The position numbers and the translations under genes are program-made. This document shows, in pieces, positions 1 to 53,246 of a stretch of 53,246 bases of DNA; position 1 is the first letter of the stretch, and each line of letters opens with the position of its first letter. The notes beneath the pieces were generated by a model. That model had not been told where the DNA came from. It ran no database searches and saw only the letters and a list, made by a program, of their open reading frames with translations. Location: assembly GCA_045613315.1 (NCBI GenBank), contig JAZLAV010000021.1, forward strand, positions 1-53,246, read 5' to 3'. This DNA comes from Candidatus Enterousia sp. (lineage in GTDB: Bacteria; Pseudomonadota; Alphaproteobacteria; Rs-D84).

Positions 1-35
1 ATGCGGCAGGCCGCATGGGACCCGGACCCGTTGTA

Positions 36-227
36 TCAGTCGCCGACGGCCGAAAACACCCCGGACCGGAAGTCGGCACAGTAACGGACGCCGTTACCGC
101 AGTAGCGGGCACAGGCAGACGCACAATCGGCGGCCGAGGAGCTCGTGCCCAAGTCGGCTTCCGCGAGGGTGTGTTCGGGTCGGTTGGGAATTAGTTGTTT
201 TGACAACGCAGAAACGACGCGGTACAT
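36..227 (-). other. GC-rich orphan Cys-motif cassette (short ORF ending SSAADCASACARYCGNGVRYCADFRSGVFSAVGD)
   Basis: Positions 1-180 are about 67% GC by count, well above the flanks; in-frame ATG at 227; hairpin ATGCGGC-AG-GCCGCAT at 1-16 just downstream of the stop. Confidence 0.35.
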
Positions 228-264
228 TTGGGTGTGTAACAAAGAATAAGGTATCGCGCCGTTT

Positions 265-1740
265 TTATTTCTTGTCCGATTTGCCATCTTTGTCGGAATC
301 GTTATTTGTGGTGGCGTCCCTGGACGCGGCCAATTCATCCGACGCGACCGCCGGTGCATCATCCGGCGTTGCCGGCACAAACGTCAACCCGTCACGCATA
401 CGTGCCATCGCGATAACCATATCGATTCCACGTTGCAATTGGTAATCGCGTGCGTCTTTTTCTTCGTCGGTTAAATTCGCTTCATCGTCTTCGTCAACAT
501 CGTCCCGGGCGGATTTAGCGGTATCTTTGTCTTTGTTTTTCTTTTTTGCCGCATCATTTTTCAGTGAATTTTTAAAAGACGCCTCGGAATAAACGCTTTC
601 CTTTTTTTCTATTACTTCGACTTTGCTTTGTAAAACCTCGACATCGGGGGTAATACCCTCGTTCTGGATTGAACGGCCCGACGGCGTGTAATATCGCGCA
701 ATTGTAATGTGAATTGCGGTTCCATCCCCCAATGGTTTTTGTTGCTGAACGGACCCCTTGCCAAAACTTTGGGACCCCATAATGATTGCGCGGTGATTGT
801 CCTGTAATGCGCCGGCAACAATTTCAGATGCCGATGCCGACCCATGATTTATCAACACCACAATGGGTTTACCATCCGTCATATCACCGGGCGTTGCAAA
901 TGCGCGTTCGATATCTGTTTTTTCCTTGCCCCGGGTGGAAACGATTTCACCATTGTCCAAGAACGCATCAGAAACCTCGATTGCGGCGGTTAAATATCCC
1001 CCCGGATTATTACGCACATCAACAATGTATCCGACGACATCTTTCTTGGCCAACGCCTTTAATGCGTCGTGTAATTCTTTGGTTGTTGTGGACCCAAAAT
1101 CGGAAATCCGCAGGTACCCAATTTTTGGCGCATCTTCATCGGCATCGGCCGCCTGCTTTTCACTGTATTTTACCGATTTTACCTTGATAATATCGCGTTT
1201 AAGGATGATATCGCGTGGTTCCGCGCCATCAGAAATCACCGTCAGTTTAACCTTGGTTCCCGGGCGCCCCTTCATTTTCTTGACCGCCTGGTTCAATGTT
1301 AAATCAAACACCTGTTCGCCATCGATATGTGTGATATAATCGCCCGCCTTGATTCCGGCGCGTGCCGCCGGCGTATCGTCAATTGGCGAAATAACACGAA
1401 CAGCCCCACGGTCGGACGTAATTTGTATCCCCAAACCGCCAAATTCACCATGCGATTTATCATTAAATTCCTTGAAATCATCCGCCGACAGGTATGACGA
1501 ATGCGGGTCCAGTTCCGCCAACATACCGTTCATTGCGGCCTCTAACATTTTCTTTTCGTCCACTTCTTCGACAAATTCGTCGCGCGCCGTTTCGAAAACC
1601 AGTGCCAGTTTTTTCAATTCATCGTAAATCTGGGCATCGGTTAAATGCACAATCGGTTCTTCTTTTTTCTTGTTTTTCGGCGCTGCAAATGCCGACATTG
1701 GCACCAAAATCGCCATCAAGACACATAATTTTTTCAACAT
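265..1740 (-). CDS. ctpA: S41 family carboxyl-terminal processing protease (PDZ + S41)
   Basis: Signal peptide; LDPHSSY; GGLGI PDZ entry; DVRNNPGG; SASASEIVAGALQD; SFGKGSVQ; YYTPSGRSIQ. Confidence 0.95.
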   Translation of the reverse strand: MLKKLCVLMAILVPMSAFAAPKNKKKEEPIVHLTDAQIYDELKKLALVFETARDEFVEEVDEKKMLEAAMNGMLAELDPHSSYLSADDFKEFNDKSHGEFGGLGIQITSDRGAVRVISPIDDTPAARAGIKAGDYITHIDGEQVFDLTLNQAVKKMKGRPGTKVKLTVISDGAEPRDIILKRDIIKVKSVKYSEKQAADADEDAPKIGYLRISDFGSTTTKELHDALKALAKKDVVGYIVDVRNNPGGYLTAAIEVSDAFLDNGEIVSTRGKEKTDIERAFATPGDMTDGKPIVVLINHGSASASEIVAGALQDNHRAIIMGSQSFGKGSVQQQKPLGDGTAIHITIARYYTPSGRSIQNEGITPDVEVLQSKVEVIEKKESVYSEASFKNSLKNDAAKKKNKDKDTAKSARDDVDEDDEANLTDEEKDARDYQLQRGIDMVIAMARMRDGLTFVPATPDDAPAVASDELAASRDATTNNDSDKDGKSDKK

Positions 1741-1820
1741 ACCCTATTTTTCCTTTGTAAATACGGGTCTATTTTACACCCAAACACCCCCAATCGCAAC
1801 ACGATTTTTAACAAAACATA

Positions 1821-1848
1821 TTGACAAATTACAAATATTGTCTATAAT
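1821..1848 (+). promoter_or_regulatory. Sigma70-type promoter for the fic-kinase pair
   Basis: TTGACA (1821-1826), 16-nt spacer, TATAAT (1843-1848), 25 nt upstream of ATG 1873. Confidence 0.7.
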
Positions 1849-1872
1849 TAGTTTGTATAACCAGGGGCAAAA

Positions 1873-2607
1873 ATGTCGATAAGTTGCAAACAATTACGAT
1901 TACAGATTTCCGCCAGCCAGCAAGAATTCCAAAAAATTCTTGCTGGGCGGCATAATTTCAAACGCATCGAATCCTTTGCCTGCTATTTTTCAGATTGTTT
2001 CAGAAACGAAACCGCCAACCTTTACCAGTGCGAGGTTTCGCGCCCCAATCGGGAATATGTGTTGGACTATGCCAAAACATTGCCGAACGCACAAAATGCG
2101 TTTAAATACGCAATGAATTTGCCAAAAAACAGCCCTATATCATCTGAAACATTGTACGAAATTCATCGTCGGTTGGCACGTCATACCGATGTCCCCGGTG
2201 GCACATATCGACAATTTGACGCGTTCAGTATGAAATTGGGGCTGCACGCACCAACATATGAGATTATGATTCAAAAAATTGACAACCTTTTGTATGAAAT
2301 CGGCCGAACCGACACAGACGCAATAACCCGTGCAATGTATGTTCACTATGAAATAATTGCGTTGCAACCATTTGGCGATTACAACAAACGCGTTGCACGC
2401 ATTGTCGCAGATTTATTGTTAATGAAAAATGGTCATCCCCCGTTCAGATTTGACCGCTGTACCGATAACGCAAAATACTATGACGCGTTGCGTGCACGTG
2501 CCCATCGCGACGACAAATCATATGAAAGATATATGTTGGGGAACCTTAATTACGCATGGAACAAACTGGTGGCGATGGCAAAGACATCTTTGTACAACCA
2601 GTACTAA
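1873..2607 (+). CDS. Fic/DOC family protein with degenerate catalytic motif
   Basis: LYEIHRRL...GGTYR flap region and HYEIIALQPFGDYNKRVARI in place of the canonical HPFxDGNGRxxR. Confidence 0.85.
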   Translation: MSISCKQLRLQISASQQEFQKILAGRHNFKRIESFACYFSDCFRNETANLYQCEVSRPNREYVLDYAKTLPNAQNAFKYAMNLPKNSPISSETLYEIHRRLARHTDVPGGTYRQFDAFSMKLGLHAPTYEIMIQKIDNLLYEIGRTDTDAITRAMYVHYEIIALQPFGDYNKRVARIVADLLLMKNGHPPFRFDRCTDNAKYYDALRARAHRDDKSYERYMLGNLNYAWNKLVAMAKTSLYNQY

Positions 2608-2624
2608 TACCAGGAGAGACACAA

Positions 2625-3554
2625 ATGGGAAACACCGATATACGAAAATTACAACATCACGGTCGCGAAACATACGCTGTTTATTACGGCGACGATTTTG
2701 TATTGAAACGTCCATTACCAAATATGTCCGACGCCGAATGTGCGAAATGGTTGGAAAAGCAGCACAAAACCAAGGCCGCCATTGACGCGATTCGGGCCGT
2801 TGACAACCCGGTTTACAATGTCCCAGCAATGCGTTTCATCCGCGATGACGAATATCAAATCCTTGAAGAACGCGCCCCCGGCGTGCCCCTGACCCAGGAA
2901 CTTTTTCGCGCACTGTCGCGCCGCCAACAATTTGAAATCATTAACAGCATCGGCAGTTTTTTGGTTGATATGAATGAATTGAAACCGATTGGGGAACCAA
3001 TTAAACACAAAATATCAGATGAATTAAAATTTGACCGTCTGGATAAATTTGTCGACACCAAAATGTCAAATTGGTTCTGCAAAAACGAAGTACGTCAAAT
3101 GTCGCGTATTCGTGACAATATTGCAAAATTCGAATACCCGACCCGCATGGCGTGGTCACATTGTGATTTAAACCCAGGCAACGTATTTTATGATATTAAA
3201 ACCAACCGTTTGTCGTTCATTGACTTTGCCGAAGCGTCATATCATTTCATTTACCGTGATATATTTGCCCCACTGCAAACAGAATTGGGTATTTGTCGCC
3301 CAGTGTATGAAACATATACGAAATTGCACGACAAAAATTTATACCCTATGCCCAGTATTAAAAATGACGCACTGCGTGAAATAATCAGGAACCGCATAAT
3401 TGTCGTTCACCTTAAACGCTTTATCAAAGCGTCTGAGGATTTGCGCGCAAATCCGAAAAACGAAAAAAGCGTACGGAATAACAAGGCCAAGGTCGAATTT
3501 ATGCAGGCACAAATCGCCGCAATACGCGCAATTGAAAAACAATTTTCCAAATAA
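2625..3554 (+). CDS. Aminoglycoside phosphotransferase/choline kinase-like protein kinase fold protein
   Basis: FVLKRP (ATP-binding Lys), HCDLNPGN (Brenner motif), FIDFAE; AGGAG RBS at 2612-2616 supports a start at 2625. Confidence 0.85.
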   Translation: MGNTDIRKLQHHGRETYAVYYGDDFVLKRPLPNMSDAECAKWLEKQHKTKAAIDAIRAVDNPVYNVPAMRFIRDDEYQILEERAPGVPLTQELFRALSRRQQFEIINSIGSFLVDMNELKPIGEPIKHKISDELKFDRLDKFVDTKMSNWFCKNEVRQMSRIRDNIAKFEYPTRMAWSHCDLNPGNVFYDIKTNRLSFIDFAEASYHFIYRDIFAPLQTELGICRPVYETYTKLHDKNLYPMPSIKNDALREIIRNRIIVVHLKRFIKASEDLRANPKNEKSVRNNKAKVEFMQAQIAAIRAIEKQFSK

Positions 3555-3563
3555 ACCCGACCG

Positions 3564-4646
3564 TTAATCGTCATCGCGGAAAAGTCGCGCCGGGTCAACG
3601 ACCATATTTCCACGGCGCACTTCCAAATACATTTCTTGTTTGTCGGCACTCATGCGCCCCACGGGTTCACCGGCCAAGACCTCTTGTTCCGGCAAAACAT
3701 CAACCGCCCCCAGGTTGGTCATCACCGTATTATAACCATTTTTATGCGACATAATTATCACCTTGCCAAAACCACGGAAATTGTCCGCAAACTTTACCAC
3801 GCCATCGGCCGGCGCCATAACCAGCGCATCGCCACGCGTCCGCACGCGCCACCCGTCCGATTTTAACCCCAACGCCGTTTTTTCGCCAAATCGCACAACC
3901 ACGCGCCCCCGCACCGGTAAATTTAATTTACGCCGTGAAAACGATGCATCAGCACTCATTGCGGACGAACCGACCCCCGCAGACAATTCAGAAATGCTTT
4001 TCGCACGTGCCGACAATTCACGCAATTTTTTTTGTAATCCGGCCTGTTCTGATTTCAATTTTTCATTTTGCGCCGAACGCGTCCGCAACAATTTATCCAA
4101 TTCGTTTCGTTCAGATGCATATTTTTTTGCGGTTCGATCCAGTTTTTCCTTTTCCGTGGCACGTGCCGCACGTACCTGCGCCAAATCTTCAACCTGTTTG
4201 TTTGCATTTTCAATTTCGGTTTCGAACCGGTCCGCCGCCCCGGTTAACACAGACGCAGTCAAAACATAATCGTGCATATTTGCCGAATCAAAACTGGGGT
4301 TCATTGCCACAAATAAAATCGACGACGCCGAATCAGATATGCGCCCCCTGTTTTGTTCTATTTCATGTGTAATGGAATCTATTTTTGCATCCAATTCGGC
4401 GATTTTTCGTGCTATTTCGGCACGTTGGGCTTCCAATGTACTGACCTGGTCTGCGGTTTTAACCAACTGCTTTTTAGTTTTGGCAATATCGCGTTCGCCC
4501 GATGCGACCCGCATTGACAATTCAGCGTTTTTCTTTTCGGTTTGTGCAATCTGGCTTTGTATTTTGGCCAAATCATCCGTCGCGTACGCGAACGGCGCAC
4601 ACGAACCCCACAATGCCACACCAAAAATAAAATGCGAAAACTTCAT
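3564..4646 (-). CDS. envC: Murein hydrolase activator EnvC (coiled coil + degenerate M23 domain)
   Basis: Signal peptide, long coiled coil, LPVRGRVVVRFG...APADGVVKFA...GFGKVIIMSH...YLEVRRG..VDP. Confidence 0.85.
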   Translation of the reverse strand: MKFSHFIFGVALWGSCAPFAYATDDLAKIQSQIAQTEKKNAELSMRVASGERDIAKTKKQLVKTADQVSTLEAQRAEIARKIAELDAKIDSITHEIEQNRGRISDSASSILFVAMNPSFDSANMHDYVLTASVLTGAADRFETEIENANKQVEDLAQVRAARATEKEKLDRTAKKYASERNELDKLLRTRSAQNEKLKSEQAGLQKKLRELSARAKSISELSAGVGSSAMSADASFSRRKLNLPVRGRVVVRFGEKTALGLKSDGWRVRTRGDALVMAPADGVVKFADNFRGFGKVIIMSHKNGYNTVMTNLGAVDVLPEQEVLAGEPVGRMSADKQEMYLEVRRGNMVVDPARLFRDDD

Positions 4647-4752
4647 TTTCTGTGATACAGTTTATCAAAAACCACCACAAAAGCAAATAACGATTTTTAT
4701 TGTTTTTCGGCAATACATACAATATAATAAACATATCAACACGTGTTGTGTC

Positions 4753-4915
4753 GTGGGGTGTAAAAGGCTCCTATTACGCAGGGACAGTGATTGTCCTAAA
4801 ACATCTCCAACACTTTATGTGGTTGGAGTGCGTGAATATATTGAATAAGCGCGACAATTCTGCGTAATTGCCTTTTAACTCCAACCACTTGATATTTTCG
4901 GGTGGTTTTATTTTT
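4753..4915 (+). ncRNA. Putative structured ncRNA (6S-RNA-like long hairpin) with intrinsic terminator
   Basis: Nested complementarity AAAAGGC/GCCTTTT, ATTACGCAG/CTGCGTAAT, ATTGTC/GACAAT; inner hairpin CTCCAAC/GTTGGAG; terminator AACCACTTGA/TCGGGTGGTT followed by a T-run; TATAAT at about 4723. Confidence 0.45.
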
Positions 4916-4942
4916 GGCATAAACAACAGGAATAAAAAACCA

Positions 4943-5134
4943 ATGTCCAACCCACCCCGCGATTATATTTTGGAATACCAGCGCACGCACAATATGCCCG
5001 ACTTTGCAATGTGCAACATTTTATGTATTTCTGAATCTGAATGGCACAGATATAAAAACGGGCACGGATTTCCAATTTCGACGTTCAACAAAATAATGTT
5101 TGTCGTCAATACGGAAATGCCGTTACCCATTTAA
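4943..5134 (+). CDS. Small hypothetical protein, possible XRE-like helix-turn-helix
   Basis: AGGA RBS at 4928; pattern MCNILCISESEWHRYKNG resembles the HTH consensus 'A..LGIS...sRwE.G'. Confidence 0.5.
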   Translation: MSNPPRDYILEYQRTHNMPDFAMCNILCISESEWHRYKNGHGFPISTFNKIMFVVNTEMPLPI

Positions 5135-5135
5135 C

Positions 5136-6350
5136 TTATTTACAAACCACACGCAGGAAAACCTTTTTACCGCGTTGCACAATAATTTCATCGGCCGGCG
5201 CAATCATTGTCCGCGGGTCGGTAATTTTATTCCCGTCGATTTGGATTCCACCCTGCTCTACATTACGGCGCGCATCAGATTTTGATTCAAACAAACCGGT
5301 CGCCATTAAAAAGTCCAGCACCCCCATTGGCGCCACCATTTCGATTTCCACGGCCGGCATATTTTCCGCATTTCCCGCACCACCAAACAACGCCGCCGCG
5401 GTGTTTTCTGCGTCAACCGCCGCCGCGGTACCGTGTGCGATTTCGGTTGCAGCAAATGCCAGACGCTTTTTCACATCGTTTAATTCTGCACCACTTTTTT
5501 TGGCCAGTTCGGCAATTTCATCCAATGGGATTTCCGTAAAGATTTTAAGGAATTTTTCCACCAAATCATCCGGCGTGTTCCGGAAATATTGATAATAGTC
5601 ATATGCCGACAATTTATCTTCGTTAACCCAAACGGCATTGCCCGCCGATTTGCCAATTTTGTTGCCATTTGCATCCGTGATAAGTGCGGTTGATAAAACA
5701 AATGCTTCTTTCCCCAACTTCTTGCGGATAAGTTCGATGCCCATAATCGCATTGCCCCATTGGTCCGCACCACACAGTTGTAATATGCAATTATACTTTT
5801 TATACAATGTCAGAAAATCGACCGCCTGGAACGTCATATAATTAAATTCCAAAAACGTCATACCGTTATCCAAACGACGTTTCACACTTTCCATCGATAA
5901 CATACGTGGCACGGTGAAATCGGTTCCGAATTCGGCCAAGAAATCCAGATGGCTGTAATTTTTCATCCAATCATAATTATCAACAATCACCGCATCAGAC
6001 ACCCCATCACCAAACCGCAAAAATTTAGAGTAAGATTTTTTAAGTCCCGCAATGTTTTTCGCCAATGTTTCTTCGTCCATCATTGGCCGCCCCGTATCGC
6101 GTCCCGACGGATCACCAATGCGCCCCGTTGCACCACCAACCAACATAATTGGTTTATGTCCGAATTTTTGCAACCACCGCATCATCATAACCGGCACCAA
6201 ATGCCCCACATGCAACGAATCCGCCGTTGGGTCGGACCCCAAATACGCACAAATCTTGCCATTATTTAATGCGTCGTTCAGTGCATCCATATTTGATGTT
6301 TGGTTAATGAAACCACGTTGTTCCAATTCGTGTAATAATTCGTTTTGCAT
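5136..6350 (-). CDS. tyrS: Tyrosine--tRNA ligase
   Basis: DPTADSLHVGH (HIGH), GADQWGN, KIGKS (KMSKS), C-terminal S4 domain. Confidence 0.98.
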   Translation of the reverse strand: MQNELLHELEQRGFINQTSNMDALNDALNNGKICAYLGSDPTADSLHVGHLVPVMMMRWLQKFGHKPIMLVGGATGRIGDPSGRDTGRPMMDEETLAKNIAGLKKSYSKFLRFGDGVSDAVIVDNYDWMKNYSHLDFLAEFGTDFTVPRMLSMESVKRRLDNGMTFLEFNYMTFQAVDFLTLYKKYNCILQLCGADQWGNAIMGIELIRKKLGKEAFVLSTALITDANGNKIGKSAGNAVWVNEDKLSAYDYYQYFRNTPDDLVEKFLKIFTEIPLDEIAELAKKSGAELNDVKKRLAFAATEIAHGTAAAVDAENTAAALFGGAGNAENMPAVEIEMVAPMGVLDFLMATGLFESKSDARRNVEQGGIQIDGNKITDPRTMIAPADEIIVQRGKKVFLRVVCK

Positions 6351-6430
6351 ATTCTTTGTTTCCTTTTGCCAAAATCATAGCATTTATTTTCGCGCGTTTC
6401 AACCACCCAATGAAAAATCGCAGGGCATCT

Positions 6431-6457
6431 AAAAACCCGGCATCTTGCCGGGTTTTT
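6431..6457. terminator. Rho-independent terminator after tsf
   Basis: AAAAACCCGGCA-TCT-TGCCGGGTTTTT perfect inverted repeat. Confidence 0.8.
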
Positions 6458-6471
6458 ACTAACCACTAACA

Positions 6472-7341
6472 CTAGCCCAACATTTTTGCGACTTCGTCGG
6501 CCAAGTTATCTTCGCGTTTTTCGATACCCTCGCCCAGAACGAAATACGCAAATCCGGCCAATTTACCATCCGCTTCGGCAATAACTTGTTTAACGGTCTT
6601 GGACGGATCCATAACGAACGGTTGTTCTTCCAAAACGGATTCAGCATACCATTTGTTAATACGACCCGCGACCATCTTTTCAACGACCGCTTCTGGTTTT
6701 CCATTTGTTGCACCGGATTCAATGAACACCTTCTTTTCGCGTTCAACCGCCGCCGGATTAACATCGGCAATCGTCATAAATTCAGGTTTATTTGCCGCAA
6801 TATGCATCGCGATTTTTGGGCCAATTTCATCGATATGGGCGTTTCCACCGTTAATCGCAACCGCAACACCAATTTGACCCATACCCGGCACCAATGCATT
6901 GTGAATATATGAATATATATGGTCACCATTTACACGTGCGATACGACGCAGATTCATATTTTCGCCAATTGTGGAAATTGTCGCGGCGATATCGTCTTTG
7001 ACCGCCGCCAATGTTGCATCAAAATCACCCGCCAATTCCATTGCCTTGTTCGCGACATCGGCAACCAATTTTTGGAATTTGTCGTTTTTGGCAACGAAAT
7101 CTGTTTCGGCATTAACTTCGACCACACAACCCATATTGTCACATTTAACAACGGTCACCAATCCCGACGCGGCGACACGACTGGCCTTGGACGCGGCTTT
7201 GACAATACCTTTTTGGCGCAACCAATCGGCCGCGGCTTCGATATCGCCATTGGTTTCGACCAATGCTTTTTTGCAATCCATCATACCTGCGGATGTTTTT
7301 TCACGCAGTTCTTGAATCAATTTTGCTGTTATTTCTGCCAT
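6472..7341 (-). CDS. tsf: Elongation factor Ts
   Basis: LREKTSAGMMDCKKAL, EVNAETDFVAKN; downstream of rpsB. Confidence 0.98.
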   Translation of the reverse strand: MAEITAKLIQELREKTSAGMMDCKKALVETNGDIEAAADWLRQKGIVKAASKASRVAASGLVTVVKCDNMGCVVEVNAETDFVAKNDKFQKLVADVANKAMELAGDFDATLAAVKDDIAATISTIGENMNLRRIARVNGDHIYSYIHNALVPGMGQIGVAVAINGGNAHIDEIGPKIAMHIAANKPEFMTIADVNPAAVEREKKVFIESGATNGKPEAVVEKMVAGRINKWYAESVLEEQPFVMDPSKTVKQVIAEADGKLAGFAYFVLGEGIEKREDNLADEVAKMLG

Positions 7342-7405
7342 AATTTCCCCCATGTGTATAAATTTGTCTGGTGGCGCATAAAATATCGCGCCACCGGATT
7401 TTCAA

Positions 7406-8257
7406 TTATTTGTCGGCTTTATCGGCCAATTTGCTACGACGTGTTTCACGTGCAACCATATTTTTTGTTTTTTGTTTGGCTTCGGCATCACGTGCATCTG
7501 CTTCGATTTCATCAGCTGCAACGGTTGCCATATCTGATTCGACCTTTTTTCCGGCCGCGCCACCCAAACGTTTTTCAATACCGGACAAAATTGCATCTAC
7601 GAACAAATCGCAATACAATTGGCATGCGCGTGCCGCGTCATCATTACCTGGCACCGGATAATCAACCATTTCTGGATTTGCGTTCGTATCACAAATTGCG
7701 ATTGTTGGAATATCCAGCACGCGTGCTTCGCGTACAGCGTTCATTTCGCGTGGCACATCAATAACAACCATTGCCTGGGGTGTGCCATGCATTTCCAAAA
7801 TACCACCAAATATTTCACGCAATTTGGCAACTTCTTTGGTCATAACGCCAACTTCTTTCTTGGTCAAACCCAATTTGTCGGCATTTTCGATATCAGATTC
7901 CATCTTTTTCAGACGGCGAATGCTTTGTGAAACCGTTGTCCAGTTGGTCAACATACCGCCCAACCAACGATTGTTAACATAGAATTGACCGCAACGTTCG
8001 GCCGCATCTTTGACGATGTCTTTGGCCTGGTGCTTGGTTGCGACAAACAAAACCTTGCCACCGGCGGCGGTGATTGCTTCCAATGCAACCAATGCGCGAT
8101 GCAACAACGGTGCTGTTTTATTCAAATTGATAATGTGAATTTTATCCTTGACCCCATAAACATACGGTGTCATTAACGGGTTCCAGCGACGTGTGTGGTG
8201 TCCAAAATGAACGCCCGCTTCCATCAACTGTTTCATTGTAAATGTTGGCAATGCCAT
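7406..8257 (-). CDS. rpsB: 30S ribosomal protein S2
   Basis: MEAGVHFGH, RWLGGMLTNW, PGNDDA. Confidence 0.98.
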   Translation of the reverse strand: MALPTFTMKQLMEAGVHFGHHTRRWNPLMTPYVYGVKDKIHIINLNKTAPLLHRALVALEAITAAGGKVLFVATKHQAKDIVKDAAERCGQFYVNNRWLGGMLTNWTTVSQSIRRLKKMESDIENADKLGLTKKEVGVMTKEVAKLREIFGGILEMHGTPQAMVVIDVPREMNAVREARVLDIPTIAICDTNANPEMVDYPVPGNDDAARACQLYCDLFVDAILSGIEKRLGGAAGKKVESDMATVAADEIEADARDAEAKQKTKNMVARETRRSKLADKADK

Positions 8258-8434
8258 GATTTATCCTTTGTTTTCTGTTGTTATCCTCGCCATCGGGGGT
8301 GTAAAAAACCGTATTCCCGGACAGAAACATTCCCAATGGTTGTGTTCTTCGCTTGACAAGCGTGCCACGATACTACGATAAAAAAACCGAAAAATCAAGA
8401 AAAAATATGTTATTTTTATATGAATAACCCGAAA

Positions 8435-8460
8435 TAAAAATCCGCCCGTTTGGGCGGATT
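8435..8460 (-). terminator. Terminator after the DUF805 gene
   Basis: AATCCGCCC-GTTT-GGGCGGATT hairpin with T-run on the minus strand. Confidence 0.7.
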
Positions 8461-8462
8461 GC

Positions 8463-9047
8463 TTATTTATTGTTTTTTTGATACGGATTGCCGACCATCA
8501 CGGTTGGCAACAACGCCACAATCAGCCCAATTTCCGCACCACACAGCCAAACGCCACCAACATACACGGGGACCAAACTGAATATGTACAGCACCCACAG
8601 CCATGCCGACAACCCCGCATCGTGCATACGGCGCGTGAACATCGATATTGCCGGTATTATCGCCGCGACCAAATACACCACAAACGCAAACATACCGATT
8701 ATTGACAATAATGCCGGATGGCCCCACAATGCCATTTCCACCCCGGCGACGACAGACAGAACCGCACAAAACATTAACATTACCAATACATTACCAACCC
8801 ACGCCAACCAGTATTCTGACCGCGAAGATGTTCCGGCCCACTCGCAAAATCCGCGACGCCAAAACGCGCGCCACGCGGCCCAAACACCCGTATATTTTGC
8901 GCCACACCCGCAACCACATGTGCACCCACCATTTTTATGGCATTCACATTCCGCGCCACATCCGCACCCACACGGACACGCCCCCCGTTTATCGTTAACC
9001 TTTCTAACTGATTTTACTGTTTTGACCGATTTTTTGGTTGTAGCCAT
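8463..9047 (-). CDS. DUF805 (YhaH-like) membrane protein with N-terminal Cys-rich segment
   Basis: GTSSRSEYW and RRMHDAGLSAW motifs; several TM segments; AGGAG RBS before ATG 9047. Confidence 0.85.
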   Translation of the reverse strand: MATTKKSVKTVKSVRKVNDKRGACPCGCGCGAECECHKNGGCTCGCGCGAKYTGVWAAWRAFWRRGFCEWAGTSSRSEYWLAWVGNVLVMLMFCAVLSVVAGVEMALWGHPALLSIIGMFAFVVYLVAAIIPAISMFTRRMHDAGLSAWLWVLYIFSLVPVYVGGVWLCGAEIGLIVALLPTVMVGNPYQKNNK

Positions 9048-9104
9048 TTTATACACTCCTTGCTTTTTCGGTGAATTATACCATAAATTGTGACATCGAA
9101 AAAC

Positions 9105-9127
9105 AAAAAACCGCCCGAAGGGGCGGT
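9105..9127 (-). terminator. Terminator after rpsU
   Basis: ACCGCCC-GAAG-GGGCGGT hairpin followed by a T-run on the minus strand. Confidence 0.7.
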
Positions 9128-9132
9128 GCGAG

Positions 9133-9339
9133 CTAGAATCCAAAGACCATACGCTGTTTTGATTGACGTTTCTTTTCGTTGCGAACGGCTTCTTCTTTTA
9201 AACGTTTGCGTTTTGTTGTTGGTTTTTCATAACGCTGACGTTCCTTCATTTCGCGGTACAGACCTTCTTTTTGCGATTTACGTTTTGCAACACGCAATGC
9301 CTGTTCAACATTATTGTCGCGAACCAGAACCTTGACCAT
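9133..9339 (-). CDS. rpsU: 30S ribosomal protein S21
   Basis: [18 protein letters not shown]...REMK..RYEKP, alphaproteobacterial type. Confidence 0.95.
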
Positions 9340-9390
9340 ATTATAATTCACCCCCTTTGGCGAATTTGTATTGTGGTTAATCCAATGTTT

Positions 9391-9466
9391 TGGTGGAGCT
9401 GATCAGACTCGAACTGACGACCCCCTGCTTGCAAAGCAGGTGCTCTACCAACTGAGCTACAACCCC
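9391..9466 (-). tRNA. tRNA-Ala(TGC)
   Basis: Reverse complement GGGGTTGTAGCTCAGTTGGTAGAGCACCTGCTTTGCAAGCAGGGGGTCGTCAGTTCGAGTCTGATCAGCTCCACCA; cloverleaf with G3:U70 and encoded CCA. Confidence 0.97.
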
Positions 9467-9582
9467 AAAACTTTTACAAAGCCCACCCATATTACACACA
9501 TTACGAAAAAATGTCAAATATTTTGTTGCTTGATTTTATTGGCCCGCTGGGCTAAGATTTTTTGGATTAAAAAAGGACAATA

Positions 9583-10662
9583 ATGATAACATTATTTATG
9601 TTCGCATGTTTATGGATATGTACTGCCCATGGATTAAAATCATCGGCCGCCCTGACCTATGCGTTCTTATTATTTATTATTGTTACGGCCGTTTTCAATA
9701 TCGATTCCGTTTATCTGTTGCCGATTGTGGTCGTGTACGCGGCATTTGCAATTGTGGCTGTAATGATGCCATGGTCCCGGACCGAGGGCGACAAACCGCG
9801 CCACGCCATCAAACGTTGGTGGAAACATCCACGCGAACTTTTCGGATATCGTATTGCAAATGTATTATTGTTCTTTGCCCCGTTACCGGTTTTATCGTGG
9901 ATTGGTGGCACTGTATTGGGCGCAATTGGACCACTGTTAAAAAAGCGCCAACGAATAATGTATGAAAACCTTAAAATGATTATGCCGGAAAACGCGAATA
10001 AACAGTTTATGAAACGCGTGTGGTCAAATTGGGGCCGCGCCTTTGTCGAAGGGTTAAAATTACCAACATATCGTCGCAAAATGGACAAATACATTGTGTT
10101 TCGTAATCGGGACCTGTTTTATAAGCATCGGCAGTTTTTAATCGCCATGCCACATTTTGGATATATGGGACTTATGTCACTGGCATTTGTGAACAGCGAA
10201 AGGACCGTTGCCGTCACGTACAAGGCCGCGCGAAACCCACTGACCAACGATGTTATTTTACATAACTATGGCGCGGGATTTGTCAAAGAAGCCCATTTTA
10301 TTCCCGTTGGAAACGCGATACCAATGATTCGCGCGTTGCGCAATGGCGAAATATTGAATATAAATTCGGATCAACGTTTTCATGGCGCCCCCCTTGTTGA
10401 CTTTATGGGGGTTCCGGCAAAAACATCCACCGGCATTTCCCAATTGGCACGAAAATTTGATTTGCCCATCCTGTTGGGGCATATTGAACGCACCCGCGGC
10501 GCGCATCATGCAATCGTTTTTGACGAAATCGTCAATGTTCCACACACGGACAATCCTGACGACGACGAAATAAACGGTATCAAAATGGTAAATGACGCGA
10601 TGGGCCGTATTATCAAGAATAAACCCGACGAATATATGTGGATGCACAGACGTTGGGCATAA
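9583..10662 (+). CDS. Lipid A late acyltransferase family (LpxL/HtrB-like) with extra N-terminal membrane segments
   Basis: NLKMIMP, HFG, DQRF..G...VDFMG..A.T..G...LA.KF, PDEYMWMHRRW; adjacent to msbA. Confidence 0.85.
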   Translation: MITLFMFACLWICTAHGLKSSAALTYAFLLFIIVTAVFNIDSVYLLPIVVVYAAFAIVAVMMPWSRTEGDKPRHAIKRWWKHPRELFGYRIANVLLFFAPLPVLSWIGGTVLGAIGPLLKKRQRIMYENLKMIMPENANKQFMKRVWSNWGRAFVEGLKLPTYRRKMDKYIVFRNRDLFYKHRQFLIAMPHFGYMGLMSLAFVNSERTVAVTYKAARNPLTNDVILHNYGAGFVKEAHFIPVGNAIPMIRALRNGEILNINSDQRFHGAPLVDFMGVPAKTSTGISQLARKFDLPILLGHIERTRGAHHAIVFDEIVNVPHTDNPDDDEINGIKMVNDAMGRIIKNKPDEYMWMHRRWA

Positions 10663-12491
10663 TGGGGAAAAGGAAAACTATGACAAAACTTGTAAAAGAC
10701 ATAAAAAGACTTTTCAACAAACACGACAACGATGTTGACGCGGGCCGCGTTAAATGGTCGCTTTATTGGCGCGTATGGCGCGAAATCGGCATTCCCCAAT
10801 TAAAATGGCTAATTGCCGGTGTCGTGGCAACGGTTTTGGCGGCATCCGCCGAAGCATACACAATCACCCTGGTTCAACAGGTCGTTGACAAGGCATTTAT
10901 CGAAAAATCTATGGCGACGATATATTTTCTAGGTGTACAAATAATTATCGCATATGGATTAAAGGGCGTATTTACATATTCCAAATCACTTATCATGTCC
11001 AAGGGCGGTCTTATCGCATACGCGCGTCTGGAAAAACGTATTTATGACCATATGGTCCATATGAATTTAGCCCGCTTCTATGGTGATGGGTTTGGTAAAA
11101 ACTTGAACTATTTCACGGTCCAGGCGGGCGCGGTATTGTCGTTGGTCACAACCGCGGTTGTCCAATTTATCCAAAACGTGGCCACATTGGCAATGACATT
11201 GGCATTGATGGTGTATTACGCACCACAAATGTGCGTCGTATTGTTGTTTTTGGTTCCGGCGCTGCTTATTCCGATGGCGGTCATTATGCGCCGCAAACGC
11301 AAACTGTCACGCAAAGGATTCAAAATCGCGAACGATGTATCCCAGTGTTTAAACCAAACATTACGCGGCATAAAAACGATACAATCGTTCGCAACCGAAG
11401 ATCGCGAATTGGATAACTTTGTTCGTGTATTGAACAAATCAAATTCCAACGCATATAAAAACACCCAGGCCAGTGCCCTGCGGTCGCCGTTAATGGAATT
11501 TATGATTTCCATCGGGCTTTGTATCGCAATGATTATGGGCGGACACTTTATTACCAGTGGTGCGATTACAACCGGTGATTTTACTGCGTTTTTATTGGCC
11601 CTGACCGCGGCATACAGACCCGCGAAAAGCATCACCGGCACGGGCGAATCCATGCAACACGGTATTTTGGCGGCGGAAATCTTATTTGAATTCTTGGACA
11701 GCAAACCAGACATCGTTGATGCGCCCGATGCACGCGAATTGACGGCAAAAAATATGTCTGTCGATTTCAGCCATGTGTCGTTTGCATATAACGAAAACGA
11801 ACCCGTGTTGCGCGACATTGATTTTCATGTACCCGCTGGAACGGTGTGCGCATTTGTCGGCGAATCGGGCGGTGGCAAAACAACCATGTTTAATTTGATT
11901 CAACGGTTCTATGACCCGCAAAGCGGAAAGATTTCTATAAATCGCACCGACATCAAGAAATACACCCTGCATTCGTTGCGTAAAAATATATCCGAAGTAT
12001 CCCAAGATGTATTTTTGTTCAACGACACAATCGAAGAAAACATTAAATACGGTCGCCCCGATGCAACCCACGAAGAAGTTGTTGCGGCGGCCCGTGCGGC
12101 AAACGCACATGATTTTATTATGGAATTTGCGGACGGGTATAATTCATCGGTCGGCGAAGGTGGCGGTTTGTTGTCGGGCGGGCAAAAACAACGCATCGCG
12201 ATTGCGCGTGCAATATTAAAAGATGCCCCTATTCTGTTGATGGACGAAGCCACATCCGCCCTGGACACGCAAAGCGAAAAACTGATTCAGTCGGCATTAA
12301 CCGGTTTGATGCGCGGTCGCACAACATTTGTTATTGCGCACCGATTGTCCACTATTTTGGACGCAGATATGATATGCGTTATCAAAGACGGTCAAATCAT
12401 CGAACGCGGAACCGATGCCGAACTGTGTGCATTGGGTGGCGAATACAAACATTTGCGTGACATCCAATTTAAAAGCAAGGGCAAAAAATAA
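10662..12491 (+). CDS. msbA: ABC transporter permease/ATPase, lipid A flippase MsbA-like
   Basis: Multi-TM domain; GESGGGKTT Walker A; LSGGQKQRIAIARA; MDEATSALD; start at 10662 or 10680. Confidence 0.85.
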   Translation: MGKRKTMTKLVKDIKRLFNKHDNDVDAGRVKWSLYWRVWREIGIPQLKWLIAGVVATVLAASAEAYTITLVQQVVDKAFIEKSMATIYFLGVQIIIAYGLKGVFTYSKSLIMSKGGLIAYARLEKRIYDHMVHMNLARFYGDGFGKNLNYFTVQAGAVLSLVTTAVVQFIQNVATLAMTLALMVYYAPQMCVVLLFLVPALLIPMAVIMRRKRKLSRKGFKIANDVSQCLNQTLRGIKTIQSFATEDRELDNFVRVLNKSNSNAYKNTQASALRSPLMEFMISIGLCIAMIMGGHFITSGAITTGDFTAFLLALTAAYRPAKSITGTGESMQHGILAAEILFEFLDSKPDIVDAPDARELTAKNMSVDFSHVSFAYNENEPVLRDIDFHVPAGTVCAFVGESGGGKTTMFNLIQRFYDPQSGKISINRTDIKKYTLHSLRKNISEVSQDVFLFNDTIEENIKYGRPDATHEEVVAAARAANAHDFIMEFADGYNSSVGEGGGLLSGGQKQRIAIARAILKDAPILLMDEATSALDTQSEKLIQSALTGLMRGRTTFVIAHRLSTILDADMICVIKDGQIIERGTDAELCALGGEYKHLRDIQFKSKGKK

Positions 12492-12567
12492 TATTGACAA
12501 ATTGTCAAACTGTGCAACACTATACTCATAACTTACACAAATTATGTAAAAACAAAGGATATTATTT

Positions 12568-13068
12568 ATGAGTAAAAAAAAGACACCGGCATACCAATTA
12601 CCAACATTTACGTCGGACACAGTAAAACAAACACTTGATTCCATTATCAAGGAAATATCGAAAACCGAAGTAAAAAACATTAATTATGACACACCACTTA
12701 ATGGTGAATATTTAAGTTTGGATTCTTTGGACAAGGTTCTTATTTTGGAAGAGGCAAACCGTCGTTTCTATATAACCATTCCTGATTATTTCGTCATGAA
12801 ATCGTTCCAGGATTTGTTCGAAGTGTGTATGACGCAATTATTCAAAAACGGTCGGTTGGTTGTAAATAACACACGTAATGCCACATCGCCGATTGACATG
12901 GAACATGCCATCGCGCAAAAATCCGCGACCAAGGCAGATGATATTGTTGCCAAGGGCGCAAAACCAACATCAATGGTCACCGTACCCCAGGCACTTTTGG
13001 ATGAATATTCCGCTACCCTGAAACGTGCGGTTATGTTGGAACAACAAATTAAAAAATATTCCAAATAA
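12568..13068 (+). CDS. Acyl-carrier-protein-like domain protein with C-terminal extension
   Basis: LSLDSLDKVLILEEANRRFYITIPD matches the ACP DSL phosphopantetheine-site helix pattern; AAGGA RBS. Confidence 0.65.
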   Translation: MSKKKTPAYQLPTFTSDTVKQTLDSIIKEISKTEVKNINYDTPLNGEYLSLDSLDKVLILEEANRRFYITIPDYFVMKSFQDLFEVCMTQLFKNGRLVVNNTRNATSPIDMEHAIAQKSATKADDIVAKGAKPTSMVTVPQALLDEYSATLKRAVMLEQQIKKYSK

Positions 13069-13136
13069 TTATAAAAACGATTATTGCCCATTTGGGCAAT
13101 ATCGCAAACATCATAAAAAAAACAGGGTTCAAAAAA

Positions 13137-13583
13137 ATGACGGAACAAATGACAAAGGAAAAGCGTCTGCGTGCATTTACGCCAGACACAGTGAAACATA
13201 TACTTGAAACCATGATAAATGGTATGTTCGCAATTGACACACAAAAAATCCACGGCAGCTCGCGCTTGGGCGACGATTTTAATTTGGATTCTTTGGACGA
13301 ACTGGCACTTATCCACGAAGCAGAACGGGCGTTTCATATAACCATTATGAACTTTCGTGCCCATGCCACATTCCAAGATTTGTTGGACGCATGTATTAAA
13401 CAATTGGCCGACGCAGGTCGATTGGCTGGTGCGCCCCAGGAAACAAATAAACAAGCCCCGGCCCAAAAGCCATCAAAACGGGAACAAATGGTTGTCATTC
13501 CACGTAAACTTTGGAACAAATATACAAAAATCTTGGACCATGCGAATTCATTGGCCAAAAAATTAAAACATCACACAAAATAA
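13137..13583 (+). CDS. Acyl-carrier-protein-like domain protein with C-terminal extension (paralog of 12568..13068)
   Basis: SRLGDDFNLDSLDELALIHEAERAFHITI; shares FT.DTVK..L and MV..P..L with the upstream gene. Confidence 0.7.
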   Translation: MTEQMTKEKRLRAFTPDTVKHILETMINGMFAIDTQKIHGSSRLGDDFNLDSLDELALIHEAERAFHITIMNFRAHATFQDLLDACIKQLADAGRLAGAPQETNKQAPAQKPSKREQMVVIPRKLWNKYTKILDHANSLAKKLKHHTK

Positions 13584-13608
13584 AAATCGCCCGATTGGGC
13601 GATTTTTA
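13581..13608. terminator. Bidirectional terminator between the ACP-like gene and clpB
   Basis: TAAAAATCGCCC-GATT-GGGCGATTTTTA between convergent genes. Confidence 0.85.
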
Positions 13609-15663
13609 TTTTACCGTCAAATCTTTGCCGTGGGTATCGACGACAACGGTGCCCCCTTCAACAACCGCCCCGGACAAAATAAGATCTGCAATTTTATCTT
13701 CGACCGCCGACATAATAAGCCGTTTTAGTGGTCGTGCACCAAACACAGAATCATACCCGTTGTCCGCCAACCATTTAATTGCCTTGTCCGTGATGTCCAA
13801 TGTGATGCGCCGTTCCATCAGACGTTTTTCTAAATTACGAATTTGTATTTTGACAATACCCGTCATCACATCACGCCCCAGTGCGTTAAAGAACACTATT
13901 TCATCCACACGATTTATGAATTCGGGCCGGAAATTTTTCCGCACCGCATCCATATCGGGCAAATTACTGGTCATTATAATAATTGTGTTTGTGAAATTCA
14001 CAACATGCCCCTGGCCATCGGTCAACCGCCCATCGTCCAGTATTTGCAAAAACACATTGAACACATCGGGATGCGCCTTTTCAATTTCATCAAACAACAA
14101 CACCTGATACGGGCGGCGACGAACACTTTCCGTTAAGACACCACCGGCATCATATCCAACATACCCCGGGGGGGCACCGATTAAACGAGCAACCGAATGC
14201 GATTCCATAAATTCACTCATATCAATCCGGGTCATGGCAGTATCGTCGTTAAACAGATATTCTGCCAAGGCTTTCGCCACCTCGGTTTTACCGACGCCAG
14301 TTGGCCCCAGGAACATAAACGACCCCATTGGCCGATGCGGATCGGAAAGCCCCGCACGCGACCGCCGAATCGCACGTGCAACAATGGACAATGCATTATC
14401 TTGGCCCACGACACGTTTACGCAATTCATCTTCTATGTTTAACAGTTTTGATTGTTCCTCGACACTTAATCTGTCCGCCGGCACCCCGGTCCATTTACTG
14501 ACCACGTTGGCAATATGTTCCGGCAAAACGGTTTTGTATTCTTTGGATTCTGCGTTCATTTTTTTTATTTTTTCTTCCAATTCTGGAATTTTGCCATATT
14601 GAACCGCAGACGCCTTTTCATAATCACCCGCCCGCATAGCGGATGCAACTTCAGCTTTTGCTGCATCCAATGCCGCCATTGCGTCCGACAAACCGTGCAT
14701 TTTTTCCTGTTCGGCGCGCCATGCGGCCGTCATTTTTTCAGATTCCGCGGCGGCATCCGCAATAAGTTTTTCCAAATCCACCAACCGTTTTTTTGATTCT
14801 TCGTCTTTTTCTTTTTTAAGTGCCTGTTTTTCGATTTTCAATTGTGCCAATCGACGATCGACCTCGTCCAGGGCGTCTGGTTTTGATGAAACCTCGATAC
14901 GGACACGGGCGGCGGCTTCATCAATCAAATCGATTGCCTTGTCCGGCAGGTACCTGTCTGTAATATATCGATTCGATAATTTTACCGCCGAAACCAGCGC
15001 ACTGTCCGAAATACGCACACCATGGTGACCTTCGTATTTTTCTTTCAGCCCGCGCAAAATAGAAATTGTGTCTTCGACCGTTGGTTCTTCGATATACACC
15101 GGTTGGAATCGACGCGCCAACGCGGGGTCTTTTTCAATATACTGGCGATATTCGTCCAACGTGGTTGCGCCCATACAATGCAATTCGCCACGTGCCAACA
15201 TTGGTTTCAACAGGTTCCCCGCATCCATGGCCCCTTCGCCACGGCCCGCCCCGACCAAGTTATGTAATTCATCGATAAACAAAATTATTTGTCCGTTGGC
15301 ATCTTTAACGGCCCGCAATATGGCTTTCAATCGCGCTTCGAATTGTCCCCGAAACATCGCGCCCGCCATCATCGCCCCTAAATCCAACGACAACAGTTTT
15401 TTATTAACCAGGTTTTCCGGCACATCACGCGAAATTATTCGTTCCGCCAAACCTTCTATGATGGCCGTTTTACCAACACCGGGATTACCAATTAAAACCG
15501 GATTATTTTTGGTTCGGCGTGACAACACCTGGATTGTACGACGGATTTCTTCGTCGCGTCCAATAACCGGGTCCAATTTGCCGTCCGCCGCCAATTTGGT
15601 AAAATCAGTGGTGTATTTTTCAATCGCCTGTGCCGGCGTTTCGTTCATTTCTTCTGGATTCAT
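13606..15663 (-). CDS. clpB: ATP-dependent disaggregase ClpB lacking the N-terminal domain
   Basis: [21 protein letters not shown], coiled-coil M domain, [28 protein letters not shown]. Confidence 0.93.
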
Positions 15664-15832
15664 CTGTCTGCCCCCAATACTTTTCTGTTATTTGTGTATA
15701 TAGTGTCATTTTTTCGCCTTTCAAGATACAGGAATCAAAGCCATAAAAATAAAAACACAAAAAATAAAAACATTTCTTGACTTTTTCGGTTTTTTGTTAT
15801 AAATTGGGGCGCAGTTATCAAAGGATTAAGTT

Positions 15833-16207
15833 ATGCCACGTGTATGTAATGTAACAGGTAAGAAGACAGAAGTTGGGATGAACGTTTCCCATTCTATGCG
15901 CCATACAAAGCGCACGTTCTTGCCGAATTTGCAAAAATTAAACTTTCACAGTGATATTTTAAATCGCGACTTTGCGTTGCGTATTTCGACGGCCGGTTTG
16001 CGTACATTGACCAAACACGGTGGATTGGATGGTTATGTAATGGCGAAACCTGTGTCGCGTTTAACACCGGAAATGTCGGCAATTAAAAAGGCCATTGAAA
16101 AGAAATCCGGCAAACCGGCGGCACCGACCAAGAAGCCCACACACAAGGCAAACCGCAGTGCCCGTTTGGTTAAAAAGGTTGAATCCAAGAAAGCCGTCGC
16201 GAAATAA
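15833..16207 (+). CDS. rpmB: 50S ribosomal protein L28 with Lys-rich C-terminal tail
   Basis: MPRVCNVTGK...NVSHSMRHTKRTFLPNLQ. Confidence 0.95.
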   Translation: MPRVCNVTGKKTEVGMNVSHSMRHTKRTFLPNLQKLNFHSDILNRDFALRISTAGLRTLTKHGGLDGYVMAKPVSRLTPEMSAIKKAIEKKSGKPAAPTKKPTHKANRSARLVKKVESKKAVAK

Positions 16208-16232
16208 TCGTGAATGCTTTTGGTTGGGTTAT

Positions 16233-16317
16233 GGCCCTGTGGCGGAATTGGTAGACGCGCTTGACTCAAAATCAAGTTCTGCAAGGAGTATCGGTTCGAG
16301 TCCGATCAGGGCCACCA
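16233..16317 (+). tRNA. tRNA-Leu(CAA)
   Basis: GGCCCTG/CAGGGCC acceptor stem, GGAATTGGTAGAC D-loop, CTTGA-CTCAAAA-TCAAG anticodon arm, long variable arm, GGTTCGAGTCC, ACCA. Confidence 0.97.
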
Positions 16318-16321
16318 AGAT

Positions 16322-16354
16322 AAAAAGACCGCAGATTCCTGCGGTTTTTTCTTT
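16322..16354 (+). terminator. Terminator after tRNA-Leu
   Basis: ACCGCAG-ATTC-CTGCGGT followed by TTTTTCTTT. Confidence 0.75.
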
Positions 16355-16400
16355 GTTTTATTGTCTTATATCTGCGGCAATTCGTAATTGTATTTTTATC

Positions 16401-16456
16401 ATATTTTTGCACAAATGGGTATATTTTTGCACAAATCTGCACAAAATCTGCACAAA
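16401..16456. repeat. Direct repeats ATATTTTTGCACAAAT x2 and TGCACAAA x4 (possible integrase arm-type sites)
   Basis: TGCACAAA at 16408, 16428, 16438 and 16449, about 90 bp downstream of the tRNA-Leu 3' end. Confidence 0.6.
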
Positions 16457-16522
16457 AAAATACCCACCGGAATGGTGGGATTTGGACACACAACAAATCA
16501 TAATAATTTTCGCCCCGGGCGG

Positions 16523-16969
16523 TCAAGCATTAAACAACCGATTGGCGCGGTTACCGGTATCAATATGTAACCAGTTAATGCCGTTTGGACATTCCTTGCT
16601 GTTCTGTTCAAAACACAAACAATTAAATACTGGGTCTGCCAACAATTGTTCGCGCACACGATTATATGCCGCCGCCTTGCCGGATCTGTTACCCGACCAC
16701 TGTAATTCAATCGAACGGATATGCATATCCAACGCACGACCAATTTTATGCATGCTGTATTTTGCCCCGGTGGCGCTTTGTGGGTCGCGCAGGCCACAAT
16801 CGGTCAATCCGCCACCATTTACTGTACATGGCCCGTATTTTTCACGTATTGCATCGGCCATACGCAACAATCTTTCGTCAAACAACGCCCACAGCGTGTT
16901 TTCCGGCAACGCTTTTACCAGCGCAGGCGCAACCAATTCCGAAATCTTGAAATACTTGCACTTGTACAT
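16523..16969 (-). CDS. Peptidase M15 family Zn peptidase (phage endolysin-like)
   Basis: YFKISELV; R...S-M-H..GRA.D (SxHxxxxAxD); WLHID; GGGGA RBS. Confidence 0.8.
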   Translation of the reverse strand: MYKCKYFKISELVAPALVKALPENTLWALFDERLLRMADAIREKYGPCTVNGGGLTDCGLRDPQSATGAKYSMHKIGRALDMHIRSIELQWSGNRSGKAAAYNRVREQLLADPVFNCLCFEQNSKECPNGINWLHIDTGNRANRLFNA

Positions 16970-17034
16970 ACTTTCCCCCTTGGTAATAAAAAAACCGCCC
17001 AAACGGACGGTTCCATGACATAAACACAAAACTT

Positions 17035-17220
17035 TTAATGCCAACACTGCTCACGCGCATATTCTTGCGTTTCGCCGTTTGACATATGATATTCAACACA
17101 TGAATCCTGCACACGACTATCGGCGATCCCCCAATAAACCACAAGCGCCGCCATCGCGCCATAATACAACGCAAATGGCGTTACGATAATCAACAATGCT
17201 CTTTTGATCCACTTTTTCAT
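17035..17220 (-). CDS. Small single-TM membrane protein with a Cys pair
   Basis: 61 aa, hydrophobic N-terminal half; start overlaps the end of the upstream ORF. Confidence 0.6.
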   Translation of the reverse strand: MKKWIKRALLIIVTPFALYYGAMAALVVYWGIADSRVQDSCVEYHMSNGETQEYAREQCWH

Positions 17221-17720
17221 TTTCTAAACCTTGAATCCCACACACCTGCCGTTGTGCCTGCATGCGGAACCATCTGTTCAACCGGAACACCGGGATTCTT
17301 TAATGCCATTATAATAGCATTTTTATTATTTTGCAAGTCCTTTTGGCGTTCTGCTTCGTTTTTTTCGTCATTCCAACCACGAACATATTTGTTTCGTGGC
17401 CAATCATAATTATTTTCCTTAAACTCGCCCAAATTGAACGCAAACAGGGCCGCGTCTGCACCCAATTGCGCCGCACGATACATGGCACGCTTGTGGTAAA
17501 AATCGTCCAGTTTTGTGCCGTCATAGCCCTTGTCCCCGGGCGCTTTAAGATAACGATTGTATGCTGTTACTGCTTTATTTATATCGTTCATGCGCGATAA
17601 TTCCTCTGCCAATATACCAGCAACACGCACCTTATTATATTGACGCATCAACCAATTGGGTCTGTTTTCTGTTTCCCGGGCGGCATTTAATGCCTCTATC
17701 AAGTCGTCGTATTGTTCCAT
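17217..17720 (-). CDS. Hypothetical protein with a serum amyloid A (SAA)-like motif
   Basis: DDFYHKRAMYRAAQLG resembles SAA DKYFHARGNYDAAKRG. Confidence 0.6.
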   Translation of the reverse strand: MEQYDDLIEALNAARETENRPNWLMRQYNKVRVAGILAEELSRMNDINKAVTAYNRYLKAPGDKGYDGTKLDDFYHKRAMYRAAQLGADAALFAFNLGEFKENNYDWPRNKYVRGWNDEKNEAERQKDLQNNKNAIIMALKNPGVPVEQMVPHAGTTAGVWDSRFRK

Positions 17721-17721
17721 T

Positions 17722-17958
17722 TTACACCACCCTTTTCACGAAACGCGCCACAAACAGCGCAATAATCGCCATCAGCGCCAATGCCAACGCATTGCGTTCC
17801 GTCCGGATTGGTTGTATTTGTAATTCACATGCGGCCGGCGCACCGGCAATAACCTCTTTGACCGCCGCAATTTCGGCCATCACTGCTTCGGTCTTGCATT
17901 CCGGCGCCAATGTTTTTTCCTGCGCAATAACCTGCCCCGTCAAGTACGCCCGGTTCAT
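17722..17958 (-). CDS. Small phage-like protein with C-terminal TM, probably 5'-truncated
   Basis: 78 aa ORF abutting the next gene (1-nt gap); C-terminal hydrophobic helix; no clear RBS. Confidence 0.4.
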   Translation of the reverse strand: MNRAYLTGQVIAQEKTLAPECKTEAVMAEIAAVKEVIAGAPAACELQIQPIRTERNALALALMAIIALFVARFVKRVV

Positions 17959-18165
17959 ATTGTTGGTGTAAAATATTAAGTCCCGTGGAAATAAAATGGT
18001 ATGTATTCAATGATGGAAGTAGTATTGACAATTGTTCAGGTGCATGTGCAAGTGCTTGCATAAGTGATGGCGGATTTATTATAAGGTCAGGGTTGTAAAT
18101 GACAACACTGACGACATGACGAATGGGGTGTTATACACCATGCTCAATTAGCCGTCACAAAACAA

Positions 18166-18189
18166 AAAATCGCCCATTTGGGCGATTTT
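18166..18189. terminator. Terminator after the OB-fold gene
   Basis: AAAATCGCCC-ATTT-GGGCGATTTT. Confidence 0.75.
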
Positions 18190-18556
18190 ATTTAACCTTT
18201 TCAATATAATCTATATCGATTTCAGTATTGAACAAGCCATGGTCAACCTCGCCATAGATACGAACGGTGTCGGTTGGACCAATAACTAATCCGTGCCACG
18301 CATCGTCATCTATTTCGACAATAATTGAACCGGTCGCATCTTGGAACAAATATTTTTCATCACCGTTTTTCTGAACAATTACACCTTCGACCCAGACCTT
18401 GGAATCGTCACCCATACCTTTGACCTGGTCAACGGTTAAAATGGTATTGTTGTTTCCATTAAAACCACCCGTGACAACCATTGTTTCATTCATTGCGGCA
18501 TATGCACCACAAACCGTGGCCACGCACAATATTGCACCAATTGATATTTTTTTCAT
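18188..18556 (-). CDS. YgiW/YdeI-family bacterial OB-fold (BOF) periplasmic protein
   Basis: Signal peptide; GGF.G; DD..V.VEG.IV....DEKYLFQDATGSI.VEIDD..W.G..I.P.D.V.I.GEVD. Confidence 0.9.
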   Translation of the reverse strand: MKKISIGAILCVATVCGAYAAMNETMVVTGGFNGNNNTILTVDQVKGMGDDSKVWVEGVIVQKNGDEKYLFQDATGSIIVEIDDDAWHGLVIGPTDTVRIYGEVDHGLFNTEIDIDYIEKVK

Positions 18557-18639
18557 TTTTTCCCCCATTGTTTATATTTTCATCCGCCATATATATTTTA
18601 TCAAACAATGTGGTAAAAATATCTAGGAACAAAATAACA

Positions 18640-18659
18640 AAACCGCCGAGCGGCGGTTT
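18640..18659 (-). terminator. Terminator after mscS
   Basis: AAACCGCC-GAGC-GGCGGTTT. Confidence 0.7.
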
Positions 18660-18674
18660 CCTGACCACTAAGCA

Positions 18675-19562
18675 CTATTTCACAATATGAACATCCAACT
18701 GCGGGAACGGGAAATGTATTTTCTTTTTGGGTAATGTTTCATAAATCTTTTCGTTTATTTCCGCAGATGTTGCGAACATATCGGAATAAGACGCCCAAAA
18801 ACGCACACTTAATACAACCGCACTGTCTGATAAACTTGACACAATGACAACCGGCGCCGGTGTTTTAAGAACCCTTTTGTCTTTGGACAAAATATCCAAT
18901 ATGACACGTCGCGCGACATCAACACTGTCGCCGTATGAAACACCAACTGTCAAATCGACACGGCGATTTTTCCCATGCGACAGGTTCGTTATAATTCCAT
19001 TTGCCAACGCGCCATTTGGCAAAAACAATACCTGGTTATCAAACGTATGCAATTCCGTTGTGAACATCATAATTTTTTTTACAACGCCGGTTTTACCACT
19101 GGCGGTTTCGATTGTGTCGCCAACCCGAAACGGTTTAAGCATTAAAATAATTATTCCGCCAGCAAAGTTTTGTAATGTTCCCTGAAGTGCCAAACCAACC
19201 GCCAACGATGCCGCCCCCAACACCGCAACAATCGATGTCATTTGAACGCCAACCGTCGTTAACACTATGATAAAAACAAAAATCTTGAAAACGATGTTAA
19301 TGAACGATCCCAAAAAAGATTGTAACGATGGATCAAAATCACGGGCCTGCATCACGTGCTTAATCGAACGCGTTATTTTGTTGGCCAACCACACACCACA
19401 AACCAAAATTAAAACAGCAACCAATAATTTCACGCCAAAATTAACAACCGTTTGTATTAACGATTCCAGTGCAGCATCTATGCTGGACACTTCTATATTC
19501 AATATTTCGGCCGGCTTTTGCAAAATTTCGGTCGTAGTTTCTATAATTTCATCGGGATTCAT
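18675..19562 (-). CDS. mscS: Small-conductance mechanosensitive channel
   Basis: SIVAVLGAASLAVGLALQGTLQNFAGG, PFRVGD, RRVDLTVGVSY, IHFPFPQLDV. Confidence 0.95.
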   Translation of the reverse strand: MNPDEIIETTTEILQKPAEILNIEVSSIDAALESLIQTVVNFGVKLLVAVLILVCGVWLANKITRSIKHVMQARDFDPSLQSFLGSFINIVFKIFVFIIVLTTVGVQMTSIVAVLGAASLAVGLALQGTLQNFAGGIIILMLKPFRVGDTIETASGKTGVVKKIMMFTTELHTFDNQVLFLPNGALANGIITNLSHGKNRRVDLTVGVSYGDSVDVARRVILDILSKDKRVLKTPAPVVIVSSLSDSAVVLSVRFWASYSDMFATSAEINEKIYETLPKKKIHFPFPQLDVHIVK

Positions 19563-19573
19563 TTTTTCACACC

Positions 19574-22090
19574 CTACATTGCGATATCTTCACACTTTTC
19601 AACCGGCTCTGATGTCTTGCAACTGGTTTTCTGGCTGCCACCAATACCAAAAAATCCGTTGCTCTTTTTCGTTTCACACGATTGAGTGACTGTATTGGTA
19701 CAGAAATGGCAATTTCTTGTTTCGCGATTAAAGAGCGACCATGCCTCGCGCGTGACACCATTCGCACTGAACGTATGTTTTTTGGAACCAAAATTAAGCG
19801 AGCCCAAATCCATACCACTGCTGCTGAAATCGCTGGTTTGTTTGGCGCCCTCGACAATGGACGATCCGCCCTTGACCAGGTCGGCATTTGTCATCCCTGC
19901 GCCCACATCATACGATATTGCATATGGTGGTGCCAACGGTGTATCTATATCACTGGATGCACCATAAAATTCGCCACCGGTTGCGGCAATTTTTTGACAC
20001 ATATATTGTGCCAAATCCGTTGACGCGTTTTGGGTTGCATCGGCCACGGCCTTGGTAAACTTGGCATTATAATTGTCTTGCGCCTGGCGCAGGGCGGCAA
20101 CCGCAATCTGCATCTTTACCTGGGTCAACAGGTTCGGGAAACGCGCCGTTGTACTTTCTTTTTTGCCGGTAATTTGCGACAAATCGCGCCCATTTACACA
20201 ATATTGAATTTGTGGATCTTGTTCAATCATTTCAATTGTACGGTTTATCGTACCTGCAATATTATTCAGTTCTTCTTCGATTGTTGAAATAATTGCGTCT
20301 TTGTTATTAACCCCCGCATTCCGTTTACGAATCTGGGCCAAATATTCCTGGACCCCTATTTCACCCGGTTCCAGTTTTTTGGTGGTTTCATCGCCGACAT
20401 CTGTTGTTTTCCCGGATGCGTCGCCCATCTTGATACTGCCGAATGAAATCATACCCGTCACACGATATATCGTGCCATCTTTTTGGGAACGCAACGAACC
20501 CGTGCCCATCGTTTCATCGGCCGCAAATTTATTACAATCTGTGGTACTGCCACAAACCTCTAACATTTTAGATTCGACCAAGTTCTGGCACTGTTCCAAC
20601 GCAGCATTATCTATGTTCAAATACAACCCCATCAACAAAGAATCCAAATCGTCCATTGAAAAGTTGGGATTATTTGCCTTGCATACGACCAATTTATCCA
20701 ACGGACAAATATCATGAATATAATCGTAATCCATACCGATACAATTTACAAAATCGGTGCCACAACGTGTTTCGTCGGTAAAGCAATCTTTGACCTCGGC
20801 CGTACAGGCATCAACACGCATTGCCGCCAATTTATCGGTCACATAGCCCCAAATCAGTGGTTCCATACGTTCACACGGATCTATTTCGACCTTGCAAAAA
20901 CTGCGTGCCATATCGGGCCGGCTAAGACACGCATCCATTGTTGCAACCCCACGACCGGCAATATCATCACGACATGCAGTTTGGATACAATTAGAAATAT
21001 TGGTCAAACATGATTGACGGAATTTTGATTCTGCATTTGATTCCGCCAATTTTATTGTCGGGGCAGCTTCGCGCAAAAATGCCGGCCAAACCATATCGCG
21101 AACCGCAACGCATTTGTCCAACACATTTTCACAAATGGTGCGTTTTGCACTTAACATTTCCATTGTTGATGCGGTTATATCATACACATCGATTGTTTGC
21201 ACCTTGGTCTTGGCGGTACTGGCGGCCTGGTTGTTTTGCATATTTTCCGACGCAATCGTTGAAACACAATTTATCCAGCCATCGCCACACGCATCTTCGG
21301 TCTGCATACATTTGCGAAATTCGACCATGCATTGGCCCAAATCGTATTTATTGGCTTCTGCGAAACTTTCTTTTAACGCGGCACGCACATCCGCGTTTGC
21401 ATCGGCCAGTTCTGCGGTTGCTTTGGCCTTGCTTTGCGCGATGATGTTTTCGAACGCCTTGCAATCAGATGTGATTTGACGCGCATATAATTGGTGTAAA
21501 AAGGCTAAATCCTTGTCACAAGACGCGGGCATTTGTTCGTGGCATAACTCTTCGGCGGCACGAAACAATGCGCCACCGGTTTTATCGCCAATATTATCCA
21601 TCGAATCCCCAAACACATCATCATCGAAATCGAACGACGCATTATCCCACAACGATAACAAACTGGCACGTTTTTGTTCTTTGACTTCTTTGTCCGAATA
21701 AACGACATTACCGTTTTCATCATACTTACGGGTGCCATTAAAGATAATATCTGCCTGGGCACCGGCCTGGATCCGTTCAACTTCTACTGTGCGAATGCGT
21801 TCCGCTTCGGCCAATGTATCACGGATTTCAGCCAATTGTGATTCCAGATTTGCATTTAAATCACTGCACGCACAACTGCCCCCGTTGCTGTTATCTATGA
21901 TACAAAATTGATCCATACAACCATAATATGCGTCATAACAGGCCTGGTCATAAACACCGGTGGCTGCGACACGTGCACGCACCGTTGTCCCAGATTGTAT
22001 CGCAGATTGCTTTTTGACCGTCGTCGCATTCGCCCCGACAACAACTGATATAGCAAATACAAACAATGATAAATATTTTTTTGATATCAT
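19574..22090 (-). CDS. Large secreted Cys-rich protein (uncharacterised family, member A)
   Basis: Signal peptide MISKKYLSLFVFAISVVVGANA; CYDAYYGCMDQFC...CACS followed by a coiled-coil-like stretch; many C-x6-C modules. Confidence 0.85.
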   Translation of the reverse strand: MISKKYLSLFVFAISVVVGANATTVKKQSAIQSGTTVRARVAATGVYDQACYDAYYGCMDQFCIIDNSNGGSCACSDLNANLESQLAEIRDTLAEAERIRTVEVERIQAGAQADIIFNGTRKYDENGNVVYSDKEVKEQKRASLLSLWDNASFDFDDDVFGDSMDNIGDKTGGALFRAAEELCHEQMPASCDKDLAFLHQLYARQITSDCKAFENIIAQSKAKATAELADANADVRAALKESFAEANKYDLGQCMVEFRKCMQTEDACGDGWINCVSTIASENMQNNQAASTAKTKVQTIDVYDITASTMEMLSAKRTICENVLDKCVAVRDMVWPAFLREAAPTIKLAESNAESKFRQSCLTNISNCIQTACRDDIAGRGVATMDACLSRPDMARSFCKVEIDPCERMEPLIWGYVTDKLAAMRVDACTAEVKDCFTDETRCGTDFVNCIGMDYDYIHDICPLDKLVVCKANNPNFSMDDLDSLLMGLYLNIDNAALEQCQNLVESKMLEVCGSTTDCNKFAADETMGTGSLRSQKDGTIYRVTGMISFGSIKMGDASGKTTDVGDETTKKLEPGEIGVQEYLAQIRKRNAGVNNKDAIISTIEEELNNIAGTINRTIEMIEQDPQIQYCVNGRDLSQITGKKESTTARFPNLLTQVKMQIAVAALRQAQDNYNAKFTKAVADATQNASTDLAQYMCQKIAATGGEFYGASSDIDTPLAPPYAISYDVGAGMTNADLVKGGSSIVEGAKQTSDFSSSGMDLGSLNFGSKKHTFSANGVTREAWSLFNRETRNCHFCTNTVTQSCETKKSNGFFGIGGSQKTSCKTSEPVEKCEDIAM

Positions 22091-22118
22091 ATGTTCTCTC
22101 CACACACGCAGGGAAACC

Positions 22119-24314
22119 TTACATATTCACGTCTTCACAGGATTCGATTTCCTGGCAAAATTCCTCTTTGCCACCCGATGCCAATCCCATAAGCCCCCCA
22201 CCAACCAAACCAACAACACCACCAATGGCGGTCCCCCACCCCGGTGTCACCATTGTTCCAGCCGACGCACCGGCCGCAGACAACCCCGCGCCCGACTTCA
22301 ACGCAGATGTCCATTTACTTTCACCGCCGGTTTCACAAACCTGCTGCATACGACAAACGTGACAATTCCGCAAATCCGGTTCAAAACTTACAGAACGAAT
22401 ATAACTGTAATTTTTGTCGTCCTTGTTTGGTTTTTCAACCGCATACGTGTTATAGCAGTTTTGACGTGCACGTTCCGTATCTTGTTGACGCGACAATTCT
22501 GCGATGCGTGATTCCAGTGCACGCAATGCCCGATTTTCAGCACTTATATTCGCAATCAATTTGGCTGTATTAAACACACTTGTCCCCAGGTTCGCACGCC
22601 CCGCCGGTTTTTGGCTGTCGCGACACGCCGCAACCGTCACATCATTTTCAAATTGGGCAAAGAAATCGTCCACCGCAGCCGCGGCATTCGCCCGAACCCG
22701 CGACCGCAACTCGGCCAATTCGCTATCTTTTTCCGGCACACTTACCAACGAAGCAACCGTGTCATCACCCGGCAAACACGACATGTCTGTACCACACGCA
22801 CGCCCCAATTGGTCCCCAAAATAATTCAGACATCCCTGCATCAAACTGTAATCCATCTGCATCAGTGTCGCCTGCAATATAATGTTAAATTGCGTTTCGT
22901 TTTTGCACGATGGGAACATAGACTGTGGACAAAGTGCCGCTATATCAGTCGCCTTTTTGCCCAGACATTCGGGCCCAGTAAAGTTTTGACCACATTTGTC
23001 CTGCAAACATTTGTCAACATCGTTTTGGCAAAACTGGGTACGCAAATACCCCAATTTATCGTTAACCGCGGAACGAATACCCGGCACCAATTCTTCACAT
23101 TCCGTAATAACCGTACAAATACCAGCGGCAACATCAACATTTGTTAAACACGCCGAATTTGTTGCGGTTGAACAATTATCTTCTAAACACGCCTGAATAC
23201 GCGCCAAACACGTTTGACGTGCATATTTATCGGCATACTTGGCGGCATCAACCAGAATGCTTTGAGATTCAGATTCCCAATCCGCCAACACATACGAACG
23301 CGATGCCATACACTGATCCAAAACATTTTCGCACGCATTTGCACGACGTCCCAACAAATCCGCATCCAAACAGTTTTCAAAATTCACACCACAACCACCC
23401 TTGTCGGCAACACATGACCGATACGCCAACAAACATTCGCCACGATTATACTTGTTCGTGGTATCCAGCATTTCCAAACGCGCTTTGCGTACAGCAGCTT
23501 CGGCTGTACGTTTGTTCGCCTGGGCATTTAATTTCTGATCAGCCAAATACGATTCAAACGATTTACAATCGGCAACGATTTGACGCGAATAAAGAACCGT
23601 TTCCATTTCCGAACGTGTACCACACGACTTTAATGTATCGGCACAATAATTTGCCGCCATAGAATACAGTCCCGAACCAATATCTGTATCGCCCCCCAAT
23701 GTTTCATCATCAGTCGTGACCCCACTGTTCAGCCATTCGGAAAAACTTAACCCCGATACACGTGACGATTTTTTTGCCGCATCGGACTGACCAAACACCA
23801 ACGATGCCTTGGCGCCTAATTGTTCACGTTCAACTCCCTCGGTATACAAATTATCGGCATCGGCTTGAATCTTTTGTATTTCTTGGATTAAATCTTTGGA
23901 CTTGTTTATATTATCGGAACACGCGCATCGATAACCCTCACTCTCGTCCAACAGGCAAAATTCATCCATACACGCACGATACGCATCACGACACGAACTG
24001 TCCCCAGACGGCGCGGTATCATTACCGCCACTATTATTCCCGCCACCATTATTTCCGTTATTGTCATTGTTTCCAGTGCCACCGTTATTGCCACCATTTC
24101 CCGATTCGGTTTTGCTGCCGGTGTCTGTATTAACTGCCACATGATTCCCGCCACCGGTTGCGCCATTCTGCAAATCAACCGACAAATTTGGCATACTGCG
24201 CATTCCCGCCATCGACACGCGATTAACACCAATTCGGGCATTTTCATCGCGCGTGGCCGCACCCGCGACACACGGCACCAGGCATAACACCAATGCAATA
24301 CTGTGTATTTTCAT
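22119..24314 (-). CDS. Large secreted Cys-rich protein with C-terminal glycine zipper (member B)
   Basis: Signal peptide; Gly/Asn linker; CRDAYRACMDEFC...CACS; paralogous to 19574..22090; AGGAAG RBS. Confidence 0.85.
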   Translation of the reverse strand: MKIHSIALVLCLVPCVAGAATRDENARIGVNRVSMAGMRSMPNLSVDLQNGATGGGNHVAVNTDTGSKTESGNGGNNGGTGNNDNNGNNGGGNNSGGNDTAPSGDSSCRDAYRACMDEFCLLDESEGYRCACSDNINKSKDLIQEIQKIQADADNLYTEGVEREQLGAKASLVFGQSDAAKKSSRVSGLSFSEWLNSGVTTDDETLGGDTDIGSGLYSMAANYCADTLKSCGTRSEMETVLYSRQIVADCKSFESYLADQKLNAQANKRTAEAAVRKARLEMLDTTNKYNRGECLLAYRSCVADKGGCGVNFENCLDADLLGRRANACENVLDQCMASRSYVLADWESESQSILVDAAKYADKYARQTCLARIQACLEDNCSTATNSACLTNVDVAAGICTVITECEELVPGIRSAVNDKLGYLRTQFCQNDVDKCLQDKCGQNFTGPECLGKKATDIAALCPQSMFPSCKNETQFNIILQATLMQMDYSLMQGCLNYFGDQLGRACGTDMSCLPGDDTVASLVSVPEKDSELAELRSRVRANAAAAVDDFFAQFENDVTVAACRDSQKPAGRANLGTSVFNTAKLIANISAENRALRALESRIAELSRQQDTERARQNCYNTYAVEKPNKDDKNYSYIRSVSFEPDLRNCHVCRMQQVCETGGESKWTSALKSGAGLSAAGASAGTMVTPGWGTAIGGVVGLVGGGLMGLASGGKEEFCQEIESCEDVNM

Positions 24315-24388
24315 AGAATCCTTCCTACAATTATCTTGATATATTTTATCAAATAAAGCCCCCAGGCGCAAGTTATATTAAAAACAAC

Positions 24389-24417
24389 TTGCATTTTTTT
24401 TCGCCCCGCAATATGAT
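24389..24417 (+). promoter_or_regulatory. Putative promoter of infA
   Basis: TTGCAT-17 nt-TATGAT. Confidence 0.45.
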
Positions 24418-24456
24418 AATAATCATCAAAAAAGCATGAAAATACAAGGGATACAT

Positions 24457-24705
24457 ATGGCAAAAGACGACGTTATTGTTTTCAGCGGTGTGGTCGAAGA
24501 TAAATTACCGAACACAATGTTCCGCGTAAAACTGGAAAATGGTCACGAAATATTGGCGACCGTGTGCGGCAAAATGCGCAAGGCACGCATTTGGGTTAAC
24601 ATTGGCGAACACGTTCGTGTTGAAATGACACCATACGATTTGGACAAGGGGCGCATAACATTTGTTGAACGAAACCGCGCAACACCCGACCAAACAAATC
24701 AGTAA
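24457..24705 (+). CDS. infA: Translation initiation factor IF-1
   Basis: MAKDDVI...[14 protein letters not shown]...GKMRK...[14 protein letters not shown]. Confidence 0.96.
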
Positions 24706-24709
24706 TTTT

Positions 24710-24734
24710 ATCCCATCGCATGATGGGATTTTTT
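24710..24734 (+). terminator. Terminator after infA
   Basis: ATCCCATC-GCAT-GATGGGAT followed by a T-run. Confidence 0.75.
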
Positions 24735-24801
24735 ATGCGGTTTTATTAAATAAGGCCTTGCCCGAAATCATTTTTTTGTTATCATTATAATAACACTAAG
24801 G

Positions 24802-27240
24802 ATGAGAAAGGTTTTACCGTTTATTTTTGCGTGTTGCGTTGGCATCGGTGTCACTGACGCCGCGGTTCGTGACGCATCAACCATTTCGCGCACGGGCGCA
24901 ACACAAACAACCGTTTCACGCCCGGGCACCACAACTCAACGGGTCGTGTCGCGCGCATCAACGGCACCCGTTTCCGCATCCAGAAATCTACACTCCACAC
25001 AAACCGCACGCACCGCCACGACACGCACAACCACCCCGACTGTATCACGGGCCACGGTGACGCGTTCTGCAACACCGACAACAAATCTTCGTAACACTAT
25101 GACCAAATCACGCACAAATAATGGCACCACAACACGTGCACGCGTCGCGACACACATCGATACAACAAATTCAAAAACATTTGGCACCGGGTATAACACA
25201 TGCCGCGATGCATACTTTACCTGTATGGACCAATTTTGTGCGACAACGGACGACACGTATCGTCGTTGCGTATGCTCGTCACGGCTTTATGAAATCAAAA
25301 AGAAACAAAACGCATTGGGACAATCTGCGGACCAATTACAGGATTTCAAGGATTTGAACCTGGCCGTGATACCCAAAACCGCAGCCGAGGTTAAAGCCAT
25401 GCAAACCGCCAGCGAAGGCGAATTATTGGCATCCATAATCAAGGACAAATCGTCATCTGCCACAAAATTGGCCGGTATAAGTGCGGTATTATCGAACACG
25501 AAATCAAAATCTTTGTCCACGGCGGGCCAACTTGATATTGCCGGTGACATTAACGCGATTTGGGCGACGACGGATTTAACATCCGGATTAAACATTTCCA
25601 ATTTAACGGGCGAAACATTATACAACGCGGTTCACAGCCAATGCGCCAACCTGGTGACGGATCGTTGTTCGTCAAAATCACTGTTAAATATGGTCGTGTC
25701 CGCATACAGTATGTACATCGAAAACGACTGTTCATTACTGGCCAATTCTTTGGATAAAAAGAAAAACGCCGCGGATGCATCTATTCGTGAAACAGAACGC
25801 GAAATGAATTTGGCACGATTGGACAATTACGATGCCCACAATTCTTCGTCCATCAACGAATGTATCTCTATGGTCCGAAACGACATTACCGCAGATACCG
25901 CATGTGGCACCGACTATGTACACTGTCTGGACACAACGGGATTATACCTGAACAAAACAACCGGCGAACCGATATACACATCTAACTTCTATCTGTTGGG
26001 CAGCACATTATCATTGTCCGGCGACATATTGACGAATCAAACAAATCGTTTGCTGGTTTCTGAATTAAACCGCAAACGTATATTCGCAGAAAAAAGTCTG
26101 GATACGTGCCGCGATTTGGCCGACGATGTTTGGGACGAATTCATGCGCCAGGCCATTATTGAAATATACCAAGGCCAACAAACACGCATCCGTAATGTAA
26201 AAAATGAATGCCTGGACGTTGTTAACCAATGTTATAACATGCAAAGCGAATCTTTAAAGGATTTTAGCAACATCACCGATCAACTGTTGATTGGTGCACG
26301 ATTGGAATTATCCGAAGAAATGTGTCGTGAAAAATTAAATGCGTGCAGTAATCTTTACGGTGGCGGCACAAACGGAATGCAGGAATTATTGATCACCATG
26401 TATGACATTACTTCACAAAAAATTGCGCAAAACTGTTTTGCGACATTACGTGAATACGCACAACAGTTGTGTGCCGTTCCATCCACCGATTCACTGCATT
26501 CATATCCATATGCATGTCGCGCATATGCACCCGGCGAACAGCGGTATGCATCCAAATGGTTCTGCAACCAAGAAACCAAAACCGCCAATGCCACAAATAA
26601 TTCGGACGAAGAAACCAGGGCCGATGCCACCACAACTACTGGCACAAAACCCTATACCTGTCCCAACAGTAAAAAATATATATCTTGTAACAGTGGCTAC
26701 TATATGGCAAACGCAGATGGTAATTTTATAAGCACACCCGAATTAGGCAACCAATGTTTACCATGTTCTCCGACCAATGGGTGTCCAACATCATCAACAA
26801 CTGAAGATACCACAACAATGCCATCATTTGAATTTCCGTGTGGTACCGACTATGCCGGCAGTTTGTATCAAAAACTGATTCGCTATGCCGTCCAGGCCTG
26901 TATGCGCCCAAGCGAAATGGAAAAACTTACGACAGAATCTTCGTTGCCGGACACATTATTACAAGACGTCAATGCAACAATGGATTTAATCAAGGCATCA
27001 ATGGCAGCATCATTAAAATCGGAATGTGAACGATTGGGCGGATATTGGGTTGCGGCACAATGGAATAATTCTATCACCATCGACACAGGAATAAAATTAT
27101 TTGGACGATTCTATAATGAAACCGGCGCAAACAAAAAATGGGGATATTGTGCCGACCCCGACACGATTACCACATACTACACCGGCACGGAAACATCATC
27201 TGGTTCCGGCGACACCACCGAAAATCAAACGACGAATTAA
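24802..27240 (+). CDS. Large secreted Cys-rich protein (member C) with Thr/Arg-rich N-terminal region
   Basis: Signal peptide; T/R low-complexity region; CRDAYFTCMDQFC...RCVCS; CGTDYVHC; furin-like CNSGYY...CLPC segment. Confidence 0.85.
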   Translation: MRKVLPFIFACCVGIGVTDAAVRDASTISRTGATQTTVSRPGTTTQRVVSRASTAPVSASRNLHSTQTARTATTRTTTPTVSRATVTRSATPTTNLRNTMTKSRTNNGTTTRARVATHIDTTNSKTFGTGYNTCRDAYFTCMDQFCATTDDTYRRCVCSSRLYEIKKKQNALGQSADQLQDFKDLNLAVIPKTAAEVKAMQTASEGELLASIIKDKSSSATKLAGISAVLSNTKSKSLSTAGQLDIAGDINAIWATTDLTSGLNISNLTGETLYNAVHSQCANLVTDRCSSKSLLNMVVSAYSMYIENDCSLLANSLDKKKNAADASIRETEREMNLARLDNYDAHNSSSINECISMVRNDITADTACGTDYVHCLDTTGLYLNKTTGEPIYTSNFYLLGSTLSLSGDILTNQTNRLLVSELNRKRIFAEKSLDTCRDLADDVWDEFMRQAIIEIYQGQQTRIRNVKNECLDVVNQCYNMQSESLKDFSNITDQLLIGARLELSEEMCREKLNACSNLYGGGTNGMQELLITMYDITSQKIAQNCFATLREYAQQLCAVPSTDSLHSYPYACRAYAPGEQRYASKWFCNQETKTANATNNSDEETRADATTTTGTKPYTCPNSKKYISCNSGYYMANADGNFISTPELGNQCLPCSPTNGCPTSSTTEDTTTMPSFEFPCGTDYAGSLYQKLIRYAVQACMRPSEMEKLTTESSLPDTLLQDVNATMDLIKASMAASLKSECERLGGYWVAAQWNNSITIDTGIKLFGRFYNETGANKKWGYCADPDTITTYYTGTETSSGSGDTTENQTTN

Positions 27241-27255
27241 ATGAAACAAACCGAC

Positions 27256-27284
27256 TTGCAGGCACGTGTAAAATCTGATAGAAT
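27256..27284 (+). promoter_or_regulatory. Putative promoter of the 27306 gene
   Basis: TTGCAG-17 nt-TAGAAT, 21 nt before the ATG. Confidence 0.45.
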
Positions 27285-27305
27285 ATAAATGATGGGAATA
27301 TCGAT

Positions 27306-27968
27306 ATGAAAAAACTATTTTTGTTATCTTTGTTTTTCGCCGTGTCGGACGCGATATCGGCAATACCGTGGTGGGAACAACCAACGGTTTGTCGACTAAA
27401 CCCGGCCAGTTGTTATACAACCATGGGTGCGGGATACGAACGCGAAATGTGGGACGCAGGTTCCAATTGTTGGGGTGTAAAAGTAATTTGTGGTGACGCA
27501 TTAACAAACACAAACAATGCCACACCCGTTGGCAAAACAACCATTTCGCGTGGCACGAATATAAGTTCGGATTATGATTTAACCGTTTTAAATGGTGATT
27601 GCTTTGGTGTTCGCAAAACCTCAACCGATGGCACAATGGCATCTGTAAATGGCACAATGGTTCGTGTGTGGTGTAATGGCATTTTATCAAACGTTGATGA
27701 AACAATTGAAACCGGTGAAATCACGTATGGCGCCCAACCGACGTGTTCGACATTGGCGCCCGATGGATATGTTGCTGTCCAAAATGGAAAATGTTATGGG
27801 AAATATTATGACACGGACCGTTATTTTATTCAGTGCGATAACGAAACACCAACACTGATTGTGTTGAACGGCGCAAATTATGAAACGGGAACCACATCGT
27901 ATCCCCAGACCCAGGCCGATGCCGACGCAATATTCAATCGTATGTATGAAAACGTACATCAAAATTAA
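27306..27968 (+). CDS. Secreted Cys-containing hypothetical protein
   Basis: Signal peptide MKKLFLLSLFFAVSDAISA; several Cys; 220 aa. Confidence 0.8.
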   Translation: MKKLFLLSLFFAVSDAISAIPWWEQPTVCRLNPASCYTTMGAGYEREMWDAGSNCWGVKVICGDALTNTNNATPVGKTTISRGTNISSDYDLTVLNGDCFGVRKTSTDGTMASVNGTMVRVWCNGILSNVDETIETGEITYGAQPTCSTLAPDGYVAVQNGKCYGKYYDTDRYFIQCDNETPTLIVLNGANYETGTTSYPQTQADADAIFNRMYENVHQN

Positions 27969-27986
27969 GTGTTATAACACAACAAT

Positions 27987-28020
27987 AAAAACGGTCATTC
28001 TTTCCATGCGACCGTTTTTT
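27987..28020. terminator. Bidirectional terminator before the clpX 3' end
   Basis: AAAAACGGTC...GACCGTTTTTT between convergent genes. Confidence 0.65.
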
Positions 28021-28036
28021 GTTTAACATTTTGATT

Positions 28037-29314
28037 TTATGCCGCCTTTTTGGCATCGGCAAATATTTCAACCGGCGCCTTTTTGCCGACGATAACATTT
28101 TTATCTATAACGATTTCTTTCAAATCTGGCTTATCTGGCGCATCAAACATTGGTTGCATTAAAATCTTTTCCAGTATTCCGCGTAGCCCACGTGCCCCTG
28201 TTTTACGCGCAACCGCCATTTTGGCAATTTCGCGTAACGCATCATCTTTGATATTTAATTTGACGCCATCCATTTCCAGCATTGCGACAAACTGTTTCAC
28301 GATTGCGTTTTTCGGTTCTGTCAATATTTTCACCAACGCATCTTCGTCCAAATCTTGTAATGTGGTAATCACTGGCAAACGGCCGACCAATTCTGGGATT
28401 ATACCGAACTTTACCAAATCAGACGGTTGCACATCCCCCAGATAGTTTTTCGATTCGCGTGCCTCTTTGGATTCCACATTTGCACCAAACCCAATTCCGC
28501 GACGAGCATCAGTTCGATTGGCGATAATTTTATTTAACCCATCAAACGCCCCGCCACAGATGAACAATATCTTGCTGGTATCCAGTTGAACGGTTGCCTC
28601 GCCCGGGTGTTTACGCCCCGCCCCACCGGCCGGAACGTTTGCAATGGTACCTTCGACCAATTTCAATAACGCCTGTTGTACCCCTTCGCCGGAAACATCG
28701 CGGGTCAAAGAGGGATTTTCCGATTTGCGTGAAATTTTATCTATTTCATCAATATAGATAATTCCGCGCCCCGCCCGTTCGACATCAAAATTCGCATTTT
28801 GCAACAACCGTGTCAAAACACTTTCAACATCATCACCGACATATCCCGCTTCAGTCAAAGTGGTTGCATCTGCAATTGCGAACGGCACATCCAAAATACG
28901 CGCCAATGTTTGTGCAAACAGTGTTTTACCCGTTCCCGTTGGCCCAATCAGCAACACATTTGATTTTTGAATTTCAACCTTGCTTGATGCGGCAACACTG
29001 TGCCGTTTATAGTGATTATAAACCGCAACCGACAATGTGCGTTTGGCTTCTTCCTGGCCAATGATATATTCGTTCAAGAAATCATAGATTTGATGTGGTG
29101 TCGGCAACTTTGCCGCGTCTTTGTGTATTTCATCGACGCGTTCATCGGTCATAATATCATTGCACAGGGCAATACATTCATCGCAAATGCACACCCCACG
29201 ACCACTGACCAATTTTTTTACTTCATATACGGCCTTGCCACAGAAACTGCAAAACTGCTGATTTTCCGGTGTATTTGTCGTATCGATTGTTTTATCGTTG
29301 CTCATTTTCCCCAC
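28037..29314 (-). CDS. clpX: ATP-dependent Clp protease ATP-binding subunit ClpX
   Basis: CSFCGK zinc finger, [38 protein letters not shown] loop; start may be 29305. Confidence 0.98.
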
Positions 29315-29330
29315 ATCCCATCACATAAAA

Positions 29331-29912
29331 TTATTTTCGTGTCAAAACGCCATCGATTAAACCAAAATCTTTGGCCTTGTCCGGTGTCATCCAATTATTG
29401 CGTTCCATCGCATCAAATAATTCTTTTTCTTTGCGTCCCGTAAACCCGGCCATCTGCTTGATAAGTGTTTTTTTGACACGCACAGATTCCTGTAATTCTA
29501 TTTCCATATCCGTCACCTGGCCCTTGACCCCAGACAATGGTTGATGAATCATAATTTCGGCATTTGGCAACGCAAAACGTTTTCCCTTTTCACCGGCCGC
29601 CAACAATACCGAAGCCATCGACGCGACCAGTCCCATACCAATTGTTGAAACAGGCGCCTTAATATACTGCATCGTATCCATAATCGCCCAACCGGCAGAA
29701 ACATCCCCACCCGGCGAATTTATATACATGGAAATATCAGCATTTGGGTTTTCCGATTCCAAAAACAACAACTGGGCAACAATACTGTTCGCCATGCCCG
29801 GTTCAATTTCACCACCAACCATAATAATGCGGTCCCGCAAAAGGCGTGAATAAATATCAAACGACCGTTCCCCACGCGGTGATTCTTCGATAACCATAGG
29901 TATAAGAGCCAT
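29331..29912 (-). CDS. clpP: ATP-dependent Clp protease proteolytic subunit
   Basis: [30 protein letters not shown]. Confidence 0.98.
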
Positions 29913-30025
29913 TACAAATCCTTTATTTCAAACGAAATTATACCACATAAAAACCCGATTCGCTAATTTTCATCGGGTGTTGATACAAATATAGGCTTTT
30001 AATGCCGTTTTACAAGCCCCACCCC

Positions 30026-31192
30026 TTATTCCGTCAATGCGACAAGCCCCGGCAATTCACAACCTTCGATATATTCAAGGAATGCACCACCACCGGTCGA
30101 AACATATGAAATATCGTTTTTGACCCCACAGGCTTCTAAACACGCGACCGTATCGCCACCCCCGACAACACTGGTCAATTTACCGGCGCGCGTCTGTTCG
30201 GCAACCGCGCGTGCAATCGCAAAGGACCCCACCGACCACGTTGGCATCCATTCGGCCATACCGACCGTACCATTCCAAATTACGGTTTTGGCGTTTTTAA
30301 TAACATCGACATCACGCGCAATCGTCAATTCACCCGCATCCAAAATAATATCGTTATCGTTTATTTCATCAAATGCCTTATCGACACGTGCGGCATCGCG
30401 CGAAAATTCGGTCGCGACCCCTTTGTCCATCGGGACCAAGATTTCGCAATTATTTTCCGTGGCATATTTTATAACACCCAACGCAGTATCTTTCTGGTCG
30501 GATTCGTACAACGAATTGCCGACATTTGCACCCAACGCATAATTAAATGTGGTCCCCAGCGCACCACCAATTATCAATTTATCCGCCATCCGCGCCAGTG
30601 CCCGCAATACCCCTATTTTGGTTGATATTTTGGATCCCGCCACAATCGCAACCAATGGCCGCGTCGGGTGTTTCATTACCGCATCCAACTGGGCAATTTC
30701 AGACGCCAACAAATTTCCCGCATATGACGGCAAAAATTTTGTCACCCCAACAGTCGACGCGTGCGCACGGTGCGACACGGCAAACGCGTCATTCACGAAC
30801 AAATCGAATCCGTCCGCCAATTGTTTTGCGAACCCAGATTCGTTTGATTCTTCGCCCGGATAAAAACGCACATTTTCCAACAGCACCACATCGCCATCAT
30901 GCATATCCGCCAAAAAGTTTTTATCCAACGCATCTGGAATCAGTGGGATGCCCATATAATCCGCGACCGGTTTTAACGAATATTCCATATTACGCGCGCC
31001 CCGTGGTCGCCCCAAATGCGCAACAATTGCGATTCGTGCGCCCGCCGCACGCAGTGCGTTTATGGTTGGCATACTCTGTTCAATTCTGAAAGTGTCGGTA
31101 ATTTTTCCATCGACAATTTGGACATTAAAATCGTCACGCAACAGCACATATTTTCCACGAACATCAATTCCATCAATCGTGCACAGTTTCAT
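30026..31192 (-). CDS. pgk: Phosphoglycerate kinase
   Basis: RDDFNV, HLGRP, LENVRF, NDAFAVSHRAHAS, GGGDT, STGGGAFLEYIEG. Confidence 0.98.
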   Translation of the reverse strand: MKLCTIDGIDVRGKYVLLRDDFNVQIVDGKITDTFRIEQSMPTINALRAAGARIAIVAHLGRPRGARNMEYSLKPVADYMGIPLIPDALDKNFLADMHDGDVVLLENVRFYPGEESNESGFAKQLADGFDLFVNDAFAVSHRAHASTVGVTKFLPSYAGNLLASEIAQLDAVMKHPTRPLVAIVAGSKISTKIGVLRALARMADKLIIGGALGTTFNYALGANVGNSLYESDQKDTALGVIKYATENNCEILVPMDKGVATEFSRDAARVDKAFDEINDNDIILDAGELTIARDVDVIKNAKTVIWNGTVGMAEWMPTWSVGSFAIARAVAEQTRAGKLTSVVGGGDTVACLEACGVKNDISYVSTGGGAFLEYIEGCELPGLVALTE

Positions 31193-31793
31193 TTTTTATC
31201 CTTTCTTTGACCGGGCCAAAACTTTTTCGATAATGTTCATTTATACCATATGTTTCTATTGCGTGTAAATGGGATTGTGTTGGGTATCCGGCGTTTTTAT
31301 CCCATTCATATTGCGGATATATTAACGCCAATTCGCGCATAATTTTATCACGCGTTTCCTTGGCAATAATTGATGCGGCGGCAATAGAAACAGATTTTGC
31401 ATCCCCGTGCACGATCGATTCGCCAATGATATTTTTTGGCACGCGGTTCCCATCAACCAGACACCAATCTGGTTTTTGCCACAGCCCCCCCACCGCGCGT
31501 TCCATTGCCAACATGGACGCCCACAAAATATTCAATTCATCTATTTCCGCGGGACTGCATTCGCCAATCGCCCAATCACAGTTCAGGGTTATCCATTCAT
31601 ACGCCACGGCGCGTTGTTTTGCCGTCATCTGTTTTGAATCACGAATAACAACGGGAATATCAATATCAAACCGTGGAAACACAACCGCCGCCACAACAAC
31701 CGGCCCACAGAGCGGCCCCCGCCCCGCCTCGTCCACACCCGCGATTACCCCGCCACGCGCAATTTCCAACGAAAAATCTGGATTAGTTTTCAT
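31173..31793 (-). CDS. rnhB: Ribonuclease HII
   Basis: GVDEAGRGPLCGPV, DSKQM, LVDGN, IAAASIIAK, NAGYPT. Confidence 0.97.
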   Translation of the reverse strand: MKTNPDFSLEIARGGVIAGVDEAGRGPLCGPVVVAAVVFPRFDIDIPVVIRDSKQMTAKQRAVAYEWITLNCDWAIGECSPAEIDELNILWASMLAMERAVGGLWQKPDWCLVDGNRVPKNIIGESIVHGDAKSVSIAAASIIAKETRDKIMRELALIYPQYEWDKNAGYPTQSHLHAIETYGINEHYRKSFGPVKERIKNETVHD

Positions 31794-33505
31794 TAAATCG
31801 CCCAACGGTTTTGGACATATTCGTCTTCGCTGTTATAAAGTGGCCATTGGCCGCCCGCTAATTCTTCCATGGACGAAAGTGGCTGATTAAGGCGCGCACG
31901 ATACAGCCAAAGGTTTGACATCACACGTTTTATATAACTGCGTGTTTCATATGCCGGAAAACTTTCGATATATAACAGCGGGTCGGATGTATCAAACGTT
32001 TTTTCGAATTTTACCAGGTTCCCCATCCCCGCATTATATGCCACCAACATTTTAATAATGTTATTATCAATGGTTGGGTGTGCCAACAAATCCACAATAT
32101 ACTGTTGCCCCAGAAACATATTATGTTCGGGTTTGGACATATCAATATCAGACATACTGACATTATTTCGTTTTGCGACGCGTTTTGCGGTACTGGGCAT
32201 AATTTGCATTAAACCATTTGCGCCAGCGCCCGATTTTGCACCCGCACGAAAACCACTTTCCTGTTTTGTGATTGCCAACAACAATGCCCGGTCAATTGAC
32301 CACCCACCCATCGGTTCCCAATCCGGCAATGGATATTGTGCAGTATAAATAATATCGTCGTCGATTTCCAAAATGCCACGATCACGAATAACACTGGATG
32401 CCTGGATGGATACACGCGGCAATCCATATGCCGTTGCGACCGAATTAACCGCATGCAATGTTCTATCCGATGCCCGTGCGGTGATTAAATATTTCAGATA
32501 CTGTTCCGCACGATCGCGATTTTCCACCTGAAGTAATGCCAACGCCATTTTTCCATATTTTGTTTCACGCAACGCGTCATAGTCATCTTCGGTACAGTCC
32601 TGTTCAAAAAATTCATATTCAGTCCGATTCCCCAACATTGTTGCCGACAACGCACCATAAAATGCCATGGGATGTGCCGCCGAAATCGCCCAATATTTCT
32701 TGGCTGTTGCCCTGTCGCCATTGGCGTCGGCCGCGCGTCCGGCCCAAAATGCGGCCTCGGTCTTGCGCGCATTGTTAATTTGTTGCAAATCCAAAATACG
32801 CGCAAAATATTTTTGGCTTTCTTTGTATTTACCTTCTTTGAAATACAACAATCCCATCGACCATAACCCGTATTCCGAATTCGCATCAGACGCGACAAAA
32901 CCCCACTTCTTTGCCAATTCGAATTCGCCGTTGGTATAGTAAATATATGACATCCGCCCGGCCAGGCGCCCATAATCCGATTCGGTTATTTTGCGTTTAA
33001 ACGATGAATCCTCTAATATTTTGCGCGCGGTTTTCGTACTGCCACTGCGAATCGCTTTTTTGAATTTATCGATTTTATCTGCGACCCGCCCACTGTATTG
33101 TTTTGCGGTCCATGTTTCAGATTGTGCGGTCTCGATGGATTCACTGCCCGATATAGAATTTGGCAACGTCGGTTTTCGCACCGTCACCTTTTTAATATTT
33201 GCCAATTTTGCCATACGATCCGCACCCGGCATATCATAATATTTGTCCATCCATGCAACGACTTCTGTACCCTTGGTGTGATACGTTTTGGAAACATATC
33301 GTTGGAGCAAAACTTCGTTCATTAACAGTTTATCTTCCAACAACTTTTCCAACTTTATTGCAGAATCGATTTGTTCTTTGTCCTGCAACATAAAAATTTG
33401 CGAATACAAACTGGCATCTACATCAGACAGAACATCTGGCGTGGCCGTCGCAAACGCGGACAGTGGCAAAAATATTGCTGCAAAAAAACATATGATTTTT
33501 TTCAT
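31793..33505 (-). CDS. Soluble lytic transglycosylase (TPR-like + SLT domain)
   Basis: Signal peptide; AITKQESGF, GANGLMQIMPSTA, AYNAGMG, YETRSYIKRV. Confidence 0.93.
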   Translation of the reverse strand: MKKIICFFAAIFLPLSAFATATPDVLSDVDASLYSQIFMLQDKEQIDSAIKLEKLLEDKLLMNEVLLQRYVSKTYHTKGTEVVAWMDKYYDMPGADRMAKLANIKKVTVRKPTLPNSISGSESIETAQSETWTAKQYSGRVADKIDKFKKAIRSGSTKTARKILEDSSFKRKITESDYGRLAGRMSYIYYTNGEFELAKKWGFVASDANSEYGLWSMGLLYFKEGKYKESQKYFARILDLQQINNARKTEAAFWAGRAADANGDRATAKKYWAISAAHPMAFYGALSATMLGNRTEYEFFEQDCTEDDYDALRETKYGKMALALLQVENRDRAEQYLKYLITARASDRTLHAVNSVATAYGLPRVSIQASSVIRDRGILEIDDDIIYTAQYPLPDWEPMGGWSIDRALLLAITKQESGFRAGAKSGAGANGLMQIMPSTAKRVAKRNNVSMSDIDMSKPEHNMFLGQQYIVDLLAHPTIDNNIIKMLVAYNAGMGNLVKFEKTFDTSDPLLYIESFPAYETRSYIKRVMSNLWLYRARLNQPLSSMEELAGGQWPLYNSEDEYVQNRWAI

Positions 33506-33506
33506 A

Positions 33507-34007
33507 TTAAAATAAAGTGGTCTTTGGTAATTGACAAACCACTGCCCCCTCGTCATCCTCTGGTATTTGGTCAATAATCTTTTTAAAGTCCGATATTTTT
33601 GAAAACTTGCGATACACGGAAACAAATCGCACAAATGCAATCGGGTCCAAATTAAGCAACGAATCGGACACCATTTGTCCGACCATACTGCTGGACACAA
33701 CATCATCTGCGGTTTCGGTTTCCAAACGTCGATGAATCGATGTCACCAATTTATCGATTTGGTCATCACTTACATCGCGATTGCGACATGCCAATTTAAT
33801 ACTGCGTGTTAATTTTTCACGGTCAAACGGTTCCAATTTACCGCTGTTTTTGCGCACGGACAAATCACGCATCTGGATACGTTCAACGGTCGTAAATTTT
33901 GCGCCGCATTGGTTGCACACACGCCGACGACGGATAATTGAATCCTCGGTATCGGGGCGTGAGTCCGCGACGCGGCTGTCACTAGAATTACAATATGGGC
34001 ATCTCAT
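33507..34007 (-). CDS. nrdR: Transcriptional repressor NrdR
   Basis: MRCPYC...DSR...IRRRRVC..C..KFTTVE; ATP cone; AFVRFVSVYR. Confidence 0.96.
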   Translation of the reverse strand: MRCPYCNSSDSRVADSRPDTEDSIIRRRRVCNQCGAKFTTVERIQMRDLSVRKNSGKLEPFDREKLTRSIKLACRNRDVSDDQIDKLVTSIHRRLETETADDVVSSSMVGQMVSDSLLNLDPIAFVRFVSVYRKFSKISDFKKIIDQIPEDDEGAVVCQLPKTTLF

Positions 34008-34185
34008 GATTACTATAACGGTAGCAATCAAAAGCCACCCGTGCAAGTACATTTTGTATTTCGCATCGGGCAAAAAATGTATTTTTATAAAAATCAAGAC
34101 ATTTATTTTATATTGGCACCTTGCGTCCTGCTTTTTAATCCCCCCGAAATATGATAAAATATATTTGTTAAAACGGGCAGAGAGA

Positions 34186-35286
34186 ATGAACAAATACCTG
34201 AACCAGATTTTACTGGGTGATTGTATTGAACTTATGCGTGGGGTACCCGATGCGTCTGTGGATGCAGTATTTGCCGATTCACCATACAATTTGCAGTTGG
34301 GCGACAAAACGTTATACAGGCCCGAAGATCAAACGGCCGCGCGTGCTGTGCGTGATTCATGGGATGCGTTTGAAAGTGCGGATGCCTATACTGAATTTAC
34401 ACGCCGTTGGGTTGCCGAATGTAAACGCGTATTAAAACCTGACGGTGCATTTTGGACAATCGGCAGTTATCACAACATTTTCCGCATCGGCGCAATTTTA
34501 CAGGATTTGGGCTTTTGGATTTTGAACGACATTGTGTGGGTAAAAACAAATCCTATGCCGAATTTCCGCGGAACACGCTTTACCAATGCCCACGAAACAC
34601 TTATTTGGGCCACCCCGACCAAAACCGGGAAATACACATTTAATTATGAAACGATGAAAAAATTGAACAACGGCAAACAAATGCGTTCCGATTGGGATAT
34701 AAACATTTGTCTGGGTGACGAACGAATTAAGGGTGCCGATGGCAAAAGTTTACATAACACACAAAAGCCGCTTGATTTATTACGCCGTGTTATTTTGGCA
34801 TCGACCAAACCCGGCGACATTATACTGGACCCGTTTATGGGTTCGGGCACAACGGCGGCGGCGGCACGCGAATTGGGCCGTAACTTCATCGGATTTGAAC
34901 GCGAAGAATCGTATGTCACGGCGGCGCGCGAACGCGTTATGAACACAACACCAATCGATTTATCTGGGATTGAAGTATCCGCACCAAAACGTGCCGAACC
35001 ACGAATTGCATTTCGCGAACTTATTGACGCAGGGTTGCTCTATGTTGGACAAACCCTGGTCAGCCCACGTGGCGAACGTGTCATGATTTCACGCGACGGT
35101 CAATTGGTCCACACCCTTTATGGCAAGGCATCCATCCACGTAATGGCGGCCCGAATGCAAAAGTCGGTCAGTTTTAATGGCTGGGACTATTGGTCGGCCG
35201 AACGACGCGATGGCACATTGGTTCCGATTGACGAATTACGCAAATACATCCGTAATATAAAGCGCGATATGAAGGTTGCCGCATAG
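34186..35286 (+). CDS. ccrM: Cell-cycle regulated DNA adenine methyltransferase, CcrM-like (beta class)
   Basis: FADSPYNLQL, IGSYHNIFRIG, WILNDIVWVKTNPMPNFRGTRFTNAHETLIW, H.TQKP, DPFMGSGTT, C-terminal SIH...NGWDYW. Confidence 0.9.
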   Translation: MNKYLNQILLGDCIELMRGVPDASVDAVFADSPYNLQLGDKTLYRPEDQTAARAVRDSWDAFESADAYTEFTRRWVAECKRVLKPDGAFWTIGSYHNIFRIGAILQDLGFWILNDIVWVKTNPMPNFRGTRFTNAHETLIWATPTKTGKYTFNYETMKKLNNGKQMRSDWDINICLGDERIKGADGKSLHNTQKPLDLLRRVILASTKPGDIILDPFMGSGTTAAAARELGRNFIGFEREESYVTAARERVMNTTPIDLSGIEVSAPKRAEPRIAFRELIDAGLLYVGQTLVSPRGERVMISRDGQLVHTLYGKASIHVMAARMQKSVSFNGWDYWSAERRDGTLVPIDELRKYIRNIKRDMKVAA

Positions 35287-35324
35287 AGTGGCTAGTGGTT
35301 AGTGGCTAGCAACTAATAATTTAT

Positions 35325-35347
35325 AAATGTCCCGCTGGGACATTTTT
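35325..35347. terminator. Terminator between ccrM and tRNA-Gln
   Basis: AAATGTCCC-GCT-GGGACATTT followed by T's. Confidence 0.7.
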
Positions 35348-35356
35348 GGTTTATCT

Positions 35357-35430
35357 TGGTTGGGGCAGCTGGATTCGAACCAACACTAGCGGAGTCAGAG
35401 TCCGGTGTTCTACCATTAAACTATGCCCCA
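35357..35430 (-). tRNA. tRNA-Gln(CTG)
   Basis: Reverse complement TGGGGCATAGTTTAATGGTAGAACACCGGACTCTGACTCCGCTAGTGTTGGTTCGAATCCAGCTGCCCCAACCA. Confidence 0.95.
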
Positions 35431-35481
35431 ATGTCGTGGCTCATTATATACGCAGTTTTTACATTTTGCAAATAAAATCAT

Positions 35482-35504
35482 AACCCGCCCACATGGGGCG
35501 GGTT
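35482..35504 (-). terminator. Terminator after the adhesin gene
   Basis: AACCCGCCC-ACATG-GGGCGGGTT. Confidence 0.6.
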
Positions 35505-35527
35505 CTATTTCATAAAATCAAACAGTT

Positions 35528-38500
35528 TTAGAACAATTTGAATTTATAGTTTGTACCGGCACGGAACGATACATCCGCGTTGGATATACCGGCACCTGCA
35601 TTGACGGACCATCTGTCGGACAATCCCATCGCTGCCCCAAATGCCGCGGCCGATTGACCGTTAAAGTAGCCATATCCGGCACCAACCGACACTTCGCCAC
35701 GTTCAACCCCGGATACCGCAACCGATGACAATGCAACTGCACCCGCGACACCGGCTGACAAATCCTTGTCCAGTGATTCGATGCGTCGATCGGTGTATGC
35801 ATTTGCATCCGCCAATGTTGCAACACGCGCCAAACTTAACTGAGTATCAGTATATGTGTTCGCCTCCGCGACCGCATTCGCTGCCGCCTGGGCCACAGAA
35901 CCATCGCCGGTGCCATTTAATGTCGCAATTGCAGCCGTATTGCCATCAACCACGCCACCCAACTGGTTCAACGCTGAACCGACCGTTGCGGCCGAACCCA
36001 ACGATGTTACGTTACCGTTGTTGGTAAACGTTGCATTTTCTGCATTGGTCTTTACGGTATTCTTGACAGAACCGGTCGTGCCTTCGCCCGCCGCCAATGT
36101 CACAAAAGCGGCATCATGGTTATCCAAACGATTCTGGGTTCCCTTGACCCCGGCATCCAAATTGCTTAACGCGTCGGCAATTGTGGTTGTTGTCGAACCG
36201 ATAACATCTTTTGATGTCAACGCGTTCTGCAATTGGTTGTTGACATTTTCATCAACATCAACCCCCAACAGGCTTTCCGCCCAATCGTGTGCCTGGTTAT
36301 AAACCGCCGTCACACCATCTGTCACCTCTGCCTTGGTTGCATATGTCGTCTTGATGTTATTACCATCTTCGTCGCCATATGCCTTGGCAACAATTGTTGT
36401 GCCATTTACGATTTTCGCGATATCGCCCGTATTCGTATTAACCTGGGCATTGGTGTCATTTAATGCGCCACTCAACGTACCCGCAGACGAACCGGTCACC
36501 TTGGTGCCTGTATAATCTGCGTTCTCGGCACTCTTTAACACCGTCGCCGTCGTTGCCAATGTTGTTGCCGAACCGGTTGTTTGTGCGGCCGCGCCATTGT
36601 CAATCGCATTTGCGGTCGCATCACCTGCAAACTTTAGCGAACCACCGATTGTCGCATCGCCGGTTGTCGACAGTGTTGTTGTTGCAACACCACCGTTTGC
36701 GTTTAATGCGCCCGTCAATGTAGTATCACCGACCACCTCTAAAGCACCCGCGATTGTTGCCGCACTTGCGGTCAGGCCACTTGATGTCAATGTGTTATTC
36801 GCATCAACCGAGAACCCGTTTGCCGCGGTTACAGACGCCAACGTTGCGACACCGTTTTCATTAATGCTGTAATCAGAGCCGAATTTTACACCCTTTTCTG
36901 CAACAATTTGTTCTTCAAACGTGTTTGTTCCAGTAAATGTGTTGTTCGACGCAGTGCCCGCTGCGGTTGTCGCAACCGTATTGATTGCACTCACCAGATT
37001 CACATCGTCGCCAATCTTTTGCCCACTCAACAGACCCGCCGTTGCCGCGGTTGTTTGTGCCGTGCCAACTTCGGTTTGCAGGCCACCAATATTGCTTTCG
37101 GCTGTTGCCAACGCATTTGCAACACTAACAACATTTCCGGCCAAATCAGTACCCGCAGTCAGGTGATTTGTGGTTGTTGCCTCGGACGATTCAACCGTGA
37201 TATTGCCAGTCAAACCACTTATGCCGATATTGATTGTTGAAATATCAGACGCATTCTTGGCAATTGCCGCAGTCAATGTTGAACCAACACTGCTGATATC
37301 GGTCGTGCCGATTTTGGTGTTGATTGTTGCGATATTGGTTGCGTTTGTTGCAATCTGGCCGACCTTGGTCGCATCGATACCCGATGCCAACGCCGCCGAT
37401 TGTGCATCAGACCAATCGATATACGCTGTATTCAACTTGTTTGTTCCGGACAAAGCATCCTGTTTGGCCGTCCATGCAGTTATCTGGTCATCTGTAACAA
37501 CACGATGTGTTGCATCAAACGTCAAATCGCTTGCCTTACCACTGGTTGCAACCGTGGCCAAATCTGCGGTATTTGCCTTTGCCGCCAACGCCGTATTCAT
37601 ATTGGTCGTTGTTGTATAGTTTGTCAAATCGGCAACATCTTTGGTAATGAACCCAGATGTGCTGTTATCAAACTGTGACAAATCTATTGTTGCCAACTTG
37701 GCCAATGTGACGGAGCTATCTGTCAGGTTTGCACCATTCAACGCGCTTGTTGATTGCAATGCACTGTCGGCCAACGCCAACGAAGCATTAACGGTTGAAT
37801 CCAATTGTGTCGCACCGATTGAACCGGCCTTGACATTCAAACCACTTGTGCCTGATTCAATTGTTGTGCCATCTGTTTTGACATACAGTTCACCCGAACC
37901 ATTGAAATCCAGCGCAGTGCCAGTGGACTTGACAGAAATCGTATCAGACGTAATACCAATACCATCACCCGCGGTTAACGTACCCTGCTTTGTCGCCAAC
38001 GCAGTGTTCATTGCACTGGTTGTCGCATAGTCCGCCAATGTTGTGGTCAACGCCGAACGGTTAATCAACTTGTCGCTGAATGTGATTGTGCCATCGTCAT
38101 TATCAACCACACTGGTATAGTAATTCATACCATTGATTTGCACATTTTCGTCCAGTTTACCACCAACGATCAACGTCACATTATCCGCAGTACCATATTC
38201 AGTTCCCAGGATATTGATTTCGGTAATGTTCGCATTGGCACCGGCCGTAAAACTATCGGCTGAATTTGTCGTCCCCAATTTCGCATCCAGGACAACATTA
38301 CCGCCACCGAATGTACCGGCAATTGTGTCAATTGCACCGTTGTGCAAATCCAACGTACCGCCGGTCAGTGTACCGGTAAAGTCCGCACCCGACGCGACCT
38401 TGATTGTGTTCGTATTTGCGGTGTTGTTAAAGATTGTTTGTCCCGCGACCAGGTTTGTTGTCCCGGTTCCGGTGATTGTTGCGCCCGACGCAAATGTGAC

Positions 38501-41389
38501 CTGGTCAGAACCATCGTTGGACAGGTTCGCAACATTATAGTTTTCCAACACACCGGTTGACGCGAACGTATCGCCCGAAATATTCGCGACACCCGTATTG
38601 GTCAGTGTTTCGGAATATGTCGTTGGGTCGGAATAAAGGATACCGGCATTACGGACATTAACCCCAAGCAACGAATCGTTAATATACAGAACACCCGTTG
38701 CGGCATTGTTCAATGTACCGGTTCCAGACAACTTCAAATCGTTGATTTCAACCGTTGCACCGTCGGCAACCGTCAAATCCGCCGCCGCCAGTTCCAGCCC
38801 ATTGTCGGTCGATTCCGTGCCGGCACCATTAAGAACAAATGTATGTTGCAACGATTTAGCTGTATTCAACGATTCGTCGGTGGTCAATTGATAATTGATT
38901 TCATTAACCGTTGCCGATGCATCGGCCGCAGTTGCGATGCCACCGTCGAAACCCTGGACCTTTATCATTCCATCGGCCGCCCCAGACGACGCGAAAGTTG
39001 CACCGTTTTCGGATGTCCAGACGGCTTGACTGATATCAACCGTTGCGCCATCGGATACAACCTGAATAGTCTTGGCCCCCTTGCCAACATTGCTGATTAA
39101 ATTACCAACCTTGTAATTAACAGTTGCACCAGATGTCGCCGCGTATTTATCCGCAGACGAATTTATAAAGTCAATATCACCCTTAATCCCGGCACCACTG
39201 GCCAACGTGATTGTTGACGAATAGTCATTAATTAAATCGTCAATCGTGTTGATTGTTGCACCCGATGCAACATTAACCGTTGACCCAGTCAAATCAGCAT
39301 TATTCAAATGCAATTCACCACCATTCAACGCAACGGTTTGATTTTTCAAACTGTTTGCGATTTCAATGGTGCCGACCCCAGCAACATTTAACAAACCGGT
39401 CGTTGTGCCGTTTGTTGTTCCGTCAATACCGCCCGTTAAAGAAATTTTCTTTCCGCTTGCCGTATTAAGATTTACAACACCTGTGTTATATATATCATTT
39501 GCTTCATAACTATCTGCACTTACATATTTGTTTTTATTGCCTTCAAATGTAATGTCGGCTGTCGTTGCATTAAGATTTAAAATACCGCCTTTCCAACTAT
39601 CGTTATATATAGCACCTGCCCAACCACCTACATTATTTTTAAACAATGCCCCAGAACCAATTGTTATATTGCCCGTATTATATATTGCAGAACCAATATT
39701 GCCTTCAAATGTAGCATTTTCACCGATTGTTACATTGTTATCGGCATTATTAATATGAATAGCACCACCATCATCTACTCCACCATACACACCTAACCGG
39801 TTAGTATTATTTCTAAATATCGCGTCGTCGCCAATTGTAAGAGTGGTTTTGCCATTTGACCTATCAGTAATATTAATACCGCCACTGGCACCTTCGTTCC
39901 AACCCGTACCGTGTGCATAGTTTAAATTACTTTCTACTAACAAATTATCACCAATTGTCACATTGTTGTTTCCAAAGAAATACATTGCCCCACCGTTGTA
40001 GGCTTGGTTGTTAGTAAACTCTACATTATTTCCTATTGCCACTGTTCTTTGGGCAGAAGATGTCCCTTCAGAATATATACCACCACCCATTTCACTTGGA
40101 AAGCTTTGTTCATCTACATAGAACGATGTATTACCATCAAACTTTACATTATTTCCGATTGTAAGATTACCAGTATTGGCTATTGCCCCCCCGGCAGTTG
40201 GAGCCGAATTATTTGAGAAAGTTGTACCATCAGATACGGTTAAGGTGCCCCTGTTATCAATTGCGCCACCATAGACAGAAGAGTTGCCATCAAAATCACC
40301 CCCAACCGTCAATGTTCCTGCGTTGTATATGGCCCCACCCGAACTTGTTGCTGTGCCATCGGTAAATCTCGCATTTGCATCCGAATTGATTGTTAATGCT
40401 GCACCGGAATTCACAACTGTACGACCAGTGGATGTCAAAGAATTACTGACCGTCATTTCACCACCAGACACCGTCAGACCATTTGCACCAACGGTCAGAT
40501 TTTCAATCTCTATACCATTAACATCTTGAACAATGACGCTACCACTGTCAACATTTAAATTATTCAACGCAGTATACATACTGCCATTTGTTGCCAATTC
40601 GCCTTTAGTGCGATCAACAGTTGTCGCCGTCCATTTTGCACCGTTTTTAAGGTTTATTGTCGCATTGTCCACTGCCAACTTGGCAACCTCTGGCTTTTCA
40701 TCATCCCAACTGACCAATGTGTTACCTGTCCACGAAGACTGAGCGCCAACCAAATTAATATTAACGTCGGCATTCACACCCGTTCCAGAAGTCGCCTTAT
40801 TATAATTGAAATTTATATCGCCATTAAGAACGGTTTTATTCGCATCCGTATCTTTGTTGATATAAACCTTGGCATCACCACGAGTTAAAATTGCGTCCTT
40901 GCCAGTAATTGTTGTATTACCAACAATATTTAAACGGCCCTCTGAAAAAACGGTAACACCAATCGAATTCGGCGCAGAAATATTAACATCGGTCGCGGTT
41001 AAATTCACTGTAGAAAAAGTGTCCGCCCCATCCGCAGGCGTCGTATTGTTTTGAATCCATACACCTGCATCACCACCGGTGGATGTCGATGTTATATTAA
41101 TTGTATCAGCGGTGATATCAGCAAACTTTGATTGGGCATTCACACCAGTGCCAGTTGAAATCGCACGCAAACCATCACCAGTTGAAGTAATCGTTACGGT
41201 ATCCCCAGCCTGACCTATATTCAACCCCTCTGTCGTAGCAAACTGTATACCGCTAAGTTCGATATCCACCGCCATTGCGGGTGCAGTCGCAATCAGGCCC
41301 AACGCAATTGCGTTGCACAAAATGCCGTGGCGCAGAACTGCGCGATACATGGCGGTTAATTCTTTTAATGTGGTTCTGGTTTGTTTCAT
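35528..41389 (-). CDS. Giant trimeric autotransporter adhesin (YadA-type anchor) with Pmp-like GGAI/FxxN repeats
   Basis: GGAGG RBS; extended signal peptide; GGAIYN/GGAIDN/GGAIAN repeats; C-terminal ANAYTD neck, AGVAGAVAL, GYGYFNGQSAAAFG, terminal F. Confidence 0.9.
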   Translation of the reverse strand: MKQTRTTLKELTAMYRAVLRHGILCNAIALGLIATAPAMAVDIELSGIQFATTEGLNIGQAGDTVTITSTGDGLRAISTGTGVNAQSKFADITADTINITSTSTGGDAGVWIQNNTTPADGADTFSTVNLTATDVNISAPNSIGVTVFSEGRLNIVGNTTITGKDAILTRGDAKVYINKDTDANKTVLNGDINFNYNKATSGTGVNADVNINLVGAQSSWTGNTLVSWDDEKPEVAKLAVDNATINLKNGAKWTATTVDRTKGELATNGSMYTALNNLNVDSGSVIVQDVNGIEIENLTVGANGLTVSGGEMTVSNSLTSTGRTVVNSGAALTINSDANARFTDGTATSSGGAIYNAGTLTVGGDFDGNSSVYGGAIDNRGTLTVSDGTTFSNNSAPTAGGAIANTGNLTIGNNVKFDGNTSFYVDEQSFPSEMGGGIYSEGTSSAQRTVAIGNNVEFTNNQAYNGGAMYFFGNNNVTIGDNLLVESNLNYAHGTGWNEGASGGINITDRSNGKTTLTIGDDAIFRNNTNRLGVYGGVDDGGAIHINNADNNVTIGENATFEGNIGSAIYNTGNITIGSGALFKNNVGGWAGAIYNDSWKGGILNLNATTADITFEGNKNKYVSADSYEANDIYNTGVVNLNTASGKKISLTGGIDGTTNGTTTGLLNVAGVGTIEIANSLKNQTVALNGGELHLNNADLTGSTVNVASGATINTIDDLINDYSSTITLASGAGIKGDIDFINSSADKYAATSGATVNYKVGNLISNVGKGAKTIQVVSDGATVDISQAVWTSENGATFASSGAADGMIKVQGFDGGIATAADASATVNEINYQLTTDESLNTAKSLQHTFVLNGAGTESTDNGLELAAADLTVADGATVEINDLKLSGTGTLNNAATGVLYINDSLLGVNVRNAGILYSDPTTYSETLTNTGVANISGDTFASTGVLENYNVANLSNDGSDQVTFASGATITGTGTTNLVAGQTIFNNTANTNTIKVASGADFTGTLTGGTLDLHNGAIDTIAGTFGGGNVVLDAKLGTTNSADSFTAGANANITEINILGTEYGTADNVTLIVGGKLDENVQINGMNYYTSVVDNDDGTITFSDKLINRSALTTTLADYATTSAMNTALATKQGTLTAGDGIGITSDTISVKSTGTALDFNGSGELYVKTDGTTIESGTSGLNVKAGSIGATQLDSTVNASLALADSALQSTSALNGANLTDSSVTLAKLATIDLSQFDNSTSGFITKDVADLTNYTTTTNMNTALAAKANTADLATVATSGKASDLTFDATHRVVTDDQITAWTAKQDALSGTNKLNTAYIDWSDAQSAALASGIDATKVGQIATNATNIATINTKIGTTDISSVGSTLTAAIAKNASDISTINIGISGLTGNITVESSEATTTNHLTAGTDLAGNVVSVANALATAESNIGGLQTEVGTAQTTAATAGLLSGQKIGDDVNLVSAINTVATTAAGTASNNTFTGTNTFEEQIVAEKGVKFGSDYSINENGVATLASVTAANGFSVDANNTLTSSGLTASAATIAGALEVVGDTTLTGALNANGGVATTTLSTTGDATIGGSLKFAGDATANAIDNGAAAQTTGSATTLATTATVLKSAENADYTGTKVTGSSAGTLSGALNDTNAQVNTNTGDIAKIVNGTTIVAKAYGDEDGNNIKTTYATKAEVTDGVTAVYNQAHDWAESLLGVDVDENVNNQLQNALTSKDVIGSTTTTIADALSNLDAGVKGTQNRLDNHDAAFVTLAAGEGTTGSVKNTVKTNAENATFTNNGNVTSLGSAATVGSALNQLGGVVDGNTAAIATLNGTGDGSVAQAAANAVAEANTYTDTQLSLARVATLADANAYTDRRIESLDKDLSAGVAGAVALSSVAVSGVERGEVSVGAGYGYFNGQSAAAFGAAMGLSDRWSVNAGAGISNADVSFRAGTNYKFKLF

Positions 41390-41473
41390 GGTGCCTCCCC
41401 CTTTTTTCTCTTTTATCCGGTATTGGTTATTGAAATGCAAAAATGGCGTAACCACAATGGTTGCCGCCATTTA

Positions 41474-41839
41474 TTATTTTGACGCCTTTTTGTTTGTTGC
41501 CTGATTCGTCGCGGGCGCGTTTTGCGGAACAACACGACAAAGTGTTATAGATGATGAAATAACCTGGGCCGATGGTTCATCCGCAAATTCCAATATGTTG
41601 GTCGTTGGACGCGTTCGCATCGAATCCAAAAATTTGTTAAACGCGCGAACCTGGGCATTATTCAGACGATTGTCAACAACATTGGCAAAACACGCACAAT
41701 CCATTCCCGCACCACATTGCTTTTTCAAATGTGAACGCGCACGCGAATCGGATGTCGCAACACAGAACAACGCGCCCAAAACACATACCCCCCCCAGGAT
41801 ATATGCCCCGTGCAACAATAATTTGTTATCTATTTGCAT
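41474..41839 (-). CDS. Small membrane-anchored Cys-containing hypothetical protein
   Basis: N-terminal TM; QC....DCACF; GGGGAAGG RBS. Confidence 0.7.
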   Translation of the reverse strand: MQIDNKLLLHGAYILGGVCVLGALFCVATSDSRARSHLKKQCGAGMDCACFANVVDNRLNNAQVRAFNKFLDSMRTRPTTNILEFADEPSAQVISSSITLCRVVPQNAPATNQATNKKASK

Positions 41840-41960
41840 GACCCTTCCCCGTATATTTTTTATCTTTCCTAACAATTAAAATAGCACATTAAAAATGAAA
41901 CACAACAAATTTCGTGTATATACAAAGCGGTTTTTTATCTGATTACAGATTGCAGAGTCC

Positions 41961-42063
41961 TGTCATCCCGGCCACCGAGCCGGGATCCAGGTAAATAGAG
42001 TGTGGGCGGAACGCCCACTGCATTATTATTACCTGGATTGTCGGGTCAAGCCCGACAATGACA
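41961..42063. repeat. RPE/REP-like palindromic element
   Basis: TGTCATCCCGGC...GCCGGGATCCAGGTAA...TTACCTGGATTGTCGGGTCAAGCCCGACAATGACA; nested hairpins typical of alphaproteobacterial palindromic elements. Confidence 0.8.
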
Positions 42064-42274
42064 AAGGTGGTCAGCGGATTGCCTGCGGCACAGTGGATTC
42101 CCGCCCATGGCTGGGATTACGGTCTGATTCCAAAGAGTCGTCATCCCGGTGGATGCCGGGACAACGGTGCTTAGTTACTTACCAATGCCCCCGTGGTGAC
42201 GCCACCGACATTTCATTCCTATTAAAAAAACAATGCATTGCGTGCATAATAAAAATATAACAATGGGGGGAAAT

Positions 42275-43354
42275 ATGAATATTAAATATGTCGCCGCAAC
42301 ATTTGTCGGCATCTTGGGAATAATAAATCACGGTAACGCATGCACGGGGATTACCCTGCACGCGAAAAACAATGACACCGTCGTTGCGCGAACGGTTGAT
42401 TGGTCACGTACAGAAATGGACAACATGTATGTAATAGTTCCACGCGGACATAATCAAACATCACTTACCCCCGGTGGCAAAATGGACGGCCACAAATTCA
42501 CATCGGTCTATGGGTATGTGGGCATTGCAGTGCAAACCCCAGACTTTGTAATAGACGGTACAAACGAAGCAGGTCTTTCTGCCGGATTGTTCTATTTCCC
42601 GGATTATGGCGAATATCCGTGGTATAATAAAAATGACCGCGAAAACAGTATTGCGGACTTTGAATTGGTGGCATGGATGCTGTCGCGGTTTTCAACAATC
42701 GACCAAATCAAAGAAGCAATCAAAAATATTACCGTCACAAATATTGACCCATCTGCATCCACCGTGCATTGGCGCATTACCGATGCCACCGGCAAGCAGG
42801 TTATTTTGGAATTCGTTGATGGCGCGGCACATTTCTATGACAGCAAAATCGGAACAATTACAAATTCGCCCGGGTATCCATGGCAAATAACAAATCTTAA
42901 CAACTATGTAAATCTGCGACCAGGAACGACGGGGCCGACTAAACTGGGCGAATTAACATTGCGTGCCTTTGGTTCCGACAGCGGTATGCTGGGGCTGCCC
43001 GGGGACTTTACACCACCATCGCGTTTTGTGCGCGCCGCAATGATAAGTAACCACGCACCCCAACAAAAGAACGGATATGATGCCGCAATGAAGGCATTTG
43101 CATTACTGGATAATTTACAGGTTCCATTGGGTGTCGATTTTAACACAGGTAAAATGATAACCGATATGCCATCTGCAACCCAGTGGACAATTGCGACAGA
43201 CCTGGGCAACCGGGTGGTCTATTACCACACGATGTATAATCGCACGATTCGTTCAATTGATATGAAGAATATTGACTTTGCCAATGTCCGGTTCCAGTAC
43301 GCACCACTGGACACGGCCAAGGTGCAAACGATTATTCCGGTAAAAATAAAATAA
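42275..43354 (+). CDS. Choloylglycine hydrolase / penicillin V acylase family (Ntn hydrolase)
   Basis: Signal peptide then catalytic N-terminal Cys (A|CTGI), ARTVDW, DGTNEAGL, TNSP, GLPGDFTPPSRFVR. Confidence 0.92.
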   Translation: MNIKYVAATFVGILGIINHGNACTGITLHAKNNDTVVARTVDWSRTEMDNMYVIVPRGHNQTSLTPGGKMDGHKFTSVYGYVGIAVQTPDFVIDGTNEAGLSAGLFYFPDYGEYPWYNKNDRENSIADFELVAWMLSRFSTIDQIKEAIKNITVTNIDPSASTVHWRITDATGKQVILEFVDGAAHFYDSKIGTITNSPGYPWQITNLNNYVNLRPGTTGPTKLGELTLRAFGSDSGMLGLPGDFTPPSRFVRAAMISNHAPQQKNGYDAAMKAFALLDNLQVPLGVDFNTGKMITDMPSATQWTIATDLGNRVVYYHTMYNRTIRSIDMKNIDFANVRFQYAPLDTAKVQTIIPVKIK

Positions 43355-43358
43355 ATTT

Positions 43359-43382
43359 AAACCGCCCAATCGGGCGGTTTTA
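43359..43382. terminator. Bidirectional terminator
   Basis: AAACCGCCC-AATC-GGGCGGTTT between convergent genes. Confidence 0.75.
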
Positions 43383-43808
43383 TTATTTCGATTTTACATT
43401 GTAATTCGCAATATACCGCAAATATTCCGGATTCATCTTTTGTTTATCAACATCGCCATATGATAACGCAGCAGCCTTGGTTACCGTTTTCAGTGCATAC
43501 GACGGCATATCATGATGAACACGCACACGATATACATCGCGGGCTGGAATATATTTATGGCTTTTGTGTAAAACCGGTTCGAAGCCCATTTGGCGAACAA
43601 TTGTCAACTGCTCGTCTGTTATTTTTTCAAAATATACATACGCCTTGCCATCACTGGCACGAATAATTTCCGGCAAATCACCATACACTTCGGCCAATAA
43701 TACGGCATCAAAATCTGTATTACGAACAAAACCCACCGGCATCGTCGCAACCGGCACCCGAGGTGCAGCCCCCAAAAAAATATTTTTTATACGTTCAATT
43801 ATAGTCAT
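43383..43808 (-). CDS. Hypothetical protein
   Basis: 141 aa ORF with AAGGTG RBS-like sequence; no motif recognised. Confidence 0.7.
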   Translation of the reverse strand: MTIIERIKNIFLGAAPRVPVATMPVGFVRNTDFDAVLLAEVYGDLPEIIRASDGKAYVYFEKITDEQLTIVRQMGFEPVLHKSHKYIPARDVYRVRVHHDMPSYALKTVTKAAALSYGDVDKQKMNPEYLRYIANYNVKSK

Positions 43809-43878
43809 AAAGTCACCTTTGTTTTTGCCACACGATTATATATAAAAAATTATTTTTGTCAACCACCATTTATCCGAA

Positions 43879-46800
43879 CTAGATTCCAACACGGTGACTA
43901 AGTTTCAGCATAAATATGGTTTCGTTTCCGAATTCGTCCGTATTGTTCGGATTTACGCGATACATAAATCCAACCGCACCATCGGTGAACATACCAAAAT
44001 TATGCCTGTATTCCACATTGAAACGCAATTCACGCGTGTCCGCCGACAAATCAATTTCCGCAATATGCGCATTGGCGATATCCAGCGCATAATTCCCGTC
44101 CGCACCATCCACCACACTGTAATCGGCATATGCATATTTTAACGCGCCACGACACACCGCCAACGGTTGCGCCACAGACAACCTTAAATTACCCAAATCT
44201 GCACCAATGCCAAACGCGTTTGATTCCAATGGCGATACACCCAACACAAAATCCCCCGTCCCATCAGTCGTTGTACGCGCAAATGTCGCACGCGCGGTAA
44301 TTCCCAACCAATCGGTGGGGCGTATGCGCAATTCGTTATCGACAAAAATTGTACTCCCCGCCCCCATATTCAACAGACCGTCCGTATATGCGCCCAAAAC
44401 AGTGTTCGTTTCGTTCGCCGAACCAAATGTCGTATCAAATTCAAAATATTTTCCACGCCAACCAACATTTGCGCCCGCCCCGCGCACAAACCCCAGGCGC
44501 GCCGGTGCATAGTTCGCCGCAATTGTTGGGTCATATTCCAATAATGATTCATCCGTTATCGCACCCGAAAAGGCACGCGCACCAAACGACCATTGGCCGA
44601 AATTATATTCTGCATCCGACACAACCGCATTTGATGCCAACCCCAAAATCGGGTTGGACATTCCCGAAAAACGCGACACCCCGTCGGTCAAATGACGCTG
44701 ATACCCCGCGGCCAGGTTCCAATTACCCGTGGTCCAATCCAGTTTCATATTATCCAGACCGCCCATATTATCGTTATATGCGCGTGGCGACACCGCCATC
44801 GAAAAACCCAATTGTCCAATCTGGACACGATTATCATCCGCAGTGCGCGTTTTCAATTCACCCAACACATCGCCCATATAAAGCCCGTGCCGTGAATTCG
44901 TCCCCAACGCAAATTCATTTGTCCAAACGCGTGGCAACGACAATTCGCCATCTACACTGGTTAACACATCAAACGCCGCCGTACGCAGTGTTGCATTACG
45001 CGCACCAAATGCCGCTGCGGAACGAAACGCCGTATTCGACGCCGCGCGCCAATACGCGTTGCCGGAACTGGACACAATGTCCGATCCATTATAATAATAA
45101 ACACTTTTACCCGGTGTTGTTGCACGTTCAAGATTTATCAAACCATAACCAAACACTTCCTTGAACGCATCCAAATAATCCATTTTTCCTTTTTCAACAT
45201 AAAACTGATATTCATTGGGTAATGCATACAATCCCTGAAGATACGATGTCAGTGAATCAGTCGTAAACGCGGTTCCGTCGTCATTCGACCCCAGATATGC
45301 ACCGTCCGCCGTTAACGCAACCAGGGCAAATATTTGCTGGTTAGTCATGTATGAAAATGCAGATTTTACCGCACCAAACGCACCCGCCGCCGCAGCCACC
45401 GCCAATTCATCCGTCATACCCGTCGCTGCAAAGCACCACGGATCAATGCCACCCGCCCCGGTTCCCGCAATACCACACATACGCGCACGGTAATATGTAT
45501 CGTCGGATGTATCATCAGTCGTTCCATTGGTGTTTTGCCATTGGGTCAAAATATATTTATTTGCTGGCGTATACCCCGACACAGACGATGTGCCGTTTGT
45601 CCCGGTTCCTTTTTGTCCCACGGCCACAATTGATGCAAACAAATGTTCCACATTGTCATAAATCAACGGTGCCACATTTTCAAATGTTGCCGAATATGCG
45701 CGTTTCGAATACGAAGAATCGGTTTCCACCGCACCGGTTGAAAACAGGACAATCGGCGAATACGACGACCCCAAACCACTGAAAAACGTTTGTGCATTTG
45801 CGCCTTGGGTGGATGTGTTGGCGGTCGCATTATAATATTCGTTCACAAGATTTACATATTCGTTTTGGTAATCGGTGGAACTGGACGCGTCTTTTGACAA
45901 AACAGCATCCATATCCGCAGCATCCACGTCATGCATTGGTTCAATCACAGATGCGTTTGCCAAAATATTTGGACGCGACCGCCCCAACGTTGTTGTATCG
46001 CCCGCGGCATAAAGAACCGCCCCGGCCAACAACGCGCGATAATTCATATAATCCATCGCGTCGCCATTATTATCCACGCCACCGCCCGTGCGAAAAATCG
46101 TTAATTGCCCGTTTGGCATAAATCCCATAAAATCTGCGGTGTCCCCGGTTGTTATGGATCCCGCCACCACTTTGGCCAACAAATTATCCATATCTGTTGC
46201 CGACGTATTATGAATTGCCGTGCCATTACCCGACAAATCGAACGATGCAACCAGTGTAGAATCTTCTTCTGTTGTGTCATCGGTCAATGTTGCTGTATCT
46301 GTTCCATAATTTATTTTGTTATTATAGTATTTACTGGAAATCATATCGTTGGACGCGGCATTCACTTCTGTTCCGTTGTTATTAAGTGTTGTCCATGGCA
46401 AAAATTTATCCGCCAACGATGTATCATCCGCCACGTTAATCCCGTTAGCAGTGATTAACGCAACGTTAATCGGCCGTCCCCCCAACACGGGATCGTTCCC
46501 CAAATTATTATCCAAAACGCTAAGTGGTGCCTTGGTCGTTTGATTTCGCAACGTTGACATACCCAAATATCCGCGCGCCAATGCCGAATACCCCCGCATC
46601 ATAAGCAGATAGTTTTGTCCATATGTATTCGTCATTAAATTAAAGTTTTTATAGAAAATACTGTCCGTACTACTGGTTGGGCTGTATACATCCAGTGCAG
46701 TTGTATAATTATAATCATCTGCCAACGATGCCGGGCCATCGGGCATCGTAAATGCGGCCGTTGCACTGGTACTGCCACTGCCACCATTGGAACCAGAACC

Positions 46801-47265
46801 ATGCGAACCGCTGGACGATGATGATTTATTATCATTTCCCGGATTCAGCCAATCCGTCAGCAAGAAAATACCCCCAACGATAACGGCGGCCCCCGCCGCC
46901 GTTAATGTTATGCTTTGGGCAGAAGATAACCCGCCGAACAACCCACCACTGTTGCCGGTTGGTTTATTTTTGGAATTATACTGCTTAATCTGACGATCGC
47001 ACTTTGATGCATCGGCGCCATACATTTGTAATATCTGGGCCGCGCGCACATCATTATTCATCAACGCGGTACAAACCAACGACAACCCCGTTGAATCGAC
47101 GTAATTTACATCCGCGCCATTGTTAATAAGTGCCTGAACCTGTTGAATATCGGCATTTTTTGCTGCGGACAACAACTGGGCCGCGACCATAAAATCATTG
47201 GTTGCCCCGAACGATACAGTCGGCACCAAGAACAGCAAAAAACCGAAAATCCGCATAAATTTCAT
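43879..47265 (-). CDS. Exported protein: ankyrin repeats + degenerate S8 subtilase-like region + C-terminal beta-barrel-like domain
   Basis: Signal peptide; VQALINNGADVNYVDSTG; CG...DPWCFAATG...FSYMTNQQI...FGYGLINLERA; amphipathic beta-strand pattern to the C-terminus. Confidence 0.75.
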   Translation of the reverse strand: MKFMRIFGFLLFLVPTVSFGATNDFMVAAQLLSAAKNADIQQVQALINNGADVNYVDSTGLSLVCTALMNNDVRAAQILQMYGADASKCDRQIKQYNSKNKPTGNSGGLFGGLSSAQSITLTAAGAAVIVGGIFLLTDWLNPGNDNKSSSSSGSHGSGSNGGSGSTSATAAFTMPDGPASLADDYNYTTALDVYSPTSSTDSIFYKNFNLMTNTYGQNYLLMMRGYSALARGYLGMSTLRNQTTKAPLSVLDNNLGNDPVLGGRPINVALITANGINVADDTSLADKFLPWTTLNNNGTEVNAASNDMISSKYYNNKINYGTDTATLTDDTTEEDSTLVASFDLSGNGTAIHNTSATDMDNLLAKVVAGSITTGDTADFMGFMPNGQLTIFRTGGGVDNNGDAMDYMNYRALLAGAVLYAAGDTTTLGRSRPNILANASVIEPMHDVDAADMDAVLSKDASSSTDYQNEYVNLVNEYYNATANTSTQGANAQTFFSGLGSSYSPIVLFSTGAVETDSSYSKRAYSATFENVAPLIYDNVEHLFASIVAVGQKGTGTNGTSSVSGYTPANKYILTQWQNTNGTTDDTSDDTYYRARMCGIAGTGAGGIDPWCFAATGMTDELAVAAAAGAFGAVKSAFSYMTNQQIFALVALTADGAYLGSNDDGTAFTTDSLTSYLQGLYALPNEYQFYVEKGKMDYLDAFKEVFGYGLINLERATTPGKSVYYYNGSDIVSSSGNAYWRAASNTAFRSAAAFGARNATLRTAAFDVLTSVDGELSLPRVWTNEFALGTNSRHGLYMGDVLGELKTRTADDNRVQIGQLGFSMAVSPRAYNDNMGGLDNMKLDWTTGNWNLAAGYQRHLTDGVSRFSGMSNPILGLASNAVVSDAEYNFGQWSFGARAFSGAITDESLLEYDPTIAANYAPARLGFVRGAGANVGWRGKYFEFDTTFGSANETNTVLGAYTDGLLNMGAGSTIFVDNELRIRPTDWLGITARATFARTTTDGTGDFVLGVSPLESNAFGIGADLGNLRLSVAQPLAVCRGALKYAYADYSVVDGADGNYALDIANAHIAEIDLSADTRELRFNVEYRHNFGMFTDGAVGFMYRVNPNNTDEFGNETIFMLKLSHRVGI

Positions 47266-47370
47266 AAACTTCTCTCTGTACGCATAATCTTAACACAGAT
47301 TCCGCAACCCTGTCTAGCAAAAAATAAATCCCCGTGCGAACACGGGGATATTTTTATGTCAATCAAAGAT

Positions 47371-48165
47371 CTACCGACATCTTGAACGTGTACCCAAATA
47401 CACCCTGGCTCTGACTGTGCGGACGCCTTGGCACTGACGGTTCTGTTCGGCATTGCTGTTCGCGTTGTCATGACCGTTAACATTGTCATTTGCATTAACA
47501 ACGCCATTGGTGTTCACAATAACATTACCATTGTTATCACCGTTGATAATAACCGTTTGTACCGGTGCATTTGCATTTGTACGCACGACAACCGTATCCG
47601 GCGTCGCCACCACAGACGTTTGTTGTTCGGCCACTGTCACCACCACCGCTGGTTGTTCTGGGGCCGGTTGGTCATGTTTTGTCGGGGCCGGGTTGACTTT
47701 TACGGGTTGATTTTGACGTTTTGCGGGTTTGTTCTTTTTCGCCGGTCTTGTTTGTGTTGCCGGTTTGCTCATACTGTTTTTCAGACTGTCGCATCCCGCC
47801 TTTAACGAATCCAATTTTTCATTAACCCCATCATCGTGCGCATCGATTCTGTTTTTGATATCGCCATCATGAGATTCAATTAATTCTTTTATATCCTGGG
47901 CATCTTGACGTAAACTGTCAACACCATTACGCACGTCCACCAATGTAGATTTGCGTGCATTTTCTGCTTCCTGGATTGCGTCATTTTTATCATTGCACTG
48001 TGAAACACCAAAGATAATTGCGATAGCCGCGATTGTCCCGGCGGCAACATTCACCCATGTTTTTTTATCTATGTTTCTGCGGGCACCGTCATTGCCATTA
48101 TTGGTGTTATTACCTTTGTTTGTGTTATTGCCGTTGCTTGCCATTTTTATTCCTTTGCTTGCCAT
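47371..48165 (-). CDS. Single-TM hypothetical protein with coiled coil and low-complexity Pro/Asn/Val tail
   Basis: TM WVNVAAGTIAAIAIIFGV; two in-frame starts (48165 and 48144). Confidence 0.75.
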   Translation of the reverse strand: MASKGIKMASNGNNTNKGNNTNNGNDGARRNIDKKTWVNVAAGTIAAIAIIFGVSQCNDKNDAIQEAENARKSTLVDVRNGVDSLRQDAQDIKELIESHDGDIKNRIDAHDDGVNEKLDSLKAGCDSLKNSMSKPATQTRPAKKNKPAKRQNQPVKVNPAPTKHDQPAPEQPAVVVTVAEQQTSVVATPDTVVVRTNANAPVQTVIINGDNNGNVIVNTNGVVNANDNVNGHDNANSNAEQNRQCQGVRTVRARVYLGTRSRCR

Positions 48166-48175
48166 TTTTATTCCT
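48134..48175. repeat. 21-bp tandem duplication containing RBS and start codon
   Basis: TTGCTTGCCATTTTTATTCCT x2. Confidence 0.9.
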
Positions 48176-48197
48176 TTTGTTTTACCTTGTTGTCCAC

Positions 48198-48226
48198 AAT
48201 ATAGACAAATTGTCGTGTTTTGTCAA
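48198..48226 (-). promoter_or_regulatory. Sigma70-type promoter for the 48165 gene
   Basis: Minus strand TTGACA-17 nt-TATATT. Confidence 0.6.
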
Positions 48227-48309
48227 GTGTCTTTTCGCTTTTTTCTTTTTCGTTTGTTTTTTCTTTGCGCCCCACCCCTTTTTCTGGTATAATTAAACAC
48301 CAGAGAGAA

Positions 48310-49170
48310 ATGATTAAAAAAACCGCTTTTATAATATTATATTGTGCGCTAGTGCCGGCAATTGGGCACGCGGCGTGTTCGCGCGCGAATTTAACACGAT
48401 GTTTGGATTCTGCGTGTGCCATTAATTTATCGTCGAATCCGGCCGCCCGGTGCCAGTATTGTGGCACCGCGGATGCGGGCGAACCGAACGACACGGGTCT
48501 GCGTGCCGTATCGGTGGGAACATCTGCGAAATTCAGCATTTCATCGCGTGAAATGCGTTCCGCCCCGACCGATCCGGGCGAACGTTATGTTTGGGCATCG
48601 AAAAAGTGCCTGGCCATGGTTAACGATTGTACCGCCGACGACATATCTGATGTGTACGACGTGTTAATTGAACAATCGTGCACTGCGGCGGGCATAAGCG
48701 CACAGATGGCCACATTATTTGAAAACGCCCGCAAGACCAAAACGGAAAGCGTATGTAAATCTGAAATAAGTGCATGTATCATTGCCGACACGCGGTGCCA
48801 ATCGCGCTATGCCGGGTGTGGTGCGGACGACGATTTCAACAAATATTTTTCAGAATGTTCGGTTGCATCGACCGGATGCGATGCATATTTGACGGGCATT
48901 CGGTCCACATTGGCCACCGCCCGCACAAACGCGATTACGAACGCAGAATCGGCGATTGTGGCGATTGCCACGGGCTATCGTGATGCCCGTGAAAAACGTT
49001 TAGCTGCGATAAACAAATCGTGTGCGGACAATTCCGGCCGTGATGCGTGCATAACATCGATTTGCAATCGCAGTATGCCCAACAAATGCGATGCGGCATA
49101 CCCAACGGAACGTTCTATGGCGGCCCAGTTGTGCAAGTTTTATGAAATTGCATGTGCAACATTAAAATAA
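48310..49170 (+). CDS. Secreted Cys-rich protein (member D)
   Basis: Signal peptide MIKKTAFIILYCALVPAIGHA; CLDSAC, CKSEISACIIADTRC modules. Confidence 0.85.
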   Translation: MIKKTAFIILYCALVPAIGHAACSRANLTRCLDSACAINLSSNPAARCQYCGTADAGEPNDTGLRAVSVGTSAKFSISSREMRSAPTDPGERYVWASKKCLAMVNDCTADDISDVYDVLIEQSCTAAGISAQMATLFENARKTKTESVCKSEISACIIADTRCQSRYAGCGADDDFNKYFSECSVASTGCDAYLTGIRSTLATARTNAITNAESAIVAIATGYRDAREKRLAAINKSCADNSGRDACITSICNRSMPNKCDAAYPTERSMAAQLCKFYEIACATLK

Positions 49171-49184
49171 ACGGATTGTGTTAA

Positions 49185-50531
49185 ATGATGTGTGGAAACG
49201 GATTTTTGGCAAACAATTTTGGCAATCGCGCGTGTTTCGCGATTGTTGCGATATTGGCGACATTTGCGACCGCATCCGGCGCGAACGTTGTCCAGCGCGA
49301 CACCGTGACGAATCGGGTTTCGGCCACCCGTCCCACCGTTGCGGCGAATCGTATGCCATCGATGACTGTTAACATTGGTTCGACATCCACATCGACGACC
49401 AGCACGACGACCGACACAACGTCAACCGACACGACGACAACGACGACCACACCGACGGAATCTGACACAGGCACAGCAAACATTGAAAACAAATCGGACA
49501 TGTTTGGATCTGGTTTATCGACGCGTTCCACGACCCAGATTGACACGGCTGCGAACAATTTGGCCGAATTGGTCCGGGCCCAACGTGCCACCCTGGACGC
49601 GGCCGGTGCGACCGCGACTACAACCACAACTGCGACAAATTCGGCCGGCAACGGTGGCAACGCGTGCGATTCCGCGTTGCGTGCGTGCATGATCCTGAAA
49701 TGCGGTAACAATTTTGCCAAGTGTATTGGCGACACCGACACAACGTTTTTCGACAAAATGGACACATGCCGTCGTTCGACGAAATGCACGGGGCGCGAAT
49801 ATACATTGTTTTCGACCGAGATAAAGGCCGACCGTGATTTCAATGCAAAAATCGCTAATTATAACGCGACGATTGATTGTGGCACGAATTATGACGCGTG
49901 TATTATTGCCCAATGTGGTGTGAACTATTCGAAATGTCTGGGGAAATCTGCGGGCGACACGGCAATTACGAAATGTGAATCGATTGCGAAATCGTGCACA
50001 ACATATGATTCGGGGCTTGCGATGCGCGCAATGGCCGTCTTTGGCGATTTTCGACAGACCGCCGAACGTCAAATTGCGACCGACGAACAGAAATTATACG
50101 CCCTGCGGGAACGTATGCGCAACGTGTGCACACATTTGGGTGCGATGTTTGACGAACGATCATTGGATTGTGTTTACACGGTGAATTTCCATGCGGGCAA
50201 CGAATCGACGCTTTTCGCGTCCAAGAAATTATATGCCGGTTCCACATTTGATTGTACCCAGGATTGGTTTGGCGTTAACGTGACGACATATCGTGAAAAC
50301 GCGATGCGTGAAACCCGCGCCCAAACATCTGCATCGTCGGCAATGTTGGGTTCCGGTGCCGGCCAGGCGACGGGCGCAATCACATCGGGCGCGATTAACC
50401 GTGCCATTGACCGTTACCGCGCGGACAGTGCATTGGACGACATCGTTGCCGAATGCACCGCCGCATACGGTGCCGACGCCCCCGAATGCCGTGGTGAACA
50501 ATCCACCGCGCAACCGGAAGCGCCGAAATAA
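49185..50531 (+). CDS. Secreted Cys-rich protein (member E) with Thr-rich linker and Gly-rich C-terminal segment
   Basis: Hydrophobic N-terminus; CDSALRACMILKCGNNFAKC and CGTNYDACIIAQCGVNYSKC internal repeats; AMLGSGAGQATGAITSGAI. Confidence 0.85.
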   Translation: MMCGNGFLANNFGNRACFAIVAILATFATASGANVVQRDTVTNRVSATRPTVAANRMPSMTVNIGSTSTSTTSTTTDTTSTDTTTTTTTPTESDTGTANIENKSDMFGSGLSTRSTTQIDTAANNLAELVRAQRATLDAAGATATTTTTATNSAGNGGNACDSALRACMILKCGNNFAKCIGDTDTTFFDKMDTCRRSTKCTGREYTLFSTEIKADRDFNAKIANYNATIDCGTNYDACIIAQCGVNYSKCLGKSAGDTAITKCESIAKSCTTYDSGLAMRAMAVFGDFRQTAERQIATDEQKLYALRERMRNVCTHLGAMFDERSLDCVYTVNFHAGNESTLFASKKLYAGSTFDCTQDWFGVNVTTYRENAMRETRAQTSASSAMLGSGAGQATGAITSGAINRAIDRYRADSALDDIVAECTAAYGADAPECRGEQSTAQPEAPK

Positions 50532-50570
50532 CAGTAATTCCAGAAACAATACCCAAGGCGCATAATAATC

Positions 50571-53024
50571 ATGAAAAAAATATTTATTGCATTTTTAATT
50601 TCCGTTTTCTTAAGCCCGGTCGGTATGTATGCCAACCCGTTCCCATTGACCATAATTGGGTTGGTTCAGGATACCAATAACACCCCCCTGCAAAACATCA
50701 CCGTCGAAGAATTTACTATCAATGACCGCAGCACGGGCACTTCCACCCAAACCGATGCCGACGGCAAATGGGCCATGACCATGAGCACCCTTGACAACAC
50801 GTTGGTTATTGGTGCCACATCTGACTATAACGAATGGCGTGGTACGGGAAATGACCTTGTACAAAACGGTGACTATGAACTTGATGGAAAGGCCCGAATT
50901 TATAAAACAACCCTGACGAAAAAACAAAACGCACCCGACAATTCCAGTGGGGGCCCGACCCAACAATCAGAAAAACAAATAACAATATCTGGCACGGTTA
51001 CGGATCAAAACGGAGAGCCACTTCCTGGTGTAAATATCCGCACCCAGAATGACGACACCAAAGGAACAAGCACAGATATAAATGGCACATTCACACTGAA
51101 CAATGTTCCACACAACGCCCGTATTTTGTTTTCGTATGTTGGCTTTTTGGGACACGAATGTGTCGCAAACGAATGTGGGCAAAACATTGTCCTGCAAGAA
51201 AATGCCAAAACTCTGCAGGATGCCGAAATTATCGCACAAAGGCCCAATACGACCATCAGTACACCCAACAATCTCACCATCGACACCACCGGGGCTGCAA
51301 CAATCCCTGCCGACAAGGTTAAACTCGCTGAACTTGACACCAGTACTACACCGACCACACAAGATGAACCCGCGGCGGAAGAACCCGCGGAAGAACCCGC
51401 GGCGGAAGAACAGAAACCGGAACCCGTTAAACCCAGATTAAGCCTTGAACAATATCGGCAAGAAATTTCTGAATTAAAGAAAAACGCCACCGCCATGCAT
51501 GACCGCGAAAATTCGTTGGCAAATCGTATGATTGGTGCGGTGGGTATTGGCGCAACCGGTATTGGTGGGACAATGGTTGGCGCGGCGTTATCTGAACGGG
51601 CGGCCGACGACGACGCAGAACGCGAAATGCGCGCATATTTGGAAACATTCCGGTGTGATTATGGTGCCGGAACAACCGTCCGTGGTGGCGAAACAAATGT
51701 CGAATTGCCCGGCGGGAACGATATGATTGGGCTTTATACCGAATACGCGCAATTGGCAAATGATTTAAAAATCCGCAAAACGGCACTGGGCATCCGCCCC
51801 GGCATCGAATCCGATATTGTTATTGACAAGGCCGAAACCGGTCTTTACGACGACGTCGGCACCGGCATTTCCGGTGGCGCATATGCATCCATTGCGCGTG
51901 CATTATTGGACCCCAATGGCGAAGATGCAAAACGTTGGGCCGCCCAGCGTGACTCAACCAATTCCAAATTAACAACCGGTGCAATTGTCGCCGGTGTTGG
52001 TGCGGTGGGTTCCGCCGTCGCCAACATCGCGGTGAACCACGGAACCGGCGACAAATCGTCGGAAATTTTGAAAAAATATTCGGTAATGCGTGCACCATTT
52101 GAACAATTGGAACAAAGGGTAAATAACACACAACCCACACAATCCTGTTCGCAATATAATGCCACCGGCACATATCCAAACTGCACATGCAACAATGCAA
52201 ATTCATATTTCACAACAAACGGTGGTTGTGTTGAATGCTCTGGCGATTTGGTTGTAAATACCAATGGGGATGGATGTGTATGTCCAAGTACCAAACCTGT
52301 TCAAAGTGGAACATCGTGCGCAGCCACGACCCAAAATTGCTCCCTGCGTGGGTTAACGGCCACAAATGCCTGTAGATGTGTCGATAACGCAACCGCAAAC
52401 AACGACAAATGCGAATGCCAAAATGGATACGGGGAAGAAAACGGACAATGTGTTAAACAACAACAACAACAACAAACAGAGTCCCCCCAGCAACAACTAC
52501 AGACAGGCAATACAATCGTACAGGTCAACATGGGCAGCGACGTATTATTTGAATCTGGCAGTGCCACTCTCACCCCAGAAGGCAAATCCACGTTGACCGA
52601 ATTCGTCAGCGGGTGCCAATCCACCGCAAAGCAGCACGGTATTGATTTAACAAACGCAACCGATTACTGTTTAATAATCGTTGGCAAAACCGACCACCAG
52701 GGATTTAGTCCCCGAAACCCGTTTTACAGCAGAGCCGGCAACGATGCGGAACGAAACATCGCATTGTCCCTGGCACGTGCAGAATCCGCCAAAGAGGAAA
52801 TCACATCCGCATTTAACGAATCAAACATTCGCACATACGGCATCGGCGCATCGGATTGTGCAACAAGCACCCCCAAAAACCAACCAGATTGTCGCCGTGT
52901 TAATATAATTATGGTTGCCGGTCCGTGTGATACTAATTTAACCAATACGTCTTCTTGGATAAACAATGTTGCAGGTGCAGGCACCGGCACAGATGCATTA
53001 ATCACCGCAATCAATAATAACTGA
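50571..53024 (+). CDS. Exported multidomain protein: carboxypeptidase-regulatory-like domains, glycine-zipper hairpins, Cys-rich repeats, OmpA-like C-terminal domain
   Basis: ISGTVTDQNGEPLPGVNI...TSTDINGTFTL...FSYVGF; GAVGIGATGIGG; EGF/furin-like CxC repeats; VLFESGSATL...GKTD...NIALSLARA...G.G...RRVNI. Confidence 0.85.
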   Translation: MKKIFIAFLISVFLSPVGMYANPFPLTIIGLVQDTNNTPLQNITVEEFTINDRSTGTSTQTDADGKWAMTMSTLDNTLVIGATSDYNEWRGTGNDLVQNGDYELDGKARIYKTTLTKKQNAPDNSSGGPTQQSEKQITISGTVTDQNGEPLPGVNIRTQNDDTKGTSTDINGTFTLNNVPHNARILFSYVGFLGHECVANECGQNIVLQENAKTLQDAEIIAQRPNTTISTPNNLTIDTTGAATIPADKVKLAELDTSTTPTTQDEPAAEEPAEEPAAEEQKPEPVKPRLSLEQYRQEISELKKNATAMHDRENSLANRMIGAVGIGATGIGGTMVGAALSERAADDDAEREMRAYLETFRCDYGAGTTVRGGETNVELPGGNDMIGLYTEYAQLANDLKIRKTALGIRPGIESDIVIDKAETGLYDDVGTGISGGAYASIARALLDPNGEDAKRWAAQRDSTNSKLTTGAIVAGVGAVGSAVANIAVNHGTGDKSSEILKKYSVMRAPFEQLEQRVNNTQPTQSCSQYNATGTYPNCTCNNANSYFTTNGGCVECSGDLVVNTNGDGCVCPSTKPVQSGTSCAATTQNCSLRGLTATNACRCVDNATANNDKCECQNGYGEENGQCVKQQQQQQTESPQQQLQTGNTIVQVNMGSDVLFESGSATLTPEGKSTLTEFVSGCQSTAKQHGIDLTNATDYCLIIVGKTDHQGFSPRNPFYSRAGNDAERNIALSLARAESAKEEITSAFNESNIRTYGIGASDCATSTPKNQPDCRRVNIIMVAGPCDTNLTNTSSWINNVAGAGTGTDALITAINNN
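51366..51410 (+). repeat. In-frame tandem repeat encoding EPAAE-EPAE-EPAAEE
   Basis: GAACCCGCG(GCG)GAA units. Confidence 0.8.
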
Positions 53025-53060
53025 TTCCTGTGATTTTATTTCCCCGCGTCGTGATTCCAA

Positions 53061-53226
53061 TCATCATCCCGGCCCCCGAGCCGGGATCCATGCCCGAGCA
53101 TTCGCCGCGGGCGCGGCGATCACGGGCAGGCCTCGTCTCCACCTGCGGCCGACGAGCGGGCGACTTCCACTCAGGCATGGGTCCCGGCTCTCCGGGTCTC
53201 CGCCCCTGCGGCCGGGATGACGATGA
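53061..53226. repeat. Second RPE/REP-like palindromic element, GC-rich
   Basis: TCATCCCGGCCCCCGAGCCGGGATCCA is 26/27 identical to the element at 41961; terminal inverted repeat GGCCGGGATGAC; inner arm GAGCCGGGATCCATGCCCGAG/CTCAGGCATGGGTCCCGGCTC. Confidence 0.75.
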
Positions 53227-53246
53227 AAGGAAAGGCTCTGCCCCGG

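Follow-up and report, generated by a model that had tools for sequence, protein, structure and literature searches.

Two paired cysteine-rich proteins of Candidatus Enterousia, one with a strain-exchanged tip and one with a constant glycine-zipper hairpin: a possible partner-contact pair

TraN, PilV and polymorphic toxins already show the logic of a variable tip mounted on a constant core; for the two adjacent genes described here, A and B, the function is inferred. In F-like plasmids TraN serves mating-pair stabilisation, and it is described (PMC9246713) as a large exported protein with more than 20 cysteines, a conserved core and a variable tip, the types of which set the partner contacted through a Cys-flanked beta-hairpin. 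The product of A has the same general build, and we propose an analogous use for its tip; TraN is, however, beta-rich and plasmid-borne with an N-terminal tip, whereas A is helical and chromosomal, has its tip at the C-terminus and is paired with a paralog bearing a glycine zipper. In the PilV shufflon of IncI1/IncI2 plasmids (PMC5430464, PMC9045228), inversion of DNA exchanges the C-terminus of a contact protein, the cells having a type IVb pilus machine. Polymorphic toxin systems likewise exchange a variable C-terminal domain by recombination and keep spare C-termini nearby, together with a cognate immunity gene and unrelated C-terminal toxin folds; no immunity-like gene follows A in 75 loci, and its tip types present a single hairpin scaffold.

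Other comparisons concern B, or the two proteins together. CdzC and CdzD of Caulobacter (PMC5380434) are two small adjacent proteins forming a surface-retained, contact-dependent killer, in which both partners have glycine zippers, secretion is of type I and an immunity protein is present; A and B are alike in being adjacent, alphaproteobacterial and associated with a glycine zipper, while differing in their size (730-840 aa), signal peptides, many cysteines and a zipper confined to B. CofJ and TcpF are secreted through type IVb pili, have a flexible N-terminal extension and bind the pilus tip, CofJ being proposed as a bridge between pilus and host membrane (PMC6048534, PMC9565799). The outer-membrane lipoproteins of the Gly-zipper 2TM type (SlyB, YfgH, YiaD) have a GxxxG-rich two-helix hairpin of marginal hydrophobicity resembling that of B. 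B nevertheless lacks a lipobox, measures about 730 aa and carries its zipper inserted in a disulfide-closed beta-hairpin. Bicomponent and tripartite pore-forming toxins of the leukocidin and ClyA/Nhe/YaxAB types consist of adjacent homologous components inherited together, a trait shared by A and B, and possess a conserved membrane-inserting element, to which B conforms but A, with its cationic and exchanged loop, does not. Class II fusogens (HAP2 and the E proteins of flaviviruses and alphaviruses) have a beta-rich fold of three domains, the second of which (domain II) bears the fusion loop, unlike the mostly helical models of A and B.

The window is a stretch of 53,246 nucleotides from Candidatus Enterousia sp. 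(Rs-D84), in which the following features are considered:

18675..19562, minus strand: mscS, starting 11 nt past the stop of A (context)
19574..22105, minus strand: gene A, likely ATG at 22090, 838 aa
19577..19993, minus strand: exchangeable tip of A (residues ~705-843), of GFLGIG type in this window
19622..19675, minus strand: basic-aromatic loop of A (ETKKSNGFFGIGGSQKTS), lying between C810 and C829 at the tip of a 17-residue strand
22119..24371, minus strand: gene B, likely ATG at 24314, 731 aa
22122..22409, minus strand: C-terminal beta module of B (residues ~655-750, strands from the model)
22170..22295, minus strand: glycine zipper of B (residues 693-734), a 42-aa uncharged Gly/Ala hairpin
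24436..24705, plus strand: infA, between B and C (context)
24802..27240, plus strand: gene C, a divergently transcribed paralog of A and B with which only the N-terminal core is common

The initial annotation was placed at 19574..22400, a span that takes in A together with the final ~93 codons of B. It had described the two genes as adjacent and co-oriented, which holds: 28 nt separate the stop of B from the ATG of A in this window, and the order B then A is invariant in 79/79 close loci, while among distant loci B has A beside it in 13/15 and stands without it in 2/15. Gene C lies upstream of B in all 73 loci with room for it. The gene after A is a housekeeping-type homolog in 55/75 loci, and the remaining ones have no recurring small gene. 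As mscS is the next gene after A in only 26 of the 75, it was rejected as a partner or part of the system and is regarded as context. Promoter-like sites occurred at chance level, and the terminator scan gave none that was convincing between B and A and one after mscS. Both products have a signal peptide, a helical core, 36 cysteines in mature form and flexible N-terminal extensions with conserved motifs, CofJ and TcpF likewise having flexible N-terminal extensions; B has in addition a low-complexity linker and a C-terminal beta-hairpin module, where A has its exchangeable tip.

A and B are paralogs, with 29% identity across 498 core residues (E=1e-56). The initial annotation had aligned their C-termini, and both quoted ends are indeed in the sequence: their profiles match locally with E=1.5e-6, and the C-terminal thirds match globally with a probability of 97.5% (E=3e-11), a likeness beyond chance. 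In Pfam, none of A, B and C belonged to a family (E<=0.01 for A and B); among 35 B orthologs a few gave weak matches to the Gly-zipper 2TM model, below its curated cut-off, and 26 distant A-like proteins had no meaningful match. NCBIfam contained nothing for A or B, and profile search of the PDB returned no match for A and a single ribosomal one for B (E=0.76). With whole models, Foldseek found no match at E<=0.001 in the PDB, nor for A among viral folds, and the best VIA-align hits (Z 8.2 and 8.0) were generic helical bundles that barely covered the C-terminal hairpin. ESM Atlas yielded for B only unnamed clusters below 0.9 and for the tip of A no usable match. Beyond the order, 298 other alphaproteobacterial genomes were searched and none matched. 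The Foldseek comparison with pore-forming toxins and fusogens, which the initial annotation had proposed, came back empty, and so did the PDB profile and VIA-align searches, in sequence as in fold, for whole models. TraN was likewise absent, both among the listed fold matches and from the Pfam results, and no homology to CofJ or TcpF was detected. Titles and abstract openings on Enterousia or Rs-D84, PMC12306168 and a passage of PMC11257099 do not describe the family. Since none of the searched libraries contained a match, the family and its architecture appear to be new.

AlphaFold (mean pLDDT 80-83) predicts A and B as largely helical proteins that carry a single hairpin at the C-terminus, and places both loops at the tip of a disulfide-laddered beta-hairpin, in agreement with the position anticipated earlier. 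Given a pTM of 0.49-0.51 and a pLDDT below 50 over most of the B loop, the domain arrangement of the two proteins is uncertain. In B the disulfides would be C639-C670 (paired by elimination), C673-C745 and C679-C739; cysteine pairs vanish jointly in 18 of 113 sequences and never singly, C673/C745 in 14 and C679/C739 in 4. The glycine zipper of B had been given as roughly 45 aa; it stands, with a corrected size of 42 uncharged residues inside a 59-aa inter-cysteine loop, and it is kept in 75/75 orthologs, in 15/15 full-length distant representatives and in a B ortholog of only 29% identity from another family. Its hydrophobicity is marginal, with KD19 values of 1.05-1.78, which are too weak for a stop-transfer anchor.

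The corresponding loop of A is of another kind. Described initially as hydrophobic, it has a negative mean Kyte-Doolittle value in 75/75 orthologs, a mean net charge of +2.3, and 1-3 aromatic residues in 74/75. The exchangeable part comprises ~135 residues, of at least four unrelated types that all sit on one Cys-laddered hairpin scaffold, so that the expected conservation of the loops applies to B and fails for A. Strain pairs are found in which the cores are 98% identical and the tips 38-39%, and tips fall below 60% identity in 159 of 340 pairs having cores at least 90% identical. On the B-core tree the tip type requires 30 changes against 33.1 with shuffled labels (46/500 shuffles being as low), compared with ratios of 0.18-0.55 for control windows in the same test; it requires 6 changes on the tip tree, whereas the core tree calls for 27, and a SWFHN clade is rejected by the AU test with p=1e-12. 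Recent long-distance transfer of tips, sought by third-codon identity at sites near saturation, was seen in only 2 of 3916 pairs. The tail of B was swapped in 0 of 7140 pairs and its identity is never below 61%. The two loops are not equivalent: the tip of A is exchanged and the zipper of B is constant.

The initial annotation had proposed a two-component pore or fusogen, a single complex to which A and B each contribute a protomer and in which both loops insert side by side. The invariant gene order, the homology of the hairpin modules and the matching position of their loops, the zipper of B and the CdzC/CdzD precedent of a two-protein Gly-zipper contact killer agree with this proposal, as do the long hydrophobic hairpins that about 10 distant A-like proteins have at that loop (judged by eye). 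Against it, the loop of A is short, cationic and freely swapped on a constant B, the alleles L091, L098 and L165 have a loop without any hydrophobic patch, and no immunity-like gene or conserved small downstream gene follows A in 75 loci; the helical models also depart from class II fusogens. Because the tip of A is exchangeable and two different tips adjoin one B at a single locus, the fit to two co-evolving pore protomers is poor, and we consider the proposal in this form rather unlikely.

The loci with two tips are instructive in this respect. In the assemblies of L076, L119 and L234 a silent, 5'-truncated second A tip lies in inverted orientation, much as spare C-termini lie near polymorphic toxins, and in two of them a long inverted repeat flanks both tips (373 nt at 99% in L076). 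Such loci are rare, amounting in the assemblies to 2/257 genus genomes and 1/74 metagenome loci; no silent spare tip was found in the genome of this window. The inverted spare is likely flippable. Together with the exchange of the tip between strains, this would accord with a device for recognising partners more readily than with a plain pore of two parts. The arrangement differs from the PilV shufflon, since there is one spare tip only, A is not a pilin, the repeats (141-373 nt) are long copies of coding sequence rather than short sfx-type sites, and no recombinase-like neighbor was recognised around L076 or L234.

Variation of the tip can be explained also without partner choice. The zipper of B might anchor a structure braced by disulfides in the outer membrane of the producing cell itself, with the tip of A as a surface-exposed part that varies under pressure from phages or host defences. 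At least nine conserved paralogs in an Enterousia genome of 826 kb and matches in 121/121 genomes of the family suggest a core structural role. Moreover, the zipper resembles the hairpins that Gly-zipper 2TM lipoproteins hold in their own outer membrane (the weak matches noted above), and phage or immune pressure predicts tip exchange equally; we count both points against the partner-contact reading presented below. Yet inspection of A and B reveals no lipobox, and the diverse tips of A retain basic-aromatic or hydrophobic features of membrane type that pure evasion would not need. Cysteine counts are even in 199/200 A/B sequences and, with cysteines lost in pairs, give no pointer to intermolecular cross-links. 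On balance, we regard this explanation as doubtful, though deserving of some weight.

Genes for parts of a type IVb pilus and for VirB8/9/10 occur in the genome, and both machines are found across the order. A and B could accordingly be periplasmic accessory subunits of these machines, their hairpins anchored in the own inner membrane or in the machine and only part of them reaching the surface; the distant A-like hairpins with KD19 of 2.0-2.8 could serve as such anchors, for which the B zipper is too weakly hydrophobic. The distribution of the family speaks otherwise, since the B profile matches 0/4 genomes of family f2 and only 4/19 of family f3, while the sampled genomes of both keep the two machines. 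In the loci viewed A and B are unlinked to vir or pil genes and lie outside the pilus operon, and a purely periplasmic role leaves tip exchange unexplained. We hold this alternative to be quite improbable.

The explanation we tentatively prefer, without giving it an even chance, is that A and B form a surface-displayed partner-contact pair, A supplying a swappable recognition tip and B a constant membrane-inserting hairpin. Of the initial proposal this would keep the hairpin tips, the zipper, the gene order and the distant hydrophobic hairpins, while abandoning an equal role for the A loop. A membrane-active character recurs at the tip of A, since a hydrophobic or long uncharged segment lies in the last 300 aa of 14/24 full-length A-like representatives and of the same-genus allele L165. 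Both proteins would be exported by Sec, undergo oxidative folding and pass to the surface, most plausibly via the type IVb pilus machine as CofJ and TcpF do, a route that we infer. The basic-aromatic or hydrophobic loops of A may then dock on the partner, the strain-exchanged tip probably setting which cell surface is contacted, and the hairpin of B would insert into the partner membrane, maintaining the contact and perhaps letting metabolites leak. Homologous recombination within the conserved core would bring in new tips of A, the inverted second copy sometimes providing the route and permitting flipping. Besides the two points already counted against this reading, the low model confidence of the B loop, the rarity of the two-tip loci and the 2/15 distant loci where B stands without A weigh against it, and a simple motif scan found no classical type IV prepilin N-terminus.

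Such a pair would have its place in a lineage which is described as partner-dependent (PMC12306168). Rs-D84/Enterousia organisms live in the guts of many animals, with genomes that do not exceed about 1 Mb and with most biosynthesis missing (PMC12306168). In its boldest form, which we think rather improbable, A and B could be the working part of a machine for feeding or attachment, as yet undescribed, in this abundant uncultured lineage of gut parasites, in which the exchangeable and sometimes invertible tip of A selects the host cell and the zipper hairpin of B opens its membrane for metabolites, on a disulfide-braced helical fold matching nothing searched. The exchange of the A tip corrects the view of a uniformly conserved family. 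A core gene with a strain-exchanged tip beside a constant hairpin of membrane type offers a concrete handle on the question of the partner cell: the small natural tip domains of A can serve as probes in a search for the host cell, and metagenomes allow tip type to be correlated with the organisms that co-occur.

The adjacent paralogs A and B are arranged in the window as follows:

19574-22105, minus strand, gene A, with signal peptide
22119-24371, minus strand, gene B, with signal peptide

A is the next gene after B in all 79 loci with room for both among the best 80 of 215 matches, and likewise in 13 of the 15 loci examined at greater distance; the downstream neighbour of A has its homolog in the own genome in 55 of 75 loci, and no immunity-like gene was found after A in these 75. 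The B profile matched all 121 genomes of the same family and, in other families of the order, 10 of 29, almost all relatives of B lying in Ca. Enterousia or uncultured Alphaproteobacteria records, and the A profile matched none of 298 other alphaproteobacterial genomes. Searches of Pfam and NCBIfam gave no family for A or B, and the literature on Enterousia and Rs-D84 yielded no paper on the family that includes them, of which the window's genome (826 kb) has at least nine long paralogs. One genome from a different family (L090:4862-12001) has B ahead of two A-like genes and, after these, a weak homolog of window 48220-49170, which suggests a larger ancestral operon. A small cysteine-containing exported gene (window 27306-27968), with no family in Pfam or NCBIfam, follows the divergently transcribed paralog C in most loci viewed.

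A and B are 29% identical across 498 core residues, and by profile-profile comparison of their C-terminal thirds (probability 97.5%, E=3e-11) the C-termini are homologous. Their AlphaFold models (mean pLDDT 83.2 for A and 79.7 for B, pTM about 0.5) are largely helical with a long β-hairpin at the end, the tip of which is predicted to hold both the loop of A and a 59-residue insertion of B, in agreement with the expectation that the loops lie at a hairpin tip; the zipper region of B is modelled with low confidence. Natural cysteine losses lend this model independent support: in 113 B sequences C673/C745 disappeared as a pair 14 times and C679/C739 four times, with no single loss, and A follows the same trend in an alignment somewhat noisy in the long-insertion forms. 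The mature parts of A and B contain 36 cysteines; of 200 sequences 199 have an even number, as would fit disulfides formed within the molecule. Neither PDB sequence searches nor fold searches with the whole models returned a match identifying A or B.

The hairpin loops of A and B are a real feature, and the initial annotation, which placed them at equivalent positions of a putative two-part membrane-inserting pore or fusogen, is right about the hairpin tip and about the glycine zipper of B. The B loop has 59 residues in 75 of 75 close orthologs; 37-49 consecutive residues of it are uncharged, and its hydrophobicity is marginal (KD 1.05-1.78 for the best 19-residue stretch). It is kept in 15 of 15 full-length distant representatives as well as in a 29%-identical ortholog of another family. 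Weak Gly-zipper matches occur in a few B orthologs, and among 7140 pairs from 120 B homologs no tails fall below 60% identity (minimum 61%). Gly/Ala-rich uncharged hairpins are also present in other cysteine-containing exported proteins (G000:C19:11242-13317, C12:5706-8849 and window 50571-53024, the last with carboxypeptidase-regulatory-like and weak OmpA-like domains).

The proposed equivalence did not survive for A, whose loop, in contrast to the constant one of B, is short (13-18 residues in 75 orthologs), net positive, aromatic and of several types: GFLGIG in 28, SWFHN in 25, NWFRK in 14, GFLGLWDS in 4 and others in 4. These types do not track descent. On the B-core tree (68 labelled rows; two rows that were incomplete or odd were omitted, as were two without a type) they require 30 changes versus 33.1 with shuffled labels, 46 of 500 shuffles being as low, and control windows of equal length in A, plus the tail of B, gave ratios of 0.18-0.55. 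Type changes number 6 on the tip tree versus 27 on the A-core tree, where holding SWFHN together is rejected (p-AU 1e-12); the residual signal on the latter tree (27 vs 33.1, 3 of 200 shuffles as low) is what close relatives should leave. Comparison of 120 A homologs gave 340 pairs with cores at least 90% identical, and 159 of these have tips below 60% identity, some with 38-39% in the tip and 98% in the core. Identity mostly breaks near residue 700-710, directly past a conserved QYMC. The last ~135 residues, in which a further variable loop precedes the hairpin, are thus exchanged as one unit. Such variation could also belong to a scaffold of the cell's own envelope with an exposed tip varying under phage or host pressure, which we consider unlikely, if still a serious competitor. 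A third paralog (L081:5523-8285, equal to G000:C19:14522-17284), with 920 aa and 38% identity to A, has the same hairpin module at its end, and its representatives have very diverse tails, with hydrophobic or long uncharged segments in 12 of 81; its tip may be exchangeable as well.

A few loci carry a spare tip. At L076 a terminator-like palindrome comes after the expressed SWFHN tip, and then, on the opposite strand, a GFLGIG tip that is silent and truncated at its 5' end; an inverted repeat of coding sequence, 373 nt long and 99% identical, flanks both tips. On the 1849-nt contig L119 two tips converge, with a perfect 141-nt inverted repeat at the contig ends, and in its genome the A gene runs off a different contig near residue 604; assemblies usually show this combination at an invertible segment, of which L119 would be a putative case. 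At L234 a silent truncated A copy faces the expressed tip across a gene that reads as GIY-YIG-like, and a 120-nt inverted repeat (952-1071 and 2596-2715) encloses this gene and the silent tip. Two-tip loci are scarce (two among 257 genomes of the genus, one among 74 loci from metagenomes), and the window's own genome has one tip, with no spare found. Binned genomes easily lose short contigs such as L119, and A is also broken at contig ends, at residues ~600-720, in L021, L128 and L129. A third genome with two tip matches proved to have a duplicated whole locus. An element of ~180 nt in L119 (753-930) recurs at no fewer than five places in its genome.

Membrane-type segments recur at A tips too: a hydrophobic or long uncharged stretch lies in the last 300 residues of 14 among 24 full-length A-like representatives, which were assigned by best match alone irrespective of gene neighbours. 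In about 10 of these it occupies the equivalent loop between cysteines and frequently includes a PVVGW-type turn, and in the others it occupies the upstream loop; L165, an allele of the same genus, has a membrane-type hairpin upstream, and its cysteine-flanked loop is bare and basic. This supports the earlier idea that hairpin tips meet membranes, and it shows that the contribution of A takes many unrelated forms. A true two-protomer pore or fusogen is improbable in our judgment: the tip placement and the B side stand, and the A loop is a swappable tip rather than a matching pore segment.

Among known systems, the cysteine-rich TraN selects its partner by a variable tip and a Cys-flanked hairpin (PMC9246713), and the A/B pair might work likewise. 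It also recalls the PilV shufflon, with a C-terminus swapped by inversion, and CdzC/D, an alphaproteobacterial Gly-zipper pair; in membership tests A and B either fell outside each of the three or could not be placed there. For export, PMC9565799 and PMC6048534 describe type IVb pili that export folded proteins (TcpF, CofJ) by a flexible N-terminal extension. A and B have flexible N-terminal extensions with conserved motifs, and by analogy such a pilus is a candidate route. The own genome has, on the chromosome, a plasmid-like type IVb pilus set (TcpQ-like, secretin, PilO-like, ATPase and platform protein) and VirB8, VirB9 and VirB10:

L178:6025-8624
L179:6217-10885
L180:9207-13869

Of 13 genomes spanning the order, 12-13 have the secretin, the ATPase and VirB10; scanning with a simple motif gave no prepilin start of the classical kind. 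That A and B are periplasmic accessories of such a machine seems the least probable reading. An N-terminal R-[MV]-P-[STA]-[MI] motif that follows the signal peptide, a candidate sorting signal, marks several cysteine-rich exported proteins (4 of 595 ORFs), with a similar form in the B consensus:

window 49185-50531
G000:C3:5460-8567
G000:C19:11242-13317
G000:C18:60059-62428
B orthologs

Elsewhere in the window, 35528-41470 encodes a 1980-aa protein with a YadA-like anchor at its C-terminus, a candidate for another adhesin, and 13606-15663 a ClpB-like protein of 685 aa in which almost nothing precedes the first AAA domain and the N-terminal domain seems to be missing.

In functional terms, members of Rs-D84 lack most biosynthetic pathways and are considered dependent on a partner cell (PMC12306168). 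The reading we prefer, tentatively and at somewhat less than an even chance, is that A and B form a contact pair, A contributing a swappable recognition tip and B a constant membrane-inserting hairpin; both, we infer, would be displayed on the surface and contact such a partner.
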